From the NCBI GenBank assembly GCA_016432465.1, contig CP066690.1, positions 186,702 through 250,701 on the forward strand: a stretch of DNA of 64,000 nucleotides. The letters are read 5' to 3'. Origin of the DNA: Candidatus Sungiibacteriota bacterium. Lineage in GTDB: Bacteria > Patescibacteriota > Minisyncoccia > Sungbacterales > HO2-52-23. The translations under genes were made by a program, and so were the position numbers. Shown piece by piece: positions 1 through 64,000 of the stretch (position 1 is the first letter of the stretch; the number at the start of each line of letters is the position of its first letter). The notes beneath the pieces are model-generated. The model was not told where the DNA came from, made no database searches, and was given only the letters and a program-made list of their open reading frames with translations.

Positions 1-504
1 CGCGGATAAAAGATACCAATTCTTGTTTTTCCAGCCCCGTATAAATCCCCAGAGTCCAAAAATCATAGCGGCCGAGAGCGGAACGTCAAGACGCAGCTGC
101 CTTGCGGCCGCGGGAAAAATTCCGGAAAAAAGCAGAATAAACCCTGACAGGACAGCCACTGTAAAATTATTGGTAAGCGTACGGGTCAGAAGATACACGC
201 CGTAGACTGCCGCAACCCCAAAGAGGGCAGAAGGCAGACGCATAGCAAACTCATTCTCGCCGAGAACCTTTACGCTGCCGGCCGTCAGCCAAAAAAGAAG
301 CGGCGGCTTATCAATCCAATCCTCGCCAAACCTTTTAAGAGACCAGAAATCGCCCCCCCGGATGGTATCCTTTACTACAATGGCATATTGCGCCTCGTCA
401 TAATCATAAAGAGGCAACGTACCAAGCTGCCAAAGGTGAAAAAAAAGAGAAAAAGTTATAAGGGCAAGAAGTATACTCTTTTGGCCCCAAGTAGTAGTAG
501 ACAC
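1..504 (-). CDS. Glycosyltransferase family 39 (ArnT/PMT-like) membrane protein, partial; the 5' part is in-window, GTG start near 504, and the gene runs off the window edge
   Basis: Minus-strand translation from ~504 reads VSTTTWGQKSILLALITFSLFFHLWQLGTLPLYDYDEAQYAIVVKDTIRGGDFWSL...DKPPLLFWL, the N-terminal signature of ArnT/PMT_2 glycosyltransferases. No in-frame ATG is present, so a GTG start is assumed. Confidence 0.45.
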   Translation of the reverse strand, partial: MSTTTWGQKSILLALITFSLFFHLWQLGTLPLYDYDEAQYAIVVKDTIRGGDFWSLKRFGEDWIDKPPLLFWLTAGSVKVLGENEFAMRLPSALFGVAAVYGVYLLTRTLTNNFTVAVLSGFILLFSGIFPAAARQLRLDVPLSAAMIFGLWGFIRGWKNKNWYLLSA

Positions 505-570
505 GTTCTTAGTTTACTGCAACCCACCCTACTTGGTCTAGGTTCTTGTTGTAGTTATGAAATGGGGGAA

Positions 571-607
571 AATCTCAAAACCCCGCGTAACGCGGGGTTT
601 TGAGATT
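571..607. terminator. Perfect 17-bp stem hairpin (AATCTCAAAACCCCGCG taa CGCGGGGTTTTGAGATT); likely intrinsic terminator downstream of the 779..1465 gene
   Basis: Palindrome read directly in the sequence, followed by T/C-rich sequence on the minus strand. Confidence 0.5.
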
Positions 608-625
608 CGCAAAATATAAAGTTTA

Positions 626-777
626 CCCCCCCACCTTCCCGAATACTCTGTGGTCGAGTCTGACTCGACTGCGGTCTCTTACCCTCCCACCAAAATTTGG
701 CGGGAGAGTGAACCGCAGGATGAAGGGGGTTTTCAAATCCTTCCGCTGGGTCCAATACCCCGCGGAAGGTGGGGGGG
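626..777. repeat. Long GC-rich inverted-repeat structure (CCCCCCCACCTTCCC ... GGAAGGTGGGGGGG) with ~120 bp of internal palindromes; member of the CCCCCCACCTTCCCAG hairpin family
   Basis: Arms at 626-640 and 763-777; internal hairpins GGTCGAGTCTGACTCGAC and CTCCCACCAAAATTTGGCGGGAG. Confidence 0.5.
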
Positions 778-778
778 T

Positions 779-1465
779 TTATCTCTTTAGCTGCTGAATT
801 TTATCAGTAACGGCTTTAATCTGGGTCTGCAAAAGTTTAAGCTGGGCTTTTTCAATTTGCTCCTTAATTACCTTAAGTTGAACGTCCGTTGGCGTCTGCA
901 CAGCCGCCTCAACTTTTGGTTTGGCTACGGGGCGCGGCAGAAGACGAATTCTCTCCTCCAATCTTAAGACCTGCTCCCGAAGCAAAACGGCTTGGCGCGC
1001 TTTTAATGATTCCTCCAAAAGCTCGCGGGTTTGCGCCTCTACCCTTGCTTGATCCTCCAGAAGCAAAACAAGCTCTTTTTGAAGTTCCTGAAGTCGCCCG
1101 CCTCCTGCCGTGTCTAACTCTGTCCTCATTTCTTTCAATCGTTTATCAATGCGGTTGGCCTCGTCTTCAATTGCTTTGGGACGCAAAGAGGCAACTGCCT
1201 GCTCCAGAAGCTTTTTTTGCTGCTCCAGTGTTTTTAGCATCTCCTCGGGCGGAGGTGTGGGTGCGGGTTTGGGCGCCGGTGCCGGTGGTTGCTCAACCTT
1301 TAACTTCAGGGTTTGCTCCTGAATTAATTTAAGTCTTTCCTTAATTAGTTTTAACTGAATAACCCGAAGCTGATCCTGAATTGCGCTCACACTGGCAAAA
1401 CCAGAACTTGTGCCTAAGAAAAAGGCAAGCAGAAGAACGGCTAAAATAAGCTGGGGACGATTCAT
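779..1465 (-). CDS. Secreted coiled-coil protein (signal peptide, heptad-repeat region, PAPAPKPAPTPPP linker)
   Basis: N-terminal MNRPQLILAVLLLAFFLGTSSGFA signal; extensive IQ..L..E..KL heptads. Confidence 0.6.
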   Translation of the reverse strand: MNRPQLILAVLLLAFFLGTSSGFASVSAIQDQLRVIQLKLIKERLKLIQEQTLKLKVEQPPAPAPKPAPTPPPEEMLKTLEQQKKLLEQAVASLRPKAIEDEANRIDKRLKEMRTELDTAGGGRLQELQKELVLLLEDQARVEAQTRELLEESLKARQAVLLREQVLRLEERIRLLPRPVAKPKVEAAVQTPTDVQLKVIKEQIEKAQLKLLQTQIKAVTDKIQQLKR

Positions 1466-1469
1466 AGAA

Positions 1470-2729
1470 TTATTTCTTCAAGGCGTTTATTTTCTCCTGA
1501 ATAAGCTTAATCTGTTCCTGAATCAGACGCGCTTGAATAGCTTTAATTTGATCCTGAATAGCTTTCATTTGAGCTGCGCTGGCTTGCGGGGTTGGTGCGG
1601 GTGCCGGAGCAGGTGCGGGCGCTGGGGCCGGCACAGGAGTTGACTGACCCTTTTTTAAACCCTCAATTTTGGCCTGAATCTCTTTAATTTTTTCCAAAAT
1701 GGATTGTGGTGTCACAGGAGCCGGAGATGGCGCTGGTGCAGGAACAGCTTGTCCCTTTTTTAACCCCTCAATTTTGGACTGAATCTCTTTAATTTTTTCC
1801 AAAATTGACTGGGCCGTAGGAGCGGCTGGCGCTAAAACAGCTTCCGGCGCCGGCGCAGTTCCAAACAGTTCATTTAGTTTTTTACGCGTTTGGGGACCAA
1901 CGCGGCCCACCTGTGAAATCCCATATTTTGCCTGAAATCTCTTAACCGCTGCTGTAGTTGCCGGACCAAAATAACCCGTAACCAGTCCTTCCGGATAAAT
2001 ACTTTTATCACGCGACAGGAGATCTTGAAGCTGTTTTACGGCATCATCCCGCATTCCCGGGGCAAGATCACGGGCAAAAACCCCAAAAGCCGGCGGCACG
2101 GCCCCAAATTTGGGCGCACCCGGAGTCAGAGCAAGCTTCTGGGCAATCTTGGTTTGGAGTTCAGAAATCTGGGTCTTGAGTTGAGCGACTTTAGAAACGG
2201 TTTCTGTAGTAGGAGTTGGGGGGCCTGATGGAGCGCCGCCTCCTCCGCCACCTCCTCCGCCGCCGCCTCCACCTCCTCCTCCGCCGCCGCTGCCGGTTCC
2301 TGTTCCTCCACCAGAACTGCAGGTACCAGACGGAGTAACTGTTACCGTGGTCTGGCTGTTTGGATCCCGAATAGTTATAGTGGATTCGCTAGAAGTACAA
2401 GTTGTGGTTACGGTTATAGAGGTTGGCGCATCATGAGTGAATTTCTTCCTATCGCCGGATGAGAGCGTTACCCGCCCACCGGAAGACATGGTAAAGGAAA
2501 AGGTCGTGGAGTTAACATTAAAAGAATCAAGCAGGGTATCGCGCATGGTGTACTGCGAACCATCGTCTGGCAACTGTAAGGTTACGTCGCTTTCCAGCGA
2601 AACGTCTGCTGCCCAAACCGCAAAAGGAAAAAGCCACACCGCTAAGAAAAACCATATTGTAAGAACCGCAAGGATTCTTTTCATAAAAAGAGTAAAATTC
2701 TTAAGACCTTTTGCACAATTTGCAGCCAA
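1470..2729 (-). CDS. Secreted protein with a peptidoglycan-binding (PG_binding_1-like) domain, an 18-residue poly-Gly run, (PA)n linkers and a C-terminal coiled coil
   Basis: Signal/TM ILAVLTIWFFLAVWLFPFAVWA; PG-binding-like DDAVKQLQDLLSRDKSIYPEGLVTGYFGPATTAAVKRFQAKYGISQVGRVGPQT; duplicated SILEKIKEIQ(S/A)KIEGLKKGQ. Confidence 0.65.
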   Translation of the reverse strand: MAANCAKGLKNFTLFMKRILAVLTIWFFLAVWLFPFAVWAADVSLESDVTLQLPDDGSQYTMRDTLLDSFNVNSTTFSFTMSSGGRVTLSSGDRKKFTHDAPTSITVTTTCTSSESTITIRDPNSQTTVTVTPSGTCSSGGGTGTGSGGGGGGGGGGGGGGGGGGAPSGPPTPTTETVSKVAQLKTQISELQTKIAQKLALTPGAPKFGAVPPAFGVFARDLAPGMRDDAVKQLQDLLSRDKSIYPEGLVTGYFGPATTAAVKRFQAKYGISQVGRVGPQTRKKLNELFGTAPAPEAVLAPAAPTAQSILEKIKEIQSKIEGLKKGQAVPAPAPSPAPVTPQSILEKIKEIQAKIEGLKKGQSTPVPAPAPAPAPAPAPTPQASAAQMKAIQDQIKAIQARLIQEQIKLIQEKINALKK

Positions 2730-2786
2730 AATTCTGGAATTGCAGTAGTATTGTTATTGTGCAAGAGATCTTTAAGTGCTAATTAC

Positions 2787-3785
2787 CTAGCGGCAAGCCG
2801 CACCCTGCCACACGGCAGGACCATTAGTAGTTGTGGCGACCAGACTGAAAACATTGCCATCCACATCTTCCATTTCAATGCACCCTCCTTTTCCGTTTGC
2901 TCCTGTAGCCGGACTGGACGAGTAAATGCGCAGAGTAGCGGTGGCTGCCTGACTGCTAATAAGGACAAGGCCGTCACCATCTACAGACAATTTTGCTCCC
3001 GGAGTTGAAGTGCCAATACCTATTCGTGCTTGGGAATCAACTACAAAGGTTGAACTCGCGCTTGAGGAACCAATTACCAAAGCATTTAAACCCCCAAAAG
3101 AGTTGACAGCAAACATGGCACTGGGGGTAGAGGTGGCAATACCAACTCTTGCGGGACGACCGGCGCTCTGTGACCCAACAGCCAGAAGAGGAAGACCATA
3201 ACTAGCGGTAGAGGTAGCAAAACTAAAGCCGTTTAATACGTTGGTATTAACAGTGGCCGTGGCGGAGTTGGAAAAAGTAACGGAGTTTGAGGTAACAGTA
3301 AGGGTATCAGCGGCAGCATCTCCTATGGTTACGTTGCCGTAAAATGTTGCGGCCGCGCCCACTAGCAGGGTGCTGGATGCATGCAGTGTTCCGTCAAACC
3401 ACACAATACCGTCAAACTCCGCTTGCCCCTCTACAAAGAAACTATCATCTGCCAAGGACGTGATGTGGCCGGGGTCGGAGTCCGCTCCAATACGGGCGCC
3501 AGATGTTACACTAAGGTCGGCGTTGGCCGAGACATTGCCCGTTGAGGTAAGGGTTCCGCCCACGGATACGTTGTTGCCAATAGTAGTTGCCCAGACGCTT
3601 ACTCCTACAGCAAGAGTTGCGCCTAAAACCAAGGCAAAAATAAATGAAGTCGTACTTTTTAAACGCGGCGTCCTGAAATTTGCGCGGCGAGTCGTCTTTT
3701 TAGATAAGATATGACGAGACGAAGTGTGCTTTCGCATAGTTTTATATAATGAGGCCCCAAAAAGAGGCGCATAGAATTGTCGCAT
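2787..3785 (-). CDS. Secreted Ser/Thr/Gly-rich beta-rich protein with tail-fibre-like RIGIGTSTPGAKLSV motifs
   Basis: Hydrophobic segment FIFALVLGATLAVGVSVWA after a basic N-terminus (true start may be the internal MRKH Met); repeated (V/I)GI(A/G)TSTP motifs. Confidence 0.55.
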   Translation of the reverse strand: MRQFYAPLFGASLYKTMRKHTSSRHILSKKTTRRANFRTPRLKSTTSFIFALVLGATLAVGVSVWATTIGNNVSVGGTLTSTGNVSANADLSVTSGARIGADSDPGHITSLADDSFFVEGQAEFDGIVWFDGTLHASSTLLVGAAATFYGNVTIGDAAADTLTVTSNSVTFSNSATATVNTNVLNGFSFATSTASYGLPLLAVGSQSAGRPARVGIATSTPSAMFAVNSFGGLNALVIGSSSASSTFVVDSQARIGIGTSTPGAKLSVDGDGLVLISSQAATATLRIYSSSPATGANGKGGCIEMEDVDGNVFSLVATTTNGPAVWQGAACR

Positions 3786-3894
3786 CTTTGCGGGACAAAA
3801 AATTAAATTAATAAATCCACGAGTTTTAATAATTTGACCTACTTTTCTTATTTTACCCCCTACATATAGGGTGTAAATAGCAAAACCTGTGGAT

Positions 3895-3928
3895 AACTCA
3901 AAGCCCGCTTTTAGGCGGGCTTTGAGTT
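3895..3928. terminator. 14-bp stem hairpin AACTCAAAGCCCGC ttttag GCGGGCTTTGAGTT between two surface-protein genes
   Basis: Perfect palindrome read in sequence. Confidence 0.4.
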
Positions 3929-3954
3929 ATTTAAGTGGTGGTGCAGACAAAAAA

Positions 3955-4024
3955 CCCCGTTAGAGATAAGTCCCGACGTGACGTCGGGACTGCCGATACC
4001 CAAGGCATCGGATCTCTAACGGGG
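3955..4024. mobile_element. MITE-like element (~70 bp) with 13-bp terminal inverted repeats CCCCGTTAGAGAT / ATCTCTAACGGGG and the internal hairpin GTCCCGACGTGACGTCGGGAC
   Basis: Terminal inverted repeats read directly; the same core recurs at 33032-33133, 56867-56968 and 58365-58554. Confidence 0.55.
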
Positions 4025-4045
4025 CAAGCAAGATTCCGTAAAAGT

Positions 4046-4069
4046 AAAGACCCCTTTGAGGGGGTCTTT
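4046..4069 (-). terminator. Intrinsic terminator hairpin AAAGACCCC tttgag GGGGTCTTT, 40 bp downstream of the 1221-aa gene stop
   Basis: 9-bp GC stem followed by ACTTTTAC on the minus strand. Confidence 0.5.
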
Positions 4070-4110
4070 ACCGCTAGCACAAGGATCTAGCTTAGGAAGT
4101 CAAACTTCCC

Positions 4111-7100
4111 TTAGTTTGAGAAGACGTTGGAAGACAGGTTGGTAGATGGAAGTCCTGGTACAAGGAAGCCGTTAGTCCAGTCAGTGGTTGAGGTTGCGGT
4201 TGAAATCGTGGTAGAGGTTGACATCGCTGACCACACAAAGTCGTTGTGAATGGCTGCGTTGCCCGAATCAATACCAAGCGCAACCGTAGCTGCTGTACAA
4301 AGCTTACCTCGCCCGGAATCGTGACAGCCTGTATTACCAAGCGCTTGGTCAGCCGTTGTGCTGGGGTTGGCTACGTGAGCAGGACGAGCGGCATCACCTT
4401 CAAGTTGTACGGTAATGGAGTTACCAGTTCCGGATCCGGGGTTAGTAATGTCTCCACGAAGCTCAAAGTATCGGGTTGCTCCGGCAGGAACAACGATTGC
4501 TTCGGTTGTGGAGGCAAGATTAGCCACCGGGCCAAAGAACCATACTACTTCACCAGTACCGCCACCTGCGGTTGAAGGAGCTGCCGGTGTGTTGGACGCA
4601 GTTGAGGTTACAGCCGTAGTAGCTACGTTACAACCGTTGGTGTCATTGTCTAAGTTAGACGAACCAGCACAATCAACATTGGAGCTATGAAGCGGGTTAT
4701 TGTCATACGCCTTAACCGAGAATCCAGAGTCAGTGTAGCCGTAAACGTTGAAGTTAGAAGATGTTGCCGAAACCGTAGAAGACGATACCAAGAAGGTGAA
4801 TTTGTAGAGCGCAATTGGTCCTGCCGCATCTGCCGTTACCTTAAAGCGATACATTACGGCAGCGGTTTGCGGAAGCGTAGTTGAAGGAACGGCAATTTTC
4901 TCAATTGTGGGTATAGATTTCATGATCTGCATGCCATTTCCCTGAACGCTGGGGCCGCTGGCCTGACCCAATCTCGCGCCTGACGACACACCAGTACCGG
5001 TTGAAGAACTGTTGGTGTCGTAGTTAATTGAGAGAATCCGACCGGCAGTGGTAGATGCTGTTACGCTGATGGTTCCTACGTCCGCCTTAACAGTAAGTAT
5101 CTTATCTCCATCTTTTGGCACTACGAAAGGAGCAGAAAGGGTGGAGGTTGCAAACTGCGCAGTTCCTGCCCAAACCGCTTCACCAATCTTAGTGGCGCCG
5201 TCCCACAACGAAACTTTCGTAAAGTCAGAGCTGGATGCTGTGGTGGAGGCGAAAGTAAGGGTGACATCCGTAATATTTACCGCTTCATCAACCGCCGAGT
5301 ACTTCAAGGCAAGCATAGGAACATCGGTCTTTCCTGAAAGAACCAGCGCTGCGGAAGGAGTGGCTCCATCCTTGGTTACGCTGAAAGAACCGGCAGATTT
5401 AATGGTCATAAGCGATCCGGTTCCCGTAGTAATGCTCTCGGTGATGCTTACACCTGTCTTTGCTCCGGAAGAACCAATGTTGGATGCGCCGGCATTAGTG
5501 CCCCAAGAATGGGTGCTATTGGCCGTTGCCGAGGAAGAAATGTTGCACTTAAGGTCAACTTTCTTAATGGTTCCTTTGGGAACAACAAGGTTGGTGGTAA
5601 GCGTGAAGGTGGTGTCATCAGTGGTTCCGGTTGAAGGATCGTCCGGGTTAACTACGTCGGATCCGCTGTTCAATTGCGTTGCGCCGTCATAGAGAATACA
5701 GCTATTCAACTCATCAAAAACACCGTTGGCTGATGCTGTATCTCGCAACTGGATGGAAGTAACCCGTACATCTTCACCTGATGCTACCGCATCAAAGATG
5801 TAGGTTGCGAAGTGGTATCCGTTAACTCCTTTTACTACGTTTTGCGCAAACGGCGTGTCGTTCACTGAAACTTTCAGCGCCGCCGGCTTTACGGTCTGAC
5901 CATTGGCTTGCACCAAGGTGCTAGCCGGAGTTGCGCTAATCGTAAGCCCGGTTATCGTGCCTTTGGCAGTGGTGTTGGACGGGTTAACACCGACTCTAAT
6001 AGTGTCATCCGCAACAAAGGAGGAATCAAGTTTGGCTTTTACAATATAAACATTGGCTCCTACTGGTGCGGTCCAGGTGTCTGTCCAAGCTACCTTACCA
6101 CTGGCTGGGTCTTTAGGACCAGCAACAATTCCGCCCTTGCTATCATACAGGGATACGCTCGTAACATCAGTTGATGTTCCGTTACCGGTAAAGGTGAAGT
6201 TTAAATCTATGGCCGTGAACTGAATGGGCTCGCCTTTTACGTCAAAAGTAAGGGCGCCAATCTCAATGTCAGACACCTCAACCGGAATGTTTCCGGAAGC
6301 AATCTTGTTAGAGCTTGAGAGAAGCACTGATCCTTTATCAATTGTTCCGGCATAAGCGTTGAAGAATGGCTCCTGATTAGAGGAGAATGCTCCCGCGCCA
6401 GCCGTACCGGATGATCCGCCGCCTACCACAATGTGGTAGCCGTAAAGTCTGCCTTGTACCACAATGTCTGCCTTCTTAAGAATGTCAAAGTCAAAGGTTC
6501 TGCCCGAACCGTCAACAACATCAATTTTTACAGATAAATCAATGTTGCCTCCCTTAATAACTTTTATGGGTTCGGTAAATTTGACAATGTAGTATTTGCC
6601 GTCAGAAGAAAGCTCTGTTGGGTACTCTTTATCTCCGGCTTTTACCACTACGTTCTTAAGGTCGGATTTGGCTGCAGATCCGGCTTGGTTGAAGCGAATC
6701 TGCCTAAAGTCAACATCTTCTGCCGAACCAACCGATGCTTTAACAGATGCCGCGTAGTAACCAACTGTTCCTACGTTTTTGGTGTTGGCAGCACCGGGAT
6801 CAAGCGAACCAATAGTCATGGTTACGCTTCCAATAGTCAGGGTGTTGTTGAAGGTCATTCCATTTCCGTCAATGGGGAACGTGCCGTTTACTTTAGAAGT
6901 ACCGGCGTCTATGGAAAGAACAGTCAACCGTCCTACCTGACCGGTTTGGTTGGTTAGGGAAGAAGCCGAGTTTACTGCAATAGTAACTGTCTTGGAAGTA
7001 CCTGCCTTAACCACCAAGCCATCCGTAAGGGTTGCTTTATGCTCCGAAGTTAAGGTCTTGGAGTTCCCAATCTGCGTTCCGTCCTCATCAAGGAGGAGAA

Positions 7101-7776
7101 TCCCGTCAAAAGCTGCGTCGTCGGCAAGTCCGCGGCGCTCAACAACAACGTTTTTCACTGTTACGTCGCCGTCGGCGCTCGCCGTAAGAATCATTTTGAC
7201 AAAAGGAACGCGTGAAGCAGACTGCGGAACCAATGTTGCCACTGGTTGTTCAGCCGGCGAAGTTACCGTAAGTCCGGAACCAACTGCTACTGAAACAGCT
7301 GGCGCTGCCGGAGCTCCGGGCGCTGCAGGAACTGCAGGCGCTGCCGCTACCACAGAATCATATTTGGCTCGTGAAATTGGACCAAAGTATCCTACGGCAG
7401 GCGATACGCCATTGGCTGCCTGCCATGCGGCTACTGCCGCTTTAGTTACACCACCGAAGTATCCGGTCGCGCCGCCAGAATAGGTGAAGTGGCCAGTACC
7501 GGTGAGATAGTTCTGTAGACATGTCACATCATCACCACGGGACCCCACCGTAAGGGCTCTGGTGAAAGAACACTTTGCTCCCGCACCTGCGGCTGGCGCT
7601 GCTGGCGCGCCGGAAAGTGCAAGAAGTTGTGCTTGGAGAGCTGCAATTTGCGCTGATAATTGCTCAATGGTGTGGGCCGTGGTGTGGTCCGCCACTGCGG
7701 CAATTGGCACTAAAACAGCTGCTCCGGAAATGGCAATAGTGCTTAGCACTGTTACCACTCTAAATTTTATACTCAT
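4111..7776 (-). CDS. Giant (1221 aa) cell-surface protein: signal peptide, coiled coil, PG-binding-like domain, long Ig-like/beta-sandwich repeat region
   Basis: MSIKFRVVTVLSTIAISGAAVLVPIAAVA signal; IEQLSAQIAALQAQLLAL coiled coil; CSFTRALTVGSRGDDVTCLQNYL...GYFGGVTKAAVAAWQAANGV (PG_binding_1-like); Thr/Ser/Val/Gly-rich beta repeats. Confidence 0.75.
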   Translation of the reverse strand: MSIKFRVVTVLSTIAISGAAVLVPIAAVADHTTAHTIEQLSAQIAALQAQLLALSGAPAAPAAGAGAKCSFTRALTVGSRGDDVTCLQNYLTGTGHFTYSGGATGYFGGVTKAAVAAWQAANGVSPAVGYFGPISRAKYDSVVAAAPAVPAAPGAPAAPAVSVAVGSGLTVTSPAEQPVATLVPQSASRVPFVKMILTASADGDVTVKNVVVERRGLADDAAFDGILLLDEDGTQIGNSKTLTSEHKATLTDGLVVKAGTSKTVTIAVNSASSLTNQTGQVGRLTVLSIDAGTSKVNGTFPIDGNGMTFNNTLTIGSVTMTIGSLDPGAANTKNVGTVGYYAASVKASVGSAEDVDFRQIRFNQAGSAAKSDLKNVVVKAGDKEYPTELSSDGKYYIVKFTEPIKVIKGGNIDLSVKIDVVDGSGRTFDFDILKKADIVVQGRLYGYHIVVGGGSSGTAGAGAFSSNQEPFFNAYAGTIDKGSVLLSSSNKIASGNIPVEVSDIEIGALTFDVKGEPIQFTAIDLNFTFTGNGTSTDVTSVSLYDSKGGIVAGPKDPASGKVAWTDTWTAPVGANVYIVKAKLDSSFVADDTIRVGVNPSNTTAKGTITGLTISATPASTLVQANGQTVKPAALKVSVNDTPFAQNVVKGVNGYHFATYIFDAVASGEDVRVTSIQLRDTASANGVFDELNSCILYDGATQLNSGSDVVNPDDPSTGTTDDTTFTLTTNLVVPKGTIKKVDLKCNISSSATANSTHSWGTNAGASNIGSSGAKTGVSITESITTGTGSLMTIKSAGSFSVTKDGATPSAALVLSGKTDVPMLALKYSAVDEAVNITDVTLTFASTTASSSDFTKVSLWDGATKIGEAVWAGTAQFATSTLSAPFVVPKDGDKILTVKADVGTISVTASTTAGRILSINYDTNSSSTGTGVSSGARLGQASGPSVQGNGMQIMKSIPTIEKIAVPSTTLPQTAAVMYRFKVTADAAGPIALYKFTFLVSSSTVSATSSNFNVYGYTDSGFSVKAYDNNPLHSSNVDCAGSSNLDNDTNGCNVATTAVTSTASNTPAAPSTAGGGTGEVVWFFGPVANLASTTEAIVVPAGATRYFELRGDITNPGSGTGNSITVQLEGDAARPAHVANPSTTADQALGNTGCHDSGRGKLCTAATVALGIDSGNAAIHNDFVWSAMSTSTTISTATSTTDWTNGFLVPGLPSTNLSSNVFSN

Positions 7777-8359
7777 AGGTTTATAAGTTCTATTTAATCT
7801 GGAAACCTATTCCTGCCTTCTGTAGTTACAGATTGCAGGAGGGCTTCCTGTGGACGAAGCGCTCATTTTTTATGTGTCGACGAATTGCACATAAACTAGG
7901 GGCGCTTTTTAATTTATTAATTGATAAACAAATAAATGTGGAGTCAAGCCTGCACCCGCGCTTCTTGCGAAGCACGAGATCGACCGGACCTTGAATCTCC
8001 AGACGATCAAATTTCTAAGTTATAAGATTTTTGCCTTTTAAGTTGTCAAGGTTCCCTCCGTTCAACCGTAAATCATTCTTGCAAGCCACATATCAAGCAA
8101 GTCTATCTTTTTAAGTATACCGGCCTGATATATGATTTGCAAACAAGCCCCTGTGGATATTGTAAACCAGCCCAAAAATGGCTTTCTTGCCGAAAATTAT
8201 GAAAGGTAAAACATGCTAGTAACTTAATTATAAGTCCGGTGGGGAACCGCGCAAGCTGCATTTATCCACAGGCTTTTTTGATGATTTATATAAGCTATTA
8301 CAGCAGTCAAAATCCGTCAATATTGTCAGATTTAAAGATTTGTTGTCTAGAGTATCAAG

Positions 8360-9226
8360 TTATCTGACAGTCTTTAAATACCTCCTAAACTCTTTGCCAA
8401 CTTCGGAGTGTTTAAGCCCAAAATCTATTACTGCCCGTAGATAACCAAGCTTATCGCCGCAATCATACCACTCCCCTTTTACCTCGTAGGCGTAAAAACG
8501 GCCACCATCCTTTATATATTTATCAAGGGCTGGTGGGATGTAGATTTCTCCATTTGAGGCTGGTTTAACCTTGGCTAGGTACTCAAAAATCTCGGGGGTA
8601 AAAATATATTTAACAAATATGGCGAGGTTTGAGGGCGCTGTGCCCGGTTTTGGCTTCTCAATGGTGCCGGTAACCCGCCAAGTACGGGGCGCTATCTTTT
8701 TTCCTGCGATAACTCCGTATTTATGTATTTCGCTGTCAGATACTCTGGCTACTCCGACTACCGGCGCCCGATATTTTTTAAAAATACGTACTAGTTGTTT
8801 TAAGGCAGGGGGCTTGGCATCAATAATATCATCCCCTGACATAATCGCGACCGGCTCTTTACCCAGAAGAGGACGCGCCTGTAAAACCGCATCCCCAATA
8901 CCGCGTGGCTCTTTTTGGCGCACAAAAGAAAAAAAGGCCATTGAGGATATTTTTCTAACGGTCCGGGCAAGCTCTGATTTGCCCTTTGCCTCAAGATATG
9001 ATTCAAGCTCTGACGCATGGTCAAAGTGATCCTCAATCGCGCGTTTACCGCGCCCGGTAATTAAAATAACCTCTTTCATGCCTGAAGCCACTGCTTCTTC
9101 AACAAGGTACTGGATCACTGGCTTATCCACAATAGGCAACATTTCTTTGGGTTGGGCTTTAGTAGCGGGAAGAAATCTAGTCCCAAAGCCGCCCACCGGA
9201 ATAATAACCTTTTTTATATCGGTCAT
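8360..9226 (-). CDS. galU: UTP--glucose-1-phosphate uridylyltransferase
   Basis: KVIIPVGGFGTRFLPATKAQPKEMLPIVDKPVIQYLVEEA... is the canonical GalU N-terminus; length 288 aa. Confidence 0.9.
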   Translation of the reverse strand: MTDIKKVIIPVGGFGTRFLPATKAQPKEMLPIVDKPVIQYLVEEAVASGMKEVILITGRGKRAIEDHFDHASELESYLEAKGKSELARTVRKISSMAFFSFVRQKEPRGIGDAVLQARPLLGKEPVAIMSGDDIIDAKPPALKQLVRIFKKYRAPVVGVARVSDSEIHKYGVIAGKKIAPRTWRVTGTIEKPKPGTAPSNLAIFVKYIFTPEIFEYLAKVKPASNGEIYIPPALDKYIKDGGRFYAYEVKGEWYDCGDKLGYLRAVIDFGLKHSEVGKEFRRYLKTVR

Positions 9227-9254
9227 TGGCTTGATGTCCTATAGTCCTTTGGTG

Positions 9255-9980
9255 CTATTGGACATTTTTATTAATTGAGTAGGTGGTCCAGCGTTTTTCT
9301 CCTTCTTTCCGGAGGATATCTTTTATAACCAAGTCCTGCAAGTCGCGCTGGATTGTTTTAGTGCTTATCCCAGCGAAATGCGGCACAAAATCGCTGATTT
9401 TTGCTTGTTGGGATTGCTTAAGATGCTCAAGAATCTTATGCTGCCGTTCGTTAATTGATTCGGAGATTGGTGTAAGTCCTTTGTCTTCTTTTGTTGCAAA
9501 TTCCTCCCATGTAGGGAGTTCTTCTTTTTCTGATTCTCGGACAGGTTGCGATTCATTATTAGTAGTCTGGGTTGGGGTTATGATTTCTTCTTGTTTATTT
9601 TCGGTTGCCTTTTTTACCACATCCAGCTCACGATTAAAAAAATCAGCGAGAAAATCATATTCTCGCTCCAAAACCGTAATGTTTATAGGCTTCACAAAAC
9701 GCAGGGAACGCGCAAGGCCTAGATATCCTTTTATGGTATGGATTTTAGCAATTATTGATGTTGCTTCTCGCTCAAAATCAGGCGAATAACCATATTCTGT
9801 GACGCCCCCAAAAATCTCGTTTGCTTTCTCCCGCAGGTTTTTTCGCAATACTTCCCCTTGCGGGAAAAAATCAGTAACGCGATAAAGAGCGAGAGTGAGT
9901 TCAAAAATTCTTCTGTGTAATTCTTTGGTTATTTTGGACTCCAACATACTTTTCAAGTCTACCTGTAAGCCAGAAAACAT
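9255..9980 (-). CDS. Four-helix-bundle (23S rRNA intervening-sequence protein-like) domain fused to a C-terminal DeoR-type winged HTH
   Basis: ELTLALYRVTDFFPQGE...L.RA motif; C-terminal ERQHKILEHLKQSQQAKISDFVPHFAGISTKTIQRDLQDL HTH. Confidence 0.55.
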   Translation of the reverse strand: MFSGLQVDLKSMLESKITKELHRRIFELTLALYRVTDFFPQGEVLRKNLREKANEIFGGVTEYGYSPDFEREATSIIAKIHTIKGYLGLARSLRFVKPINITVLEREYDFLADFFNRELDVVKKATENKQEEIITPTQTTNNESQPVRESEKEELPTWEEFATKEDKGLTPISESINERQHKILEHLKQSQQAKISDFVPHFAGISTKTIQRDLQDLVIKDILRKEGEKRWTTYSINKNVQ

Positions 9981-9997
9981 GTCAAATCACCACTTGA

Positions 9998-10020
9998 CTA
10001 TAGAGGTCGGACCTCTATAG
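9998..10020. repeat. REP palindrome CTATAGAGGTCgGACCTCTATAG (copy 1, 10 bp upstream of the RAYT start)
   Basis: 23-bp unit with perfect 11-bp arms; four copies in the window. Confidence 0.8.
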
Positions 10021-10030
10021 AGTAAAAGAT

Positions 10031-10711
10031 ATGCACAACCAACAGGTACCAGAAGACAAATACTATCATGTTTATAACAGGGGCGTAGAGAAGAGAGATG
10101 TTTTTCTGAATAACTCAGATTACCATAGATTCTTATATCTTCTTTTTGCGTGCAATGATACTGCCCAACTTCTAAATTCCCAATTTCACTATAGAGGTCC
10201 GACCTCTATAGTAAATAAAGAACGAGATCAGCTTGTTGATATTATTTGTTTTTGTCTTATGCCGAATCACTATCATTTAATACTAAAACCAAGAAAAGAG
10301 AACGGTATGCCATTATTTATGCAAAAAATTGGCACCGGTTACACGATGTATTTTAATACAAAAAGGCAAAGAAGCGGTGTCTTATTTCAAGGCGGCTACA
10401 AATCTATATTAATTGATAATGAAGGCTATCTTTCCCATCTGACTCGCTACATCCATCTCAATCCAGCCGAGCTTATTGAACCAAAATGGAAAAAAGTAGG
10501 TATACTTAAAGCCAAAGAAACACACAAATTTGTAAAAGAGTATAAGTGGTCAAGTTACCGTGACTATCTGAATACACCACATTTTCCTCATTTGCTAAAC
10601 GTGGAACTTATCAAAGAACTATTCCTGCCAAAACAAGAATACGAGTCTTTTGTCCACGAGTGGTTAGTTGATAATATAAATCTGTTGGGGCGATATACCC
10701 TTGAAGATTAA
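10031..10711 (+). CDS. REP-associated tyrosine transposase (RAYT, IS200/Y1 transposase family)
   Basis: YHVYNRG, HuH motif MPNHYHLIL, catalytic Tyr motif RYIHLNP, and the RAYT-specific KWSSYRDY (W.WSS) motif; flanked by REP copies. Confidence 0.8.
   Translation: MHNQQVPEDKYYHVYNRGVEKRDVFLNNSDYHRFLYLLFACNDTAQLLNSQFHYRGPTSIVNKERDQLVDIICFCLMPNHYHLILKPRKENGMPLFMQKIGTGYTMYFNTKRQRSGVLFQGGYKSILIDNEGYLSHLTRYIHLNPAELIEPKWKKVGILKAKETHKFVKEYKWSSYRDYLNTPHFPHLLNVELIKELFLPKQEYESFVHEWLVDNINLLGRYTLED
10189..10211. repeat. REP palindrome copy 2 (centre base inverted), in-frame inside the RAYT CDS, encoding HYRGPTSIV
   Basis: CTATAGAGGTCcGACCTCTATAG inside the 10031..10711 ORF. Confidence 0.75.
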
Positions 10712-10734
10712 CTATAGAGGTCGGACCTCTATAG
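10712..10734. repeat. REP palindrome copy 3, immediately after the RAYT stop
   Basis: CTATAGAGGTCgGACCTCTATAG. Confidence 0.8.
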
Positions 10735-10780
10735 AGATGGGGGACTTGACGTACGAAGGTCCTACTGATAGCATGCGGGT

Positions 10781-11248
10781 ATGTTTAAAAGCCTCTTAAG
10801 ATTTCTGGTGCCTGTGTTGGGAATTATTTTGATTGGGGGCGGGGTTTGGTACGGAATTCAGTACTGGCGGTATATAAATAGCGAGGAGTATCAGGCGATT
10901 AAATATACAAAGGAAATTACGAAAAAATATGCCGAAGATACTTTTGGCGGTGATACGCCGGAAGAAACTCTTCGGCTTTTTATTGATGCTTTGAAAAAGG
11001 GAGATACTGACCTTGCGGCTCGGTATTTTATTTTGGATAAACAGGAGGAGTGGAAAGAGGATTTGGCAAAGATTAAGGAGAAAGGGTTGCTAAAGGATAT
11101 GATAAGAGATTTGGAGAGATTAGAAAAATCAAAAGAAGAGCCAGAAGAGGTCTTCTATGTTACAACCAACGAGGCAAATGTTGTCTCTGTTCAGTTGATA
11201 GTCGGTAAAAATCCGTATAGTAAGAAATGGAAAATTTACGAACTTTAA
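10781..11248 (+). CDS. Membrane-anchored hypothetical protein (N-terminal TM segment, charged C-terminal domain)
   Basis: FLVPVLGIILIGGGVWYGIQYW TM segment; no recognisable domain. Confidence 0.45.
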   Translation: MFKSLLRFLVPVLGIILIGGGVWYGIQYWRYINSEEYQAIKYTKEITKKYAEDTFGGDTPEETLRLFIDALKKGDTDLAARYFILDKQEEWKEDLAKIKEKGLLKDMIRDLERLEKSKEEPEEVFYVTTNEANVVSVQLIVGKNPYSKKWKIYEL

Positions 11249-14200
11249 AATTGATAATGTATTACCTATTGGGAGGGACACTTTTTGTGCTCCCTCTTTT
11301 TGGATTTGCCTATGATGAAAAAACAACGCATCCAGCGCTTACTCAAGAAATAGTCAAGTTCTTTAATTTAAAATCTAAAGATTTAAAGATTTCGGATGAG
11401 GACACGGAATATATTATTCAGGGAAGTATTGACGAGGACGCCGGAGCAAGATGGATGTATCACTTTTATGACCCCGTTTATAATCGCGGTTTATCGCTAG
11501 TACGACAATGGCGAAGCTCAAAAGATTGGGGACAGAATACGCTCGCGCAAGCAAAATATGATGTGGGTTTTGAGGCAAAAAGTCTTGGTGGAACACTTGG
11601 GCCACTTTTTGGTTCAAAAACCGATTATTCTTGGGAACGAGGGATTTATGAATATGCATGGGGAAATAAAAAATGGGGTCTTCTTTCGCTTGGACATATC
11701 CTGCATCTGATTGAAGATGCAACTGTGCCGGATCACTCCAGAAATGATCCGCATCCACCGATTTTAGACTGGGGAAGCCCCTATGAGAACTGGACTAAAA
11801 AATTTGATAGACAAACAATAAATCCTGGAGAGATAGCCGACGAAAAACTTATTATTCTGAATAGTCTAGACGACTATTTTAATAAGTCAGCTTCCTATTC
11901 AAATAACTATTTTTTCAGTAAAGACACAATATTTTCAAAAGAGTACATTTCCCCTACTGTTATTGAAAAAGGAATAGAGAAATTAAGTGACGGCAGAAAC
12001 TACTCATTTGGTTATGGGGAAGATTCGAAAGGCAATAAATTTAGACTCATACAAATCAAGGAAAGTCCCTGGCAAGATCCTGAATATTCGTTAAAGGATC
12101 CGGACCTTAAAATCCTCTCCGACTACTGGTCCCTTCTCTCCAAACAAGCCGTGCTGAACGGCGCCGGAGTGGTAAAACTTTTCTTTGATGAGGTGGAGAA
12201 AGAAAAACAAACGCGGGCCCTATACAATAAAAATCGCTCGTGGCTGGGAAAACAAATTGACAAATTTAAGCGAGACTCGTTTAAAACCGCTAACGTACTT
12301 TACGGGATAACCCCCAAGCTGGAGGATTTGGAGGAAAAAGTAACTACCGAGGTCTCGCCTCCAAAAGGAGGAGAAACCTCAACCACCATTATAGAAACAC
12401 CATCAGTTCTTGAACCACCGAAAGTTAAACCCGCTGAGGTCTCGCCTCCTACAGTGACAGCAGTAGAAACCTCAAAACAAACACCCCCACCCGCAGAAAC
12501 TAAACAACCGCCGCTATCCCCTACTCAACCCAAGCCATCAGCAAACACCTCTTCCTTTCTTCCTATTGCCGGCGCCGGTGGAGGAAGAAAAGACGACGAA
12601 CCGCCGAGTCCCCCTCACATCATTACCGAACCCTCCCAAGATAACCTTATTTTTGCCACAACCACCATTACTTTCCGCGGCCGAGCAGAAAGAAAGACAA
12701 CCGTCATCAACAGCTTCTCTGCAAACACCGTCAAGGTGGCTGATGACGAAAACTGGTCATTAACTCTGGGTCCTCTGCCGCAGGGAACTACTACTATAGA
12801 CTTTTCTGCAAAGGACGAGGCGGGAAATAAATCCCAAAGCAAGTCGCGGACCGTATTTATAGACACCACCGGTCCCCAAATATCCCTTACTATAAATGAA
12901 TGCGGCCAGTCCCTCTCATCGTCATCCTGCCTCACCCCTAAAACAACCCTGAACCTGGAGTGGTCCTCCACCGACCCGGAGTTGAGTCACTTTTTACTGG
13001 AATGCGAAGCCAACGGCTCCGCATGCCAAAACTTCAATATCTCGCAAACCAACGCCACCACCACGACCTACAGCGTGCCCGGCGATAATACTATCTATAC
13101 GTTCAAGGCCCGCGCCGTGGATATACGAGGAAACGTAAGCCCAACCGAAACTAAAACCGTAGAAATAATCTCGCGGCCGTTGATTATTAACGAAATCGCC
13201 TGGATGGGAACATCAGCCACCCGATCTAGCGACGAATGGTTGGAGATCCACAACACAACGGATAAAACAATAAATCTTGCCAATTGGGTGCTGCGCTCCG
13301 AAACTGATCAGACACCCTATATACAACTCTCCGGCAGCATTGGCGCAAAAAGTTTCCTTATCCTTGAAAGAACCGACGATAACACCATCTCCGATATAAC
13401 TGCGCACCAAACCTACACCGGCGCCCTGGAAAATAGCGGCGAGGTAGTGGAGCTTCTTTATGCCTCAACCACTATTGATAAAACTCCGGAAATTTCAACC
13501 TGCGGCGGCTGGTGCGCGGGTGTGGCTGGCGGACAATACCTGACCATGGAGCGCTACGAACCCCTATCTTCCGGAACTGACGCGTCAAATTGGAATTCGT
13601 GGGGAGGATTTTTAGCCAATGGGAAAAACGCGGATAACGCGGCTATAAACGGCACGCCGGGCAAGCGCAACAGCATAAATTATTTAATTACCAAAGACGG
13701 CTCAACGCTCGCGCAAAATAAAACCCTCAAAAAATCCGGCGGCCCGTATCTTGTTACTACCGATTATATAGTTAATAGCGGCATAACCCTCACTATAGAT
13801 CCGGGCGTGGTCGTAAAATTTTATAACGGCGCATCGGCTCTTATTATAAACGGAACCCTAAAAGCCGAAGGAACCTCTACCGATAAAATTGTCTTTACTT
13901 CTTTCAAAGATGATAGCTACGGCGGCGACATGAATCAGGACGCCGCCGCGACCACGCCGCAATACGGAGACTGGGGAACAATAAAAATCGCGGGAAGCGG
14001 ATCATTTGATCAAACCCTTGTCCGCTACGGCGGCGTAAAAGACTCCTCCTCAAATTTCTGGGCCAATATAAGATCCAGCGCCGGATCAGTAGTGATTAAA
14101 AACTCAACTATTGAAGAGGCTGGAGTTTATGGCTTGTGGTTCAACAATGCTTCGGCCAGCATCCAATCAAGCACTATTAAAAATAATACGCATGATAATC

Positions 14201-14520
14201 AGGCATCCGGAATTGTGGTGGGCGGCGGCTCGCTCACAGAAATTAAAAACTCTGTTGTTGAAAATAATCTTTCGGCGGGCATCCTCCTTACCAACTCCAC
14301 CACCACAACCATCAGCGACTCTCTTGTCCAAAACCATCAAAGCTCGGCAAGTTCGCGGGGACTTTCTCTTGTCTCCTCCTCGCCATCTATTAAAAATACA
14401 ACTTTTAAAAACAATACCGTCGCTATTGAGGCAGACGGCAGCTCTTCAGTTTCCAACGGCGGAGGAATTATTTTTGAAGGCAATACCACCAATACCGTAC
14501 CAGCAAACCTGATTCCATAA
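11227..14520 (+). CDS. Large secreted protein: zinc-dependent phospholipase C-like domain, Pro/Thr linker, Ig-like domains, lamin-tail domain (LTD), right-handed beta-helix repeats
   Basis: HFYDP and LGHILHLIEDATVPDHS (PLC_Zn-like); LTD IINEIAWMGTSATRSSDEWLEIHNTTDKTINLANWVL; NSGITLTIDPGVVVKF beta-helix repeats. Confidence 0.75.
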   Translation: MENLRTLKLIMYYLLGGTLFVLPLFGFAYDEKTTHPALTQEIVKFFNLKSKDLKISDEDTEYIIQGSIDEDAGARWMYHFYDPVYNRGLSLVRQWRSSKDWGQNTLAQAKYDVGFEAKSLGGTLGPLFGSKTDYSWERGIYEYAWGNKKWGLLSLGHILHLIEDATVPDHSRNDPHPPILDWGSPYENWTKKFDRQTINPGEIADEKLIILNSLDDYFNKSASYSNNYFFSKDTIFSKEYISPTVIEKGIEKLSDGRNYSFGYGEDSKGNKFRLIQIKESPWQDPEYSLKDPDLKILSDYWSLLSKQAVLNGAGVVKLFFDEVEKEKQTRALYNKNRSWLGKQIDKFKRDSFKTANVLYGITPKLEDLEEKVTTEVSPPKGGETSTTIIETPSVLEPPKVKPAEVSPPTVTAVETSKQTPPPAETKQPPLSPTQPKPSANTSSFLPIAGAGGGRKDDEPPSPPHIITEPSQDNLIFATTTITFRGRAERKTTVINSFSANTVKVADDENWSLTLGPLPQGTTTIDFSAKDEAGNKSQSKSRTVFIDTTGPQISLTINECGQSLSSSSCLTPKTTLNLEWSSTDPELSHFLLECEANGSACQNFNISQTNATTTTYSVPGDNTIYTFKARAVDIRGNVSPTETKTVEIISRPLIINEIAWMGTSATRSSDEWLEIHNTTDKTINLANWVLRSETDQTPYIQLSGSIGAKSFLILERTDDNTISDITAHQTYTGALENSGEVVELLYASTTIDKTPEISTCGGWCAGVAGGQYLTMERYEPLSSGTDASNWNSWGGFLANGKNADNAAINGTPGKRNSINYLITKDGSTLAQNKTLKKSGGPYLVTTDYIVNSGITLTIDPGVVVKFYNGASALIINGTLKAEGTSTDKIVFTSFKDDSYGGDMNQDAAATTPQYGDWGTIKIAGSGSFDQTLVRYGGVKDSSSNFWANIRSSAGSVVIKNSTIEEAGVYGLWFNNASASIQSSTIKNNTHDNQASGIVVGGGSLTEIKNSVVENNLSAGILLTNSTTTTISDSLVQNHQSSASSRGLSLVSSSPSIKNTTFKNNTVAIEADGSSSVSNGGGIIFEGNTTNTVPANLIP

Positions 14521-14571
14521 AAATCCATTTATGGTATTATTAAGTATCTATTTAAAAATAAGTAAAAATAT

Positions 14572-15738
14572 ATGGCCAACTATAAAGCAATAACAAATTT
14601 TGAGTTTTTTAACAGCTGTCCCGATACCCCACCATGTCGTTGCCAACTCATCCCCACAAAAATTAAGCTGAGGTATAAAATTGCGGGCCAACCACCGGTT
14701 GACGTTGACAGGACCAGCGGCAGTGACGCAATCACCGATCTAACTGCCGAAGGCTGGACCTTTGTGCCTCCACCAACTATTGCCGAGCCGGAATCGGCCG
14801 CCAAAAGCGGCGACTTTGAATCGCTGGAACTGACCTATAGAGTATTCGCGTCTTGCACTTGTGAAATTACAGGTGAATGCCGTTCTAAAACCTTAGAACT
14901 TTCTGTTCACTACCAAAAGGGCAAGAGCACGCCCGATCCCACAATAACCGCCCACGAGGGCGCGCTTTTTGACTGTTCCGGGGACCTTAACCAACCAACG
15001 CCCACGCCACTTACCCCTTCAGCTTCTTCTGATAACGGAAGCCGCGCCGAAATAACTTTTAGTGTTTCTCTTCCCTGCGTAGGTTGCGGAGGCGGAGGGT
15101 GCGTTGTCAGATTTGGTGTAAAATACGACTACACCATGGAAAGCGATTGTTTTATTACTACCGCGGTGTATGGGACAGCTCTGCACCCTGAAGTCAAAAT
15201 GCTTCAGGGCCTACGAGACAATATCTTAAGAAAAACCCGCTGGGGTAACATGTTTTTTACGGAATACTTCAGGGCCTATGACAAATTTAGTCCGGAAATA
15301 GCCGAGAAAATAAAAACAAATCCTGATATTAAAGAGGCAGTGCTTTGGGGTATTGTCCAGCCTTGGGTAAATTACCTGAAACTGGCCTTGCGAAGACCAC
15401 AAAAATGGAATCTTGATAACTTAGACCATGAACTAAAAGAGTACCTTGAGACTATGAGACGGGAAATGGAAGAATGGCTTAGTGTTATCAAACCACCGGA
15501 GGACTTTTATAACATGAGTAACGCGGACATTGTCGACGAATTAAGTATTGCGCTTCTTGTTTTAAGAGGGGAGACAGACGCCTACCTTGAACGTCTAAGA
15601 AAACTGGGGGCCCTTCCGCTTTCTTTGTCAGCAGACCAACATAAAAACTTGTCGAAAAAGCTTATTAGTGGAGGATATAAACTTCCGCAGATAAACAAAA
15701 TAATCAGTTTAGCAACCCAACACCCCGAGTCGCCTTGA
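14572..15738 (+). CDS. Cys-rich hypothetical protein; the C-terminal half contains a CFITTAVYG...PEV..L..LRD motif
   Basis: Multiple CxC/CxxC motifs; DCFITTAVYGTALHPEVKMLQGLRDNIL resembles the CFIATAAYGS-type domain signature (family name not certain). Confidence 0.5.
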   Translation: MANYKAITNFEFFNSCPDTPPCRCQLIPTKIKLRYKIAGQPPVDVDRTSGSDAITDLTAEGWTFVPPPTIAEPESAAKSGDFESLELTYRVFASCTCEITGECRSKTLELSVHYQKGKSTPDPTITAHEGALFDCSGDLNQPTPTPLTPSASSDNGSRAEITFSVSLPCVGCGGGGCVVRFGVKYDYTMESDCFITTAVYGTALHPEVKMLQGLRDNILRKTRWGNMFFTEYFRAYDKFSPEIAEKIKTNPDIKEAVLWGIVQPWVNYLKLALRRPQKWNLDNLDHELKEYLETMRREMEEWLSVIKPPEDFYNMSNADIVDELSIALLVLRGETDAYLERLRKLGALPLSLSADQHKNLSKKLISGGYKLPQINKIISLATQHPESP

Positions 15739-15900
15739 TTTTTCGTCCAAAAGTTGTACTATTTGGAAAGATAGCAGTGGCTACACGGAGCCCTGAATCC
15801 GAACACTCACAGGAGTTGATAATTGTTTTTCCGTGCTTGAATTCGCGGCCATTTTAAAATATAATATAGTAGAGAGTCACCCCGACAAAGGATCAGTGCA

Positions 15901-16077
15901 GTGCGAAAATTTATAGTAAGACTGGCGCTGCTTATCTTACTTCTGGGCTATGTGGTATATGCTCTTGGCCTTTTTTCAACGGCAGTAGGATTTTTGGGAG
16001 GGATTAGCAATTTTGCGGAAAGAGACAACAAGGCCATACAGCGCTACAATCAAGAAAAATTTTATAAAAAAAGATAG
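15901..16077 (+). CDS. Possible small (58 aa, GTG start) membrane protein
   Basis: VRKFIVRLALLILLLGYVVYALGLFSTAVGFLGGISNF; AAAGGA 9 nt upstream; below the ORF-track cutoff. Confidence 0.25.
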   Translation: MRKFIVRLALLILLLGYVVYALGLFSTAVGFLGGISNFAERDNKAIQRYNQEKFYKKR

Positions 16078-16110
16078 CGACCCGTGGGGCCGCTATTACT
16101 TATTACTCCC

Positions 16111-16341
16111 TCAAAAGGGCTGCTCTTTTTTACCCCTTTTCTCCAAAATCCTACAGGCCAGTTCCCAACAGTCATACGAGCAGACCCATCTTTTGATGCC
16201 GGACAACTGACCAACGTCAGGATGCGCAGGACAACTATAATCATAACCATATTTAGGCCTCTTACGCTCACACGTCTTGGTGGGTTTGAGGCAAATCCAG
16301 CACTTGACCCATGGCGCTTTGGGGGCGACGCAACGCGGCAT
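16111..16341 (-). CDS. Small Cys-rich (zinc-ribbon-like) protein
   Basis: CWIC...C...CPAH...CSYDC...C pattern; AAGGAGA 4 nt upstream of the ATG. Confidence 0.4.
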   Translation of the reverse strand: MPRCVAPKAPWVKCWICLKPTKTCERKRPKYGYDYSCPAHPDVGQLSGIKRWVCSYDCWELACRILEKRGKKEQPF

Positions 16342-16408
16342 CTTTCTCCTTTATTCCTAAGCCGGACTTTACTTAATTTTAACTAGGTTACAAAAAAAGT
16401 CAAGGTGG

Positions 16409-16437
16409 TTGACTTTCTAATATACTAATTGTAGAAT
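16409..16437 (+). promoter_or_regulatory. Sigma70-like promoter (TTGACT - 17 nt - TAGAAT) overlapped by the palindrome GTCAAggtggTTGAC; GAGGAGG Shine-Dalgarno 6 nt before the ATG at 16464
   Basis: Hexamers and spacing read directly from the sequence. Confidence 0.45.
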
Positions 16438-16463
16438 TAAATTGTACTGTGAGGAGGCTGTAA

Positions 16464-17699
16464 ATGAACCTTGAAAAAGCACGAAAACGAGCTACACATC
16501 AACCCCCTGAATGGACCAACACTTTTTGGTTTAAGGGCCTGAAGGAATTTGAGGATACGCAAAAAGGCAAACCCCAGCTTCCTAACTATACCCGCGTTCC
16601 GCACTCGCATCCGGACAACGCGGAGCTGGAACGCGCGTTAACTCAACTTGAGGACGGTTCACACACTCTTGTTTTTTCTTCTGGTATGGCCGCCATCACC
16701 ACTACCCTTGACGCCTTGCTTCGCCCGGGCGACTCCCTAATCGCCGCCGAACCCTGTTATACCAGCACTTATCACAAACTGGAACAGCTAAAAAAAATAG
16801 GCATTGACGTACGATACCTTAATCTGCATAAACTGGGGGCATACTCGGATCGTCAGCTTCTGACTGCGGTTGAGGCTCTCACTGATAAAACCACGAAAAT
16901 TTTTATTGGGGAAACGCCTGCTAACCCCCAAGTTCCGGTTATTTTTCTTGCGCCCTTGGTCTTCCTTGCTCAAAAACTGGGCATAATCCTTGCCATTGAT
17001 AATACCTTTGCCTCGCCTTATAACCAAAGACCGCTGGAATGGGGCTGTGATATTTCGTTTGAATCTCTTACCAAATATTTTGATCGCGGACTTTTCTTGG
17101 GCGGTTCCACTAGTTGGCGTGAAGAAATTATTCAGCCCAAACTGCGCCGCTGGAAAGAATTCCGGGGACTTACCTTTGATATGCTCATTGGTTCTTATTA
17201 CATGACTTGCGGCGGAACTTTTTCGCCTCCACTGGCCAAACGAGCTCTGGCCAACATGGAAACTCTGGAAAAAGAGGTGCGTAAACAAAACCTAAATGCT
17301 CTTGCTCTGGCCCACCTTCTGGAAGATATGGGATTTACGACCCACTATCCGGGACTAATTTCACACCCCCAAAACCTTATTTCATATTTTCAAATGAAAA
17401 TGCGTGACGGCACTAATGGTTTTGGCTGCGTGGTGTCCTTTGACATCGGCAGTCTTGAGGCCGCCTTCCGCTTTTCTGAAGACATGGCCAAAGAGATTGC
17501 TCTGGCGGTAAGTCTGGGGTCAGCCAATACCACTTTTCAGCACCCGGCAGTAATGACGCACTCCACTATTCCCAGAAAAAAGCGTCTGGAGATGGGTATT
17601 ACTGACGGCCTGATCCGTGTGTCCTGCGGCATAGAAGACACAGACTGGATTCTTTCACTTTTTGAAAAAAAACTAAAATCATTTTGCTGCATTCGCTAG
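16464..17699 (+). CDS. PLP-dependent Cys/Met-metabolism enzyme (cystathionine gamma-synthase / beta-lyase / methionine gamma-lyase family)
   Basis: FSSGMAAITT...; PLP-lysine motif FESLTKYFDRG; ~410 aa. Confidence 0.75.
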   Translation: MNLEKARKRATHQPPEWTNTFWFKGLKEFEDTQKGKPQLPNYTRVPHSHPDNAELERALTQLEDGSHTLVFSSGMAAITTTLDALLRPGDSLIAAEPCYTSTYHKLEQLKKIGIDVRYLNLHKLGAYSDRQLLTAVEALTDKTTKIFIGETPANPQVPVIFLAPLVFLAQKLGIILAIDNTFASPYNQRPLEWGCDISFESLTKYFDRGLFLGGSTSWREEIIQPKLRRWKEFRGLTFDMLIGSYYMTCGGTFSPPLAKRALANMETLEKEVRKQNLNALALAHLLEDMGFTTHYPGLISHPQNLISYFQMKMRDGTNGFGCVVSFDIGSLEAAFRFSEDMAKEIALAVSLGSANTTFQHPAVMTHSTIPRKKRLEMGITDGLIRVSCGIEDTDWILSLFEKKLKSFCCIR

Positions 17700-17723
17700 C
17701 CCTATCGGGCTAGTATTTATATA

Positions 17724-18446
17724 ATGAAGTCGTCTATGGAAACTAATTTCAAAAAAGAGTCAGCAGAACGTAAAAAGAAACGTACTCAAGTAGTTATCCG
17801 GCGTCTTAAGAAAAAGTACCCTGACGCCAAAATAATTTTAAATTTTTCCAGCCCGTGGGAACTTTTGGTGGCCGTGATTTTATCTGCCCAGTGCACCGAT
17901 AAAAAGGTAAATGAAGTTACCGCGCGTCTTTTCAAGAAGTACCGGACACCGAACGACTATGTGAAGTCTAATTCGCGCGAATTAGAGAAGATAATCCGTC
18001 CTACGGGATTCTATCGCGCCAAGGCAAGAAACATTTTAGCCACCGCTAAAATCATTAAAGAAAAATTTAACGGAAAAGTTCCGCGCACGATGGCTGAAAT
18101 GTTAACGTTAAAAGGCGTGGCGCGAAAAACCGCTAATGTAGTTTTGGGCAATGCTTACGGAGTGGTGGAAGGAGTTGCGGTAGATACGCATGTGCGAAGA
18201 TTGGCGCAACGTCTCGGGCTTTCAGCAACAGACGATCCGGTAAAAATTGAGCAGGACTTAATGGCCCTCATTCCCAAAAAGGATTGGTTTAAAATCACTT
18301 ATCTTTTAATTGATCATGGCCGCGCAATTTGCACCGCCAAAGATCCGCGATGCGACTTATGCCCGTTAAATGATCGTTGCCCATCCGCATTTCAGTTTCC
18401 AAGATTCAAGAAAAATAAATCCCCACACCTTCCTACGAGATATTAA
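17724..18446 (+). CDS. nth: Endonuclease III (HhH-GPD DNA glycosylase with 4Fe-4S cluster)
   Basis: LVAVILSAQCTDKKVN, GVARKTANVV, C-x6-C-x2-C-x5-C (CTAKDPRCDLCPLNDRC). Confidence 0.85.
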   Translation: MKSSMETNFKKESAERKKKRTQVVIRRLKKKYPDAKIILNFSSPWELLVAVILSAQCTDKKVNEVTARLFKKYRTPNDYVKSNSRELEKIIRPTGFYRAKARNILATAKIIKEKFNGKVPRTMAEMLTLKGVARKTANVVLGNAYGVVEGVAVDTHVRRLAQRLGLSATDDPVKIEQDLMALIPKKDWFKITYLLIDHGRAICTAKDPRCDLCPLNDRCPSAFQFPRFKKNKSPHLPTRY

Positions 18447-18666
18447 ACCCGCCCCCACCACCTATTATATGGGTGTGGATAACCCCCTTTGACAAAACTT
18501 GCGTCGTTTGAAAAAATAAACAACGTGGGGATTGGCGCGAGTGTCTGACCACAACTCTAAAGGCCCGGCGACCTAATCGCCTCTGGTCCACACCGACGTC
18601 AATCTCCCCCCACTTAGTTCGTTAAAACAAAAAATAGCGCACCAAGCGCACATCATCATCACCTTC

Positions 18667-18690
18667 GCGGCTATCCTTCTGGATAGCCGC
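18667..18690 (-). terminator. Hairpin GCGGCTATCC ttct GGATAGCCGC immediately 3' of the clpB stop
   Basis: Palindrome read in sequence; no strong T tract. Confidence 0.3.
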
Positions 18691-18693
18691 CTA

Positions 18694-21375
18694 TTATTTT
18701 GCCCCTGCCGCAATTCGCGTGCGGTTGTTAGTTTTTTTAACGTTTTTTGAGAATGTAACCCCTCCATCTCTCACATCAACCAGCACAGAGTCGCCGCCGC
18801 TAATTTTCCCGCCGATAATCTCCTGCGCCATAGGATCAAGAATAAAAGTTTGGATGGCGCGTTTAAGCGGCCGTGCGCCATACTGAGGGTCGTATCCCTT
18901 ATCGGATACGAATTTTTTAAGCTCCGGGGTGAAAGAAACCGTAATTTCACGCATTCCCATCCTGTTTTTAACCCGCTCCAGCTGTATCTCCACAATTTTC
19001 TGAATTACAGCCGGAGTGAGCGAAGAGAAAATAATAATCTCGTCCAGCCGGTTCAGAAACTCCGGCCGGAAATGGCGCTCCAGGGCCTTACGGATTTTCT
19101 CCTTCATATCTCCTTCTTCTCTCTCCCGCGTGTCTTCGTCAGCCCCCATAAATCCGATTCGTCCAAGTTCCTGCGCATACTCGCCGCCAATGTTGGAAGT
19201 CATTATAATAATCGTATTTTTGAAGTTTATGGTGCGGCCCTTGGCATCAGTCAGACGGCCATTGTCCAGAATCTGCAGCAGGATATTGAAAACATCCGGA
19301 TGTGCTTTTTCAATTTCATCAAAAAGCACAACCGCATAAGGCCGATGTTTAATAAGTTCAGTCAGTTGTCCGCCCTCTTCATACCCAACGTAACCCGGGG
19401 GAGAACCAATAAATTTAGAAACAGTGTGGCGCTCCATATATTCGGACATATCCACGCGGATTAAAGACTTCTCATCCGAAAAAAGAGATTCGGCCAAGGC
19501 CTTGGCTAGTTCAGTTTTCCCTACGCCCGTAGGACCGAGAAATATAAAGGAACCGATCGGACGATTTTCCTCGGCAATCCCCGCGCGGGAGCGCCGGACG
19601 GCATTGGCAATTTTTTGTATGGCCTCATTCTGACCAATGACGCGTCTTTTGAGCTCTTCTTCAATTTTAAGAAGCCTAGATGCTTCAGATTCCAAAATTT
19701 TAGTAACCGGAATCCCGGTCCAGCGAGCCACAATTGTACCGATATCATCCTCCACCACCTCCCCACGCAAGAGGTGACGCGAATTCTGCAGTTTTATCAG
19801 TTGTTTTTCTGTATCATGAAGTTTTTTCTCAAGCTGAGGGATTTTACCATAACGAAGCTCGGCCACCTTTCCAAACTCTCCTGCACGCTCCGCAATATCA
19901 GATTCCTGACGTGTAGAGTCAAGGTCTTTTTTAAAAACGCGGACATTGGCAATGGTTTCTTTTTCTTCTTTCCATGATTTTTCAAAATCCTCGGTGCTCT
20001 TTTGAAGTCCGGTAATATCCGACTCAATTTTTTTAAGGCGCTCGCGGGATTTTTTATCGTGCTCTTTTTTTAAGGCTTCCTTTTCAATCTCCAGTTTCAT
20101 TATTTTGCGGCGGGAGTCATCAAGTTCTTTAGGAAGACTATCCATTTCCAGCCTCAAAGAAGAAGCCGCCTCATCCATCAGATCAACGGCCTTATCCGGC
20201 AAAAACCTATCCGTGATGTAGCGGGATGAAAGCTGGGCCGCGGCCACCAGTGCCCCATCTGTAATTTTTACTCCGTGGTGCGCCTCGTACTTTGGTTTTA
20301 GCCCACGCAAAATCGCAACGGTATCGTCCACGCTCGGCTCATCCACATAAACCGGCTGGAAACGCCGCGCCAGGGCCGGATCCCGCTCAATATGGCGCTG
20401 ATATTCTTTAAGGGTGGTTGCGCCAATAGCATGCAGTTCACCCCGCGCCAGAGCCGGTTTTAGCATATTGGAAGCATCAATCGCGCCCTCGGCTGCTCCT
20501 GCGCCAACCAAAGTATGCAGCTCGTCAATAAAAATTATGTATTTGCCCTGACTGCGCTCAATTTCGCGCAGAATTGCTTTTAGTCTGTCCTCAAATTCTC
20601 CGCGATATTTTGTTCCGGCAATTATGGCCGCAAGATCAATGGCTATCAACTCTTTATCTTTCAGTGTCTCTGGCACGTCTCCGGAAACAATGCGCTCGGC
20701 CAAACCCTCGGCAATCGCGGTTTTCCCCACTCCGGCCTCGCCAATTAACACCGGATTATTTTTGGTGCGGCGCGACAAGACCTGCATCACGCGCCTGATT
20801 TCTTCATCCCGGCCAATTACCGGATCAAGTTTTTCCTGACGAGCAAGACGGGTCAAGTTGCGCGCGTATTTTTCCACTACATTATATTTAGTCTCCGGTT
20901 CCATATCCGTAATCCTCTGCCCGCCTCTTAACTCGGCTAAGGCGCGCAAAACAATTTCTTTATTCAAACCCTCGCGATCCAAAATTTCTTTGGCGCGGGA
21001 AGGAACTTCAAGCAGGGAGAGAAAAAGATGCTCGGTGGAAATAAATTCGTCTTTTAACTGCGCGGCCTCACGATGAGCCTGCTCAATTATTTTGGCAAGG
21101 TCCTGCGTCAAATAAACCTGTCCCAAGGGGGTGGCAATCATGGCCCCTCGCGGCATGGCATCCAGCGTCTCCAAAAGCCTGTCAATAAAAGACGGTATAT
21201 CAATTTCAAGTTTTTCCAAAATGGCATCCACCGTGCCTTCTTCCTGAAGCACAAGCGCGGCAAACAAATGCAGCACATCAATTTGCTGATGTGATCTTTC
21301 CAGGGCCAAATCATGCGCTTTTTTAAGCGCCTCTTGGGCTTTAATGGTAAATTGTTGAAAAGGCGGCATATACAA
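18694..21375 (-). CDS. clpB: ATP-dependent chaperone ClpB
   Basis: Clp N-domain, two AAA+ modules ([15 protein letters not shown]; [15 protein letters not shown]), middle coiled coil; 893 aa. Confidence 0.95.
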
Positions 21376-21457
21376 GCTTTTAGCTTCCTAGCTTATAGGA
21401 AACTAGCGTAATTTAGCATTCATTGAATTTAACCTAGAAAGCTACAAGCTAAAAGCT
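21375..21457. repeat. Inverted repeat built from AGCTTTTAGCT-type motifs (AGCTTTTAGCTTCCTAGCTTATAGG ... CCTAGAAAGCTACAAGCTAAAAGCT) upstream of clpB
   Basis: Arms at 21375-21399 and 21433-21457; the same AGCTTTTAGCT motif is tandemly repeated at 41986-42013. Confidence 0.4.
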
Positions 21458-21499
21458 AAGAAGCTAGACATAGTATATCAAATTTTTTGTCAAAATCAA

Positions 21500-21518
21500 T
21501 AGCGGCCGGGGGCCGCTA
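21500..21518 (-). terminator. Hairpin TAGCGGCC ggg GGCCGCTA downstream of the DHH phosphoesterase gene
   Basis: GC stem followed by T-rich sequence on the minus strand. Confidence 0.4.
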
Positions 21519-21523
21519 AAATA

Positions 21524-22399
21524 CTACTTGTAACGGGGCGCGATCATGGTAAAGGGCAGAGGCGAGCCAGGGGGAAGCCGGAAACCTGCAGCATCTTTAT
21601 GCCCTCCGCCGCCAAAACGCTGGGCAAGTTCAGCCACATCAGCGGTTCCGTCGGAACGCAGACTAAACACCATTACATCTTTATTCCAATACCAAACTAT
21701 AGCCAGGGGCGGCAGCTTCTTAACCAAAAAGGACCCTAGACTTGAAGCCCAAATTGCAGAATTGACGGCAAGACACCGATATCCGCAAAACTCAACAAGT
21801 TGAGCATGGGCCGCGGTCTGCTCCACCAACATATTCCTATAACGAAGCAGGACTTCGCCCTCCTGAACGTATTGGGCAAGACCCGCCTCGGTTTGGGTAT
21901 CCTGTAGAAAACGCATCCAGCGCTCAAAATCTCTTGGGTAAGAATCAAGAAAAATCCCCAAGGCGCGTGTTTGCGGGAAACGAAATCGCCAGAGATCATA
22001 ATCTTCAATGTGCTGAAAGAGTCTGGGAAGCGGCTTTTCCGGGTGGAAATACATCCAAGCCAATACCGCTCCGGAGTGTTCAAGGTCAAAAAGATGCTGT
22101 GTAGCAAGTTCTACCGTTTCCTGATTAGTTTTATGGTGATCAACAATTGTTAAAGAACGGACCTGACCCAAAAGCTCCTGCACAATATCTTTGGGGTAAC
22201 TATAATCAAGGGTAAAAACATCCTTACCTGCAAGTCCCGCCGGAGGCGGAGTCTGATGATAAACCGGTATATATTCTGCGCTCTCCCCAAACTTTTTCCA
22301 AGCGGCAAAAGCAGCGCCAAAACCGTCATTACATTCGGCATGATAAAGTACTGCGATTTTTTTAGGTTCTTTTTCGGCCATAAAACCCTCTACGAGCAT
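21524..22399 (-). CDS. DHH/DHHA1-family phosphoesterase (NrnA-like oligoribonuclease / pAp phosphatase)
   Basis: IAVLYHAECNDGFGAAFAAW; DHH motif TIVDHHKTN; DHHA1 GGGGHKDAAGF. Confidence 0.7.
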   Translation of the reverse strand: MLVEGFMAEKEPKKIAVLYHAECNDGFGAAFAAWKKFGESAEYIPVYHQTPPPAGLAGKDVFTLDYSYPKDIVQELLGQVRSLTIVDHHKTNQETVELATQHLFDLEHSGAVLAWMYFHPEKPLPRLFQHIEDYDLWRFRFPQTRALGIFLDSYPRDFERWMRFLQDTQTEAGLAQYVQEGEVLLRYRNMLVEQTAAHAQLVEFCGYRCLAVNSAIWASSLGSFLVKKLPPLAIVWYWNKDVMVFSLRSDGTADVAELAQRFGGGGHKDAAGFRLPPGSPLPFTMIAPRYK

Positions 22400-22423
22400 T
22401 ATATCCTAATTTTAGCATAAATC

Positions 22424-22461
22424 CCCCCACCTTTCCAGCGGGGTATTCTGGGAAGGTGGGG
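22424..22461. repeat. GC-rich hairpin-family copy CCCCCCACCTTTCCAGcggggtattCTGGGAAGGTGGGGG between pgk and the DHH gene
   Basis: Same unit as 40119-40159 and 39171-39348. Confidence 0.6.
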
Positions 22462-22480
22462 GATAAAATATAAAGCAGCG

Positions 22481-23578
22481 CTAGTGAGCGCCGCTTTCTC
22501 TTACTGCTTCAATCCCGGGCAAAGTACCCTCAGCCAAAAATTCAAGCATGGCCCCTCCGCCCGTGGAAATAAAATTAAAATTCCCTTCAAGGCGGGACTT
22601 ATGGATCGCGGCAACCGTGTCACCCCCTCCGGCGATACGGTATGCTTGTACCCAACCCAGTCCTGCCATTAAGGCTAGCGTTCCCGCGTCGTAACCACCC
22701 TCGCACCAGCCCAAGGTTCCATTCCATAAAATAAAACTGCTGGTTTTAGCGACGGCAAGAAGCGCCTCTACGGTTTGCGGACCCACGTCATATATAATGT
22801 CGTTATCGGTTACTTCTTCCGGTTTGAGTACTTTTTTCTCCCGTTCCACTACCACGTCTTCGGACAATACTATTTTTTTACCCCAAAGAATCTCTTTGGG
22901 TAAGGAGATCGGCTCAACTCGGGAGCGACCCACCCTTAGGCCGCGTGCGGCCATAAAAGAATTGCCAATCGAGCCGCCGATAAACACAACGTCTGCTGTT
23001 TTGATTAAATTTTCCAGAAGCGGCGTTTTAGTATCAAACTTTTTCCCCCCTAGGATGAGAAGGAATGGATGCAGGGGGTCAAATGCCTTAGACAAATTAT
23101 TAACTTCGCGCTGAAACAAAGATCCAAATCCCGATGGCAAAAAACGCGGCACGCTCACAATAGAGGCGTGGGGACGATGTGACACCGAGAAAGCTTCGTT
23201 AATATAAAGTTCACCCCAAGAAGCAAGAAGTCTTGCAAATTCCAAGTCGTTTGCTTTTTCTCCCGGGTTAAGACGTAAATTGTCAAAGAGAACAACTCGT
23301 TCCTCCAAGTCATACGGCTCGCCAACCAAACCCGGTAAAAACCGCACCGGCTCCCCAAGCAAATCTTCAACCACTTTATGTACCGCTTCCAGATGTGGAA
23401 TTTCTTTATCTTGTTCCAGGTGTGTTGCTAAAAGCAACTGCGCTCCGCCTGCCAGAAACCCCTTAATGGTCGGGAGCGTAACCGCAATCCGAAAATCATC
23501 AACAACTCTGCCGCCTTCAAGGGGCACGTTAAAATCAACACGCATCAACACCCGTTTTCCATTAACATCGTTGGTCAT
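22481..23578 (-). CDS. pgk: Phosphoglycerate kinase
   Basis: RVDFNVPL signature; C-terminal ISTGGGAMLEFLAEG. Confidence 0.9.
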   Translation of the reverse strand: MTNDVNGKRVLMRVDFNVPLEGGRVVDDFRIAVTLPTIKGFLAGGAQLLLATHLEQDKEIPHLEAVHKVVEDLLGEPVRFLPGLVGEPYDLEERVVLFDNLRLNPGEKANDLEFARLLASWGELYINEAFSVSHRPHASIVSVPRFLPSGFGSLFQREVNNLSKAFDPLHPFLLILGGKKFDTKTPLLENLIKTADVVFIGGSIGNSFMAARGLRVGRSRVEPISLPKEILWGKKIVLSEDVVVEREKKVLKPEEVTDNDIIYDVGPQTVEALLAVAKTSSFILWNGTLGWCEGGYDAGTLALMAGLGWVQAYRIAGGGDTVAAIHKSRLEGNFNFISTGGGAMLEFLAEGTLPGIEAVRESGAH

Positions 23579-23639
23579 GGCTGAACCTAACTAAAGGAGT
23601 CAACCATAAGATAACATAATTACGGAAAAAGTGAAATGC

Positions 23640-23664
23640 AAACCCCGCCTTTGGGGCGGGGTTT
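23640..23664 (-). terminator. Intrinsic terminator AAACCCCGCC tttgg GGCGGGGTTT just after the htrA-like stop
   Basis: 10-bp GC stem plus T-rich tail on the minus strand. Confidence 0.55.
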
Positions 23665-23668
23665 TGAG

Positions 23669-24946
23669 TTATTTCCTCTCTTCCAACTTTATTTTTACCT
23701 CAAACTCTTTTCCTTCGCGAAAAACCTTAAGGGTGATCTCTGCTCCAACCTGATATTTTTGTATAAGAGAAGCCAGAGTTTGTTCTTGATCAATCCGCTC
23801 GCCATTTAACTCCAAAATAATGTCGCCGGCGCGTAATCCCGCGCGACCCGCAGGACTACCAGGTATAACCGCGTATTCGGTCTCGCTCCCCTTAAGAAGC
23901 GCGCCGTAGTCTCTACCCAGTTTTTCTTTTTCGGCCAAAGTCTTGGTGACCGCAATATAGCGCACTCCCAGAAACGGATAAATAATTTTTCCGTGCGTTC
24001 GGACATTTTCCAGCGCGCGTTTTACTTTATTGACCGGGATGGCAAAGCCGATGTTTTCCGCACCGCGGGCCACGGCCGTATTTATGCCGATAACCTCGCC
24101 CCTTAGGTTTAAAAGCGGACCGCCGGAATTTCCTGGATTTATAGCGGCATCCGTTTGGATTAACTCCTGGAGCATCTCGGGACCAGTGGGCGCGCCGGAT
24201 GCAACCACCGAGCGCTGCAAGCCAGATACAATTCCTACTGATACCGTGTTCCTAAACTCTCCCAAGGCGTTGCCGATCGCAATAACGCTTTGCCCAATTT
24301 TCACGCGTGACGAATCTCCAAATTTAAGCAAGGGGTGGTCGGTCCCATCAATTTTTAATACCGCTAGATCCTGCAGGGGATCCCGCGCCAGAACTTTGGC
24401 CGGAACCTTGCGTCCGTCATTCATCAAAGCGGTGTAGTCCGCATCTTTATCCGCAACAACATGTTTATTAGTGACTATAAATCCATCCGAAGACACGATA
24501 AAGCCGGTTCCGGAGGACACCTCTTCTCTTTTTGTCCCCTTTTGTCTGAACTGCGGAATACTAAAACCCGAACCGTCTCCAAAAAACTGACGGAAAAACG
24601 GATCATCGCCAAAAGGATCAATAAAAAATTGTTCTACCACCGGAACGTCTTTGGAGGCAACCACGCTAACCACGGCCGGGGATGATTCTTCCACCACCCG
24701 CACCACCAGCTCGTCTTGCCGCAAAATTTTTTCCTGAATCTCGGTATTGTTGCTTATTTTTTCTGTTATTTTTTCAAGAATTTTTTGCGGCCGGTTAAAA
24801 AAGAAAGGCTCCCCGCCGGGCATTTCCTGACTAAAAAGCGGCCCCACCGTACCTAAAGTGAGAATTGTACCTATAACAGCCACGATAAAACTTAAAACAA
24901 CGGTAAAAATTACAATTTGTCTGGTGGTAGGTTGATTTTCATCCAT
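23669..24946 (-). CDS. Trypsin-like serine protease with a PDZ domain (HtrA/DegP family)
   Basis: TNKHVV (His), GNSGGPLLN (Ser) catalytic motifs; C-terminal PDZ; N-terminal TM. Confidence 0.9.
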   Translation of the reverse strand: MDENQPTTRQIVIFTVVLSFIVAVIGTILTLGTVGPLFSQEMPGGEPFFFNRPQKILEKITEKISNNTEIQEKILRQDELVVRVVEESSPAVVSVVASKDVPVVEQFFIDPFGDDPFFRQFFGDGSGFSIPQFRQKGTKREEVSSGTGFIVSSDGFIVTNKHVVADKDADYTALMNDGRKVPAKVLARDPLQDLAVLKIDGTDHPLLKFGDSSRVKIGQSVIAIGNALGEFRNTVSVGIVSGLQRSVVASGAPTGPEMLQELIQTDAAINPGNSGGPLLNLRGEVIGINTAVARGAENIGFAIPVNKVKRALENVRTHGKIIYPFLGVRYIAVTKTLAEKEKLGRDYGALLKGSETEYAVIPGSPAGRAGLRAGDIILELNGERIDQEQTLASLIQKYQVGAEITLKVFREGKEFEVKIKLEERK

Positions 24947-25027
24947 ATGACAAATAATAACATATCATAACACTTATGTTAAATAGTACGGTGTCGTTTC
25001 CGGCACAAAAGAAACAAAGAACCCCGC

Positions 25028-26827
25028 CTAAGCGGAGTCTCTCATGAGCACCTGAACACGTGCCCCGTCTATTTCTTCTTTTTCCAGAAGTTCGCTGGCA
25101 ATACGTTTTAGGGCCGCTTTTTTTTCAACCAAAATACTGCTGACTCTTTCTCTCTGCTCTTTAAGCAACACGTCTATTCCCTCGTCAACTTTCTGCCACA
25201 GGGCTTCCGAAGCTTCAACTGTTTGCGACTGGGCAACCGGAAGGAATTTGGGCTGCTCCTCGGAAACCAATGTTCGCAACCCCAAAGAACCCATGCCAAA
25301 TTCTGTCACCATACGCCGCGCAAGATCAGTGGCCCTCTTGAGATCATCACTCGCGCCGGTTGATATCTCACTAAAAATAAGTTCCTCGGCCAAGCGTCCG
25401 CCCAAAAGCACAGCCAGCCGCGCCTTAAGTTCTTTTTCAGAAGCTATATAACGATCTGCCTCCGGCAACTGATGCGTGCTGCCAAGGGACATACCGCGCG
25501 GGACAATGGTTACTTTATGAATCGGGTCTGCGCCCTCTTCTTTTAGAAAAGCCGCTACCACAGTATGTCCTGCTTCGTGGTGCGCCACGACTTCTTTTTC
25601 TCTTCCCGATATTACCCGGTTTTTTAAAGCTGCGCCCATTATCAGCCTATCCTTGGCCTGCTCAAAATCAGCCATGGAAACCCGGTCTCTGTCGTTTCTT
25701 ACGGCAACAATAACAGCTTCATTAACCAAGTTAGCAAGGTCTGCTCCCACCCAGAGCGGCGTGCCGCGGGCAATGGTAACTAAGTCAACATCTTGGGCAA
25801 GGGTTACTTTCTGCGTATGAATTTTAAGAATTGCTTCTCGTCCTCTTAGGTCCGGAACCGGAATCTCTATTTTCCGATCAAACCTTCCGGGACGAAGAAG
25901 CGCAGGATCCAGTATTTCCGGCCGATTGGTTGCGGCCACAACGATAACGCCGCTATTGGGTTCAAAACCGTCCATCTCTACCAAAAGCTGGTTTAAAGTC
26001 TGTTCGCGCTCTTCGTGTCCTCCCATGATTCCAAAACTGCGCGCCTTTCCCACCGCATCCAGCTCATCAATAAATACAATACAAGGGGCAAGCTTTAAAG
26101 ACTCACTAAACAGATCCCGTACCCGTGCTGCCCCAAGTCCCACAAACATCTCAACAAAGTCAGACCCGGCTATGGAGATAAAAGGAACGCTGGCTTCGCC
26201 AGCCACGGCCTTGGCAAGAAGCGTCTTGCCGGTTCCGGGACGACCCACCAACAACACTCCTTTGGGAATTTTTGCTCCCAAGCGCTGGAATTTCTGGGGA
26301 TTGCGCAAAAACTCAATAACCTCCTCCAGTTCTTCCTTAGATTCGTCCACTCCAGCCACGTCGGCAAAACTAACTCCGGGACGTTTATCAATATAAATTT
26401 TAGCCCTGCTTTTACCTAAAGATGCCAATCCTCCACCCGGCTGCCCCAGCTTGCGCATCAGAAATTGCCATAGGATAAATAATGCCGCCATCGGCAGAAT
26501 CCATGCGAATAAAAGTCCTGTCAACCAAGAAGTTTCTTCCGACTGTATCCTTATATTTTTACTTTTGATTAGAGGAAAGAAATCTTTATCCTGCGCAGGC
26601 ACCACCACTGATTCCCATTGGCCGTCTTTGGTATAGGCCCTTACGCTTGGACTGTCTGCTTTTATCCTGATTTCAACAATCCCACCTGTCTCTATTTGTT
26701 TTAGAAAGTCGGTGTAAGAAATGCTCGGAGTTGTACCCTTGAAACTCTGTATAGCCATAAACATAAAAAGTGCGACCGCAACCCAAACGAGCCATGATGC
26801 GAAGTTGAAGGGAGGTTTTTTCTCCAC
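25028..26827 (-). CDS. ftsH: ATP-dependent zinc metalloprotease FtsH
   Basis: Two N-terminal TM segments; Walker [19 protein letters not shown]; HEAGH zinc site. Confidence 0.95.
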
Positions 26828-26932
26828 TGCGCCTACCCGCTTGCGTCAAAGAACTTATGGTCTATGATACTCTGTTTTGTCAAAAAAACAAGCCCGCGAG
26901 ATAGATATCTCACGGGTAAATATTGTTAAAAG

Positions 26933-27991
26933 TCAGAAAATCTTAACCAGATATTTATCTGGGACATCGGGCCAAGTTTGCAAAATTTCAACAAGATAAG
27001 GGAAAGAGGCGTTTATCAAAGACCTGCTGGATTCTTCCGGTCTGATAATGCCGGGGATATCAGGCAGATTGCATACGGTAATGCGTCTGGGCTTGGACCA
27101 AAGTAAACCGGTTATCCCGCGCACAACCGTATAAATGGGTTTATGTCCAAAGGTCAGCTGACAAAACTCCTCATCGTCAATGTTTCCACCCTCGTCAATG
27201 GACACCTGAAGAATAAATGCGTCATTGGGTAGAAACTCTAGGTGCGATCTTTTCAAAAATTTTGGAGCACCAAAACCCTTGGTAACTGCCGCGAGCACCA
27301 GTATCCCGCATTTTTTCAATGCCTTTTCAAGGGCCCCACTGTCTTCTGTACTTAAAGTCTCGTAAGTCGCCCCGCTTTCCGGATCCTTGAAAAGACCGGA
27401 AACAATATCAAAAGCGTGGATCTTGCTTGTGGGAACTCCAGCCTCAAGAGCCGCGGCAATCGCATGCCTGCACACGACGCCCCGTGCTCCTCCAAAAAAT
27501 ATGTGAGTATTGCGCCAAGTCCTGCCTTGGTGTTCGTTGAGAAGATCTACTATCCTGTGCCCCGCTTCCCTGCTCATTGTTGAAAGTATGTGCGGATCGT
27601 GACGAGTAGGATAGTACTCATAGGGCAGTATTTTAACTCCCTTTGCCAGAAGTTTACCTACAGTTTCTTTGTTGGCGTGAACATGAGGAAAACAAATTAG
27701 TCCTTGGCCTTCCCGATAAAACTCTATTTCTTCAGGAAATGGCTGCTTGACTTTAAGCACTATGTCGGCCGCGCGATACAAAATATCTTTATCCCTTGCT
27801 ACCATGGCCTCCGGTCGCCAGTATTGATATTTAATACCCAAAGACCTGCCAAGACCCTCCTCCACAACAAACTTGATCCTGCGTTCAGTAACTGCTTTTT
27901 TAAGCAGGGGGATGGTGTCTGGAAAAATAGGCACGCGTCCCTCGCAGGGCATAATTTCGCGAGGAACAGCAACAATAAGGGGTTCCGGCAT
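26933..27991 (-). CDS. Alanine dehydrogenase / PNT-family dehydrogenase (divergent)
   Basis: VAVPREI...GRVPIFP and IVLKVKQPFPEEIEFYREGQGLICF align with the AlaDH N-terminal motifs (IGVPKEI; MVMKVKEPLPEE); degenerate Rossmann motif FFGGARGVV. Confidence 0.6.
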   Translation of the reverse strand: MPEPLIVAVPREIMPCEGRVPIFPDTIPLLKKAVTERRIKFVVEEGLGRSLGIKYQYWRPEAMVARDKDILYRAADIVLKVKQPFPEEIEFYREGQGLICFPHVHANKETVGKLLAKGVKILPYEYYPTRHDPHILSTMSREAGHRIVDLLNEHQGRTWRNTHIFFGGARGVVCRHAIAAALEAGVPTSKIHAFDIVSGLFKDPESGATYETLSTEDSGALEKALKKCGILVLAAVTKGFGAPKFLKRSHLEFLPNDAFILQVSIDEGGNIDDEEFCQLTFGHKPIYTVVRGITGLLWSKPRRITVCNLPDIPGIIRPEESSRSLINASFPYLVEILQTWPDVPDKYLVKIF

Positions 27992-28057
27992 TTTCTAACC
28001 TTTTTGTTAAGGGCCTAATCCAATGTAATTTTACATCAAATTGTACTGTACGTCAAG

Positions 28058-28279
28058 CTATAATACTGCCTCTACCTTTCTTACCTCTTTAATCTTTGAT
28101 TTCAGAAGTTCTTCTACGCCGCCTTTCAGGGTAAGCTGCGATAAAGGACAGCCCTGACAAGTTCCAAGGAGACGCACATAAACCACTCCGTCTTCAAACT
28201 TTACAAATTCAATATCGCCGCGGTGCCACGCGAGCATGGGACGAATTTCATTAAGTACTGCTTCAATTTTTTGATCCAT
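28058..28279 (-). CDS. NifU-like (Nfu C-terminal domain) Fe-S cluster carrier protein
   Basis: IRPMLAWHRGDIEFVKFEDGVVYVRLLGTCQGCPLSQLTL. Confidence 0.75.
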   Translation of the reverse strand: MDQKIEAVLNEIRPMLAWHRGDIEFVKFEDGVVYVRLLGTCQGCPLSQLTLKGGVEELLKSKIKEVRKVEAVL

Positions 28280-28296
28280 AATAATTAATTTTCTTT

Positions 28297-28977
28297 TTAT
28301 AAAAATTGCGACACAAAAGAATCCGGGTCCTCAACGCTTAAAGAAAGTTCTGGAATTTTTTCAACGTATTCCGGCGCGCCAACGACAAAGTCCGGGCTGC
28401 CAAGTATTAAACCAAGTTTTTTAACTTCTTTATCTACACACTCCTCAAAGTACTCACCAAAACAACTAATCGGGGTGCGGGGCGGAATTTCAATTGATTT
28501 AGCTTCCAAGATTTTTTTCAATCTTTCTCTTTGCTTATCAAACCACGGGTCGTTTCTTTGGTCCTGTGTAAAAAGAAGGATTAACCGCCGACCCAGTTTT
28601 TTCTTGGCTTCTAGTATACGCGTAAGGTCACGCTCAACATCCTTGATAAATACGGCCCACTTCTCTGCTGCACCCGCGATAACCTCACCCCTTTTTACTT
28701 TGGCGCGCACTTGAAAAGCTTCAATCGGAAAGGCAGAAACATAAAAAAGTATAGAGTCTGGTTCTCGTACAATTTGATTGATTTTCTCCTCCCAAAGACT
28801 GCGTAAATTTTTGTGACGGGGGTTACTTGCACCCTGACCGTAATAGCCCACATCGAAATCGGGGTGGATAAGCTGATAGATTTTGCTTACAACTAACTTT
28901 TCCCGGGTTTCTTTTGAACCTTTTGAGCCATCCCCTGTTTCCGGCGTCAACTCCATTTTTCCTGCTTCTCTCAACAT
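28297..28977 (-). CDS. Hypothetical protein
   Basis: Co-oriented ORF between nfu and sod; no recognisable motif. Confidence 0.4.
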   Translation of the reverse strand: MLREAGKMELTPETGDGSKGSKETREKLVVSKIYQLIHPDFDVGYYGQGASNPRHKNLRSLWEEKINQIVREPDSILFYVSAFPIEAFQVRAKVKRGEVIAGAAEKWAVFIKDVERDLTRILEAKKKLGRRLILLFTQDQRNDPWFDKQRERLKKILEAKSIEIPPRTPISCFGEYFEECVDKEVKKLGLILGSPDFVVGAPEYVEKIPELSLSVEDPDSFVSQFL

Positions 28978-28984
28978 ACGGAAA

Positions 28985-29566
28985 CTACCTAAATCTCTCC
29001 ATAGTTACCTTCCAGTCAATCGCCTTAAAAAATGCCTCGATGTAGTCAGTTTTCTTAAGACCGTAATCCAGCATATAGGCGTGCTCAAAAACGTCTAAAA
29101 TTAGAAGGGGTTTTGCCCCTACAAGGTGTCCGAAATCATGCTCATTAACCCAGACGTTAAACATGCGGTTAGCCTCCGAGTCGTAGTAAAGAATTGTCCA
29201 GCCAATACCGCGCATGGTACCAGTTCCCTTAAAATCTTTTTCCCAGTTCTCGTAACTTCCGAAGTCTTCAACGAGCCTTTTATAAAAATCGGAGCTCTGG
29301 TCAGCGGTGCCGCCGCCTTTGGTCATATTTCCAAAATATAATTCATGCAGCCGCATACCGTTAAACTCCCAGCCAAAACGTCGTTTGAGTTCCGCATATG
29401 CCGGCGTACCGGTCTTGCCGGATGCTGTTAATTCGCTTAGTTCCTCAAGCAGTTTATTGGTATTGGCAACATACCCTTGATAAAGAGTGAAGTGATTTTT
29501 CAATAATTGGTCGCTAAAGCCGGCCGTGCCGAGAAGGTGATCGTAATTTTTTGGTTCGTAAGACAT
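28985..29566 (-). CDS. Fe/Mn superoxide dismutase
   Basis: HHTLYQ-like N-terminus; DVFEHAYMLDY; W.VNEHDFG metal-ligand motifs. Confidence 0.9.
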   Translation of the reverse strand: MSYEPKNYDHLLGTAGFSDQLLKNHFTLYQGYVANTNKLLEELSELTASGKTGTPAYAELKRRFGWEFNGMRLHELYFGNMTKGGGTADQSSDFYKRLVEDFGSYENWEKDFKGTGTMRGIGWTILYYDSEANRMFNVWVNEHDFGHLVGAKPLLILDVFEHAYMLDYGLKKTDYIEAFFKAIDWKVTMERFR

Positions 29567-29769
29567 AGCTTTGGTTTGATTATGTTGACAATTTCACGAT
29601 GAACAGATTATGCCCACGCACTAATTTCGACCTGAGTACTTCTTTATTGCTGCAACACTCGCGGGTACGCCTTCGGCTCGATTATCTATCTTGTGGGCAT
29701 GTATTCAAATTAGTGCGGGGCGTAGGTTTTGTAACCAAAATTTTGATTCTCAAAATTTTGGACAAAGCC

Positions 29770-30036
29770 CTACGGAAAAATCTGGTTTCCCTCCTCGTCA
29801 AAAATTAAAATCGCCTGCGTGGGACAAGATTTGGCCGCCAAAAGTATGGTTTCATCGTCCGCTCCTTTATCATTATAAACCACCGCTTTATTTTCGGAAT
29901 CCAATTCAAAAACTCCCGGCGCAACCGCAATACAAGATGCCGCCCCAATACAAAGATTGCGATCAACGACGATCTTGCCGATTTTGAGAAGTTTCTTTTC
30001 TGGCGCTGACTGATTTTTTACAGAGTCTTGACTCAT
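29770..30036 (-). CDS. Single-cluster ferredoxin
   Basis: CIGAASCIAVAP ... CPTQAI pattern. Confidence 0.65.
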   Translation of the reverse strand: MSQDSVKNQSAPEKKLLKIGKIVVDRNLCIGAASCIAVAPGVFELDSENKAVVYNDKGADDETILLAAKSCPTQAILIFDEEGNQIFP

Positions 30037-30038
30037 TA

Positions 30039-30302
30039 TTGATTTTTGTTATACTTTCTTTAGTACTGAAGCGGGGTGCAGAGATGGAAAAATACCCCTT
30101 TATAATGCTTCTTTGCATACTACTTGCCTCGTTGCCGTTTTATATTGACCTACACGGCGTCCATCCCTATTTTTTGGTAGTTTGGTACTCTCTTCTTGGA
30201 TTAGCAATAACGTGGGCGAGCATAGCGTGGGCAATCAAAGCTTTCCAAAGGTATACACTGAGAAAAAATAACCAAAGTGGTTCCGCTACAGACGACCGTT
30301 GA
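30039..30302 (+). CDS. Small membrane protein (hypothetical)
   Basis: Two hydrophobic segments. Confidence 0.3.
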   Translation: MIFVILSLVLKRGAEMEKYPFIMLLCILLASLPFYIDLHGVHPYFLVVWYSLLGLAITWASIAWAIKAFQRYTLRKNNQSGSATDDR

Positions 30303-30460
30303 AAACGTAGATGAACCACCAGTTAGGTGACAAATCATGGCCCTTCGGTAACTAATGCCGGAGGGTCTTTAAATTGCAAATCACCATAAATTATAAATAC
30401 TGACCGAGGTGAGACCAATCTTCTTGGGGGTACTTTTTTCAGGAGTTGATTTATCCATTA

Positions 30461-30652
30461 TTATAAATATCCCGCTGCGCCGCCTGGTTCTGCTTTCTTT
30501 TGTGTTTTCAACTGCCCTATTAATTCCTTAAGCCGTGAAGATTCGGAAGGAGAAAGTGCCTTACCCCTAGACGCCTTTTCTTGCAGTTGTTTAAGCTCCT
30601 CATCAAAAGAAACCCACCCCTCGCCCGGTTTAAAAGTTTCTCTAAGTCCCAT
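30461..30652 (-). CDS. Small hypothetical protein immediately downstream of nifU
   Basis: 3-nt gap to the upstream gene; charged and helical. Confidence 0.3.
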   Translation of the reverse strand: MGLRETFKPGEGWVSFDEELKQLQEKASRGKALSPSESSRLKELIGQLKTQKKAEPGGAAGYL

Positions 30653-30655
30653 AAA

Positions 30656-31321
30656 CTATCCGTAATATTTTTCTTTATAGAAACGAATTAGCTGTTCGAC
30701 CTCGGTGATGATTTCCGGCGAACCAACACCTACTTTTAATTTTTTCTGCACGCCGTCAAGATCCACCGCCCCTTCCAGCACCGCCTCCTCAATGTCTTTA
30801 TCGGTAATATTTAACTTGGGGTCAATCACGCGCGCTCCTTCTATTATAATACGCTTATGCTGCCCTGTCCTGCGGAAGTAATCGTTGACAGCTTTGCGGA
30901 AGGCCTTATCAGCAAGGACCGAGCAGTGGATTTTTCTATTCGGCAATCCGCCGAGCCGCTCCATAATATGCTGGGGCTTGATTTTCAACGCTTCATCCAT
31001 TGGCACCCCCCCTTTTTCAGTCACCATCACGGAAAACATAGAGGTTGCGGCAATGGCCGAGCCGCACCCAAACGTACGCCATTTCATTTCTTTTATTTTT
31101 TCAGTTTCCGGTTCAATTTTCAACCACATCTTCATCAGATCTCCGCATGCTGGGCTTCCCACCATTCCCACCGCATCATACTGCGACTCATCCGGGTCCT
31201 CCAGCATCAAATTCCGGGGATTGAAAAAGTGATCCTTGACAATGTCGGTGTAGTACCATTTTTCTCCGGTGAACTGATTCACAACATCGGCGCTGGTATC
31301 AACTTTAGGTTTTGATTCCAT
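30656..31321 (-). CDS. nifU: NifU/IscU-type Fe-S cluster assembly scaffold with a C-terminal extension
   Basis: GSPACGD...FGCGSAIA...HCSVLA three-Cys IscU motif. Confidence 0.85.
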   Translation of the reverse strand: MESKPKVDTSADVVNQFTGEKWYYTDIVKDHFFNPRNLMLEDPDESQYDAVGMVGSPACGDLMKMWLKIEPETEKIKEMKWRTFGCGSAIAATSMFSVMVTEKGGVPMDEALKIKPQHIMERLGGLPNRKIHCSVLADKAFRKAVNDYFRRTGQHKRIIIEGARVIDPKLNITDKDIEEAVLEGAVDLDGVQKKLKVGVGSPEIITEVEQLIRFYKEKYYG

Positions 31322-32655
31322 TATTTATAATTTTTACCGCCGACTTTGATTTTTGATCCTTGTCCCGCAAAGGCCTCCGGATGACTTACGGTTTTTTGCC
31401 CGATTTCCAGCCGCACTGGAGAAATTTTTCGCAGTTTCTCCACTATTCCCGGGAAAACTTCCAAAACATAATCCAAATCTTCTTTGGTGGTTCGCCTGCC
31501 TAAAGTAAACCGCAACGAGCCATGTGCGTATTCGTATGGCCGACCTATGGCCAAAATCACATGTGAGGGGTCAAGCGTAGTTGAGGTGCAGGCAGATCCG
31601 GTGGAAATATAAATTCCTTTAGCGTCAAGATATAAAATCACGGCTTCACCCTCAATATCCAGAACCGAAATATTTATATTATTGGGGAGACGTTTTTTCG
31701 GGTGCCCGTTCAAAACAATTTTGGGAACGCGCTTCATAACTTCGCTGATAAAATAATCGCGAAGTTTTAGGAGCCGAGCGTTTTCTTTTTCGCGCTCTTC
31801 TTGCGCCAGCTCAAACGCCTTGGCAAACCCTATAATTCCCGGGATATTTTCCGTGCCGGAGCGCAGATTATTTTCCTGCCCTCCGCCATAAATCAAGGGC
31901 CTTAAACGGATGCCGCGCCGGATATATAGACACCCAACTCCTTTGGGCCCGTAAATTTTTGACCCGTTCATGGCCAGTAAATCAACTCCTAGTTTTTGAA
32001 CATCCATATCCAATGCACCGGCCGCCTGACAGGCATCGGTATGGAAAAAGATCGGAGTCGGATTACCTGCGACTTTTCGTTCCTCGCGTATCTCTTTTAT
32101 TATTTTCCCAATTTCCTCAATCGGCTCAATGGTCCCAATTTCGTTATTAGCATACATTATTGAAACCAAAATCGTATACGGGCGAATAGCTTTTTTTATT
32201 TCTTCCTGACGAACAAGACCGTATTCGTCCACATCAAGATAAGTTACTTCCCAGCCAGAGGCTGGTCCGCCCCCGGCGGAAAATCCTTCTTTTTCCAACG
32301 CTTCCAGAGAATGCAATACGGCATGATGTTCAATTTTGGAAGTAATTATGTGCCTCCCTTGATCCTTATACATTCGGGCAACCCCAAAAATGGCAAGATT
32401 TATTGCTTCTGTGCCTCCTCCGGTAAACACAAGCTCTTCGGATTTGCAATTCAAAAGCCGCGCGACGACTGAACGCGCACTATCCAACGACTCTTTAGCT
32501 CGGCGCCCGGGACGATATAAACTTGAAGGATTACCATATTCTTCTTCCCAATACGGTTCCATTGCCTCGGCGACCCGAGGATCAAGATACGTTGTTGCCG
32601 CGTGATCAAGATATACCCCGTTAGAGATATATTTTGGAGCTTCCTTTTCAGTCAT
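31321..32655 (-). CDS. nifS: Cysteine desulfurase (NifS/IscS), start taken at the internal Met MTEKEAP
   Basis: YLDHAATT; PLP-Lys region SGSKIYGPKG; active-site loop STGSACTS. Confidence 0.85.
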   Translation of the reverse strand: MTEKEAPKYISNGVYLDHAATTYLDPRVAEAMEPYWEEEYGNPSSLYRPGRRAKESLDSARSVVARLLNCKSEELVFTGGGTEAINLAIFGVARMYKDQGRHIITSKIEHHAVLHSLEALEKEGFSAGGGPASGWEVTYLDVDEYGLVRQEEIKKAIRPYTILVSIMYANNEIGTIEPIEEIGKIIKEIREERKVAGNPTPIFFHTDACQAAGALDMDVQKLGVDLLAMNGSKIYGPKGVGCLYIRRGIRLRPLIYGGGQENNLRSGTENIPGIIGFAKAFELAQEEREKENARLLKLRDYFISEVMKRVPKIVLNGHPKKRLPNNINISVLDIEGEAVILYLDAKGIYISTGSACTSTTLDPSHVILAIGRPYEYAHGSLRFTLGRRTTKEDLDYVLEVFPGIVEKLRKISPVRLEIGQKTVSHPEAFAGQGSKIKVGGKNYK

Positions 32656-32703
32656 GTTCTTAACTGTGGAGAATATCACCCCCTTAGATGATTTGTTGAA
32701 CAA

Positions 32704-32716
32704 ATCTCTAACGGGG
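32704..32716. mobile_element. Solo MITE terminal-repeat remnant ATCTCTAACGGGG between the Rrf2 gene and nifS
   Basis: Matches the right-hand terminal repeat of the MITE family; imperfect partner CCCCTTAGATGA 20 bp upstream. Confidence 0.4.
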
Positions 32717-32726
32717 TAAACTTCCC

Positions 32727-33017
32727 TCATAATTTTTTAATAGTCCTTAACACCGGACAAAGTGAATAAATCGGCGCGTAAAAATCAATCAGGTTTCCAA
32801 CGGAAGCCGCCCGGCGACTTTCTGCAAGTCTATAACCACCACCCGCGCCCCTGCGAGACTCTAACCAACCGGCGTGTTTAAGTTCCTGCGCAACCTTCTC
32901 AAGATACGCTCGGGGGAGATGGAACTCCCCGGCTACGGTCCGTACGTCCGCGAACGTTTCTTTCTTCTGCTTCAAGTATTCAATTAATATTAATGCGTAA
33001 TCAAAACGCTTTTTCAT
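32727..33017 (-). CDS. Rrf2-family transcriptional regulator (IscR-like), apparently C-terminally truncated
   Basis: HTH region plus RRGAGGGYRL signature; only 96 aa; lacks the Cys-ligand region of IscR. Confidence 0.6.
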   Translation of the reverse strand: MKKRFDYALILIEYLKQKKETFADVRTVAGEFHLPRAYLEKVAQELKHAGWLESRRGAGGGYRLAESRRAASVGNLIDFYAPIYSLCPVLRTIKKL

Positions 33018-33018
33018 C

Positions 33019-33227
33019 CCGATAGTGATTTATCCCGTTAGAGATTTATTACGTATGGAAACATGCAGTAAGACGCGTTCCGCATACATTGATATCCTAC
33101 AAACCGCATTTAGTTCCATATCTCTAACGGGATTTACGGTTAGACTTGATAAATAACTTACTCCCATAGTAATTATACATATTATAACCCCGGCAGGTAT
33201 GAACTTTATCACTATCGGGATTCATAA
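33019..33227. mobile_element. Nested MITE-like element: outer inverted repeat TCCCGATAGTGAT / ATCACTATCGGGA enclosing an inner element (33032-33133) with ATCCCGTTAGAGAT / ATCTCTAACGGGAT terminal repeats
   Basis: Both inverted-repeat pairs read directly. Confidence 0.5.
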
Positions 33228-33275
33228 TTTCGGATACTTTTAGTCCGATTATATCTAAAAATATATAAGCCTTTT

Positions 33276-33298
33276 CTATAGAGGTCGGACCTCTATAG
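33276..33298. repeat. REP palindrome copy 4 (CTATAGAGGTCgGACCTCTATAG) just downstream of the peroxiredoxin gene
   Basis: Identical to the REPs flanking the RAYT. Confidence 0.8.
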
Positions 33299-33302
33299 AA
33301 AC

Positions 33303-33887
33303 TTACCTTAACTCTTGATAAACCCTACCGGCTTTTTTGATAGAGGGTTTAATCGTTGCCTCCCCTTCTTCCCAACTGGCGGGACAAACATTGCCGGGAT
33401 GACTCTTAACATATTGCAAAGCTTTTAGTTTTCTAAGAATCTCGGCAGTATTGCGTCCAATGACGTCAGTCACAATTTCTACGGCCCGCAAAGCTCCCTC
33501 TGGGTCAACTATAAACACAGCGCGCTGCGCCATGCCTTTTTCCTCATTGTAAATCCCAAGCTCGCGGGAAAATTTACCATTGTGATCCGCGGCCATAAGA
33601 AATGGCAGACCCTTCAGAAGCCCCTCGGTTTCAACCCAGGCCTTGTGAGTATAAACCGTATCCGTGCTTGCTACCACCACCTCGGTCTTTAATTTTTTAA
33701 ACTCGGACTGAAATTTTTTAAGATCACGCAATTCCGTGGGGCAGACAAAAGTAAAATCCGCCGGATAGAAAAATAAAATGAGCCAGCGCTTGGCAAAATT
33801 TTTATTGTCAATACGCTCAATCGCCTCTTTCTCCGGATTATAAACCTCAAGGGAAAAATGAGGGAATTTTTTATCTACTGTAAACAT
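33303..33887 (-). CDS. Peroxiredoxin (AhpC/TSA family)
   Basis: FFYPADFTFVCPTEL peroxidatic-Cys motif. Confidence 0.9.
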   Translation of the reverse strand: MFTVDKKFPHFSLEVYNPEKEAIERIDNKNFAKRWLILFFYPADFTFVCPTELRDLKKFQSEFKKLKTEVVVASTDTVYTHKAWVETEGLLKGLPFLMAADHNGKFSRELGIYNEEKGMAQRAVFIVDPEGALRAVEIVTDVIGRNTAEILRKLKALQYVKSHPGNVCPASWEEGEATIKPSIKKAGRVYQELR

Positions 33888-33898
33888 AATAATTAATC

Positions 33899-35122
33899 TT
33901 AAACGCTCTCTTGGCGAGTGTCAACGCCCTCGTGATGACTATTTTTCATACGTAAAAACAGAAAAATTATAAAAGCCACAACGCCTAATATCGCGCCGTA
34001 TTGAAACGACACGGCGGGGCCAAACTTGTCCCAAAGAAATCCAAAAACTAAACTCGCGGGAAGAAGGGCAAAGCCGGTGAAGGCATTATACATTCCGTAG
34101 GCGGTCGCGCGCCATTTCTCTTCCACTAAGTCCGCCACAATCGCGCGCCCCACGCCCTCTATAAAAGCAGCAGCCAGTCCATACATCGCAAAAAGCAGCC
34201 AAACGGTAGAGACCGAGGATACGCCGGCAAAAAGAAAATAAGTTGCGGCAAAAATCAGCATCCCGATCATAAAAGTATTGCGGTGGCCGATTTTATCGGA
34301 AAGCATGCCGGCCGGCGTGGAAAAAATTGCCAGCGTAATATTATAGACAAAATAAATAATGGGGAGAAGTGCCAAAGCGACTCCCACGTTTTGCGCACGC
34401 AGAAGTAAAAACGCCTCCGAGGCTCTTCCCAAAGAAAAAATCGTTGCGGCAATAAGAAATACAACAAAAGGCAGTCCCAAGTATTTAAACTCAAATTTGG
34501 GCCGCTCAGTTTGCTCCACGTGGTTGCCGACTTCCCGTACCGTAAGCTTTAGTATCAGCACCGCAAAAAAACTTGCCACAAAAGATAACAAAAAGAGCGT
34601 TCTTAGATTATTGCCAATAAGGGGTAAGAGCAAAAAGGCTAAAAGCGGCCCGGCCGCAGCGCCCAGCGTATCCGCGGTCCGGTGAAATCCAAAGGCGCGG
34701 CCAACATCTTTTTTATCCGTTGAAAAACTCAAGAGCGCGTCGCGCGGCGCATCGCGTGTACCCTTGCCTACGCGGTCCAAAAAGCGGACCGCCAATACAT
34801 GCCACGGAGCAACGGCCACAGCCAGAATGGGCTTGGCCAAAGCAGAAAGACTGTAGCCAAACACCACAAAAGGCTTGCGTCTGCGTACTTTATCAGACAA
34901 GCGGCCTGATATAATTTTCAGGATACTGGCCGTTGCGTCGGCCACACCCTCCACTAATCCCACAAAAGTGGCTGTCGCTCCAAGAACAGAAGTAAGAAAA
35001 ATCGGGATAAACGGAAAAACCATATCCGAAGATAAATCATTCAGGAAACTAACAACACCCATAGAAACTACGTTTCTGGAAAGGCCGAATATTTTGGTTG
35101 GCTTTTGAACGTTTTGTTCCAT
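33899..35122 (-). CDS. MFS transporter
   Basis: 12 predicted TM segments; GRLSDKVRRRKP MFS motif. Confidence 0.85.
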   Translation of the reverse strand: MEQNVQKPTKIFGLSRNVVSMGVVSFLNDLSSDMVFPFIPIFLTSVLGATATFVGLVEGVADATASILKIISGRLSDKVRRRKPFVVFGYSLSALAKPILAVAVAPWHVLAVRFLDRVGKGTRDAPRDALLSFSTDKKDVGRAFGFHRTADTLGAAAGPLLAFLLLPLIGNNLRTLFLLSFVASFFAVLILKLTVREVGNHVEQTERPKFEFKYLGLPFVVFLIAATIFSLGRASEAFLLLRAQNVGVALALLPIIYFVYNITLAIFSTPAGMLSDKIGHRNTFMIGMLIFAATYFLFAGVSSVSTVWLLFAMYGLAAAFIEGVGRAIVADLVEEKWRATAYGMYNAFTGFALLPASLVFGFLWDKFGPAVSFQYGAILGVVAFIIFLFLRMKNSHHEGVDTRQESV

Positions 35123-35731
35123 TTACAACGTGGGGCGCTCACCCCGAACAAGATGGATAATAGCGGGTAATACAGATAAAAAGACAATAAATCCAATAAT
35201 GGGTAATAAATATCTGTCCACTTCCGGCATAACACTCCCCAGATAAAAACCAAGAAGCGTAAGTCCAACAGCCCAGAAGAAACCTCCTATTATATTGTAG
35301 AAGAGAAAAGTTCTATAACGCATCTCGCCAACTCCGGCCAGAATCGGCGCAAAAGTTCTAACCAGGGGCATAAAACGAGCTAAAATAATGGCCGCCCCCC
35401 CATATCTTTCATAAAATCTCCGGGCTCGTTCCAGGTGGGCCCTGCGAAAGAGGAATGACTCTTCTTTGACAAAAATTTTTGGACCGACTTTTTTACCGAA
35501 AGCATAACCAAAACTATCCCCCAAAACCGCTCCGGCAAAACAAATTATTATCAAGGTAAAAATATTTAAAAATCCCTGTGAGGCCAAAAGTCCGGCGGTG
35601 AAAAGAAGCGAATCCCCGGGCAAAAAAAAGCCAAGCAAAAGCCCGGATTCGGCAAAAACAATCCCAAAAAGCCCGAGATAGCCGACCGTTCGAATCAATA
35701 AAGCAAGGTCAAATCCCACTAAAAAGTCCAT
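35123..35731 (-). CDS. DedA/VTT-family membrane protein
   Basis: FLPGDSLLFTAG and FMPLVRTFAPILAG motifs. Confidence 0.85.
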   Translation of the reverse strand: MDFLVGFDLALLIRTVGYLGLFGIVFAESGLLLGFFLPGDSLLFTAGLLASQGFLNIFTLIIICFAGAVLGDSFGYAFGKKVGPKIFVKEESFLFRRAHLERARRFYERYGGAAIILARFMPLVRTFAPILAGVGEMRYRTFLFYNIIGGFFWAVGLTLLGFYLGSVMPEVDRYLLPIIGFIVFLSVLPAIIHLVRGERPTL

Positions 35732-35947
35732 GACAGATATATTATCATGGTTTGAAAATAAGGGGAAGAAACCGACTAAAAATTAGAAAACCGAAGCGTA
35801 AAAACCGTCCCTCTGCCATTGGCAGAGGGACGGTTTTATTATTTCTGGCAGAATACACCGCGGGCTCTGCGATCAAGACGCGAGAGCTTCCTGCGAAACG
35901 GAAGCTCTCGTCTCCGGGGTCGGTTACTCAAAGAACACCGCTTGCAT

Positions 35948-38900
35948 CTACTTCAAACCTTTCAGCAAACTTCTTAACCTTTCCAGAATCGCGTTTAGCG
36001 ACTCGGTAATGGAGGCGATGAGTTTATTGGTTGAAACCGCGGGTAATTCTGCAACCGCAAGATTCCCGGTGCTGGAATCAAGTTTGGCTAAAAAGATATC
36101 TGTTGCCCCGCCAAAACTTAAGTTATTCAAAGAGCCCTCCACATATCCGGTTATAAAAGGATTTCCCGAATTGTCCAAAGCTATCGCGCTACCCGTGTCT
36201 AACTGCGAAGTACCCAGAAGGTACGACCATAATTTATTGCCGCTCGCATCATATCTTAGTGTAAAGATGTCGCGACTGCCGCTATTGGTTTTGCCGTCCA
36301 GCGGCCCATCAGTGCCCCCGACAATAAAGGAACCGCCTGATCCCGAAACCGCAAGACCATTCGGCCAGTCATTGCCGTAACTTCCAAACTGTCGAAGCCA
36401 GACTAGAGTCCCTGAACTATTGTATTTTGCAAGAAAAACGTCAACGGCTCCGGCAGAAGTCTGACCTGTTAACGCACTAGCGGTCTCACCAGCAACATAA
36501 ATGTTACCGGAGGAATCCGTACCCACCCCGTTCCCCGCGTCAGTCCCCGAAGCCCCCAAGAGTCTTGTCCAAATACGATTGCCGTTAGCGTCATACTTCG
36601 TAAGAAACATGTCATTACCACCCGCAAAAGTTTGTCCATCAATTGCGCTGCCAGTATTACCGGTAACATAGACATTGCCGGAACTATCAGAATTAACTGC
36701 TCTGGCTCGCTCGGCTGTAGAGCCACCCCAAAGCCGTGACCAAAGTTTGGTTCCGTTACTGTCGTATTTCACCAGCAGAATATCCAAATCCCCTCCAAAG
36801 GATTGTCCATCTATGGATCCCGAAGCATCACCAGCGGCATAAATGCTTCCATCAACGGGGCTTACAGAAACGCCCCAGAAGCGGTCTAGCCCCGACGTAC
36901 CTATCAGACGAGTCCATAATCTTGTCCCGTTGCCGTCATATTTTACAAGCAACGCATCACTGCTTCCAACATAAGTTTGCCCATCTATGGATCCTGCCGC
37001 ATGGCCTGCCGCATAGATATTCCCCTGACCGTCTGATTTAACGCTGGTAAAATTGTCTCCGCCGGTTGATGATCCTACCAGACGGACCCAGATTTTATTC
37101 CCGCTACTGTCGTATTTAGCTACTAAAGCATCGTAGTCAAATGCGACTGAGCCTACCGGCGCTTGTCCATCTATGGCCCCATCAGTGGTACCGGCAATAT
37201 AAATAGCTCCGCTAGAGTTATCAGCCGTCACCCCTGCGGCTGAATCAAAACCCGAGCCCCCTAAAAGTTTCAACCAAGAAGCCGCTGCGGATAAAGTGAC
37301 AAAAGTAAAATCATCAGACGTGGCGCTTATACCCAACGAGCCTTTGGATAATACACGGTAGTGGTACGTTGTACCGGCCTGCAGGCCGGGAATCGTAACC
37401 GAGTGAGAAGTGACAAGTTCTGAATAAGAAACCGAGTAGCCATAGATAGCGGTTTGTCCGTGTTCCACCTTACTGTCTGACGCCCCATCCGTAGTCCAGG
37501 TTACGGTGACGGAATTTTGAGTGATGTTTGTTGCCTGAACGTTAGAAATTTGGGGCGGCGCCGGATCGGTAGTAAACAAACCGGTGGAGGTGGCCATATT
37601 GCCAGCCGCATCTTTAGATTTAACGCGGAAATAATAAGTGGTGCTTGGCTGCAATTGTGAAAGCGTAACCGCATGTGAATTTACCATGCTAGTATTCAGG
37701 GACGTATTACTGCCGTAAGAAGTTGTAAGGCCGTACTCAGCTTGTGAATCAGCTACTTCATTCGTGAACCAAATTATAGATACGCTCGTGGAAGCGGAAT
37801 CAGTACTTCCCGTGGTGTAGAGATTTGAAATCGTTGGCGGCGTGACATCAGAAGGAGCAGTAGTGGAGGAACCGTAGATCACTGAATTTGACTCTGTGCC
37901 CGTAGCACCCGCGCACGTATAATTACCGCTACACCCAAAGACCTTGTATTTGTAGGAATAGCCGCTGACAAAAGCCTCATCCCCAACTGAACCCCAGACA
38001 TGCGTATCATTATAGGTATATGTAGAGCCGCTCCTTAACGTAGAACCGATCCAAACACCGCAGGCGCCGGTTGGAAAAGAGCCCCCATTGACACTTCTGT
38101 AAACACAGTATAATGGCGCCCCAGAATCTGGCCAGCTTAAGGTGATTTTTCCAGCGCCCGGAGTGGCGGTTACCGAAGTGGGTGGAGTATAAGCGGCAGT
38201 TGTTGTAGTGGTAGTGGTCGTGGTCGTAGATACGAATGTGGTTGCCGGCGTTGCAGAAGTTGCCGGCGTTGCTGAAGTAGTAATACCACCACCGCTTACG
38301 GGCTGGGCGGGTAAGGCCGGAGTTGCAGGGACTGCGGGAATTGTCCCGGATGTGGTAGTGGTTGTCGCTGAAGTTGATGGCGGAAGAGCAATCAAGGTAG
38401 TTGTTGCAGAAAGAGTTGGGGTGGTCGTGGCAAGTTTCTTCTCAATTCCGGGAGCAGTCAGAAGTCCCGGAGGAATAACACCTGATGCTCCGGCTCCCCG
38501 TTCTAAAAGTCCTTGGATAACTCCCCTGCCTAGTTCTTGGAATTTGGCAATGGTCCTGGGTCCCACAATCCCCACTGATTCAATCCCTTGTTTTTCCTGC
38601 CATTTTTTTACTGCAGTTTCGGTGAGGGGGCCGAAAAAGCCGGTAATTAGGCCTTCCGGATAAATTTCTTTGTCTTTGGCTAGAAATTCCTGGAGGCGAC
38701 GAACATCGTCTCCGGATGATCCCCGAGATAAGGAGCGGGTGAGTTCCGGAGGAGCGGTTTCTGGTTGAGACAATGGTATTTCTGCTGCAGAAGACGGAGC
38801 GGGTTCGGCTACGCTTGTTGCCGGAACAACAGGGGGTTCCGGAGTTTTACCCAGTTCCTGCTGAAGGGTTCTTACTTGCGCTTGGAGTGTTTGGATTTGG

Positions 38901-39022
38901 GCTTGAAGTTCACGAATTAAAGCTTGGAGGTCGGAGGATGGAGGGTTTTGAGCAAATACAAAATTGGCGGCAAGAAGCGCCGCAAAAAGAGTTAAAACAA
39001 ACAAGCAGTATTTAAAACCCAT
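35948..39022 (-). CDS. Giant (1024 aa) surface protein: signal, coiled coil, PG-binding-like domain, Thr-rich linker, FN3-like domains, ~8 SBBP beta-propeller repeats
   Basis: LQALIRELQAQIQTLQAQVRTLQQEL; SRGSSGDDVRRLQEFLAKDKEIYPEGLITGFFGPLTETAVKKWQ; repeated SGN.Y.AG...G..D.FL.KYD.SG..LW. Confidence 0.8.
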   Translation of the reverse strand: MGFKYCLFVLTLFAALLAANFVFAQNPPSSDLQALIRELQAQIQTLQAQVRTLQQELGKTPEPPVVPATSVAEPAPSSAAEIPLSQPETAPPELTRSLSRGSSGDDVRRLQEFLAKDKEIYPEGLITGFFGPLTETAVKKWQEKQGIESVGIVGPRTIAKFQELGRGVIQGLLERGAGASGVIPPGLLTAPGIEKKLATTTPTLSATTTLIALPPSTSATTTTTSGTIPAVPATPALPAQPVSGGGITTSATPATSATPATTFVSTTTTTTTTTTAAYTPPTSVTATPGAGKITLSWPDSGAPLYCVYRSVNGGSFPTGACGVWIGSTLRSGSTYTYNDTHVWGSVGDEAFVSGYSYKYKVFGCSGNYTCAGATGTESNSVIYGSSTTAPSDVTPPTISNLYTTGSTDSASTSVSIIWFTNEVADSQAEYGLTTSYGSNTSLNTSMVNSHAVTLSQLQPSTTYYFRVKSKDAAGNMATSTGLFTTDPAPPQISNVQATNITQNSVTVTWTTDGASDSKVEHGQTAIYGYSVSYSELVTSHSVTIPGLQAGTTYHYRVLSKGSLGISATSDDFTFVTLSAAASWLKLLGGSGFDSAAGVTADNSSGAIYIAGTTDGAIDGQAPVGSVAFDYDALVAKYDSSGNKIWVRLVGSSTGGDNFTSVKSDGQGNIYAAGHAAGSIDGQTYVGSSDALLVKYDGNGTRLWTRLIGTSGLDRFWGVSVSPVDGSIYAAGDASGSIDGQSFGGDLDILLVKYDSNGTKLWSRLWGGSTAERARAVNSDSSGNVYVTGNTGSAIDGQTFAGGNDMFLTKYDANGNRIWTRLLGASGTDAGNGVGTDSSGNIYVAGETASALTGQTSAGAVDVFLAKYNSSGTLVWLRQFGSYGNDWPNGLAVSGSGGSFIVGGTDGPLDGKTNSGSRDIFTLRYDASGNKLWSYLLGTSQLDTGSAIALDNSGNPFITGYVEGSLNNLSFGGATDIFLAKLDSSTGNLAVAELPAVSTNKLIASITESLNAILERLRSLLKGLK

Positions 39023-39170
39023 ACCCTAAACGTAAAACAATGCTAAATCTGCAACAAGTGTACTTTTCCACACGATACTTCTCCGGTGCACACCCACATT
39101 AAAATTTGGTTTGGAGACGAGCGTCCATGACTTTCTAGGTGTGGGGTGATAAAAAAAGAAATCCATAAAT

Positions 39171-39348
39171 CCCCCCACCTTCCCAGCGGGGTATTGGACC
39201 CCGCGGGAAGGATTTCTACGGCACCCATTCATCCCCGCAGTCCAGCCTTCGTCCCGCTTCTAGCGGGACTACGGTCGCACGCCGCTATAGCTTTGGCGAC
39301 GGCGCGCGGAGTAGGCCAAGCTGCGGGGTATTCTGGGAAGGTGGGGGG
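39171..39348. repeat. Composite copy of the GC-rich hairpin family: the CCCCCCACCTTCCCAGCGGGGTATT hairpin interrupted by ~110 bp carrying the sub-hairpin GTCCCGCttctaGCGGGAC
   Basis: Half-sites at 39171-39211 and 39321-39348. Confidence 0.5.
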
Positions 39349-39602
39349 ATAAAAGATACTACACCACGTTTCGCTGTGTTATAATAAGAAGAGACGATGC
39401 AAAAATTGCACGCCTATAAGGTTTTTATCACTGGGGCACCTGAAAAACCTGGATCATAAAAAAGCTGTCAAGCACTTTGACAACCCCCACTTACTCACAA
39501 GTGGGGGTTGGTTGTTTACAAGGTGTGGGTAACTGCTGGAAATAGTATGGATAAGATCGGGACACCGCGCTGTACTTTGGCTGGTTTGGAGGCGGCCAAG
39601 GT

Positions 39603-40085
39603 ATGGCTTGGTGGGCACACTTACTATTTTTAGAAGATACTACTGACAGTAACGAACTTCCTCAAAAACGGGAACCGCTTCTCGCTACTTTATATCGTGT
39701 CACAAAAGACTATGTACGCGAAAATATTATTGGCATTCTTTCGTCCCTACTCACTCTCGTTACTTATCTTTATCTTGGCACAACAGCCGCAGTTTTCTTC
39801 CTAGAAAAAAATGTGCCGGATGTTCTGCCGCATATCATTGAAGCTCTCTCCGAGCCCTATCTTGGAATACTTGGTATTTATATAGTAGTAAAAGAAATTG
39901 AGCGACGCCGCGGAAATACAGCGCCCAAACGCTGGCGAGACGCATTTGCTTTTCTTTGGCTAATTCTTCTGGTGGTCACAACCGTATTTACGATCGCCGA
40001 ACATCAATTTACTCCTCTTTATAAAACTGTGGTTACCAATGCTCTGGCCGCACTCATAATTCGCATCGGCACAATGCTGCGATAA
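39603..40085 (+). CDS. Hypothetical membrane protein (4 TM segments)
   Basis: Hydrophobic segments; no motif recognised. Confidence 0.45.
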   Translation: MAWWAHLLFLEDTTDSNELPQKREPLLATLYRVTKDYVRENIIGILSSLLTLVTYLYLGTTAAVFFLEKNVPDVLPHIIEALSEPYLGILGIYIVVKEIERRRGNTAPKRWRDAFAFLWLILLVVTTVFTIAEHQFTPLYKTVVTNALAALIIRIGTMLR

Positions 40086-40118
40086 GATTGACGTTGGTAA
40101 ACCCCCACACTCATAAAT

Positions 40119-40159
40119 CCCCCCACCTTCCCAGCGGGGTATTCTGGGAAGGTGGGGGG
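40119..40159. repeat. Canonical GC-rich hairpin CCCCCCACCTTCCCAG cggggtatt CTGGGAAGGTGGGGGG (perfect 16-bp stem), 9 nt 3' of tRNA-Gln
   Basis: Perfect palindrome; family recurs at 626-777, 22424-22461 and 39171-39348. Confidence 0.7.
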
Positions 40160-40167
40160 ATAAATTT

Positions 40168-40238
40168 CTCGGGGACAGGGAATCGAACCCCAATTTCGAG
40201 GTTCAGAGCCTCGCGTCCTACCTTTAGACGACCCCCGA
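40168..40238 (-). tRNA. tRNA-Gln (anticodon CTG)
   Basis: Hand-folded cloverleaf: acceptor UCGGGGG/UCCCCGA with the U1-A72 pair typical of bacterial tRNA-Gln; anticodon stem CGAGG/CCTCG, loop CTCTGAA; T-loop TTCGATT. Confidence 0.7.
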
Positions 40239-40248
40239 ACGTTTGAGT

Positions 40249-40310
40249 GTGGGGGCGGGCCAAGATAACATGCTTCAGAGGCATGTGGCCTACCATTAGC
40301 CGACCCCGCA
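40249..40310 (-). pseudogene. tRNA-Gln-like fragment (acceptor 5' strand, D-arm and CTG anticodon arm intact; T-arm and 3' acceptor missing)
   Basis: TGCGGGGTCGGCTAATGGTAGGCCACATGCCTCTGAAGCATG folds like the 5' two-thirds of a tRNA-Gln; no TTCGA T-loop follows. Confidence 0.35.
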
Positions 40311-40385
40311 GTGTTGGAAAGAAATTTTTTAAAACGCCTATCAAGGCGTTTTAAATTATAACGCAAAATGTGTAAATCTCAAAAT

Positions 40386-41294
40386 TTAGATCTGAAGGTA
40401 GCGCCGTATTGCAATGAAACTTGAGGTGACACCCAATAGAATTCCCGCAAAAAGCATAATCAGGAAAAACTCAAAAAAGTTGGAAAGAAAATACTGAAAG
40501 AGGTCAAAACTAGGAACAAGCAGAGAAATCTTGGGCGATGCCAACCATATCAAAGGGAAAAAAACAAGCGTGGTGGCGGCAGCGGCGACTACGCCGTATA
40601 AAACTCCACCCACCAAAAACGGCCCTCGGATAAACCATTGGGTTGCGCCAACCAAGCGCATAATGCCGATCTCTTCACGCATGGTGTAAATCGCAAGACG
40701 AACGGTATTGAAAGCAACGAGCACCGCCACAAAAGCAAGAAAAATCGCAAGCATAGCCCCTCCTCCCCGCACGGTCCCCAAAATTGCGCCGAGCCTCTCA
40801 ATCACTTTTTGGTTTTCAAAATAATTCACCTTGTCTACGGTGGGATAATTTTTTTTCAGGAGAAAATCGCTCACCAATACGTAGTTGGAGGGGTCGCGGG
40901 CTTTTATGTTCAAGCTCGCCTGCAAAGGATTGTCGCCAAGCTCATCCAATGCTCCGGCAATAAGGGCGTTATTTTTGTGTCTTTCACGAAATTCCTCAAG
41001 GGCCCTGTCACGCGACACATAGGATACTTCGGAGACATCGGACAACGACTCAATATCGCGCTTTACTGCCAGAATATTTTGTTCCGGAGCATCGGTCGTA
41101 AAATAAACGCTGATGTCTATCTTGGACTCAAGCGACGACAACACGGTATTGGCAAGGGCACCCACAAAAATCAGATTGCCCAAGACAAACAAAACAAGCG
41201 ACAACACCAAAACTGTTGCCGTAGAAAGCCAACCGTTGCGTCGGAAACTCAAGTACCCGGATCTAAAAATGCGCCGCAGTGTCACTTTAAACAT
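40386..41294 (-). CDS. ftsX: Cell-division ABC transporter permease FtsX
   Basis: 4-TM FtsX topology with a large periplasmic loop, downstream of ftsE. Confidence 0.85.
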   Translation of the reverse strand: MFKVTLRRIFRSGYLSFRRNGWLSTATVLVLSLVLFVLGNLIFVGALANTVLSSLESKIDISVYFTTDAPEQNILAVKRDIESLSDVSEVSYVSRDRALEEFRERHKNNALIAGALDELGDNPLQASLNIKARDPSNYVLVSDFLLKKNYPTVDKVNYFENQKVIERLGAILGTVRGGGAMLAIFLAFVAVLVAFNTVRLAIYTMREEIGIMRLVGATQWFIRGPFLVGGVLYGVVAAAATTLVFFPLIWLASPKISLLVPSFDLFQYFLSNFFEFFLIMLFAGILLGVTSSFIAIRRYLQI

Positions 41295-41297
41295 AAT

Positions 41298-41978
41298 TTA
41301 TACCAGATATTTACCCTTTTCCTGATCGCTAATAACTTCCCCCTTATCTAATACTATCACTCTTTTATCAATGGCGTTAATTATTTCTTTATCGTGCGAG
41401 GCCAAAATTACCGTAGTGCCAAGGTCGTTGATTTTTTGTAAAAGTTTTATGATCTCCCAAGTATTTATGGGATCAAGGTTGCCGGTGGGCTCGTCTGCCA
41501 GTAAAACTTCGGGCCGGTTAATAAGCGCGCGGGCAATGGCCACCCGCTGTTTCTCACCGCCCGAAAGCTGATAGGGGAAATTATTCATTTTATCTTTTAA
41601 GCCTACAAGTTCCAGCACCTGCGGCACGTCTTCATCAATTTCCTCGTCATGCTTGGCCGCTGCCTCCATGGCAAAAGCCACGTTCTCGTGGGCAGTCTTG
41701 GATGTCAGAAGTTTATAATCCTGAAACACGGTGCCGATGCGCCGACGCACGTGATGCAGATCTTCTCTGGGCACCGAAGTAACTTCAAGGCCGTCCAGAA
41801 AAATTTTCCCCTCGGTCGGCTCTTCTTCGCGTATCAAAAGCTTAAGAAGCGTGGTCTTTCCGGCGCCGGAGGATCCGACAATAGAAATAAATTCTTTGGG
41901 CTGAATCCGAAGAGTTACGTTTTTCAACGCAACGGAGTTGTGATTATAGATTTTGGAGATGTTGTCAAAAAAAATCAA
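41298..41978 (-). CDS. ftsE: Cell-division ATP-binding protein FtsE
   Basis: Walker [13 protein letters not shown] signature LSGGEKQR, Walker [13 protein letters not shown]. Confidence 0.9.
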
Positions 41979-41985
41979 TATTAAC

Positions 41986-42052
41986 AGCTTTTAGCTGCTA
42001 GCTTTTAGCTGCTAGGAATTCCCTATAAGCTATAAGCTATAAGCTATAAGCT
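41986..42052. repeat. Tandem repeats: 2x AGCTTTTAGCTGCT followed by 4x ATAAGCT; the heptamer tract overlaps the prfB stop codon
   Basis: Direct repeats read in sequence. Confidence 0.8.
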
Positions 42053-43130
42053 ACTCACTTCTGCTTCAATAAATTCACCCAACCCACCGTCCAATACCGC
42101 ATCAATGTTTGAAGTCTCAACCCCTGTCCTGTGGTCCTTCACCATCTGATACGGATGCATAACATAAGAACGGATCTGGCTACCCCATTCCACTGCTACC
42201 TTTTCCTGACGAATTCCTTGCCGTTCTTTTTCCTGACGCTGCAGCTCAAATTGATACAGCCGCGAACGCAAAAGCCCAAGCGCCAGCTCCCGGTTTCGTT
42301 CCTGCGTTCGCTCAACTTGCGAAGCAACTTGTATTCCGGTTGGCAAATGCGTGACCCGCACCGCAGTCTCTCTTTTATTTACATTCTGCCCGCCCGGTCC
42401 GGAGGAACGGAAAAAATCAATTTTCAAATCTTCCGGTTTAATTTCAACTTCTTCCGGGGCGACAAATTCCGGCATAACGTCAGCCAAGGCAAAAGAAGTG
42501 TGGCGGAGCGATTGCGCCGAAAAAGGCGAAATACGCACCAGCCGATGCACTCCGGACTCCTTTTTCAGATACCCGTAAGCGTGGGGAGCTACTATTAATA
42601 TAGTAGCATTTTTTATGCCCCAGCCCCCAGGCCCTTGATTCTCACCCCAATGCTCATGTATGGTCTTTGTTTTCCAGCCGCGTTTCTCACCAAAACGCCG
42701 GTACATCCGTAAAAGCAAAGCTGCCCAGTCTTCGGCGTCCTTACCTCCTGCTCCGGAATAAATTGACAGTACGGCATTGCCCTTATCATACTTCCCGGAA
42801 AAATAAAGCTCTGTTTCCGCTTCTTTTACTTTCTTATCAAGAGCTGCAACCTCTTCCGCTAATTTTGCCTCTCCTTCGCCAACTTCCAGGAGCTCTTTGA
42901 GCATAGCGGCTTCGGCTGCCATCTTTTCAATCCGTTCAGACTCGCGCTTTAATGCCGCCAATTCCTGACTTTGCTCTGCTGCCCGTTTTTTGTCTGCCCA
43001 GAAGTCTGGGCGCTGCATCTCCTGTTCAATTTTCAAAATTTCCTCTTGTTTTCCGGCAATGTCAAAGCCGGTCCGCCAATTGGCGGATCTTAACTTCCAG
43101 TTCGTTAACTTTTTCTTTCTGGTCTTCCAT
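42044..43130 (-). CDS. prfB: Peptide chain release factor 2 with a programmed +1 ribosomal frameshift
   Basis: Frame 0 MEDQKEKVNELEVKIRQLADRL then CTT TGA C at 43062-43067; the +1 frame continues DIAGKQEEILKIEQEM...SGPGGQNVNKRETAVRVTHLPTG (GGQ motif). Confidence 0.9.
43062..43067 (-). other. prfB autoregulatory +1 frameshift site CTT TGA C
   Basis: Identical to the canonical RF2 recoding heptamer; the in-frame TGA follows Leu22. Confidence 0.85.
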
Positions 43131-43179
43131 AACATACAGTATACCATAATCCCAAAATTTAAAAAGCGCGACCGACGGG

Positions 43180-43836
43180 TCACGCCTCTTTTGCTTGGGG
43201 TACAGTACTTGATTTACCCTCCTCCCAAAAACCAAAAATGATGCCTCCGATTTCAAGTTGATATACCATAACAAAGTGCGGGTCACCAGCAAAACGTTCC
43301 TCTGCTTTATACACGTCACTCACAAAGAAATGTATACGATCCTCACTTTGATCAGAAAAGTTTTTCTTAAGACTTGCTATAGTTCTAAGATCAATTAGCG
43401 GTATTTCTCTCGCATAAGGATTAAAACTACTATAAAAACCACCATACTGATAGGAGAAAGATTCCCCGCCAAACTTAAACCCATCAATCTTATCTCTGGG
43501 CCGTAATGCTTTCCAAACCCACTCACGATAAATAGACGCGTCTTCTGGTGAATCATCCGGAATCACTTTGTCGGGTACTTCTTTGCGCGGCCTAAGGTTA
43601 AGAAAACCAAAAACCTCTTGCGGATTATAAATGAGGATCTTTTGTGTCTTCAGAAAGAACAATATCGCTCTCCGCAAAACCGTAGGCAAGTGACACCCAA
43701 CAGCTTGTATAAGTTGGGTGTATTCCTCTAGCTCCTCCGGGCTCATTCCAATATCAGCATCGGTTACCTCACGCGGCTCCGGCTTTTTAATTGCCGGTCT
43801 TGGCAGCGATAGTTGCCTGCGCTTTTCCCAGAACAT
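43180..43836 (-). CDS. Hypothetical protein, paralogue A of a tandem pair
   Basis: Shares KKPEPREV / VIPDD / W.ALRP.D / FFVS / IIFG.W blocks with the next gene. Confidence 0.55.
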   Translation of the reverse strand: MFWEKRRQLSLPRPAIKKPEPREVTDADIGMSPEELEEYTQLIQAVGCHLPTVLRRAILFFLKTQKILIYNPQEVFGFLNLRPRKEVPDKVIPDDSPEDASIYREWVWKALRPRDKIDGFKFGGESFSYQYGGFYSSFNPYAREIPLIDLRTIASLKKNFSDQSEDRIHFFVSDVYKAEERFAGDPHFVMVYQLEIGGIIFGFWEEGKSSTVPQAKEA

Positions 43837-43861
43837 TGGTGCTCCTTTCCTGGTCTTGGTT

Positions 43862-44566
43862 TTAGGCTACTTCTTCCGACGGAATTTCAGCAAAATCCGG
43901 TCCGTTCCAGTGGCCGAAAATTATCGGCTGCATATTGTCACCACGGACTATAATAAACGCCGGGTCATCAATGGTTCTACGGCTGATATACAGGCTAACA
44001 AAGAAGTTTATTCTGATATCAAATTTTTTAGCAAGAAGCACTGCCGTCTCCAGCACCTTACGGGGGACAATATCAGAATAGTGTGGGGAGCCAGCACCAG
44101 AAAAGTAACCATGCGAATATGTTCTATTATGTGTGTGCTCATCTGGAAAAGAAAAGGTGCGTGCGTTTAGGTCTTTTGGGCGTAGCGCCATCCAACCCCA
44201 ACCTCTCCAAGAAACAGGTTGTTTCTTTTGGACTCCGTCGTCAGGAATAATTTTCCTTGGCTCGGGTTGAGAAACCAAAAAGTCACAGGCCTGAAGGTAT
44301 AAAAACACAGCTTCTTTTTCGTAGATTTTAATGCCCGAACTTTTAAGCAGTAGCAGCAATTCTGCCCTCAATGCCGCCGCGGGCTGAAAATCAATGCTGG
44401 CGCCAAGCCGGCAATACTCTAACCACGTTTTCTCGTCAAAATCACCGTAAAGTTCTGGTATTTCTTGGGGTTCTGGCCTTTTGACCATTATTAATTTTGA
44501 AGGTGCAGGAGTAATTCCATCTGCTTTTTTAACCGGGAGTTTGCTTCTTGATGTAAAAAGAGACAT
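43862..44566 (-). CDS. Hypothetical protein, paralogue B of the tandem pair
   Basis: KRPEPQEI, IIPDD, WMALRPKD, FFVS, IIFGHW. Confidence 0.55.
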   Translation of the reverse strand: MSLFTSRSKLPVKKADGITPAPSKLIMVKRPEPQEIPELYGDFDEKTWLEYCRLGASIDFQPAAALRAELLLLLKSSGIKIYEKEAVFLYLQACDFLVSQPEPRKIIPDDGVQKKQPVSWRGWGWMALRPKDLNARTFSFPDEHTHNRTYSHGYFSGAGSPHYSDIVPRKVLETAVLLAKKFDIRINFFVSLYISRRTIDDPAFIIVRGDNMQPIIFGHWNGPDFAEIPSEEVA

Positions 44567-44656
44567 CCTTTAATCCCCCATCAAGCTAGCATCTAGTATT
44601 GCATAACTATATAACTTTGTCAAGTGACAGCAAAAAAACGGCGTTGAACGCCGTCT

Positions 44657-45322
44657 TCAGCCATGAAACCGATCAACCCTGTTGGACAGACTGTAGAAAC
44701 TTAATAGCGGGGTTTGGTGAGCTGTAGCTTCCCCTGTACCCGCTTCATGCGGTTGTTCATCCAGAATTTCTTTGGTTTTGCTAAGCTTTGTAAACCGTCT
44801 TTGCAGGAACAAAAATTTTATTCTCTTGAAAAGCCCAAAGTCAAAAATTCCCCGAATTCCCATAATAATCTCTTCAAGGGTTATCGTAACAGTTCCGGCT
44901 AATAGGAAGGTGGCGACAGAACGAGCCACTGGTTCTACTGTATTATCCATAACTCCCCAATAAGAAGTTGCGGCCGAAATTATCAAAGTAAGAAAGCCGA
45001 CTGCGGCAATATTGCGTTTGACCGAGCGCACAACTATTTTTTCCAATTCCTTCCTTTCGTGATCAGGCAACCCGCACAGCTCAAGCGTATCATCAAACAT
45101 GTATCTTCTGACGTATCGCTCCAGAAGCCTATGGTACTCTAACGAGTCCCTAGTCAGTCTTTGTTTACGAAACTCCAAGGCTTCTTTTCTGGCTGTCTCT
45201 TGGGCCTCAACCCTCTGCTTTTGAGCAAGACGCTCAAGCTCATGATGCCGTTCTATGCGCCTTGTCTGAATACGTTCACGTGCATTTTGCATGATCACCG
45301 GATCCATTTTTTCACCTCGCAC
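44657..45322 (-). CDS. Hypothetical protein with a central TM segment
   Basis: Charged N-terminal coiled region; AAVGFLTLIISAATSYWGV TM. Confidence 0.45.
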   Translation of the reverse strand: MRGEKMDPVIMQNARERIQTRRIERHHELERLAQKQRVEAQETARKEALEFRKQRLTRDSLEYHRLLERYVRRYMFDDTLELCGLPDHERKELEKIVVRSVKRNIAAVGFLTLIISAATSYWGVMDNTVEPVARSVATFLLAGTVTITLEEIIMGIRGIFDFGLFKRIKFLFLQRRFTKLSKTKEILDEQPHEAGTGEATAHQTPLLSFYSLSNRVDRFHG

Positions 45323-46149
45323 TGGTTCTCTTCCAAAACGACAAGTAACTCCTTATGAAATAAGGTACGGGCAAACTCTTCCTCCTCGTCTGCGCCCTCA
45401 TTTCTTACCAAAGTTAGGTTGAAAATACCCCCATTCAGCGTCAGCACGACATCTGTAAAAGACACGGCAACCATATTTTTATTAATTTTTTCTGTTTTTC
45501 CGCTGCCCTCGTAGTGCGCCAAGTGACCAAGACGGTCACAATAAACTGCCGCAGCACCCCGAAAAAGTAAGGTTTGGTCGCTAGCTAGTCCGAGATTGTG
45601 ACGCACCAAAATAGAATTTGTGTCTTCCTTAAGTTCTTTTTCCCCCGCGTCATCCCTTCTAAACTTTCTAATTCTTCTGCAGTCACACCTAACTTTTTCC
45701 TCTCTCCAAAAACTCCAGTTACCAAAAGATTGTAAAAGGGCGCTAATCTTCCCCTGCTTTGTTCCACCCAGCCATGCGGCGTCCGCAAGCAAAGTTCCTT
45801 CTGAAGGAAACCCTGTTTTTTCGTTCCACACCACACTGCATATTTGTGGCGCGTCTTTCTGATGTTCCAGAACCTCGGCGTGAGCCGCAAGAGCAAGGAG
45901 AAACATTTTGTGCAAGACGGCCATCGCATAGAAGTCGGGGCCAGACTTTTTTATTTCAAATTTAGAGACCGTATCCAGCCGTTCTTGAATACGCGCCAGT
46001 GATTCCTCGGGCGTAAGGATGTTTGCCCATGGCTCTTTCTGTATAGAAGAAGCCTGTTCCTGCTGTCCAAAGACAAAATCTCCAGAAAGTTCGCCCAAGG
46101 GAACAGAAAGTAACCCACCACCGTCAACAGCTCCCATAAGTCTCCCCAA
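45295..46149 (-). CDS. Hypothetical protein
   Basis: Co-oriented ORF; no motif recognised. Confidence 0.45.
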   Translation of the reverse strand: MGRLMGAVDGGGLLSVPLGELSGDFVFGQQEQASSIQKEPWANILTPEESLARIQERLDTVSKFEIKKSGPDFYAMAVLHKMFLLALAAHAEVLEHQKDAPQICSVVWNEKTGFPSEGTLLADAAWLGGTKQGKISALLQSFGNWSFWREEKVRCDCRRIRKFRRDDAGEKELKEDTNSILVRHNLGLASDQTLLFRGAAAVYCDRLGHLAHYEGSGKTEKINKNMVAVSFTDVVLTLNGGIFNLTLVRNEGADEEEEFARTLFHKELLVVLEENQCEVKKWIR

Positions 46150-46283
46150 ACAAGTAGTAAAAAGCTGTATCTATTATAATCATGAAACGACCCATGAGTC
46201 AAGTCCTTCGTAATGGTTCAATAGCTTGTAACCACCCCGTATAAATTAAAAACAGGTTCCCCTATGGAAACCCGTTCTTCTTT

Positions 46284-46538
46284 CTATTTTTTATCTGCTG
46301 CCTTCTTGCGTCCGGAGCGTTCCTGTTTTTTTGCGTCAGCCCTACCCTTTTCAAACTGACCCACAATGGTTCCTGCACCGTAAACAGTCCTTTTGGTCAA
46401 TTCTCCTGCTGCTTCGGCGGCATTTCCCATCAGTCTTTTTCCGCGCTCCCAAAGATAACTTCCCACTACTCTAGTCTGCCCCTTCAGGAACTCAAGCTCT
46501 GGACTAAACTTCCGGTGGTCGTTTTTGTCTTTAGCCAC
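46284..46538 (-). CDS. Small hypothetical protein (84 aa)
   Basis: Co-oriented ORF; basic C-terminus. Confidence 0.4.
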   Translation of the reverse strand: MAKDKNDHRKFSPELEFLKGQTRVVGSYLWERGKRLMGNAAEAAGELTKRTVYGAGTIVGQFEKGRADAKKQERSGRKKAADKK

Positions 46539-46543
46539 GACTA

Positions 46544-46765
46544 CTACTCCCTATCCCTATTTTCTCTTCGTCTTGCTTTAGAAACAAGCCAAACTAACCC
46601 CAACACACCCGCAACTGGCACCGCTAATGCCGTTACAGTAGTAATCGCCATACTGCCAACCCCGAGTGAAAAACCAAGCACTTTCCATAAAGCCGCTCCT
46701 CCTGCTCCAGCAACTACTATCGGTCCTACCAAATTCCCCACACTGCGTGCACTACTCCTTGCCAT
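46544..46765 (-). CDS. Small glycine-zipper membrane protein (start probably at the internal Met MARSSARS)
   Basis: GPIVVAGAGGAALWKVLGFSLGVGSMAITTVTALAVPVAGVLGLVWLV. Confidence 0.45.
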   Translation of the reverse strand: MARSSARSVGNLVGPIVVAGAGGAALWKVLGFSLGVGSMAITTVTALAVPVAGVLGLVWLVSKARRRENRDRE

Positions 46766-47789
46766 CGGCCGCCTCCCCTTGCTGAACGGCACCTTCTGCC
46801 GTCTGTTCCCCACCAGCTTTTGCTGCGGGACCAACCGCCCTGCTTCTTACCCGCGCCTCAAGTTGCAGGCGCCCGGAAGACGCGGGCCCCAAGACGCGGG
46901 CACATTTTTCACGCAACTCTGTATCCGCCAACTCAAGACGTTCTACAAGTTCACGACCTGCTACAGGACGCTTATTTAAAACCTCCATCACGTCAACTGC
47001 GGCCATCAGGGATTGATGCGAACTCTCAACCGTCTTTATCAGCAACTCACCCGCAACAAAAACGCCTCTACCTGCCCCAAGCGCGGCCCTAGCAGCCTCG
47101 CGATGCGCGGTGATACTTGGCTTCAAGGTGGCAAACTCAACGTACATCGCTATCACCATATGTATGATGCCTAGAATCTCATTGCTTACCGAACTTAATT
47201 TCCGGCTTGCCTTCTCCAGAGCGGTTTTTCTTCTTTGCAGACTAGCAAGAATCATTTGAGCAAAGATGTCTTTTTCTTCTTGGTCCATGTTTTCGCCGCG
47301 AAGTCTAAGAAGTTCAACCACTTCCGGATCAATTGCCAAACCCATTTTATTTGATTCATCAAGACTGTACTTAAAAAGCTCTTCCTCGTCCCAACCACCT
47401 TCTGTGGCATCTTGAATGACTCCAGCAAGACGTTCCTTTTCTTCTGCATTATTCATTTCTACATACTTAATATCCAAGGCGCTCTCCTGAAGACTGTTGG
47501 CCCACTCTCTTATCACCTGCTCTGCCCCCACCAGCGGATCAAATCTGTTATCCATAAAACCAAACAACAATTTTTGAACCTTTTTGATGGGTATCAAAGC
47601 CACCACACCTTCCATCACGCCCCTTAAAAAGTCCTCGGCCGAAGACGGCTCTGATTCCATCATCTCTTCCAGACGCTCTGGCAACTTCTCTCTTTGTTCG
47701 TTAGCTGCTCTTACCTTCCTAATTATTGCTTCAATGCTGCGTCCGCCTTCTAAACGATCTCGTGTTTCAACAACTCCGCTGACTGCCAT
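46752..47789 (-). CDS. Coiled-coil hypothetical protein (345 aa) in a GC-richer segment
   Basis: Long helical/charged regions; a TelA-like assignment was considered but not supported. Confidence 0.5.
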   Translation of the reverse strand: MAVSGVVETRDRLEGGRSIEAIIRKVRAANEQREKLPERLEEMMESEPSSAEDFLRGVMEGVVALIPIKKVQKLLFGFMDNRFDPLVGAEQVIREWANSLQESALDIKYVEMNNAEEKERLAGVIQDATEGGWDEEELFKYSLDESNKMGLAIDPEVVELLRLRGENMDQEEKDIFAQMILASLQRRKTALEKASRKLSSVSNEILGIIHMVIAMYVEFATLKPSITAHREAARAALGAGRGVFVAGELLIKTVESSHQSLMAAVDVMEVLNKRPVAGRELVERLELADTELREKCARVLGPASSGRLQLEARVRSRAVGPAAKAGGEQTAEGAVQQGEAADGKE

Positions 47790-47979
47790 CTTTGCCTCCG
47801 TACGGCTTGAAGCCAGTGTAGACTATGCTGTTTAGAGTATACAACCTCTACAAATCTATGTCAAGTTTAGCGTGGGGGTTTATCAAAAATTCCGCCACGC
47901 CCTCGCTTGCCTGCCCGTCCGAATCCGTCAGCTGGCAGAGAAGGCTGGACGGCAAATCCTTTGAAAAGTTAAAAATGGA

Positions 47980-48005
47980 AACGGAGCACCATAGGGTGCT
48001 CCGTT
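47980..48005 (-). terminator. Intrinsic terminator AACGGAGCACC atag GGTGCTCCGTT downstream of the GC-rich secreted-protein gene
   Basis: 11-bp stem followed by TTCCATTTTTAACTTTT on the minus strand. Confidence 0.55.
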
Positions 48006-48018
48006 GGAACTGCTCCGT

Positions 48019-48450
48019 CTAATAACTGCAGTAACGCTTCTCGCCGAAGCGTTCCTGCGGATAACTCCGCAGGCACTTCAGGGTCATCAGGTTCCTCTGG
48101 AAGACTGCCAGCACCGCCGACACGGAGTCCACGTCTTCGAAGTTGAAAACGAGGTCCGTGTCATCAAGACAGGCACCAGTGATGCGACGCCCGGTCGTGC
48201 CTGCCTGCCGGGACATCTCGAGCGCCCGCTTGAGCGCCCGAATCCCGACCCTGTTTTCGGCGATCAGCTTGGAGAGGGGCTGATCGCCATTCGGGACGAC
48301 GTACCCGAAGGCATTCCGCCCTCTCTTCACGTCCCTGCAAAGCGAGTCGGCGGTCGCCGCCTCGCTCGGGTGGTGGGCGAAAACCGGGGTGGCGAGGGCC
48401 ATCACGGCGAGGAACACCACAGCGAGAACGACGATGAACTTCAACCTCAT
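48019..48450 (-). CDS. Secreted Cys-containing small protein encoded in a GC-rich islet
   Basis: Signal peptide MRLKFIVVLAVVFLAVMALATPVFAHHP; AGAGGAGG Shine-Dalgarno 7 nt upstream; local GC content visibly higher than the flanking sequence. Confidence 0.6.
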   Translation of the reverse strand: MRLKFIVVLAVVFLAVMALATPVFAHHPSEAATADSLCRDVKRGRNAFGYVVPNGDQPLSKLIAENRVGIRALKRALEMSRQAGTTGRRITGACLDDTDLVFNFEDVDSVSAVLAVFQRNLMTLKCLRSYPQERFGEKRYCSY

Positions 48451-48612
48451 GGGAACCTCCTCTCGTTTGATTGCCGCAGCGGTATGCTACGGCAACAAAG
48501 AAAAAACTAACCTCTTAACTCCCTCTTTGTTGCCGTAGAATATAGCCTATTTTAAGATACTTAGTAGCTAACTCAATAGTAACATAAATGTAGAAAAAAG
48601 TCAAATAAATTA

Positions 48613-48777
48613 GCCTACCCCGGGACTTGAACCCGAAACCCATTTACCCCGTTAGATGTGCCAATGAGCCGGTGGTCGGATTTGAACCGACGACCCACGC
48701 TTTACGAAAGCGTTGCTCTACCACTGAGCTACACCGGCACATCTAACGGGGTTGCTCTGCCATTGAGCTAGGTCGGC
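48613..48777 (-). other. Split tRNA-like sequence whose 5' half (acceptor and D-arm) and 3' half (T-arm and acceptor) are separated by an insertion bounded by a perfect 16-bp inverted repeat (CCCCGTTAGATGTGCC) that contains tRNA-Thr
   Basis: 5' half GCCGACCTAGCTCAATGGCAGAGCAACCCC; 3' half GGGGTAAATGGGTTTCGGGTTCAAGTCCCGGGGTAGGCT; inverted repeats at 48647-48662 and 48736-48751. Confidence 0.35.
48667..48738 (-). tRNA. tRNA-Thr (anticodon CGT)
   Basis: GCCGGTGTAGCTCAGTGGTAGAGCAACGCTTTCGTAAAGCGTGGGTCGTCGGTTCAAATCCGACCACCGGCT; anticodon stem ACGCT/AGCGT, loop TTCGTAA. Confidence 0.75.
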
Positions 48778-48840
48778 ATTTCTAACGTTCCTGCTAAACT
48801 GTCAAACATCGAACATGTCAAACATTGAATGTCTGACATA

Positions 48841-50172
48841 TCAATTGTGATTAAGGGCTCCTTCAGTATAAATATTAGCGGCGTTCCAAAGGAGCCACCC
48901 GTGCGGCTCTGCTTTTTCTGCGGCTTCAACTTGTTTACGAATTTTCTCAACGCCCCATGGCCTACCAGCGACCCTATCTTCTTCATGGAAAAAATCTTCA
49001 AGCCACGGACGGAGACGCGCCCGGGAACGGGGAGTAGAACTTGCGGCTAGAGTTATTGCGGAAGTGGCCGGAGAAAAACCGTTAAAGGTGCTCGTGCTGA
49101 TTTTTCCATCAAGAAAATCTCTGGCAAACTGCAGCGAACGATATACCACAACGTCGGGATTTTTGCGGGCCTGCGACACACTAAAATTAACGACCGGTAA
49201 ATTCTTGTCCGGGTCGGCCTGAAGATAAAGTCCGCTGTAGTAGTGTGAAGGGTAAACCATAAATGATACGTAGTCAAAATTGTCGCCGATGTCATCTAGC
49301 CGCTGACCAATGCCCACGTCTCCGGCCCGAATCGCGGCGTACCCAAAAAGATCTGCCGAAAGTATTATATCCGGTTTGTGGGCCTTAAGATTTTTATTTA
49401 AATACTCAAAAAAACTTTTCATAACCGAGTACTTGGGGGCTTTTCCGTCCCAAGCAGGATAAATAGCATTCTCTACATCGCCGTCCGAAGGAAACCTTAA
49501 ATAGTCAAACTGCAATTCATCAAAACCCAAATCAATTATTTTTTTAGAAAAGTCCGCAATATACTCGCGCGCGCCCTGATGAGCAGGATCCAACCAATAG
49601 CCCCCGCGTTTATCGCGCCAAAAAACCACATCCGGTTTTTTACCCTCCGGACTTTTAGCGCGGAGATATTTTTTTCTGCCGCACTCATCGCCAACCGCTT
49701 TAGGACTTTTTCTGGTCAGGTACCAGTCGGGGTGCGTTTCAATCTGCGAGGCATCTTTGAAAGCAACAATCCGCGCAATAACCCAAATCTTTTTTTGATG
49801 AAGCTCCGCAATCAATTTTTTTAAACTTTCGGCGTTATAGTCAGGCCCGCAGACTTCTTTAACGTCAATCACAAGACCGTTGATCTCTGTCTCGTCAGCA
49901 AGCTCAATAATTTTCTTGCGAAGCCGTGTACCCGCAACACCCTGATCATTGGCCACGTCTGCTGTCATATAAAGTCCCTTGACGGTTTGGGACTTTTTAA
50001 GGGCTTCGGCCAGTAATTCTGCGGAGGTTTTTTCTTTAGCGGGCTGCATACCGGACGTCAAAATCCCACCAGCCAAATTGCCTATAAATATTTTTGGTGC
50101 GGCCCAGTAAATAGTTAAGGCGGCGGCACCAACTATGATTCCCGTGCCAAGACCCATCAAAAACCTATTCAT
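48841..50172 (-). CDS. Membrane-anchored putative glycoside-hydrolase-like TIM-barrel protein (GHL10/DUF4015-like)
   Basis: N-terminal TM; GYWLDPAHQGAREYI and FDELQFDYLRFP motifs. Confidence 0.55.
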   Translation of the reverse strand: MNRFLMGLGTGIIVGAAALTIYWAAPKIFIGNLAGGILTSGMQPAKEKTSAELLAEALKKSQTVKGLYMTADVANDQGVAGTRLRKKIIELADETEINGLVIDVKEVCGPDYNAESLKKLIAELHQKKIWVIARIVAFKDASQIETHPDWYLTRKSPKAVGDECGRKKYLRAKSPEGKKPDVVFWRDKRGGYWLDPAHQGAREYIADFSKKIIDLGFDELQFDYLRFPSDGDVENAIYPAWDGKAPKYSVMKSFFEYLNKNLKAHKPDIILSADLFGYAAIRAGDVGIGQRLDDIGDNFDYVSFMVYPSHYYSGLYLQADPDKNLPVVNFSVSQARKNPDVVVYRSLQFARDFLDGKISTSTFNGFSPATSAITLAASSTPRSRARLRPWLEDFFHEEDRVAGRPWGVEKIRKQVEAAEKAEPHGWLLWNAANIYTEGALNHN

Positions 50173-50207
50173 GGCTTAAGTATACTTAAAGGAAACAAAT
50201 TTAAAAA

Positions 50208-50232
50208 CAGCCCCGACGTTACGTCGGGGCTG
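50208..50232 (-). terminator. Intrinsic terminator CAGCCCCGACGT t ACGTCGGGGCTG 22 nt after the pafA-like stop
   Basis: 12-bp stem followed by TTTTTAAATTTGTTTCC on the minus strand; shares its core with the 3970-3990 hairpin. Confidence 0.6.
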
Positions 50233-50253
50233 TTGATCATATCAAACGTCGGG

Positions 50254-51732
50254 TCAACCAAGATCGCCCTGCAGTCTTTTTAACCTCTTGATGTCTCTTG
50301 CTACGAGCTTATGGCTGCCCCGCAAAGAACTGGACACCGGTATGCTCCTACCTTTTACGCTAAATAAACCCCAATCATAGTAACCAGAGAGTCCGCTTCT
50401 GACCAAGGCCGTAATGTGACGTTTACGAAGCTCGGCTCTCGGAGCAGCCCTGTGCTCCCATAACACTTCACGCATCTCCTCATCCGAGAAAGGATCACGG
50501 CCGCCCAGACGCGCCTGCCACATATTATAAATACCGACCGGACTTATATCATGGTAGGCAAAATCAAACATACGCGCCCGGAAATCTGAATAATCAGACC
50601 TTTCCTTGCGACAATAATTATCCAGTAGCAGACGCTTTAAAGACCAGTCAGTATCATTAGCATACGCCTCCGGGTCGGTTCCTGTCCTAATAAGGTTGTG
50701 GGCATGTCTAAGAGTTCCCCTGATCTTATCGGACGTGTCTGTCGTTTCTCCTTCATAAAATTTGCGTAAAATCTCCAGCCACTCCAAAAGAACTTCCCGC
50801 ATACACCACTGGCCGCGTCCTTTAACAACTGTTTTTGCTCCAAGTGACGGGTCTAAAGAAAACGTCCGCAGGGCGTCATAAGGATCCTCTAAAAGCGGCA
50901 GGCTTGATCCTACGGGTCCTTTTTCAAAAAGAGAAAGAAAGACGTGCATAAGTGTCACCCGTAAACGAAGCGCTTGAGGCAACATGTTAGGGTCCCCAAG
51001 AGAAAGATGCAAACGCGTCCTGCCTTGAGGACAGTCTTCCCTTTCATTTTTAAAGTCAATAGATGGATGTCCACTCATCTCACCGTGCCAATAAACAAAT
51101 GGCTGGCGCATAAGTGCACGGGGAGAGATAACGTACTGCCACCCCAATCCGTCAAGATTCACTAAACCCCCTCCTCCAGCTAACAGCTGTCTTGAAACCA
51201 GAAGAGAAATCAAGGCTTCAAAAAATAATGGATGTTTCTGGTGGATCGTCAAATCATATCTGGTTTCGTAATTCTCATGCGAGCCGCGGAAATGGATTTT
51301 TTTGGACTTACCCCTGACAGCGTCAGAGTTATTCTTTGCAATAACCAGTGTTTTAAATTGCGGATTTTGTGAACGGAGGACTGGTTCTATGGCCTCACGC
51401 AGCAGATTAATAACCCGCTCGCCGCCCTTATCTGCCCGTACAAGCTGCTCCACGCTGCAGCACTCCGGCGTAGCGTACTCAACGTTGCCGGCATCAAGAT
51501 AAAGCGCGCCGCCGGTTGAACCTAACCAAAAGTCTTTTCCGGCGTCCCCCATCAAAAAAAGTTTCTTGACTGCGGGTGGACAGCCATCGTCTGCAAGAGA
51601 GATAATCTGATGTACTGGTTTAAAAAAATACATGTCCACCTTTACCATACTTGAAAACCTGTTCTTGTTGTTTTTTGTACGTACTGCGGTCAGGCTATAC
51701 TCGGTCTCAATACCCATGGGGCGACGTTTCAT
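50254..51732 (-). CDS. PafA/Dop-family carboxylate-amine ligase (Pup--protein ligase / depupylase homologue)
   Basis: MKRRPMGIETEYS, GGALYLDAGNVEYATPEC, KNNSDAVRGKS...GSHENY and DFAYHDI match PafA MQRRIMGIETEF, ARLYLDVGSHPEYATAEC, KNNTDSAG..GCHENY, DLAYHDI. Confidence 0.8.
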   Translation of the reverse strand: MKRRPMGIETEYSLTAVRTKNNKNRFSSMVKVDMYFFKPVHQIISLADDGCPPAVKKLFLMGDAGKDFWLGSTGGALYLDAGNVEYATPECCSVEQLVRADKGGERVINLLREAIEPVLRSQNPQFKTLVIAKNNSDAVRGKSKKIHFRGSHENYETRYDLTIHQKHPLFFEALISLLVSRQLLAGGGGLVNLDGLGWQYVISPRALMRQPFVYWHGEMSGHPSIDFKNEREDCPQGRTRLHLSLGDPNMLPQALRLRVTLMHVFLSLFEKGPVGSSLPLLEDPYDALRTFSLDPSLGAKTVVKGRGQWCMREVLLEWLEILRKFYEGETTDTSDKIRGTLRHAHNLIRTGTDPEAYANDTDWSLKRLLLDNYCRKERSDYSDFRARMFDFAYHDISPVGIYNMWQARLGGRDPFSDEEMREVLWEHRAAPRAELRKRHITALVRSGLSGYYDWGLFSVKGRSIPVSSSLRGSHKLVARDIKRLKRLQGDLG

Positions 51733-51862
51733 CCATAACCCTAACTTAAAGATCTACGACAACTATAACAGGTCTATGCAGAAAATTAACGTTGACTTGG
51801 GAGAGAAAACGGGTTATGCTGATTTCAAACCAGCTCTTTAAATTTAGACGGACGGAGGTCGT

Positions 51863-54049
51863 GTGGCTCGGTGGCTAAAAAAAATATTTCTGGGGATAGG
51901 CGGTATAACTATTCTGTTTTTTCTGGGCTTAGGTGTGATCACACTGCTTCTTTATCTAAAGGGGTTTTTTGAATCGCCTAACCTCTCACGCCTTCAAGAT
52001 ACGCGTGGCGCCAGCATTGTTTATGACTCGGAGGGCAACGCTCTAAAAGAATTTTGCTTGTATTGTCGCGAAGTAATACCGCTGGAGGATATGGGGCTTT
52101 TTCCAAAACTTGCGGTGGCGGTTGAGGACCGACATTTTTGGAGTTTCTGGAGAGAAATTTCGCCCTTTGATTTTTTGGCGGTCCTGCGCGCGTTTTGGCA
52201 TAACCTGAAAGAGGGCGGCATAACCCAAGGCGGATCTACTATTACCCAACAACTGGCACGCATTCTTTTTGCAGAAGAGGAGCTGGAACGTGAATGGGAG
52301 AGCGGAAAGTTATCCGACAAACTTTGGCGCAAGGCCCGCGAAGCGTATCTTGCCACCATTCTGCAGTGGCGCATAGACAGGAAAAAAATTCTTGAGACCT
52401 ACCTGAACACCGTATATTGCGGCAACAGCAGATACGGCGTAAAGTCATGCAGCCGGTTTTATTTTGATAAAGACCCCAAAGATTTACAACTCATTGAGGC
52501 CTTAACCGTTGCCGGTCTTTGGAGGAATCCCAACGCGTCGCCATTCCACGATGAAGAAAAAGCACTTAAACTTAGAAACCGCGCGCTGCAGCAAATCGCT
52601 AACCAAGACCTCATCAGCGAAGAAGAAAAACTAAGACTGGAGCGGGAGAAACTTCCTACTAAAAAAACCAAAGATCCGTGCTGGAGCGCTCCGCACTTCA
52701 CGGAATTTATCAGACGCCAGATTATAGAAGAACAAAAATTTGTTGATCAGGGAATAAGGGTTTACTCTACTCTGGAAAACGGATGGCAAAAAGCGGCTTG
52801 CGAGGCGTTGGAAGCGTCGCTGGAGGCCATGAAGCAAAGAAACCCGGAATTAAAAAACGATCTCTGGGGATCCGCCTTTCTTATAGATGTGAGAACGGGG
52901 GCAATTGAAGTCTGGGCACAATATCCTACGTTCAAAGAAAATGAATTTCTACTGAACCAAAGTGCACGGCAAACCGGTTCTGCTTTCAAGCCCTTTTTTT
53001 ATGCCGCCTGGATTGCGCTGCGAGGAGGAAGACTTAGCCATCAAGATGAGGGGGAAGGACCGGCAGAGTTGGATGACTCCTATATGTCTCACGACGGAAA
53101 ATCAGCTATTTATATACCAATGGGCAGGAAAAAACCTCCGCATTTTCTGCAAAACTTCCCCTATGAGGGTCTTCCGCGTTATATAGGCATTACCGAACCA
53201 ATAAACTGTATTGCCCAATCCCGAAACGTATGCACCTTGAGCGGCATACGGGGTGTCCGGGGCTCAAGAGTTTTGTTTCGGCATCGCATCACCAAGGAAG
53301 AGTTAATAGAATTTTCTTTGGGGTTGGGAATAAATTTCCCGGTGATATCACCAGAGACAGCTATTCAGCAAGGGATAGCAACCGTTGATCCGGAACTGAC
53401 CAAACATCTTGGAATCTCCCCCTACACCATTGACCCGGGTCTTACTCTGCCCATTGGGTCAGTAGAGGTATCGCTTTGGGATATGGTTAAGGCCATGGCG
53501 GCTCTTGGTGGAAACATGGTTGAACCCTATGCAGTTGGAAGCGCTTACGACGCCTCCGGCAAACTTATTTTTGAGAAAGAACTGGAAGCGCCGTATCAAC
53601 CACTGGACGATGAGACAACTTATGCCATAATACGGGGCTTACGTTCCACTGTTGAACTTCCTCACGGGACCGGAAAAAAGGCCAAGGAAGAACTTAATTT
53701 TCAGATAATGGGAAAAACAGGAACGGCTAACCGCGTAAATCCCGAAACCGGTGAGGTGGAAACAACAGATAACTGGTTTATCGGCTGCACTCCTCAAAAG
53801 TGTATGGGGATCTGGATCGGCCGTGAAAAAAAGTTGCCCCTGAAAACTACTTTTCAGAACGGCCAGAAAATTCAGGAGACTGGCGGACGCAATGCTCTAC
53901 CCATATTCATCAAAACGATGGGGACTGTGTACGAGACAGAACCTATAGAGAATTTCCCGGAAGCAACCGATCCGCTTAAACCGTTTCGTCCTTCGGAATA
54001 TAAATACACTTATGAAAATGGGGCTATGCCCGAAAACAATGATTATTAA
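51863..54049 (+). CDS. Class A penicillin-binding protein (glycosyltransferase + transpeptidase)
   Basis: GT51 motifs EDRHFW and QGGSTITQQ; transpeptidase SAFKPF (SxxK) and KTGTA. Confidence 0.9.
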   Translation: MARWLKKIFLGIGGITILFFLGLGVITLLLYLKGFFESPNLSRLQDTRGASIVYDSEGNALKEFCLYCREVIPLEDMGLFPKLAVAVEDRHFWSFWREISPFDFLAVLRAFWHNLKEGGITQGGSTITQQLARILFAEEELEREWESGKLSDKLWRKAREAYLATILQWRIDRKKILETYLNTVYCGNSRYGVKSCSRFYFDKDPKDLQLIEALTVAGLWRNPNASPFHDEEKALKLRNRALQQIANQDLISEEEKLRLEREKLPTKKTKDPCWSAPHFTEFIRRQIIEEQKFVDQGIRVYSTLENGWQKAACEALEASLEAMKQRNPELKNDLWGSAFLIDVRTGAIEVWAQYPTFKENEFLLNQSARQTGSAFKPFFYAAWIALRGGRLSHQDEGEGPAELDDSYMSHDGKSAIYIPMGRKKPPHFLQNFPYEGLPRYIGITEPINCIAQSRNVCTLSGIRGVRGSRVLFRHRITKEELIEFSLGLGINFPVISPETAIQQGIATVDPELTKHLGISPYTIDPGLTLPIGSVEVSLWDMVKAMAALGGNMVEPYAVGSAYDASGKLIFEKELEAPYQPLDDETTYAIIRGLRSTVELPHGTGKKAKEELNFQIMGKTGTANRVNPETGEVETTDNWFIGCTPQKCMGIWIGREKKLPLKTTFQNGQKIQETGGRNALPIFIKTMGTVYETEPIENFPEATDPLKPFRPSEYKYTYENGAMPENNDY

Positions 54050-54106
54050 AAGGTCTGGGTTGCCAGACCTTTTTATACTGATATAGTATATGGAAAGCTT
54101 GAGAAC

Positions 54107-55378
54107 TTGGGGTGGCCAAAGATGTTCGGAGCACTATGGGTAAAACTTCTTCTGTCGCTCGTTTTTGTTTTGTCCGTGGCCACCGATTTACAGGCCTCAA
54201 CTTATTCGGTCCTTGAAAAAGTTAAAGAAGCCAAGAACGTGCTCGCTCCCTATCAACCGAGATTTAAACTTTTATATACCAACGCCCCAAAAACAAAAAA
54301 GAAACGTACCCAAAAGAAAATTCCTTATGCGCTGGAAAGAGAAGTTGCCCTGATTGGTCTTAATATGAAAGACGGAACTCTGCGTAGATTTGATTTTAGC
54401 GAAACCGTAACGCTTGACCCCAAAAAACGACCAAAAGTGACACCGCCGCAAGTCATTGCCAGCAACGACGAGTGCGCAGTTATCTGGCGCGGGGGTTCAC
54501 GGTGGGGATACAAAAGAAATCTACTGCTTGACTGCCAAGGCCAATATTTTGTGGTTCTCCGTATAATGATGCCTTCTTACCGCTCCGAGCCAACAATAAT
54601 AACTGGTCAAAAAAGCGGAAAAAGGAAATGCGTTTCTGGCCCAAAGCAAATTATAACTGGCGCCTACAGTCCTTATGCGCCAGAACTTTATCAAAAAGAT
54701 CTGGTTCGTGAAGGACGGCTATACCTTGAATCAGTTATTCTGAAAGCCCTGCAACAGCTTTCTGCGGCATACGTTCGTTCCAAAACACCGCAGGAAGAAT
54801 ACTTGAGTGAAACCGCATCGTTAGAACTTCTGCAAGCCCTGTTAATCAACGAGCATATGGACAGTGAAGAATTTTTAGCGGCCCTAAGCGTGAAGCCGCT
54901 GGTAGAAAGTTATTGGGTGGAAATCGCACTTAATAAAGAAGGAACGCATGGCTTAAGCGTCTCGCCTGCTGACGCTGTAGGCATTGCACAGTTTATTTGC
55001 CCAAGCTATGCGGAAGACCTTACCGCTTTCCCCGAAGCAAAACTTGATGCCGCATTTCTTCGGGGGATGCGCGATCACGTAAACGCAATAAAGGCCATGG
55101 TGGTGCATATGGACTTGGACGCGGCACTGCGCTGGAGCCTCAAAACAAGATCTTTTTGCGGCATGCTGGCGGAACGCATGGAAGAATGCAAGGCGGTTTC
55201 TTATTTTGCCGGCCCCAAAAAACTTCATGCAGTGGTGGATGCGCGGAGCCAACTCTGGGATACGCGTGGAGTAATAACAAAGGGTAAACGTAAATTTTTC
55301 CCCCCGCAACTTGGGGAACAAGCCCTTATTTATCTTCAAAAATTCCGCAAAATCAGAGAATATCTTTTAGAGACTTAA
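54107..55378 (+). CDS. Secreted hypothetical protein; the C-terminal region weakly resembles a lytic transglycosylase (SLT) fold
   Basis: Signal peptide; GIAQFICPSYAE resembles the GLMQ..P.TA SLT motif (weak). Confidence 0.45.
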   Translation: MGWPKMFGALWVKLLLSLVFVLSVATDLQASTYSVLEKVKEAKNVLAPYQPRFKLLYTNAPKTKKKRTQKKIPYALEREVALIGLNMKDGTLRRFDFSETVTLDPKKRPKVTPPQVIASNDECAVIWRGGSRWGYKRNLLLDCQGQYFVVLRIMMPSYRSEPTIITGQKSGKRKCVSGPKQIITGAYSPYAPELYQKDLVREGRLYLESVILKALQQLSAAYVRSKTPQEEYLSETASLELLQALLINEHMDSEEFLAALSVKPLVESYWVEIALNKEGTHGLSVSPADAVGIAQFICPSYAEDLTAFPEAKLDAAFLRGMRDHVNAIKAMVVHMDLDAALRWSLKTRSFCGMLAERMEECKAVSYFAGPKKLHAVVDARSQLWDTRGVITKGKRKFFPPQLGEQALIYLQKFRKIREYLLET

Positions 55379-55390
55379 CACAAAAAGCCC

Positions 55391-56389
55391 TTAACGACGG
55401 GGCTTTTTCTTTTTGATTTTCTTCTTGGAAATTTTTGGAACCTGTTTCTTGTTAGAATTTTTATCTAAAGACACCAACTCTATTGTCCACGCTTCAGCGT
55501 TGTACCACGGAAATACCATAATATGGAAGGCGTTATTTAACATCTCTTCCGTGGCTTCAATCACTCCCAGTTCTTCTTCAAGCGCAACCAGAACGCGCCG
55601 CAGCCATCTGACTTCCCCCTCGCTCATGGGAAGTTTGGAGATGTCGAAAGCAGCGCCGGTGGTATGAACCGAGCGCCGTTCCGGCGTTTTACCGTCAGCA
55701 TCTGATATTTTACGCCGCAGGAGGCGTACCTGATCCTTCTCAGTTCTGACGATAGACGTTATTTTCAGCGACTTGCCGGAAGATTCAGCAAAAAAGCGTC
55801 CTGCTAAATCGTCCATAAAAGCCTTGGTAAAAGGCAGCGCAAACGGCCGCAGCGTCTTTCCTTCAAGGTAAAAACCGCGGTCCCACAACGGTATGCGTAT
55901 AAAGACGCCTTTTTGCACAAGAGCAGCAAGCATTTTAAGATCTTTAACCCGCGGCAGTTCATAAAAATCAGCAACCTCGTTCTGCCAAGCCAGCGATTTG
56001 TCTGATCCGCAAAGTATCTGCGGCTGCCCTCTGCATTCTTCTTTAGCATGTAGTACTCCTAAAAACAGGCTGAATAGCGCTAAAACGGCAAGGGCGACAA
56101 TGCTTATAAACGGCGCGGCGCCGTCCCTTTTCCCCAACTGCAGGAAAAATTTTTTTATGCGCGGCCACAGAGTGGACTGCTCGTTGTCTTTTTGTTTGGT
56201 GCCCGTTTTTAACCTTATCATTCTCCCCACCTCGTTGTCTCCCCGGCAGTGTTTGCAATAAGCGCGGCTCGCATACGGGTAGTGACATACGCAATAACAC
56301 CCCCATTCGGTCTTACTGCGTTTTTTGGTTAAATATCTCAGGGCGGCATAAGCAATCAGGGATGAAACCAGCAACGCCAGCCATCTCAA
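55391..56389 (-). CDS. Membrane protein with a peptidase M15 (VanY / D,D- or L,D-carboxypeptidase-like) domain; start set at the TTG after AAAGGAGG (the ORF track extends to 56458 through the upstream hairpin)
   Basis: SIVRTEKDQVRLL...SVHTTGAAFDIS fits the S.R....Q..L...S.H..G.A.D M15 pattern; N-terminal TM. Confidence 0.5.
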   Translation of the reverse strand: MRWLALLVSSLIAYAALRYLTKKRSKTEWGCYCVCHYPYASRAYCKHCRGDNEVGRMIRLKTGTKQKDNEQSTLWPRIKKFFLQLGKRDGAAPFISIVALAVLALFSLFLGVLHAKEECRGQPQILCGSDKSLAWQNEVADFYELPRVKDLKMLAALVQKGVFIRIPLWDRGFYLEGKTLRPFALPFTKAFMDDLAGRFFAESSGKSLKITSIVRTEKDQVRLLRRKISDADGKTPERRSVHTTGAAFDISKLPMSEGEVRWLRRVLVALEEELGVIEATEEMLNNAFHIMVFPWYNAEAWTIELVSLDKNSNKKQVPKISKKKIKKKKPRR

Positions 56390-56427
56390 TATACCCACCC
56401 TCCTTTCTTCGCCGCATGGAACTGAAA

Positions 56428-56450
56428 TAAAAAATAGCACACTAGTGCTA
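56428..56450 (-). terminator. Hairpin AAAATAGCACA cta GTGCTATTTT (terminator/operator-like); a near-identical copy lies at 57739-57761
   Basis: Palindrome followed by TTTATTTCAGTT on the minus strand. Confidence 0.4.
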
Positions 56451-56464
56451 TTTTGCAATATGGT

Positions 56465-56701
56465 TTATGTTTCGTCTCGGGGGTAATAATCTTTCAGCTT
56501 TAACTTGTACTGATCACATTTTCTTTGCCATGCGCCAGCCAGTTTTCCAAGAGCCGAAACATTTATCAGCAGCACCTTGCCTAGTTTAGGAACGTGAACC
56601 TTAACGTAACTTGGGCAAACGTTGATAATAACTATGTCTTCCTCCGTAAGATTTTCGTAGGGGAGTTCGTCAAAATCGGGCTGTTTCGGCCTTTCCGGCA
56701 T
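56465..56701 (-). CDS. Small hypothetical protein (78 aa from the internal Met MPERPKQ)
   Basis: GGAGAAGGA Shine-Dalgarno 4 nt upstream of that Met. Confidence 0.4.
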   Translation of the reverse strand: MPERPKQPDFDELPYENLTEEDIVIINVCPSYVKVHVPKLGKVLLINVSALGKLAGAWQRKCDQYKLKLKDYYPRDET

Positions 56702-56866
56702 ATTCCTTCTCCTCTCGTGAGCTAAAATAGACGTAGCACACCCGTGCGACTTTTGCAAATTTCGGTTTTCTTTCTTCTGACAAGCGGGCCGCCCGCCCAT
56801 CTTTGATGGGCGGGGCGAGCCTCGCTCAACTTGCAAAGTAAATTGAGCGGGCCGAGTTTTGGATAA

Positions 56867-56968
56867 ATCCCGTTAGAGATGCGGAACGTAATGTTCTTTG
56901 TGACATCAATAAGAATGGCGGAGTGCTTGTATCAACCGTTTCAGTACTGCATAAATCTCTAACGGGAT
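56867..56968. mobile_element. MITE-like element copy (102 bp), terminal repeats ATCCCGTTAGAGAT / ATCTCTAACGGGAT
   Basis: Terminal repeats read directly; internal sequence is the reverse complement of unit 2 of the 58365-58554 copy. Confidence 0.6.
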
Positions 56969-57004
56969 AAATAAATACCGCTGGCAGAGCCAGGCGGCAC
57001 AAAT

Positions 57005-57715
57005 TTAGTACATGACCCACGAACTGGCATAGTCCTTAATGTATTTTTCTTGCGCTGGTGTCCATGGTATGATCTCTGCCGTGCCCAGAGGAGTTTGAGG
57101 ATTTTTTTGGAAGGCTGCATGATAAAGATGCCAATCGTCACTATTGATTAGTCTACCGCATTGCTTTATTAACTTTAGCCGACCTTCTGCGATGAGTTCC
57201 TTTTCAATTCGCTCCATTATGCTCAATGCATAACATGGAGTTAGCTGGATGATGACGATAAGCACTCCTCTATTTTTCAAAACTCGGAATGCTTCTTTGG
57301 TTATCTCCCACTTTGTTAGTTCACTTATACAAATTTCTTGTGGATACGGCTCACTACGCGGAGTAGTACCGGGGGGTGGAGCAGAAAAAACACCAGAAAT
57401 GATTACAATATCAACGGACTGATTGGGAAGACACAATTTTCTACCATCGCCAAGGACGAAGTTGATACAGACCGACTTGGGGGTCGAGCCGATTTCGGTC
57501 AACTGTTTTAGCCGTTCAATGGCCCTCTGGATTGAGTCTGCATTTTTGTCCAAACAGATAAATCGATTCTCTGACGACAAATCCACATATTCGTCTATAA
57601 TTGGGGTTATAACTGGAGCATACTTATCCGGGTTGGAAAGGCAAAATGAACGGACGATTGGCCAGGGATTGGCACCACAGCCTATATCGAGAATAAGCTT
57701 TTTTTGTTGAGTCAT
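57005..57715 (-). CDS. Class I SAM-dependent methyltransferase
   Basis: Motif I LILDIGCGANPWP; acidic loop; motif IV region. Confidence 0.8.
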   Translation of the reverse strand: MTQQKKLILDIGCGANPWPIVRSFCLSNPDKYAPVITPIIDEYVDLSSENRFICLDKNADSIQRAIERLKQLTEIGSTPKSVCINFVLGDGRKLCLPNQSVDIVIISGVFSAPPPGTTPRSEPYPQEICISELTKWEITKEAFRVLKNRGVLIVIIQLTPCYALSIMERIEKELIAEGRLKLIKQCGRLINSDDWHLYHAAFQKNPQTPLGTAEIIPWTPAQEKYIKDYASSWVMY

Positions 57716-57738
57716 ATCCCCACCTATAAATGATACTC

Positions 57739-57761
57739 AAACTAAAATAGCACAGATGTGC
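57739..57761 (-). terminator. Hairpin AAAATAGCACA gat GTGCTATTTA between hicA and the methyltransferase gene
   Basis: Second copy of the 56428-56450 palindrome. Confidence 0.4.
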
Positions 57762-57826
57762 TATTTAGTCAAACGGCACAAGCGGGAACCTGTTTTGCAG
57801 AAACAAATGGTTGGTTGGTGCCGAGT

Positions 57827-58045
57827 TTATAGGAAATCTAGGAACTGTTTTAACTCCAAACCCGATTGTGTAATGATATGTTTTAATGTCTTCCGTTTCA
57901 AATCTTTGTTATGATACGGAACTGTCACGCCGACCCTACCTTTAATGTAAATCCGATGGCTCCCTTTTTGACGCTCAAATACAAAACCCGCTCTTTCCAG
58001 AGCGACTATAACCTCTCTTGGTTTAAGAACGGGCGATTTAGGCAT
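57827..58045 (-). CDS. hicA: HicA-family toxin (mRNA interferase)
   Basis: ALERAGFVFERQKGSHRIY...VPYHNKDLKRKTLKHIITQSGL. Confidence 0.8.
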   Translation of the reverse strand: MPKSPVLKPREVIVALERAGFVFERQKGSHRIYIKGRVGVTVPYHNKDLKRKTLKHIITQSGLELKQFLDFL

Positions 58046-58306
58046 CTATACCTTAACTTCAATCGGAGCAATAACCGCGCCTCTGGTTTCTAGCGGAATT
58101 TCTGTGTTCTTTTTCTCCATAACTTCAATGTATAAACTGGCAGCCTCTTTTATATTTTCTGCCGCTTCCTCAAAAGTATCCCCTTCCGAAATGCAACCAG
58201 GTAATGCGGGAATGGTTGCAGTAAAACCGCCAGCTTTTTCGTCCGGCTCAAAAACGGCTGTATATTGATATACTTTTTTAATTATTTTTCGCTTCATTAA
58301 ATTCAT
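58046..58306 (-). CDS. hicB: HicB-family antitoxin (UPF0150)
   Basis: YTAVFEPDEKAGGFTATIPALPGCISEGDTFEEAAENIKEA; abuts hicA. Confidence 0.75.
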   Translation of the reverse strand: MNLMKRKIIKKVYQYTAVFEPDEKAGGFTATIPALPGCISEGDTFEEAAENIKEAASLYIEVMEKKNTEIPLETRGAVIAPIEVKV

Positions 58307-58364
58307 TATACCCGGATTTGGTGTGGTGTCAACAACTTATTTTTTTGTACCGAGTTTTGGATTT

Positions 58365-58554
58365 ATCCCGTTAGAGATGCAGGTCATATCCTTAATGCGA
58401 GCTTAGCGTGAAAAGCTATTTACCACTTGGTAATTTTCGGATTTGCACTTAATTCTCTAACGGGATTTATGCAGTACTGAAACGATTGATACACACACTC
58501 CGCCATTCTTACTGATGTCGCAAAAAACACTGCATTCCGCGTCTCTAACGGGAC
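58365..58554. mobile_element. Composite MITE-like element: terminal repeat - unit 1 - terminal repeat - unit 2 (inverted copy of the 56867-56968 core) - terminal repeat
   Basis: ATCCCGTTAGAGAT at 58365-58378; ATTCTCTAACGGGAT at 58452-58466; GTCTCTAACGGGAC at 58541-58554. Confidence 0.6.
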
Positions 58555-58579
58555 AATAAAAAAGACCCCCCAAAGGAGG

Positions 58580-58852
58580 TCATTGACAATTGATGATTAT
58601 TACAGGTATGGGGGGCGGGTTTTTCGCTATTTCTTCCCGTATCTCTCTACAAAGTTGTTTCCTTTCCTCTGGAGTCATTTGTTTCATCAAGTCATTCAGT
58701 TGGTTCATCATAATATGCAATGTCGCCAACCTATTCGCCAAGTCTTCAACAAATGCCTCATAATTTTTATCTTGATCCGCAAAAGGATATACATATGCAG
58801 GACCCAGAAGAATTGTCGACAAAAGTAGTATGGCTAATAGTTTTCTGAACAT
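58580..58852 (-). CDS. Small secreted hypothetical protein
   Basis: Signal peptide MFRKLLAILLLSTILLGPAYVYP. Confidence 0.4.
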   Translation of the reverse strand: MFRKLLAILLLSTILLGPAYVYPFADQDKNYEAFVEDLANRLATLHIMMNQLNDLMKQMTPEERKQLCREIREEIAKNPPPIPVIIINCQ

Positions 58853-59042
58853 TTTTCCTGCCTCCGTAGGAACACGCGTTAATTATTGCATATCCATGAA
58901 TTTATGTCAAGCGGTTCCGCACATTGACCGCCTATAAATAGAAACACCGCATCTATGCAGTGTTTCTCACTTTCTATATTCATTCTGTTTTCTTTCTAAT
59001 AATAATGTAGCTTTTCGTTTCCGTTTATATACTTTAATGAAA

Positions 59043-59093
59043 GGGAAGTCAGACTTCCCCTCGTCTTCACTCGGTGAACCGAGTTTGACTCGG
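59043..59093 (-). terminator. Cluster of three small hairpins (GGGAAGTC a GACTTCCC; ACTCGG tgaa CCGAGT) downstream of tRNA-Gly
   Basis: Palindromes read directly; GGGAAGTCAGACTTCCC recurs at 63105-63121. Confidence 0.4.
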
Positions 59094-59164
59094 AGCGGGA
59101 TACCAGAATCGAACTGGCGCCCTTTCCTTGGGAAGGAAATGTACTACCACTATACCAATCCCGC
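59094..59164 (-). tRNA. tRNA-Gly (anticodon CCC)
   Basis: GCGGGATTGGTATAGTGGTAGTACATTTCCTTCCCAAGGAAAGGGCGCCAGTTCGATTCTGGTATCCCGCT; anticodon stem TTTCC/GGAAA, loop TTCCCAA. Confidence 0.75.
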
Positions 59165-59764
59165 ATTTTTGTTGTTTTTGATAAACCGTATGACAGCGTA
59201 AAAAATTATTATAAGACCAATAATTGCAAAAACCGCATGCTTTATCTCGCGAACTTCGGTAATCAAATCAAGGCCCGAGCCCAAGAAGTAACTCACGGAA
59301 ACAACTGCGCCCACCCATACAATTGAAATCAGTACGTCATAAAACAAAAACTTGGCGAGATTCATGCGAAAGTGTCCGGCCATCATGGGAACTATCATCC
59401 GGATAGAAAGCAGGGGCCGGCTGAAAAGCACCACCCGTTCTCCGTAGCGATCAAAATAGTGTTTTGCTTTTCCCAGAAGATGCGCCGCAAAGGGGACACG
59501 ATTTATAATATTTTGCGAGAGCCAGTCGCCAAAATACCGGCCCAAAAAATACCCCACTATATCGCCCGCTATAACTCCCAAAAACATAACCACCAGCACG
59601 GCCCAAAAATTTACAAAACCAAGATAGGCAAGATATCCGGCAATAAGCAAGGCCACCTCCTCCGGAACCGGCAAAAAAACAGATGATAAAACCGGCAGCA
59701 AAAAAAGCACCACATAAAGCGCGGAGATGGACTCCAAAGGCAAAAATGCAAGCGCAAAATTCAT
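59150..59764 (-). CDS. DedA/VTT-family membrane protein (the 3' end overlaps tRNA-Gly by ~13 nt)
   Basis: DedA motifs; GVIAGDIVGYFLGRYFG. Confidence 0.8.
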   Translation of the reverse strand: MNFALAFLPLESISALYVVLFLLPVLSSVFLPVPEEVALLIAGYLAYLGFVNFWAVLVVMFLGVIAGDIVGYFLGRYFGDWLSQNIINRVPFAAHLLGKAKHYFDRYGERVVLFSRPLLSIRMIVPMMAGHFRMNLAKFLFYDVLISIVWVGAVVSVSYFLGSGLDLITEVREIKHAVFAIIGLIIIFYAVIRFIKNNKNAGLV

Positions 59765-61233
59765 AAAAGTTTTTTCAGAACTTCCTGAACTATTTTAGGA
59801 TTTGCTTTTCCGCGCGATTCCCGCATTACCTGTCCTACCAGAAACTGAAGCGAGGCCCCTGTTCCTTTTTTATAATCTTCCACTGCTTGGGGATTTTCTT
59901 CAAGAATATGACGCGCGATATCTTCAAGATCGGATACGGCCGAGAGCTGCCAAAGGCCTAATTTTTCAATAATATCCGAGGGATCTTCACCCGAACTAAA
60001 CATCTCTTCCAAAACTTGCTTAGCCGCAAGATTGGAAATTTTATCTTCGGCAACATAACTAACAAGTTCAGCAAAATTTTCCGGACTTATTCTTGTATCA
60101 AAAACCGAGGCCGCGCTCTTCCGCAATATCCGCAAAAAATCGCCGGTTAGAAAAGCGGCCGCCAGCTTCTCCAAATTTTTCCTTGGTTTCTCCGGGGTTT
60201 CAACGTCGTGCTGCCGCAATTCGCTAATCACCTCTTCAAGGTAGTCGGCAAACGCCTTGTCGCGCGTCAAAATCTCTATCATGTCTCTCTCCAAACCATA
60301 TTCTTTGGCAAAACGCTCTCGCCTAGCCGCGGGAAGTTCAGGAAGCAATAAGCGCAGCTTTTCTATTTCCCCTGATGATATTTTAAGAGGCGGGAGGTCC
60401 GGCTCCGGGAAATAGCGATAATCGTGCGCTTCTTCTTTGGAGCGCTGGGGAAAAGTCTCATGCTTATTTTCATTCCACCCCCGAGTTTCCTGTTTTATTT
60501 TTTCTCCTTTTTCCAAAAATTCGGTCTGCCGTTCTATTTCATAATCAACCGCATCGGCCGCAAATTTAAAAGAGTTTATATTTTTAATTTCAACTTTGAT
60601 CCCGAGTTCGGCATCTTGCTGATGCATGGAGATATTTACCTCAACCCGCATCTGCCCTTTTTCCATATCTGCGTCCGATACGCCAAGATAGCGCAAAATT
60701 CTTTGCAGTTCCTCGCCAAATTTCCTGACCTCCTCACCCGAACGAAAATCGGGCTCTGTGACCAACTCCATAAGCGGCACCCCAGCGCGATTAAAATCAA
60801 CAAGCGACGAGCCGGTTTTTGTGTCATGGATTAAACGGCCCGTGTCTTCTTCAAGATGTACGCGACGAATCCGAAACTTTTTTCCATCAATTTCAAGATG
60901 CCCCCCGGTCACCAACGGATATTGGTATTGGCTGATTTGATAGCCCTTGGGTAAATCCGGATAAAAGTAATTTTTACGGTCAAACTGGGAAAACTCCGGA
61001 GTATCTCCGCCCAAAGCCAAGCCAACCGTACGTACTTTCTTTACCGCCTCCTCGTTTATCACCGGCAGAGTCCCCGGATGCCCCATACAAATCGGGCATA
61101 TATTTATATTGGGGTGTTTCTCGTTCGGGTCATTCAGCGAATAACAAAACATCTTGGTTTTGGTCTTCAACTCCGCATGGATTTCCAGACCGATTACCGC
61201 TTCATATTTCATATACTTAAAGTTATCACACAC
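59761..61233 (-). CDS. gatB: Asp-tRNA(Asn)/Glu-tRNA(Gln) amidotransferase subunit B
   Basis: YEAVIGLEIHAEL..., GatB/YqeY C-terminal domain. Confidence 0.95.
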   Translation of the reverse strand: MCDNFKYMKYEAVIGLEIHAELKTKTKMFCYSLNDPNEKHPNINICPICMGHPGTLPVINEEAVKKVRTVGLALGGDTPEFSQFDRKNYFYPDLPKGYQISQYQYPLVTGGHLEIDGKKFRIRRVHLEEDTGRLIHDTKTGSSLVDFNRAGVPLMELVTEPDFRSGEEVRKFGEELQRILRYLGVSDADMEKGQMRVEVNISMHQQDAELGIKVEIKNINSFKFAADAVDYEIERQTEFLEKGEKIKQETRGWNENKHETFPQRSKEEAHDYRYFPEPDLPPLKISSGEIEKLRLLLPELPAARRERFAKEYGLERDMIEILTRDKAFADYLEEVISELRQHDVETPEKPRKNLEKLAAAFLTGDFLRILRKSAASVFDTRISPENFAELVSYVAEDKISNLAAKQVLEEMFSSGEDPSDIIEKLGLWQLSAVSDLEDIARHILEENPQAVEDYKKGTGASLQFLVGQVMRESRGKANPKIVQEVLKKLL

Positions 61234-61272
61234 TTGCGGTTTGAAAAAGACCGCTGAGCGGTCTTTAAAATT

Positions 61273-62592
61273 CTAATGCTTACCCAGTTCTTCACGCAGA
61301 TATTCCAAGGCCTTCTCAAAAACAAGGTCTGGTTTCTTGACTCCCTTAACCGCCGCCCCGCTGGCTGTCTCTTCCCGCACCACTTCTACGTCTGGCCCAA
61401 TTCCTACTCCTTCTGGTGTTTCGCCGTCTTCAAAATAATAATGCGCAATAGTAAAATGTAGAGCTCCACCATCTGATAAGGACTGAACTGTCTGTACACT
61501 TCCCTTACCATAAGTTTCTGTGCCAAAAACCATGGCGCCCCAACGCTGAAGTACGCCGGCCACAATTTCAGAGGCCGATGCGGATCGCTCATCAACCAAA
61601 ATCGCAATTTTCCAATCAGCATATTTTCCATATCCATCTGCACCGTATCTGAAAATTACTTTATCATCGCGATCTCGTCCTTCCAACAGGAAACTGAAAG
61701 ATAAAGGAGAGAAAAGTTCTAAAAACTGAAACGTTACTCCTAGATTGCCGCCCGGATTACGGCGGAGATCAACGATAATGGCCCCAATGTTGCGGCGCGC
61801 AAATTCCTCAAGAACCGGCACAACCTCTTTAGTTACTAGCGGCACGCTTTGAAAAGAAGTAATTTTAATATAGCCTATACCAGATTCTACTTCACGCGAC
61901 TCAACTTCTTTTGTCACCACTTCTCCTCGTACTATAACAACGGGCGGCAGTTTTTTATTGCCCCGGATCACCTGCAGCGTCACTGGCGTATCTTTTTTGC
62001 CGCGAATAAGGTTAACTATTTCCTGAGTGGATTTGCCCGAAAGCGGCTCTAGAGCATTGATGTTCTCCCCCACTGCCACAATTATGTCGCCCTCTTCCAA
62101 GACGCCGCTTTTCTCCGCCGGACCCCCAGGAATTATGTCGTTCACAAAAACACCACTTCCGTCTTGGGTCAAAGAAAACTGAATTCCTATTCCGTAAAAA
62201 GGATCTCCGCGCATTTGTCTTATGCTTTCTTTATACTCGCTGGGGGTTTCATAACGCGCGTGTCGGTCAAACTTAAAACAGCTCTCAACCACAAAGTTCT
62301 CTTTTAGTCCCGTACCCTTTGGAATTTCATAACGTTCAAAGGCCTTCTTTAACACACATTCGCGGAACTCCTTTAAATCCTCCGCACTCGGTTTATAAAA
62401 TGATTGCGTTCTAATCAGGTCAGTAATTTCTCCCAGAAGTCCTCCCCCGATTTTTTCAGGTGCCTCTTGAGCAAAAGTGCTGCGATATCTGGGGGAGAGA
62501 GATAACCCAGAAACTAAAGTCGCATAAAGGAGAAAAATTACGCCAACCAGCAAAACTTTCATTACCAAATGTCTAGGCTTGCTTATTAACAT
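61273..62592 (-). CDS. Carboxyl-terminal processing protease (peptidase S41) with a PDZ domain
   Basis: PDZ GGPAEKSGVLEEGDIIVAV; S41 catalytic region RSASASEIVAGVLQ. Confidence 0.9.
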   Translation of the reverse strand: MLISKPRHLVMKVLLVGVIFLLYATLVSGLSLSPRYRSTFAQEAPEKIGGGLLGEITDLIRTQSFYKPSAEDLKEFRECVLKKAFERYEIPKGTGLKENFVVESCFKFDRHARYETPSEYKESIRQMRGDPFYGIGIQFSLTQDGSGVFVNDIIPGGPAEKSGVLEEGDIIVAVGENINALEPLSGKSTQEIVNLIRGKKDTPVTLQVIRGNKKLPPVVIVRGEVVTKEVESREVESGIGYIKITSFQSVPLVTKEVVPVLEEFARRNIGAIIVDLRRNPGGNLGVTFQFLELFSPLSFSFLLEGRDRDDKVIFRYGADGYGKYADWKIAILVDERSASASEIVAGVLQRWGAMVFGTETYGKGSVQTVQSLSDGGALHFTIAHYYFEDGETPEGVGIGPDVEVVREETASGAAVKGVKKPDLVFEKALEYLREELGKH

Positions 62593-62959
62593 CGGGGCAC
62601 CTTTCGCGTTTCAAACATCCGTTTCTACCTTATTATTTTCAGTCCCATTATGTCAACTGTTTACGGGGGTCTTCAATCTGTGGTATAAATTTCTTGTGTC
62701 TTACTTGCCCGGAAGCGACCAGTGCCACGGGAAGAGATCAAAGCAATCGTAGCCATGGTTGCCGACGACTTAGCCAGAGTCACTAAAAACTTCACGCAAT
62801 CAGGAACCATAACTCTTTCGTTTTCCCAAAGACAGACGCTTCAAATAAACAGGGAAGGGTTTTGGGCCATACTGCGAAGTGAAATCCGCCAACGAAACTC
62901 TCGTTTACATAAGACACTCCAACTACGTTATCGCTGCGGAAAAATATTATTTTTGGGCA

Positions 62960-63180
62960 GTAAAGACACATGAGCCGCCGTCTTCGGCGGTTTTTAGATA
63001 CATGAAGCTTCACGGGCAAGCCCGTGGTATCCACGATGTCACGGTCAAGCCTGCGAGCTTGCCCGTGAAGCGAAATCCCGCACCGAAGACCACCATTCAT
63101 CCACGGGAAGTCAGACTTCCCACGGGTAAGTCCGTGGTCTTCTGGTGCGTGGATAAAAATCTTAGAAGCGCTTTTTGTTA
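62960..63180. repeat. Dense cluster of GC-rich hairpins (GCCGCCGtcttCGGCGGT; CACGGGCaaGCCCGTG; CAAGCctgcgaGCTTG; GAAGACCAC...GGGAAGTCAGACTTCCC...GTGGTCTTC) upstream of tRNA-Glu; possible structured RNA or REP cluster
   Basis: Palindromes read directly; no convincing ORF. Confidence 0.35.
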
Positions 63181-63231
63181 AGATCAGGGTTGGGTTGAAA
63201 TTTCTGCTCAAATAAGTAAAATTAGCCTGTA

Positions 63232-63306
63232 GGCCTCATCGTCTAGCTTGGTTTAGGACACGGGCTTTTCAAGCCCGGTACCCGGGTTCAAATCCCGGTG
63301 AGGCCG
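63232..63306 (+). tRNA. tRNA-Glu (anticodon TTC)
   Basis: GGCCTCATCGTCTAGCTTGGTTTAGGACACGGGCTTTTCAAGCCCGGTACCCGGGTTCAAATCCCGGTGAGGCCG; anticodon stem CGGGC/GCCCG, loop TTTTCAA. Confidence 0.8.
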
Positions 63307-63307
63307 T

Positions 63308-63616
63308 ATGAAAAAGGAAATTCCATCGGGTGAGAAATTGTATGAAAAGTATATAGAACACCAAAAATGGGCGCGCCAACGGGCCGCCGAATTGGACGTG
63401 AATTTAGACGACACAAACGCACCGCAACATTTTGTAGTTATCATCAGAGATGCGCAGGGAAAAGAAATTCAAAAAGTATTCTTGCCGCTCCGGGAAAATA
63501 TTACTATAGAAAAAGAACCGGCTCCTGTGCCGCTAGAAAAAGTAGTTGAGGCTATCAAAAAATATCCTAATCTTCCACTAAAAGAAGCGGTGCAAAAAAT
63601 CAAGGCGGACAAATAG
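63308..63616 (+). CDS. Hypothetical protein (102 aa)
   Basis: ORF begins 2 nt after tRNA-Glu; no motif. Confidence 0.35.
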   Translation: MKKEIPSGEKLYEKYIEHQKWARQRAAELDVNLDDTNAPQHFVVIIRDAQGKEIQKVFLPLRENITIEKEPAPVPLEKVVEAIKKYPNLPLKEAVQKIKADK

Positions 63617-63775
63617 CTGAAGGTGGGGGGATTTTGGGCGCATAGCTCAATGGCATAATTTTTTCCTTGACATAGATATAATAATGTATTAAAATGTAAA
63701 CATGCTGTGCAGGGGGTAACTTCATGAAGCTCATTTTTTGCTTGGTCTGTTCCGATACGGAAGGGTAATGGCAAA

Positions 63776-64000
63776 TGAAAATTCTCCGGATCTGCTGGGG
63801 GTTGATGTTAACATTGATAGGAATTTTGGGATGGGTAGCCCCGGGACTTCCCGGATGGCCTTTTGTCATCATGGGTCTTTCCACGCTTTCGCGCGAAGTG
63901 CCGCTAGTGCGCCGACTCATGCGAAGAAGTATTGTCTTTTTTGGACGCAATTTCCCCGGGCTTTACAAATTCGGCCAGAACGCAAAATCCAAAATAATAA
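63776..64000 (+). CDS. YbaN/DUF454-like inner-membrane protein, partial (runs off the window end)
   Basis: MKILRICWGLMLTLIGILGWVAPGLPGWPFVIMGLSTLSREVP resembles the YbaN G..G..LPG.P...F motif. Confidence 0.3.

Follow-up and report, generated by a model that had tools for sequence, protein, structure and literature searches.

Short inverted-repeat units in Patescibacteria and other lineages, and a candidate autonomous element encoding a GIY-YIG nuclease

The window, that is the whole 64,000-nucleotide stretch of Candidatus Sungiibacteriota DNA that was analysed, contains short units bounded by paired inverted arms. We consider these units to be probably non-autonomous MITE-like members of a tiny selfish family, whose autonomous form would be an element of ~280 bp in which the same arms bound the gene of a small GIY-YIG nuclease. 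The original prediction of a non-autonomous MITE-like family was upheld by target duplications, by nesting and by many copies outside the window. The units are short, non-coding and multicopy and have terminal inverted repeats, their target duplication has a fixed length, and a coding partner carries the same ends; the protein of that partner is not a known transposase.

Repeat units in the 64-kb window

When CCCGTTAGAGAT was searched with at most one mismatch on both strands of the window, 11 matches were found, compared to a mean of 0.18 in shuffled windows; the maximum among the shuffles was 3, and 0/100 reached 11. The inverted pairs were located where the original prediction had placed them. 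In total, the window holds five canonical inverted pairs (CCCGTTAGAGAT…ATCTCTAACGGG) and two variant pairs, and the units measure 70-204 bp. The canonical length is mostly 100 bp when the terminal Y:R pair is counted, with u1 (70 bp) and u2 (101 bp) as the exceptions. The features are as follows.

u1, 3955-4024, 70 bp: arms CCCGTTAGAGAT/ATCTCTAACGGG and a 44-nt core that folds into two internal hairpins
NifS-like gene, 31321-32730, minus strand: Aminotran_5 domain from residue 39
u2, 32616-32716, 101 bp: arms at 32617-32628 and 32704-32716, in frame in codon 5 of the NifS-like gene
u3-outer, 33017-33220: variant arms CCCGATAGTGAT/ATCACTATCGGG with two base changes, both compensated
u3-inner, 33033-33132, 100 bp: perfect TTTA duplication (33029-32, 33133-36)
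Variant unit with tRNA-Thr(CGU), 48647-48751, minus strand: perfect arms CCCGTTAGATGTGCC/GGCACATCTAACGGG, tRNA at 48666-48738
u4, 56868-56967, 100 bp: perfect TAAA duplication (56864-67, 56968-71)
u5a, 58366-58465, 100 bp: perfect TTTA duplication (58362-65, 58466-69)
u5b remnant, 58470-58553: core and right arm GTCTCTAACGGG (third arm, 58541-58552)

The first unit, u1, has the flanks AAAAA/CAAGC without a duplication and lies between two terminator-like hairpins, one on either side; its DNA fold has an energy of -30.1 kcal/mol (z = -10.3). The arm at 32704-32716, which had been taken for a solo terminal repeat, turned out to be paired with 32617-32628 in the 101-bp unit u2. The repeats flanking u2 are TATA (32612-32615) and TAAA (32717-32720), which read TTTA and TATA in the orientation of the gene. 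The predicted nesting of one unit within a second inverted repeat was found in u3, where u3-inner sits 4 nt inside the left arm of u3-outer. The outer unit is flanked by a perfect TTCA duplication (33013-16, 33221-24) that includes the start codon of an Rrf2 gene, and the ATG of this gene (CAT at 33015-33017) abuts the left arm. The unit u4 lies between a methyltransferase gene and an ORF at 56465-56836, and u5a has replaced or disrupted the left arm of an older copy, u5b, which it entered where arm and core meet.

The cores had been described as different or inverted between copies, and this held. The core of u4 (56868-56957) and that of u5b (58464-58553) are 89% complementary over 90 nt and are thus inverted copies of each other. 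The core of u3-inner is related to these two, while those of u1, u2 and u5a are unrelated and could not be aligned.

No transposase with these ends was found in the 64-kb window, and the RAYT gene of the window (10031-10711) is flanked by its own unrelated REP, CTATAGAGGTCGGACCTCTATAG, both in agreement with the original prediction. Membership in a REP/REPIN-RAYT system was rejected since these arms do not flank the RAYT gene. Rfam searches (gathering threshold for the whole window, E-value scan for 32550-33300) returned only tRNAs and noise. Neither a GIY-YIG gene nor a remnant of one was found within the window, so for the window genome the link to the nuclease described below runs through the shared arms only.

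Arms, distribution and insertion sites

One genome per species was scanned for the exact arm pair with a 50-80-nt gap, and at least 120 paired-motif loci were obtained. Among those listed, most were in Patescibacteria MAGs, and the other hosts were Omnitrophota (contigs up to 593 kb), Planctomycetota, Elusimicrobiota, WOR-3, Ratteibacteria and a few proteobacterial bins. The distribution of the family is patchy; in 80 loci selected by NifS homology (547 kb), for instance, CCCGTTAGA had zero matches. The paired motif was not found in 2.9 million viral contigs, and a viral search with the 3′ end of the nuclease gene gave one chance match inside a phage ORF. A literature search on the motif returned unrelated primers only, and nothing relevant was found on MITEs in candidate phyla or at start codons. 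Unit lengths were bimodal, near 77 and near 98-100 nt, and the cores were mostly unrelated, with 19/128 falling into clusters.

The original prediction had assumed a fixed 13-14-bp terminal repeat. The paired arms were confirmed, but only nine bases of the repeat are near-invariant and the rest consists of compensated pairs. Arm positions 1-9 (CCCGTTAGA) were nearly invariant among bystander and variant units, apart from changes such as the CATTT variant, in which a G-to-C change at position 8 is compensated. At positions 10-12, on the other hand, there were 36 compensated changes and at least 10 variant types, including GAT, AAT, AGC, AAC, AGT, TGT, GGT and GAC. This compensated variation shows that pairing in the stem is selected, with the sequence being read at the stem base and pairing alone being needed above it. 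The terminal bases, next to CCCG and after CGGG, were complementary in 120/128 units. The conserved repeat is thus made up of the nine CCCGTTAGA bases, at least three compensated pairs and one terminal Y:R pair. As single-stranded DNA, the window units fold with their arms paired (z-scores from -3.3 to -10.3), and there are also mini hairpins made of arms only with 6-8-nt loops, for example at 6093-6122 and 6161-6192 of locus L087. The arms can pair into a hairpin of 12-14 bp, which is conserved in sequence over its basal 9 bp and only as pairs above them. Since the hairpin is the same on either strand, the ends of the element are symmetric.

A perfect 4-bp direct repeat flanked 78/128 units (61%), compared to a mean of 11.6 and a maximum of 25 in permutations. 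The six flanking bases on each side follow the target form R-YNNR-Y, and the duplication corresponds to flank positions 2-5, which are identical on both sides in these 78 units. Together with the pattern of the terminal bases, this defines the element as Y-CCCG...CGGG-R with a 4-bp duplication. The commonest duplications were TTCA/TGAA, TCAA, TCCA and TAAA or TTTA. Nested copies were found at u3 and u5 of the window and in three other loci (L030, L091 and L055), and the site of nesting is the arm/core junction, where GAT-TTAT recreates the target.

The insertion of u2 could be read against homologous proteins. NifS homologues begin with MKxVYLDHAATT, while the window gene begins with MREVY, followed by the unit and then by VYLDHAATT with VY duplicated; the unit and its duplication thus add 35 codons in frame after codon 5. 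From these homologues in other species we infer that the gene was empty before u2, and the reconstructed N-terminus would have read MREVY directly followed by LDHAATT. Presence/absence polymorphism was not found in contigs of the same population, which were either broken inside a unit or identical with the units present; u4 was identical in contigs from other samples. As judged from sequence, the perfect duplications, the nesting and the NifS insertion indicate that insertion has occurred repeatedly and fairly recently.

Fifty of the 128 units were directly followed by a start codon, ATG or GTG, that belongs to an ORF of 50 aa or more, with the terminal R of the element serving as the first base of the downstream start codon. 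The terminal R and a duplication that begins with TG rebuild ATG or GTG for the downstream gene, and in 39/49 start-abutting cases the upstream copy of the duplication was also a start codon. A Shine-Dalgarno motif was absent in 46/49 of these cases. Hexamers resembling a -10 box peaked 6-7 nt upstream and were present within 4-9 nt in 21/49 cases, compared to 9/49 in a control window. This pattern suggests that in many cases the target was a leaderless gene, hit at its first nucleotides. At the other end, the TAG of the left arm can terminate an upstream ORF. Internal interruption of genes was rare, and surviving copies lie at gene boundaries. An intron-like reading was rejected because removal of the unit generally restored no split gene and the unit lengths lacked a 3-nt periodicity; the sole long frame that was restored in this way (L063) looks like a spurious antisense ORF.

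A tRNA link had been proposed on the grounds that the core of the terminal repeat is embedded in an inverted repeat that splits a tRNA at 48647-48751. The motif core was indeed present there, in a 15-17-nt inverted repeat around tRNA-Thr. This unit occupies the place of the anticodon arm in an outer tRNA-like gene (~48612-48780) that is otherwise imperfect; the arms themselves replace its anticodon stem, and the window arm ACCCC-GTTAGAT would itself form an anticodon stem and loop. In a second, independent case (L031), a tRNA-Ala(CGC) lies between canonical arms after nucleotide 38 of a well-formed tRNA-Glu(UUC). These two are the only units that carry a tRNA gene, and each of them lies within another tRNA, in its anticodon arm. 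Three further loci (L048, L095 and L116) have a unit directly against the 5′ end of tRNA-Pro, and one (L028) has a unit against the 3′ end of tRNA-Thr. The tRNA-within-tRNA pattern is too specific for chance, yet it concerns 2 of ~150 units, and ARAGORN detected a tRNA in no other core. Moreover, the anticodon stem of the L031 host lies outside the arms, and its loop TTTTCAC merely contains the general target as T-TTCA-C. Most insertions are at the boundaries of protein genes and follow R-YNNR-Y, so the predicted origin of the family from tRNA anticodon stem-loops, or its specific targeting of them, did not hold up and is very unlikely. A tRNA-derived element or tRNA intron was likewise rejected as a class for the units.

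The position at genes could also be explained if the units were host regulatory RNA, 5′-leader structures or invertible promoter switches rather than mobile DNA. Many units are exactly at gene 5′ ends downstream of -10-like boxes, their stems are compensated, and each core family keeps one orientation towards the gene beside it (8/8 and 6/6). Against this stand the direct repeats, the nesting and the insertions into coding sequence and at tRNA ends. Across phyla, the units share a conserved 9-bp sequence within a perfect helix but have unrelated cores, the distribution is patchy, no Rfam family matched and no invertase gene was found nearby. We consider a regulatory origin to be extremely improbable. 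The invertible-promoter and integron attC readings were rejected because of the motif order and the duplications.

A GIY-YIG nuclease gene between the arms

Outside the window, a small GIY-YIG gene was recurrent beside the units. It has 86 codons and encodes a single-domain GIY-YIG protein that matches PF01541. The suggested search for an endonuclease gene with the same end repeats was successful in that arms bounded the gene in 8/8 independent loci fetched through the protein (L206, L207-209, L210, L211-213, L214, L215, L216-217 and L218-227). The left arm, CCCGTTAGA-NNN, is located 5-8 nt upstream of the nuclease ATG, and the right arm, NNN-TCTAACGGG-R, encodes the last residues of the protein (..FLSLTG) beside the stop codon. 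The arms were partly decayed in L215 and L218, where the right arm of L218 was degenerate. The C-terminal LTG, encoded by the right arm, was present in 18/20 aligned homologues. The whole arm-gene-arm element measures 275-280 bp and is the putative autonomous form of the family.

The nuclease family comprised 2509 clusters at 90% identity and 1188 representatives at 50% identity (E <= 1e-10), and homologues 70-80% identical were found across Patescibacteria, Omnitrophota, Planctomycetota and Kazan. The gene was present in 7 loci of the arm-selected set (839 kb) and in none of the NifS-selected set (547 kb), and in L208 two further short units were found within 10 kb of it. A tblastn search of plasmids with the nuclease gave no match. 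The nuclease elements are located within operons and co-oriented with the upstream gene, as in pgk-[element]-tpiA (L214) and trpE-[element]-trpG (L216). The upstream ORF often ends at the TAG of the left arm (L206, L214, L216), and the next gene begins 0-4 nt past the element (L208, L211, L214, L216, L218). Autonomous copies also kept a constant orientation towards their neighbouring genes. The 4-bp duplication was found in only 1/8 autonomous copies.

The best solved relative of the nuclease is a UPF0213 protein (PDB 1ZG2, E = 7e-7). The predicted structure had a pLDDT of 91, with the UPF0213 protein BH0048, Slx1 and I-TevI as best matches. In aligned homologues Y5 and Y16 were invariant and E62 near-invariant, offset by 1-2 positions from Y6, Y17 and E64 of SsnA, a single-domain GIY-YIG protein of 94 aa from Neisseria meningitidis (Chenal et al. 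2025, PMC11893778). The 86-aa nuclease thus resembles the Ssn single-strand DNA nucleases and by analogy would cleave single-stranded DNA.

The subterminal parts of the cores were no more similar to the nuclease gene than shuffled cores were, save for a few units, such as L060 and L001, that retain GAAGCGTTTCCT. Since most cores are unlike the nuclease gene, simple internal deletion does not explain them. When elements longer than 300 bp with the same ends were sought in the fetched loci, L001 was the only one found; this 386-bp element is a nuclease gene in decay that has a unit nested in it.

Duplications of 4 bp are classically the mark of DDE transposases, and 13-bp terminal inverted repeats and a palindromic target are likewise typical of cut-and-paste transposons. 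The units and the GIY-YIG cassette could therefore be passengers of an unsampled DDE transposase, with the nuclease gene as mere cargo. An IS1380/piggyBac-like enzyme would be a candidate because such elements end in CC(C), as in the piggyBac ends (CCCTAGAAAGATA), and make 4-bp duplications. We also know of no strand-transfer catalysis by GIY-YIG enzymes. However, in ~840 kb of arm-selected loci the units had no transposase next to them, and clustering of neighbouring genes revealed no enriched transposase family, nor was a DDE transposase element with the same ends found among ~1.5 Mb of fetched loci. The only protein-coding element with these arms is the GIY-YIG gene, whose C-terminus is written in the arm. 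The compensated arm variation points to a folded stem and not to two duplex ends that are read independently, and the Ssn nucleases with their hairpin repeats already provide a precedent. A DDE transposase as the mobilising enzyme is in our view unlikely.

A different explanation would be that the repeats are immobile, host-adopted sites of a domesticated Ssn-type nuclease that, for example, cuts incoming single-stranded DNA in natural transformation. SsnA modulates transformation through NTS repeats (PMC11893778). At orthologous positions (L009/L119/L072 and L077/L106) the arms were perfect while the cores had diverged, and the units were fixed and identical across samples of the window population. 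In contrast, the 61% perfect duplications, the nesting and the in-frame NifS insertion point to repeated and fairly recent insertion, and the exact-match search by which the loci were found biases the conservation of the arms at these orthologous sites. Domestication is improbable as the full account of the repeats, and since it is compatible with past mobility it is a rival only in part.

Returning to the mobile-family reading, the mechanism may be pictured as follows, by analogy with SsnA and the NTS of Neisseria. The nuclease would recognise the folded arms in single-stranded DNA, which replication forks, extruded cruciforms or incoming transforming DNA might provide. It would then nick either strand within the variable flank, a few nucleotides on the 5′ side of the stem, and would act in trans on the short units as substrates. 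As the nuclease would be purely hydrolytic, host ligation, repair or replication would have to finish the integration. We tentatively raise the further possibility, of which we are less than convinced, that the ~280-bp unit is a fully autonomous transposable element, shorter than any accepted insertion sequence, in which an 86-residue, hydrolytic nuclease specific for single-stranded hairpins and host repair or replication drive transposition. This would constitute a new mechanistic class, with miniature derivatives that prefer the very start of genes, often leaderless ones, and are able to bring tRNA genes into other tRNAs.

If mobilisation were the work of the nuclease, no autonomous transposon smaller than this element would be known, and its chemistry would be one that no known transposase uses. 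To our knowledge, hardly any transposons have been known in Patescibacteria, Omnitrophota and others. The units also have practical consequences. They break short-read assemblies, and they mislead gene callers, because start codons are duplicated and ORFs run on into the arms, which are then read as the peptides PVRD and ISNG. The arm sequence and the nuclease together are a ready-made candidate pair for single-stranded DNA tools.

Comparison with known systems

Like the family described here, REP/REPIN-RAYT systems consist of short palindromic repeats spread by a single-copy nuclease gene that they flank, and recognition of a single-stranded hairpin has been proposed for both. They differ in that RAYT is a Y1 HUH transposase rather than a GIY-YIG protein, REPs lack a target duplication, and REPINs are REP doublets with paired cores. 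In IS200/IS605 elements, each end has its own subterminal hairpin and the target is not duplicated. Palindromic elements derived from them were rejected because the present units carry a 4-bp duplication and have two ends that pair with one another. For integron attC sites, the core-site order is 5′-RYYYAAC...GTTRRRY-3′ with cassette ORFs between the sites. The order here is reversed, 5′-GTTAGA...TCTAAC-3′ on both strands, and there are no cassette arrays, so this class was also rejected.

Bacterial MITEs (Correia/NEMIS, RUP) and the Rickettsia palindromic elements share with the units a length of ~70-150 bp, terminal inverted repeats, target duplications, many copies and insertion beside genes. 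The in-frame insertion of u2 in NifS also has its counterpart in the Rickettsia palindromic elements, which enter genes in frame. These elements may even be related to the units, since Rickettsia is among the genomes rich in SRM, the hairpins related to those of Neisseria (PMC11893778). Classical MITEs, in contrast, derive from insertion sequences with DDE transposases and share internal sequence, whereas the cores here have for the most part no relation to one another, and an 86-aa nuclease is all that the partner element encodes.

Homing endonucleases such as I-TevI and the phage Seg proteins are likewise selfish GIY-YIG genes squeezed between host genes, with a similar catalytic fold. Unlike the family here, they bind DNA through a separate domain, cleave cognate alleles as double-stranded DNA and rely on recombination to spread, and they have no terminal inverted repeats, miniature derivatives or 4-bp duplications.

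The closest known system is SsnA with the hairpin repeats of Neisseria (NTS/dRS3). Ssn proteins are single-domain GIY-YIG enzymes that bind hairpin repeats as single-stranded DNA and cut upstream of them, and Ssn homologues in many phyla are flanked by related hairpins, SRM (PMC11893778). Neither the window (0 matches) nor the model arm hairpins contained the published SRM consensus. The two systems share a single-domain GIY-YIG protein of ~90 aa, a gene bounded by hairpin-capable inverted repeats, and many gene-less copies of the repeat in the genome, mostly outside genes. The base of the hairpin is also similar, ..TCAT-TCCCG.. in NTS compared to ..TCAT-CCCG.. here. The gene lies inside one large hairpin here, whereas it lies between two complete short hairpins in Neisseria, and the loops are 6 to ~250 nt here versus 0-5 nt. 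The hosts here are Patescibacteria, Omnitrophota and similar lineages, and 4-bp duplications, nesting and start-codon insertions have not been reported for NTS. The Ssn nucleases were described only in 2025, when the NTS-ssnA-NTS layout was called insertion-sequence-like by Chenal et al. (PMC11893778), and their repeats were suspected, not shown, to be relics of mobile elements. The present family supplies the genomic signs of mobility that were missing, namely target duplications, nesting and an insertion into coding sequence whose prior form can be reconstructed, and it appears to be the clearest genomic evidence so far for transposition of systems of the Ssn and hairpin-repeat kind.

Unit flanks and neighbouring genes

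The NifS-like gene carries an in-frame insertion of 35 codons after codon 5, consisting of the mobile unit u2 and its target duplication. The interior of u2 holds an ATG with a Shine-Dalgarno-like AAGGGGGTG. The start of the NifS-like gene overlaps the upstream Rrf2 gene as ATGA, and the Rrf2 product is only 96 aa long, covering positions 1-78 of the 132 in the Pfam profile.

31321-32730, NifS-like gene
32727-33017, Rrf2 gene, upstream of the NifS-like gene

Among short-read unitigs that contain the neighbouring peroxiredoxin gene (L121-L125), four of five stopped about 15 nt into the nested unit u3 (window ~33107), and the remaining one stopped before that point. Assemblies are broken by the unit repeats.

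The units u4 and u5 were both preceded by CCGAGTTTTGGAT (window 56852-56864 and 58350-58362), which may represent an arm (terminal inverted repeat), in decayed or variant form, of an older element that later became the target of the u4 and u5 insertions. The right flank of unit u1, GCAAGC (window 4025-4030), recurred in loci L016, L020, L041, L048 and L056, and in all of these, as in u1, it lacked a left-flank match, contrary to the usual duplication.

Other repeat families in the window

A second palindromic repeat family, CCCCCCACCTTCCCAG-CGGGGTATT-CTGGGAAGGTGGGGGG, is present in multiple window copies and is unrelated to the arm-bounded units; one copy adjoins tRNA-Gln. The RAYT-type gene has its own REP, CTATAGAGGTC(G/C)GACCTCTATAG, on both sides, and an extra REP copy lies 56 nt away from the outer u3 unit.

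619-640, 743-786, 22416-22469, 39164-39217, 39323-39353 and 40112-40165, palindrome copies
10031-10711, RAYT-type Y1 transposase gene
9998-10020, 10189-10211, 10712-10734 and 33276-33298, RAYT-associated REP copies

tRNA and GIY-YIG genes

Only two units bore a tRNA gene, one in the window and one in locus L031, and each was nested within another tRNA, in its anticodon arm.

Window 48610-48790, minus strand, arm-bracketed tRNA-Thr(CGU) inside the anticodon arm of a tRNA-like gene
L031 5830-6050, arm-bracketed tRNA-Ala(CGC) after nucleotide 38 of tRNA-Glu(UUC), in its anticodon arm

In L087 (5270-6200) and L107 (5350-6880), a GIY-YIG gene, which encodes a small nuclease, is surrounded by densely packed units and mini hairpins made of arms only; the L087 copy of the gene is frameshifted. 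A mini hairpin in L087 corresponds to a full unit in L107, so a unit can lose its core and keep its arms.

Another small GIY-YIG gene, more distantly related (L106 3163-3513), lacked the CCCGTTAGA arms. It adjoins a tRNA gene, at the 5′ end of the latter, and has on its flanks a direct repeat of 17 nt that copies the tRNA start, ATGCGTCGGTGGTAGAG; this arrangement may represent a different insertion strategy within the same protein superfamily.

What the first reader, a model, noticed from the sequence alone, without database searches (positions are those of the whole stretch)
9998..10734. RAYT transposase with REPs at both ends and a third REP inserted in-frame inside its own coding sequence
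A 226-aa Y1/HuH transposase with RAYT-specific motifs (NHYHLIL, RYIHLNP, KWSSYRDY) is flanked by the 23-bp REP CTATAGAGGTCgGACCTCTATAG 10 bp upstream of its start and 1 bp after its stop. A third copy with the inverted centre base lies at 10189-10211 inside the ORF, translated as HYRGPTSIV. It sits in a segment ~20 residues longer than the corresponding region of E. coli RAYT. A fourth REP lies 22 kb away at 33276-33298. REP/RAYT pairing is established, but a REP tolerated in-frame within the RAYT gene is unusual. It may mark a self-targeting event or a regulatory hairpin inside the mRNA.
Basis: partly seen in the sequence, partly recalled or inferred. Interest (0 to 1): 0.6.

Follow-up and report, generated by a model that had tools for sequence, protein, structure and literature searches.

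The report
REP palindrome conserved inside RAYT gene
A domesticated transposase gene (RAYT) of a Candidate Phyla Radiation bacterium carries, in frame, a copy of the same short palindromic repeat (REP) that flanks it, and related genomes show this is an old, family-wide feature that changes in step with each genome's own repeat, not a one-off insertion.

Summary
Four exact 23-bp palindromes exist (0 expected by chance). Three sit at a 226-aa HUH/Y1 transposase ORF: 10 nt before the ATG, in frame at codons 53-61, and abutting the stop codon.

The reading as a self-targeting insertion is not supported. Among 158 homologous loci, mostly Patescibacteria at 35-53% identity, 77 carry inside the ORF an exact copy of at least 14 nt of their own flanking palindrome. 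In 67 of these it lies at the same linker position. The palindrome sequence differs widely between genomes, and a cross-locus control gives 1.5%.

Five syntenic close relatives keep the internal copy at the same codon position while its loop-proximal bases change together with the flanks. Codons there are frozen (4/5 against 5/92 elsewhere). The palindrome is read in two frames in different lineages. "Absent" cases among close pairs look like decayed copies, not empty sites.

The encoded peptide lies in a low-confidence 28-residue linker of the predicted fold. E. coli RayT has no internal REP.

The constraint is therefore on DNA hairpin identity, most likely recognition by the RAYT itself (inferred, probably autoregulatory). 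I found no published description. I rate it a new variant of the REP-flanked RAYT unit (the "REPtron").

The parts
9994..10023 (+). Promoter-like site TTGACT-18-TAGAGT that encloses the upstream REP and ends 7 nt before the ATG. No Shine-Dalgarno sequence fits in between, so the mRNA is probably leaderless.
   Evidence: The consensus scan is. The same layout, TTGnnn-17-TATAGT across the REP and ending 6-8 nt before the ATG, recurs in the four syntenic relatives; the window itself has TTGACT-18-TAGAGT. Function is inferred, not shown.
9998..10020 (.). Upstream REP copy (centre G), 10 nt before the start codon
   Evidence: One search gives the exact match. As ssDNA it forms a 10-bp hairpin of -8.1 kcal/mol, z=-4.6.
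10031..10711 (+). RAYT-type Y1/HUH transposase ORF, 226 aa
   Evidence: HUH (H80, H82) and Tyr140 are invariant in 36 and in 158 homologues. The AF2 model has pLDDT 83.5, and its best PDB fold match is 4ER8.
10151..10234 (+). DNA for the 28-residue linker (residues 41-68) between helix 28-40 and strand 69-76. This is the permissive segment that hosts the internal REP.
   Evidence: In the AF2 model, residues 41-68 are coil apart from a 3-residue helix, and mean pLDDT for residues 51-60 is 58. The segment is about 24 residues longer than the corresponding part of E. coli RayT.
10189..10211 (.). Internal REP copy (centre C, the exact reverse complement of the upstream copy), read in frame as (H)YRGPTSI(V), codons 53-61
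   Evidence: As ssDNA it forms an 11-bp hairpin of -9.7 kcal/mol, z=-7.0. The position is conserved and the sequence co-varies with the flanks in homologues. Codons are frozen.
10268..10276 (+). HUH motif (H80-Y81-H82)
   Evidence: H80 and H82 are invariant columns.
10448..10450 (+). Catalytic tyrosine codon (Y140 in RYIHLNP). It corresponds to Y115 of E. coli RayT (DYIYINP).
   Evidence: The column is invariant. The motif correspondence was read from the E. coli sequence. That Y115 is the catalytic residue comes from my knowledge of the 4ER8 work.
10712..10734 (.). Downstream REP copy (centre G), starting on the base after the TAA stop codon
   Evidence: In homologues the downstream copy overlaps the ORF end or lies within 5 nt of it in 58 of 88 loci.
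33276..33298 (.). The only dispersed REP copy in the window. It is intergenic, 4 nt past the stop of the minus-strand ORF 33303..33887.
   Evidence: The hairpin extends to a 14-bp stem.

Best explanation
**What it is.** The palindrome inside the ORF is an ancestral, family-wide component of this kind of REP-flanked RAYT unit (REPtron). It is not a recent self-insertion. The gene is tightly bracketed by two copies of the genome's REP. It carries a third copy in the DNA that encodes a disordered linker between helix alpha1 and strand beta2 of the HUH fold.

**What is shown.**
- In each genome the internal copy has the sequence of that genome's own flanking REPs, although REP sequences differ between genomes.
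- The encoded peptide is free to vary and is even read in different frames.
- Synonymous sites inside the palindrome are frozen while the rest of the gene is saturated.
- The constraint is therefore on the identity of the nucleic-acid hairpin, not on the protein.

**What is inferred.**
- The agent imposing that identity is the RAYT itself. It must recognise all REP copies, so the internal copy stays 'in register' as RAYT specificity and REP co-evolve.
- The likely consequence is cis-control. RAYT would bind hairpins extruded at the upstream copy, which sits between the -35 and -10 of the gene's own promoter-like site. It would also bind the copy 160 nt into the transcribed region. This would give negative feedback on a potentially genotoxic ssDNA nuclease, and/or keep the enzyme loaded next to its own gene.
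- The copy abutting the stop codon could add a further brake, as reported for E. coli REPs close to stop codons (from my memory of Liang et al. 2015; not checked here).
For: **Covariation across loci.**
- In 158 loci with a complete ORF, 123 share an exact 14-mer or longer between the upstream and downstream flanks.
- 77 have such a match between the ORF interior and their own flanks. Of these, 67 map to window residues 44-70, with a peak of 41 loci at 55-59.
- The interior of one locus matched the flanks of a random other locus in only 12/784 cases, or 1.5%.
- With a mismatch-tolerant score, the own REP matches site 1 in 51% of loci, against 2.9% for another locus's REP.

**In-situ co-evolution in syntenic relatives (75-60% aa identity).**
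- The neighbouring genes are the same and the internal copy is at the same codon position.
- The variants are GAGGTCsGACCTC, GAGGTTCGGCCTC, GAGGCAAGGCCTC and GAGGCGAAACCTC. Each is shared by the upstream, internal and downstream copies of its own genome.

**Frozen codons and compensated changes.**
- Among columns with identical amino acids, all five sequences use the identical codon in 4/5 columns inside the REP and 5/92 outside it (Fisher p=1.7e-4).
- The single change, GGT to GGC, is compensated by ACC to GCC.
- Among the 60 YRGxxSI proteins, the fifth residue is T or A in 59 of 60, as G:C / T:A pairing predicts, while the loop residue varies.

**Other support.**
- The palindrome centre falls on codon position 2 in 26 loci and on position 1 in 21.
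- The closest discordant pairs (63-76% identity) have linkers that differ by at most 5 residues in 13 of 14 pairs, and similar peptides in most. 'Absence' is therefore decay or threshold, not an empty site.
- A perfect hairpin of 8 bp or more occurs in 53/158 site-1 segments and in 5/316 control segments of the catalytic core.
- The linker has low confidence in the AF2 model.
- The promoter-like layout across the upstream REP is conserved in five relatives.
- E. coli rayT has no internal REP: its longest ORF-to-flank match is 8-9 nt, against a 37-nt match between its flanks.
Against: - No biochemical or expression data exist. The link to RAYT binding and to autoregulation is inference.
- Only about half of the loci pass the match threshold.
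- On a crude NJ tree, presence and absence are almost unclustered: 47 Fitch steps against 51.3 +/- 3.3 for shuffled labels. Turnover is therefore fast, or detection is noisy.
- An internal hairpin is no more frequent in loci whose flanks share a REP.
- Loop orientation of the three copies relative to each other is about 50:50. This argues against any strictly strand-specific mechanism.
- The identity of the copies could also be kept by a copying process (REP replacement or conversion) with no benefit to the cell.
- The REP is scarce, with one dispersed copy in 64 kb. How active the system is remains unknown.
Confidence: 0.6

Rival explanations
1. Neutral passenger. One old in-frame REP landed in a permissive linker. 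It is kept identical to the other copies by the same mechanical process that homogenises REPs, such as RAYT-catalysed replacement or template switching at palindromes. It has no regulatory or other function for the gene or the cell.
For: - The linker is disordered and tolerates any peptide.
- Loops are identical or exact reverse complements in about 87% of comparisons, but orientation is random, as expected from copying or flip-flop.
- Many lineages show decayed copies.
- There is no association with intact flanking pairs.
Against: - A non-functional 20-30-nt palindrome should be lost quickly through synonymous changes. Yet it is detectable at the same position across lineages that share only 35-50% protein identity.
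- In the Sung clade it persists over 40% amino-acid divergence with frozen codons.
- Published estimates put REPIN duplication at extremely low rates (bioRxiv 10.1101/2021.07.10.451892). Frequent overwriting of a fixed-position copy is therefore not expected.
Confidence: 0.2
2. Recurrent self-targeting. REPs insert again and again, independently, into a preferred target inside the RAYT gene.
For: - Presence and absence are nearly random on the tree.
- A second internal site (window residues 145-164) is used in 9 loci, and some genes carry two internal copies.
- Both orientations and two reading frames occur.
- Site-1 segments are somewhat longer in REP-positive genes, median 32 against 28 aa.
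Against: - In syntenic relatives the copy keeps identical boundaries and length while only loop-proximal bases change with the flanks.
- The closest REP-positive/REP-negative pairs mostly have linkers of similar length (within 5 residues in 13 of 14 pairs) and related peptides, which indicates decay and not empty sites.
- At the second site the REP-bearing segment is shorter than the REP-free one, 18-25 against 27 aa, so sequence was replaced and not inserted.
- A 23-bp insertion would break the frame.
Confidence: 0.1
3. RNA-level element. The hairpin acts only in the mRNA, through translational pausing or attenuation, RNase processing or stability, independently of the RAYT protein.
For: - A stable hairpin is predicted in the transcript.
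- IS200 is known to repress its transposase through RNA stem-loops (my recollection; also cited in PMC3733652).
- REPs at the stop codon are common in the family.
Against: - A generic RNA hairpin need not have the sequence, loop included, of the genome's REP, yet it does in dozens of genomes with unrelated REP sequences.
- The predicted 23-bp pairing of the upstream and internal copies probably cannot form. The upstream copy appears to lie within the promoter, upstream of a leaderless start.
Confidence: 0.07
4. Protein-level conservation. YRGxxSI is a functional peptide, and the extragenic REPs merely derive from that piece of coding sequence.
For: YRGxxSI is present in half of the 120 closest homologues, and the same peptide appears at the second site in other lineages.
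Against: - The peptides encoded at the site are unrelated across the family (QGRTL, IEVQPQY, SKDVGRPY and others) and follow the local REP and frame.
- Codon identity is far above the synonymous background.
- The segment has low confidence in the model.
- YRGSTSI at site 2 is simply the only open frame of that palindrome.
Confidence: 0.03

Closest known systems
REPtron: RAYT (TnpA_REP) gene flanked by REP/BIME, e.g. E. coli rayT (yafM) with PDB 4ER8
   Same: - It has the HUH/Y1 fold with HUH and a catalytic Tyr. 4ER8 is the best solved-structure match (E=5.8e-6, TM 0.70 on the target).
- It is a single gene bracketed by copies of a palindrome that also occurs elsewhere in the genome.
- It sits at a conserved chromosomal position in relatives.
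   Different: - A third REP copy, and in some lineages a fourth, lies in frame inside the ORF. E. coli rayT has none.
- The protein is 226 aa against 165 aa, with a linker about 24 residues longer and a longer C-terminal part.
- It scores only 42 bits against NCBIfam REP_Tyr_transpos, whose cutoff is 80.
- The REP is a perfect 23-bp palindrome without a 5' GTAG tag.
- REP density is low: 1 dispersed copy in 64 kb, and about 1 per 28 kb in relatives.
Intragenic REPs / Rickettsia palindromic elements (RPE) inside protein-coding genes (PMC3733652)
   Same: A short palindromic repeat is carried in frame within an intact ORF. It is tolerated because it encodes a surface or linker peptide.
   Different: - Those cases are scattered insertions in unrelated host genes (uvrA, recB and others). 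They are regarded as neutral or of unknown effect.
- Here the host gene is the repeat's own cognate transposase.
- The position is conserved across a large family, and the copy co-varies with the flanking repeats.
IS200/IS605 elements (TnpA Y1 with subterminal hairpins; IS200 RNA stem-loops that repress tnpA)
   Same: - Both use a Y1/HUH enzyme whose gene is bordered by hairpins recognised as ssDNA.
- There is a precedent for hairpins at or near the 5' end of the gene limiting transposase synthesis (cited in PMC3733652; otherwise my recollection).
   Different: - This gene is not a multi-copy mobile IS. It shows one copy in the window and conserved synteny down to 60% identity.
- Its flanking palindromes are identical perfect palindromes, not distinct imperfect left-end and right-end structures.
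- The internal hairpin is a copy of the end hairpins and lies 160 nt into the ORF, not at the ribosome-binding site.
REPIN (two inverted REPs forming a long hairpin, the mobile unit in Pseudomonas)
   Same: The upstream and internal copies are exact reverse complements. They could pair over 23 bp, as RNAfold predicts, which resembles a REP doublet.
   Different: - The spacer is 168 nt and contains the start codon and 52 codons of the RAYT. REPIN spacers are about 60-130 bp of non-coding DNA.
- The relative orientation of the upstream and internal copies is random across the family: 21 same, 20 inverted.

Membership tests
RAYT / REPtron | Y1 HUH transposase fold with an HUH motif and a catalytic tyrosine | tested here: met
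   Pfam Y1_Tnp scores E=1.5e-9. H80, H82 and Y140 are invariant in 158 homologues. The AF2 model's best PDB match is 4ER8.
RAYT / REPtron | Sequence membership in the curated RAYT model (NCBIfam NF047646 REP_Tyr_transpos) | tested here: not met
   It is the best and only NCBIfam hit, but at 42 bits against a curated cutoff of 80. This is a distant relative of the characterised proteobacterial RAYTs.
RAYT / REPtron | Gene flanked on both sides by copies of a palindromic repeat | tested here: met
   Copies lie at 9998-10020 and 10712-10734. 123 of 158 homologous loci share a 14-mer or longer between their flanks.
RAYT / REPtron | Single-copy, vertically inherited gene, not a multi-copy IS | tested here: inconclusive
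   There is one copy in the 64-kb window. The neighbours are the same in relatives at 75, 67 and 60% identity. The whole-genome copy number could not be counted, and one MAG holds two homologues (L058 and L059).
RAYT / REPtron | The same palindrome dispersed at many extragenic sites of the genome | tested here: inconclusive
   There is only one further copy in 64 kb. In relatives there are 14 copies in 395 kb of flanking DNA, and 9 of the 14 lie outside ORFs of 100 aa or more. A genome-wide census is not possible with the data held.
RAYT / REPtron | Conserved GTAG (or GTGG) tetranucleotide 5' of the hairpin foot, as in proteobacterial REPs | tested here: not met
   The four copies are preceded by TTGA, TTCA, TTAA and TTTT, and the stem itself starts CTATAG. 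No GTAG is present.
RAYT / REPtron | The protein binds and cleaves its REP as single-stranded DNA | not testable with these tools
   This needs biochemistry.
IS200/IS605 insertion sequence | Multi-copy mobile element with distinct imperfect subterminal hairpins at the left and right ends, and a TnpA of about 130-155 aa | tested here: not met
   The locus is single and syntenic. The palindromes at both ends are identical and perfect. The protein is 226 aa, and its closest fold is the RAYT, ahead of the IS608 and ISDra2 TnpA structures.
Intragenic REP / RPE-type in-frame palindromic insert | A repeat-family palindrome carried in frame in an intact ORF, encoding a dispensable peptide | tested here: met
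   The copy is in frame with the ORF intact in 6 assemblies, and the encoded residues lie in a low-pLDDT linker. It differs from known cases in that the host gene is the cognate RAYT and the position is conserved.

The most novel reading that the evidence does not exclude
The in-ORF REP is a functional cis-element of the REP/RAYT system. Through it, and through the copy inside its promoter, the RAYT would read its own gene as a member of the REP population. This would give built-in negative feedback or cis-loading, and would force the gene, its ends and the dispersed repeats to co-evolve as one unit. Every such RAYT gene would then carry a 'barcode' of its cognate REP, from which REP families could be predicted even in fragmentary metagenomes.
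Probability: 0.35. Interest if true: 0.75.

Novelty: new variant of a known kind. Interest (0 to 1): 0.65.

Why it matters
REP/RAYT systems are widespread, but how RAYT expression is controlled is poorly understood. So is how RAYT specificity stays matched to its repeats.

A REP copy embedded in the RAYT coding sequence, conserved in position and co-varying with the flanking REPs across well over a hundred genomes, helps in three ways:
- It gives a natural record of RAYT-REP co-evolution.
- It offers a concrete, testable candidate for autoregulation of a domesticated ssDNA nuclease.
- It is a practical handle. The cognate REP of a genome can be read off the RAYT gene itself, which is useful for fragmentary CPR MAGs.

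It is also a clean example of a protein-coding segment whose sequence is dictated by a DNA structural element. The segment is read in two frames, and a Gly-GGY/Thr-Ala covariation is visible at the protein level.

Tried and rejected
- **Rfam.** A scan of 9800-10900 at E<=1 gave only a chance snoU85 hit (12.5 bits). No known RNA family is present.
- **Sequence search of the PDB.** The single protein gave only non-significant RPA70 hits (E=0.14). The profile reached ISDra2 TnpA weakly (E=0.003). Only the fold search found 4ER8.
- **Phylogenetic clustering.** Presence and absence on an NJ tree gave 47 steps against 51.3 +/- 3.3, which is uninformative. The closest discordant pairs resolved this.
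- **Sliding-window MFE over the ORFs.** The most stable window fell in site 1 in 62/158 genes against about 22 expected. The test is blurred, because other windows include the downstream REP and site 2.
- **Loop orientation of the upstream, internal and downstream copies.** There is no pattern; it is about 50:50. The 'inverted centre base' carries no consistent meaning.
- **Association with flanks.** There is no association between an internal hairpin and an intact flanking pair (Fisher p=0.69).
- **Long-range pairing.** RNAfold predicts pairing of the upstream and internal copies. I set it aside because the upstream copy probably lies upstream of the transcription start.
- **Promoter-likeness of the internal copy.** Both strands look promoter-like in the window. 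In relatives, by my inspection of the sequences printed, the -35 part is weak. I kept this only as a note.
- **Genome-wide REP count.** This was not possible.
Full report
**1. The observation**

The pattern CTATAGAGGTCNGACCTCTATAG occurs exactly four times in the window, at 9998-10020, 10189-10211, 10712-10734 and 33276-33298. None was found in 100 shuffles, and no further copy appears with up to three mismatches.

Each copy folds as single-stranded DNA into a 10-13-bp hairpin of -8 to -11 kcal/mol, with z-scores of -4.6 to -7.0.

The ORF 10031..10711 (+) encodes 226 aa. It matches Pfam Y1_Tnp at E=1.5e-9. Its only NCBIfam hit is REP_Tyr_transpos, at 42 bits against a curated cutoff of 80.

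The three copies at the gene are placed as follows:
- The upstream copy ends 10 nt before the ATG.
- The downstream copy begins on the base after the TAA.
- The internal copy runs from the last base of codon 53 to the first base of codon 61 and reads (H)YRGPTSI(V).

The internal copy has C at the centre where the others have G. Because the stem is a perfect palindrome, this makes it the exact reverse complement of the upstream copy.

The protein is 100% identical to a 'transposase' of a Candidatus Sungiibacteriota MAG on a 923-kb contig. Six independent Logan assemblies carry the identical gene with all three copies and no frameshift. It is therefore neither an assembly artefact nor a pseudogene.

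**2. It is not an insertion peculiar to this gene**

The family is large: 7,948 of 8,000 scored candidates have E<=1e-5.

In an alignment of 36 homologues down to 44% identity, YRG-x-[T/A]-SI is conserved at this position in the closer half. Among the 120 best hits, 60 have YRGxxSI:
- The fourth residue is variable (L, F, S, P, R, E).
- The fifth is T or A in 59 of 60.

This is what base pairing predicts, since GGT pairs with ACC and GGC pairs with GCC.

Some annotated homologues have N-terminal or C-terminal extensions that are simply the flanking palindrome read through (RYRGRTSIV, TIEVQPR).

**3. DNA of relatives**

I fetched 80 loci from GTDB species genomes and 80 from metagenomes. Those from named genomes are mostly Patescibacteria, with a few bins labelled Omnitrophota, Gastranaerophilales, Nitrospiraceae and Gammaproteobacteria. 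Identity to the window protein is 35-53%.

A scan for perfect hairpins showed that most genes are bracketed by a palindrome whose sequence differs from genome to genome. In many, a copy of that same palindrome sits around codon 50-60. Examples:

| Locus | Palindrome | Positions |
|---|---|---|
| L003 | TGTTCGAAGCTTAGCTTCGAACA | 17 nt upstream, codon 53, overlapping the stop |
| L007 | TAAGGCTGTCsGACAGCCTTA | upstream, internal and downstream |
| L012 | TCCAAGGTCGAACCTTGGA | upstream, internal and downstream |
| L068 | ATGTTGGACTTACGAAGTCCAACAT | upstream, internal and downstream |

Quantified over 158 loci with a complete ORF:
- 123 share an exact 14-mer or longer between the upstream and downstream flanks.
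- 77 share one between the ORF interior and their own flanks. Of these, 60 match both flanks.
- 67 of the 77 map to window residues 44-70, with 41 at residues 55-59.
- Nine map to a second site at residues 145-164, and two map elsewhere.
- In a control, the interior of one locus matched the flanks of a random other locus in 12 of 784 comparisons (1.5%).

With a mismatch-tolerant local score, the own REP is found in site 1 in 51% of loci, against 2.9% for another locus's REP.

A perfect hairpin of at least 8 bp occurs in 53/158 site-1 segments, against 5/316 equally long segments of the catalytic core.

**4. In-situ co-evolution in close relatives**

Four close relatives (75, 67, 60 and 60% amino-acid identity) were located. 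Three of them have the same neighbours as the window: NTP_transferase and a DeoR-HTH gene upstream on the other strand, and a roughly 150-aa ORF downstream, followed in the one long contig (L168) by an LTD/beta-helix protein. The locus is therefore inherited vertically and has not been recently mobile.

All carry the internal copy at the same codon position, with the same boundaries and length. The loop-proximal bases differ between genomes and are shared by the three or four copies within each genome:

| Genome | Variant |
|---|---|
| Window, L167 | GAGGTCsGACCTC |
| L168 | GAGGTTCGGCCTC |
| L169 | GAGGCAAGGCCTC (internal copy reverse-complemented: GAGGCCTTGCCTC) |
| L170 | GAGGCGAAACCTC (internal and downstream copies reverse-complemented: GAGGTTTCGCCTC) |

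I compared columns where all five proteins have the same amino acid:
- Outside the REP, only 5 of 92 use the same codon in all five, so synonymous sites are saturated.
- Inside the REP, 4 of 5 do (Fisher p=1.7e-4).
- The one exception, GGT to GGC, is paired with ACC to GCC.

**5. DNA, not peptide, is conserved**

Across the family the centre of the palindrome falls on codon position 2 in 26 loci, position 1 in 21 and position 3 in 2. Similar palindromes are therefore translated as YRGxTSI or QGRTL in some lineages and as IEVQPQY or SKDVGRPY in others.

At the second site, nine loci encode YRGSTSI in place of the otherwise conserved EPxWKExGI. The segment is shorter there (18-25 aa against 27), not longer. 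Some genes have two internal copies; L107 has copies at codons 57 and 150.

**6. Ancestral or recurrent?**

On a crude NJ tree the presence/absence call is barely clustered: 47 Fitch steps against 51.3 +/- 3.3 for shuffled labels. Taken alone, that would favour frequent gain.

The closest discordant pairs (63-76% identity) point the other way. Their linkers differ by at most 5 residues in 13 of 14 pairs, and in most pairs the peptides are visibly related (SKDVGRPYI against YKDVRRLYN; REGLTFTEL against SGGLSFPEL). Several 'negatives' still hold a hairpin or a relic. L001, for example, has CTATAAAGGTTTAGGATCTTTAGAT.

'Absence' is therefore mostly decay or a threshold effect. I conclude that the site-1 copy is old and evolves in place. 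Independent acquisition remains likely for the second site.

**7. Where it sits in the protein**

The AlphaFold2 model has mean pLDDT 83.5 and pTM 0.83. Its elements include strand 11-18, helix 28-40, strands 69-76 and 80-87, and helices 92-112 and 131-142. Residues 41-68 form a linker, with mean pLDDT 58 for residues 51-60.

The best solved-structure match is 4ER8, the E. coli RAYT bound to a REP hairpin (E=5.8e-6, TM 0.70 normalised to the target). It ranks ahead of the ISDra2 and IS608 transposases.

HUH (H80, H82) and Tyr140 are intact in all 158 homologues.

In E. coli K-12 rayT the flanks share a 37-nt REP, but the ORF shares only 8-9 nt with them. The distance from the beta1 Asn to HUH is 40 residues there against 64 here.

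**8. Anatomy of the bracket**

- In the family, the nearest upstream hairpin ends a median of 20 nt before the ATG (quartiles 14-30).
- The downstream hairpin overlaps the ORF end or lies within 5 nt of it in 58 of 88 loci.
- In the window, the upstream copy lies inside a promoter-like site, TTGACT-18-TAGAGT, that ends 7 nt before the ATG.
- The four syntenic relatives keep the same layout as TTGnnn-17-TATAGT across the REP, ending 6-8 nt before the ATG. There is no room for a Shine-Dalgarno sequence, although the surrounding intergenic sequence has diverged.
- I infer that the upstream REP is the spacer and -10 region of the RAYT promoter, and that the mRNA is leaderless. This is inference from consensus matches.
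- RNAfold pairs the upstream and internal copies over 23 bp. That duplex could not form in RNA if the upstream copy is not transcribed.
- Relative loop orientation of the three copies is about 50:50 same or inverted, and loops are identical or exact reverse complements in about 87% of comparisons.

**9. Is it a REP?**

Only one further copy lies in the 64-kb window. It is intergenic, 4 nt past the stop of a minus-strand ORF.

In relatives I found 14 copies in 395 kb of DNA more than 300 bp from the gene, about one per 28 kb. Nine of the 14 lie outside ORFs of at least 100 aa, mostly within 40 nt of an ORF 3' end.

This is a low-abundance REP family, comparable to the low 16-mer counts reported for RAYT groups 1 and 4 (PMC5581495). 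A genome-wide count could not be made.

**10. How it most likely works**

Shown: the internal palindrome is under a nucleotide-level constraint that ties it to the genome's own REP.

Inferred: the constraint is recognition by the RAYT, which must recognise all REP copies. One copy lies in the promoter, one lies 160 nt into the transcribed region, and one abuts the stop codon. This arrangement would let the enzyme, or the hairpins themselves, damp expression of a potentially harmful ssDNA nuclease and keep it acting in cis.

Rivals:
- A functionless passenger homogenised by copying.
- Recurrent self-insertion.
- An RNA-only hairpin.
- Protein-level conservation.

contradict the protein-level rival. 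weaken recurrent self-insertion. The first two differ from my preferred reading only in whether the copy does anything, and that needs experiments.

**11. Comparison with the literature**

Intragenic REPs and RPEs in other genes are known (PMC3733652).

I found no mention of a REP inside a RAYT ORF in the following:
- Nunvar 2010 (PMC2817692)
- Bertels 2017 (PMC5581495)
- Di Nocera 2013 (PMC3733652)
- Quentin 2018 (PMC6006769)
- Corneloup 2021 (PMC8266576)
- Bertels & Rainey 2011 (PMC3337134)
- the 2022 preprint (10.1101/2021.07.10.451892)

Phrase searches of the held library found nothing either. Subscription-only papers were not searchable, so prior description cannot be excluded.

**12. Verdict**

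- The 'unusual self-targeting insertion' reading is not supported.
- What is there is a family-wide, co-varying in-ORF REP, which is a new variant of the REPtron.
- Interest is 0.65.

Noticed in passing
L008, L022, L026, L029, L052, L070, L107, L111, L112 (ORF region aligned to window residues 145-164, i.e. window 10463-10522): A second recurrent in-ORF REP site. In these lineages the genome's REP (e.g. CTATCGAGGTTCAACCTCGATAG) replaces the conserved EPxWKExGI segment after the catalytic-Tyr helix and encodes YRGSTSI. L026, L107 and L111 carry REPs at both internal sites.
   Followed up: partly
window 10746-10774: There is a promoter-like TTGACG-17-TAGCAT, with TG, just after the downstream REP and ahead of the 155-aa ORF 10781..11248. 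A TTGAC motif is conserved at this place in all four syntenic relatives.
   Followed up: partly
window 10185-10212 (+) and 10215-10188 (-): The internal REP with its flanks scores as promoter-like on both strands, with a -10 of TATAGT. An antisense start inside the RAYT gene is conceivable. In relatives the -10 is kept but the -35 is weak.
   Followed up: partly
window 3972-3988 and 50212-50228: A second palindrome pair, CCCGACGT[G/T]ACGTCGGG, has two exact copies 46 kb apart (0.01 expected). It may be another small repeat family with no transposase nearby.
   Followed up: partly
window 56431-56454 and 57745-57766: Two similar hairpins, AAAATAGCACA..TGTGCTATTTT, lie 1.3 kb apart and have different loops.
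   Followed up: no
window 9255-9980 (-): The divergent neighbour is a 241-aa protein with a C-terminal DeoR-type HTH (Pfam E=8.8e-7) and an unassigned N-terminal half. It is conserved next to the RAYT in relatives down to 60% identity. In L168 a REP copy (1575-1597) overlaps its 3' end.
   Followed up: partly
window 33303-33887 (-): This is a 194-aa ORF with an FTFVCPTE motif. It is peroxiredoxin-like by eye and was not scanned. The only dispersed REP sits 4 nt past its stop codon. In relatives, dispersed copies also tend to lie within 40 nt of ORF 3' ends.
   Followed up: partly
L005, L072, L079, L133 (flanks of the RAYT homologue): Some family members are flanked by much longer palindromes or doublets (40-50 nt, e.g. 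AATCTATTGATTCCCGAAACCAATATATTGGTTTCGGGAATCAATAGATT). These resemble REPIN-like or TIR-like structures more than a single short REP.
   Followed up: no
window 11227-14520 (+): A 1097-aa ORF lies downstream. Its counterparts in L161 and L168 carry LTD and beta-helix domains, and it is conserved in synteny with the RAYT locus in L168.
   Followed up: no

Follow-up and report, generated by a model that had tools for sequence, protein, structure and literature searches.

Seven co-oriented genes of unassigned function lie between prfB and a tRNA gene in a Candidatus Sungiibacteriota chromosome, and their compact arrangement raises the question of whether they work together as one system. A reading of the DNA alone (hereafter the sequence-only reading) had described them as an operon-like block that could be a novel stress, envelope or defence module. 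We followed up this proposal within the window, that is, the whole 64,000-nt stretch of DNA analyzed. We lean towards the view that the block is a lineage-specific accessory islet built from three mini-operons, rather than a single functional module.

Seven minus-strand genes of mixed character

All seven ORFs previously placed at 43180–47789 are present on the minus strand, and the deposited label for the islet genes (HYW89_01085–01115) is “hypothetical protein”. In the order of transcription, G7 (46752–47789, 345 aa, HYW89_01115; GGAGG SD) is followed by G6 (46544–46765, 73 aa), which shares 14 nt with the end of G7 and has a GGGGAGG SD before its ATG, and by G5 (46284–46538, 84 aa), which starts 5 nt after G6. 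The start of G3 (44657–45307, 216 aa) overlaps the stop of G4 (45295–46137, 280 aa, HYW89_01100) by 13 nt, and G1 (43180–43836, 218 aa, HYW89_01085), with its own AAGGAG SD, begins 25 nt downstream of G2 (43862–44566, 234 aa, HYW89_01090). Inside these three sub-groups, SD motifs precede the starts and neighbours overlap by 13–14 nt or sit 5–25 nt apart. On the basis of SD sites and gene calls, three of the product sizes first reported for these ORFs need revision: the most likely starts are ATG 46137 for G4 (280 aa rather than 284), ATG 45307 for G3 (216 aa rather than 221) and ATG 46765 for G6 (73 aa rather than 96), with the alternative TTG start at 46834, which would give the 96-aa form of G6, being less likely.

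The products differ widely in their features. G7 is acidic and mostly hydrophilic, with one hydrophobic helix at residues ~204–223 and a low-complexity, GC-rich C-terminal tail; its earlier description as a coiled-coil protein is at best tentative, as a crude score of our own yields one heptad-like stretch (~residues 178–215) that 4% of shuffles equal. G6 is glycine-rich (GxxxG-type) with two TM-like segments and basic ends, G5 is hydrophilic and very basic (pI 10.2), and G4 is soluble and acidic. The first 100 aa of G3 are highly charged, residues ~105–160 make up a hydrophobic hairpin, and the C-terminus is basic. The hydrophobic TM-like segments of G3 and G6 bear out the membrane character that both had been given. 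Strain variation in G4 comes to one variant, a single SNP at 45530, and dN/dS from strain variation is unusable because the other contigs are identical or one SNP apart.

Predicted terminators and promoters divide the array into three units

The three sub-groups are set apart from each other and from prfB by gaps of 146 nt (G5–G4), 90 nt (G3–G2) and 49 nt (G1–prfB), each of which is associated with a stable hairpin and a U-tract on the minus strand. After G5, hairpin T1 (46248–46279) forms 14 bp flanked by an A-tract and a U-tract (dG −18.3 kcal/mol, z −6.1); T2 (44634–44658), at the G3 stop, forms 11 bp followed by U7 (dG −17.6, z −4.7); and T3 (43161–43190), which overlaps the G1 stop and separates G1 from prfB, forms 13 bp followed by U5 (dG −18.8, z −3.7). 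G7, G4 and G2 are each preceded, also on the minus strand, by near-consensus, sigma-70-like hexamers that match at 10–11 of 12 positions and lie in the adjoining gap. These promoter-like sites are P1 (47836–47864, TTGACA-17-TATACT, 11/12), 46 nt ahead of the G7 start codon; P2 (46173–46202, TTGACT-18-TATAAT, 11/12), in the G5–G4 gap; and P3 (44595–44623, TTGACA-17-TG-AATACT, 10/12, with an extended −10), in the G3–G2 gap. An 11-bp terminator hairpin (48005–47980) that closes the upstream GC-rich gene precedes P1, and a TGnTATACT motif stands ahead of prfB. An automated terminator scan of the region did not list T1–T3, and the ten promoter-like sites of the region do not exceed the 6.9 ± 2.7 expected from shuffling.

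From these predicted sites we infer three separate units, G7-G6-G5, G4-G3 and G2-G1, followed by prfB; read-through could still yield one long transcript. The short gaps or overlaps noted by the sequence-only reading hold within the sub-groups and break down at the G5–G4, G3–G2 and G1–prfB junctions, and its operon-like block is split by internal terminator and promoter predictions.

G1 and G2 are tandem copies from an undescribed protein family

G1 and G2 align over their whole length (BLASTP, 31% identity over 213 aa, E 2e-17), and their similarity is not of low complexity, in agreement with the view that they are clear paralogues. Every block on which that view was based, K(K/R)PEP.E, IPDD, W.ALRP.D, FFVS and IIFG.W, appears in the G1–G2 alignment. 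Three of these blocks occur family-wide, as RPxP, W.WRPLR..D and FFVSDY/IVFG.WDEP. Two insertions, IPDD and a single residue within “DPxF”, are exclusive to G1 and G2 within the family and identify them as sister copies; each is also the best hit of the other. Judged by the shared inserts and mutual best hits, the tandem duplication is lineage-specific. The C-terminal DEPxF motif, near-invariant in the family, is partly lost in both, reading NGPDF in G2 and EEGKS in G1.

A profile search (E≤1e-3) recovered a family of at least 222 clusters (50% identity) whose median length is 204 aa. Against a 40-member profile, G1 and G2 score 142–146 bits over their full length, and they keep 11 of 11 invariant columns (P of RPxP; W, L, R and D of W.WRPLR..D; Y..VP; DPF; W of FG.W), which places both within the family. 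TM-like segments are found in 5 of 148 members, and the median pI is 5.8. Comparison of 40 members with Pfam and PHROGs gave no match, a search of 10 long members against Pfam for informative fusions found none, and PDB sequence searches with single sequences and family profiles were likewise negative. Modeled with AF2 from a 40-sequence alignment, G2 reached a pLDDT of 80.7 and a pTM of 0.76 (an earlier run from two sequences only gave a pLDDT of 54), and is predicted to consist of an N-terminal disordered tail, one domain of three helices and another, small domain of alpha/beta type; this model has no Foldseek match in PDB or BFVD at E≤1e-3. By these profile and database comparisons, G1 and G2 belong to an undescribed, apparently soluble family of ~200 aa that is without a database model.

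To place the family in its genomic settings, we used a tighter alignment (A3) for the locus search, the alignment A2 being too diverse for pattern-based searching. Its hosts are Patescibacteria (CPR) chromosomes and the early or DNA-metabolism regions of phages or temperate elements. Across ~30 independent loci, this genome alone has two adjacent copies, the family being single-copy in every other locus, and no recurrent neighbour family was found. In CPR chromosomes the neighbourhoods differ from locus to locus, and many members sit in plainly chromosomal housekeeping surroundings. Elsewhere, an IMG/VR contig carries a member with ligase, FEN and NAD-salvage genes, and other contigs pair one with integrase, SbcC and ThyX. 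RecT, RusA and GcrA accompany a further member in an early region of lambdoid type. Conservation of the gene neighbourhood, the check proposed with the sequence-only reading, came out negative: none of the ~30 loci with a G1/G2 relative keeps the gene set, and none holds a homologue of G3–G7.

G3–G7 have no detected relatives outside this genome

Searches of all seven products against Pfam, NCBIfam, PHROGs, PADLOC and PDB sequences returned no match, consistent with the original finding that none carries an assignable motif. Neither of the two outcomes that the sequence-only reading had named as counting against it, assignment to housekeeping families or paralogy through low complexity only, was observed. 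All seven products are singleton clusters from one genome; among 5.8e9 clusters, G7 and G2 each found only itself. For G4, metagenome and viral contigs yielded no relative; searches of GenBank phages were negative for G3, G4 and G7, as were those of IMG/VR for G3 and G7. Taken together, word-index searches, pattern scans and single-sequence HMM libraries, all of limited sensitivity, detected no relative of G3–G7 outside this genome; distant homologues may exist, because the fully sensitive profile search covered G1/G2 only. By hhalign, G4 is unrelated to the G1/G2 family profile, and the 64-kb window holds no further paralogues of the seven. As far as these searches reach, G3–G7 are young or fast-evolving genes.

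A probable lineage-specific accessory islet

In the arrangement that we favor, each of the three mini-operons would have its own sigma-70-like promoter and intrinsic terminator, with translational coupling inside. In unit G7-G6-G5, a helical protein that contains a single hydrophobic helix would be made together with a glycine-rich 2-TM peptide and a small, basic product; unit G4-G3 would pair a soluble protein with a charged one anchored in the membrane, and unit G2-G1 would supply a duplicated soluble two-domain protein of ~200 aa. Three of the five G3–G7 products are predicted to insert in or attach to the membrane, and from this we infer that their most likely role lies at the cell surface, in functions particular to the niche or host. 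G1 and G2 would act alone or as homo-oligomers, possibly as a G1–G2 hetero-oligomer here, and may serve as a cytoplasmic binding or regulatory factor rather than as part of a multi-gene system.

With no system present, the seven-gene “module” is of no import, and the block is a typical islet in a small CPR genome. It does offer a CPR example in which co-orientation and tight spacing do not imply an operon, three predicted units being readable from the sequence. The family delineated here, with a confident G2 model that lacks a Foldseek neighbour, is a candidate Pfam/DUF entry and is relevant to gene exchange between CPR bacteria and phages.

Alternative readings of the islet

The islet could instead be what is left of a prophage or integrative element that inserted near tRNA-Thr and then decayed, with moron-like cargo units and a phage-derived G1/G2 pair, a reading that we regard as doubtful. 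In its favor, tRNA-Thr lies 880 nt from the block, and the neighbouring 143-aa gene is clearly foreign in composition (GC 0.62, GC3 0.82), the only such gene found. The family occurs in phage and integrase-bearing contigs, the closest outside relative of G1 (P0003) sits among small co-oriented unannotated ORFs, and the promoter–gene(s)–terminator layout resembles that of phage morons. The block itself, however, has no integrase, recombinase, PHROG or Pfam match, and no att-like or flanking direct repeat was found around it; the two arms of an 18-nt inverted repeat, at 40094 and 47886, share no extended similarity. As the sequence-only reading had observed, the far end is GC-enriched (0.54–0.55 at 46500–47250 vs 0.41–0.49 elsewhere). 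The tetranucleotide composition of the block is indistinguishable from the window average (z 0.13) and its GC3 is 0.39–0.47 vs 0.46 for native genes. The many family members in housekeeping neighbourhoods also count against a phage origin.

A single co-regulated module of all seven genes, with a role in stress, the envelope or anti-phage defence, is unlikely. Such a module would fit seven compact, co-oriented genes, three of them with products bearing membrane segments and none with a housekeeping assignment, at a site adjoining a tRNA gene and a GC-anomalous gene, as is typical of accessory islands. Yet PADLOC-DB v2 gave 0 families at E≤1 for the seven products and the neighbouring 143-aa ORF, no enzymatic or NTPase/nuclease-type domain is detectable with Pfam, three predicted terminator-plus-promoter junctions interrupt the block, and neither the set nor any pair beyond G1/G2 is conserved in the ~30 related loci. 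There is no positive evidence for a defence or stress system, and the “module” part of the proposal is contradicted by the three predicted units and the lack of a conserved set.

We give similarly little credence to an extended scenario for G1/G2, as a new family, possibly with a new fold, common to CPR chromosomes and phage or temperate-element early regions, that acts in translation termination or ribosome/RNA repair, as its places beside prfB here and between rtcB and prfH in one phage-like contig would suggest, or as a domesticated phage-type takeover or regulatory factor, its duplication here being a rare subfunctionalisation into a hetero-oligomer.

It is very unlikely that some of the small ORFs, G5 or G6, are not genes and that the seven-gene array is partly a product of ORF calling. 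Neither has a homologue, and for G6, which is short and Gly/Ala-rich, the coding model scores the annotated frame below an antisense frame, with a start that differs by pipeline (65, 73 or 96 aa). Two independent pipelines nevertheless call both genes, both have SD-like sites with a spacing that fits translational coupling with G7, and G6 has the two TM-like segments and basic ends expected of a small membrane protein. The G5 frame is clearly preferred (−5 vs −110 and −188 bits/kb). Frame-specific statistics support G1–G5 and G7 as coding, strongly so for G7, the annotated frame standing 100–240 bits/kb above the other frames, similar to prfB.

Least credible is a functional tie of the G1/G2 family to translation termination or to the rescue of ribosomes, a tie that would account for its place directly upstream of prfB. 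G1 ends 49 nt before prfB, and in one phage-like metagenome contig (L022), and only there, a member is flanked by an RtcB fragment on one side and a PrfH-like gene with an RF-1 domain on the other; RtcB–PrfH is normally a tight two-gene ribosome-repair operon (PMC1586002, PMC9304027). An RF-domain neighbour, however, occurs in only 2 of ~30 independent loci and was spotted post hoc, G1 is set apart from prfB by a predicted terminator and by a separate predicted promoter, and the remaining contexts are unrelated to translation termination.

Comparison with known systems

The likeness to the RtcB–PrfH operon comes down to the one relative between rtcB and prfH and, here, to G1 lying upstream of an RF2 gene; that operon, as described, consists of two genes without a third component (PMC1586002, PMC9304027). 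The window, by comparison, contains no RtcB or PrfH, its prfB is a canonical frameshifted RF2 with PCRF and RF-1 domains and no RtcB nearby, and L022 is the only locus with this association.

Phage morons are promoter–gene–terminator cassettes, and each unit here is similarly bracketed by a promoter-like site and a hairpin/U-tract terminator, the G1/G2 family also occurring in phages; unlike morons, these units hold two or three genes rather than one, and the block lacks a prophage backbone, an integrase, an att site and any anomaly of composition. G7 presumably resembles the TelA-like toxic-anion-resistance proteins (PF05816) in being ~350 aa, helical and acidic with small membrane proteins downstream, but it matches no Pfam family, TelA included, even at E≤1. 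G6 has GxxxG-type spacing in two hydrophobic segments (e.g., GFSLGVG), which may liken it to glycine-zipper 2-TM peptides; it matches none of the Pfam Gly-zipper families at E≤1.

The block is also comparable to the lineage-specific hypothetical-protein islets of CPR/Patescibacteria, with which it shares compact co-oriented genes without family assignment, several membrane-associated products and native composition, and from which it differs only in that two of its genes come from a sizeable family without a database model.

Gene content and predicted transcription units

The host sequence belongs to a MAG assigned on deposition to Candidatus Sungiibacteriota (Patescibacteria/CPR), on a contig of 923 kb whose annotation lists the seven ORFs as hypothetical proteins (HYW89_01085–HYW89_01115). 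The genes are co-oriented, as the sequence-only reading had stated, all of them on the minus strand, and are numbered here from the prfB end, G7 being transcribed first. Judged by SD sites and by separate gene callers, the likeliest starts give G7 (47789–46752, 345 aa), G6 (46765–46544, 73 aa), G5 (46538–46284, 84 aa), G4 (46137–45295, 280 aa), G3 (45307–44657, 216 aa), G2 (44566–43862, 234 aa) and G1 (43836–43180, 218 aa). Coding status was evaluated using a periodic Markov model trained on the long genes of the window, with prfB left out. Across G1–G5 and G7 the annotated frame outscored both the remaining frames and the opposite strand by 100–240 bits/kb, a preference shared by prfB from outside the training set; the G6 ORF is too short and Gly/Ala-rich for a judgement by this model. 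The composition of the block is native, with GC3 of 0.39–0.47 (versus 0.46 ± 0.02 in native genes) and an average tetranucleotide distance (z 0.13; 35th of 119 windows). A GC-enriched far end, also reported from the sequence, is indeed present (GC 0.54–0.55). By tetranucleotide composition the most deviant part of the window lies at ~2000–9000 (z up to 3.9), centred on a 1221-aa ORF (4111–7776, minus strand).

The genes had been described as one operon-like array, a description that does not survive inspection of the spacers. Three gaps break the array (G5–G4, 146 nt; G3–G2, 90 nt; G1–prfB, 49 nt), and each opens with a stable minus-strand hairpin that has an A-tract on one side and a U-tract on the other (after G5, dG −18.3 kcal/mol, z versus shuffles −6.1; after G3, −17.6 kcal/mol, z −4.7; after G1, −18.8 kcal/mol, z −3.7), comparable to the 11-bp terminator closing the GC-rich 143-aa gene upstream. 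Minus-strand promoter-like sites follow the G5 hairpin, before G4 (TTGACT-18-TATAAT), and the G3 hairpin, before G2 (TTGACA-17-TG-AATACT); another stands 46 nt before G7 (TTGACA-17-TATACT). Because hairpins and promoter-like sites occupy the gaps, and genes elsewhere overlap by 13–14 nt or are spaced by 5–25 nt with SD sites, three transcription units are predicted: G7-G6-G5, G4-G3 and G2-G1. In this model transcripts would start near 47830, 46166 and 44588 and would end near 46245, 44630 and 43158. The three hairpins were not listed by an automated terminator scan, and the total count of promoter-like sites was not above shuffled expectation.

Directly after G1 comes prfB (true ATG at 43130), in which CTT TGA C forms the classic site of programmed +1 frameshifting (window 43062–43147, minus strand). 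The ATG has no SD site and is preceded, after a gap of 7 nt, by an extended −10 motif (TGgTATACT, of the form TGnTATACT), features which together suggest that the RF2 mRNA is leaderless.

G1 and G2 are copies of a soluble, probably stand-alone factor

The proposed paralogy of G1 and G2 is genuine and extends over their full length (BLASTP, 31% identity over 213 aa, E 2e-17), and every shared block cited in its favour is present in the alignment. When 1.84e9 cluster representatives were scanned with a profile built from G1 and G2, no word index being used, 222 proteins matched at E≤1e-3, of which 24 reached E≤1e-10; the median length is 204 aa. In an alignment of 40 members the N-terminus is conserved and often reads MFG; the other shared features are RPxP, a helical stretch (EY..IGF.P..LL...L.FL....I.VYD..EV..YL) and the motifs W.WRPLR..D, Y..VPL.VL, FFVSDY....PDPFIMV and IVFG.WDEPGF. 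G1 and G2 retain 11 of the 11 invariant residues, and the final DEPxF motif is degenerate in both. Since an IPDD insert and a one-residue DPxF insert are common to these two proteins only, and each is the other's best match, the duplication is lineage-specific. The family is soluble (a TM-like segment in only 5 of 148 members; median pI 5.8); its members have no match in Pfam or PHROGs, and the long ones carry no recognisable fused domain. G2 and G1 are two copies of one cytoplasmic, probably stand-alone factor, and the finding of relatives among the early genes of phages hints that its role may lie in binding or regulation.

Products of G3–G7

Searches of Pfam, NCBIfam, PHROGs and PADLOC (even at E≤1) and of PDB sequences returned no match for any of the seven products, in agreement with the sequence-only reading that none carries an assignable motif. 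G3–G7 form singleton clusters confined to this genome. Searches of limited sensitivity gave only a self-match for G7 among 5.8e9 clusters, and no relatives of G4 in metagenome or viral contigs, of G3, G4 and G7 in GenBank phages, or of G3 and G7 in IMG/VR; given that sensitivity, these genes are properly said to have no detected relatives. Judging solely by the TM-like segments of G3 and G6 and the one hydrophobic helix of G7, the products of G7-G6-G5 and G4-G3 probably work at the membrane or close to it. G7, previously called a coiled-coil protein, does contain one heptad-like stretch (~35 residues), but the assignment is weakly supported, by a crude home-made score only.

Flanking elements

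Upstream of G7, HYW89_01125 (48019–48450, minus strand; 143 aa) has no family match. Its GC of 0.62 and GC3 of 0.82 (versus ~46% GC for the genome), strong AGGAGG SD, signal-peptide-like N-terminus and 11-bp terminator point clearly to a foreign, high-GC origin; a second gene caller chose an antisense 168-aa ORF here (48004–48510, plus strand). Beyond it, tRNA-Thr(CGT) (48666–48738) interrupts the anticodon loop of another tRNA-like sequence (48612–48777, minus strand), with a perfect 17-nt inverted repeat around it (48646–48662/48736–48752). When the inner part was cut in silico, ARAGORN called the outer sequence as a 76-nt tRNA, either Leu-TAG (loop GTTAGAT) or with an amber-reading CTA anticodon (loop ATCTAAC); its acceptor stem has one G.A mismatch. 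Farther out, a DUF4015 glycosyl-hydrolase-like gene (48841–50172) adjoins a gene for a 492-aa Pup-ligase-family protein (50254–51732, minus strand; PF03136, E 3.7e-54).

An 18-nt motif, TTGRTAAACCCCCACRCT, occurs in two exact, inverted copies (chance expectation 0.13), one at 40094–40111 (plus strand), next to tRNA-Gln and to a perfect hairpin of 18 bp (40117–40161), the other at 47869–47886 (minus strand), directly upstream of the G7 promoter; their flanks share no extended similarity.

Genomic context and origin of the block

We surveyed 40 family loci, ~30 of them independent. In Adler-, Portnoy-, Pacei- and Moranbacteria MAGs and several long contigs, the family gene sits in unrelated housekeeping neighbourhoods (for example ftsEX-pyrG; pth, lepB, hisS; ftsAZ, tsaD, valS; RNR, VIT1, ftsQ; dnaB, cysS, dnaJ). 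Phage or temperate contexts comprise an IMG/VR contig (DNA ligase, FEN-type exonuclease, PncA, NadE, NAPRT), groundwater contigs (integrase, SbcC-like exonuclease, ThyX), a lambdoid-type early region (RecT, RusA, GcrA) whose rightward operon has the family gene in second place, and other contigs made up of small co-oriented ORFs lacking annotation. Among the ~30 independent loci, there was no two-copy locus outside this genome, no recurrent neighbour family and no G3–G7 homologue beside any member. The seven genes are not a conserved unit, and the suggested stress, envelope or defence module found no supporting evidence.

The best-supported reading is that the block would be a lineage-specific accessory islet built from three independent mini-operons. 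Its main rival, a decayed mobile element, draws on the nearby tRNA-Thr, the adjoining foreign gene, the moron-like cassettes and the phage relatives of G1/G2, but the block has no integrase, no compositional signal and no att sites, att-like repeats having been sought around it and not found.

An RF-family neighbour, noticed post hoc, occurs in 2 of the ~30 loci: prfB here, and a PrfH-like RF-1-domain protein on metagenome contig Ga0116229_10060898 (16–1959), where an RtcB fragment, a 72-aa ORF, the family member and the PrfH-like gene stand in a row. This contig is phage-like, and next in line are a GAF-domain protein and an ATLF-like metallopeptidase. RtcB and PrfH are known to form a two-gene ribosome-repair operon (PMC1586002, PMC9304027); the RF-family adjacency of the G1/G2 family is suggestive at best. 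The seven-gene block itself is ordinary among CPR genomes, and wider interest is confined to the G1/G2 family, which no database model represents.
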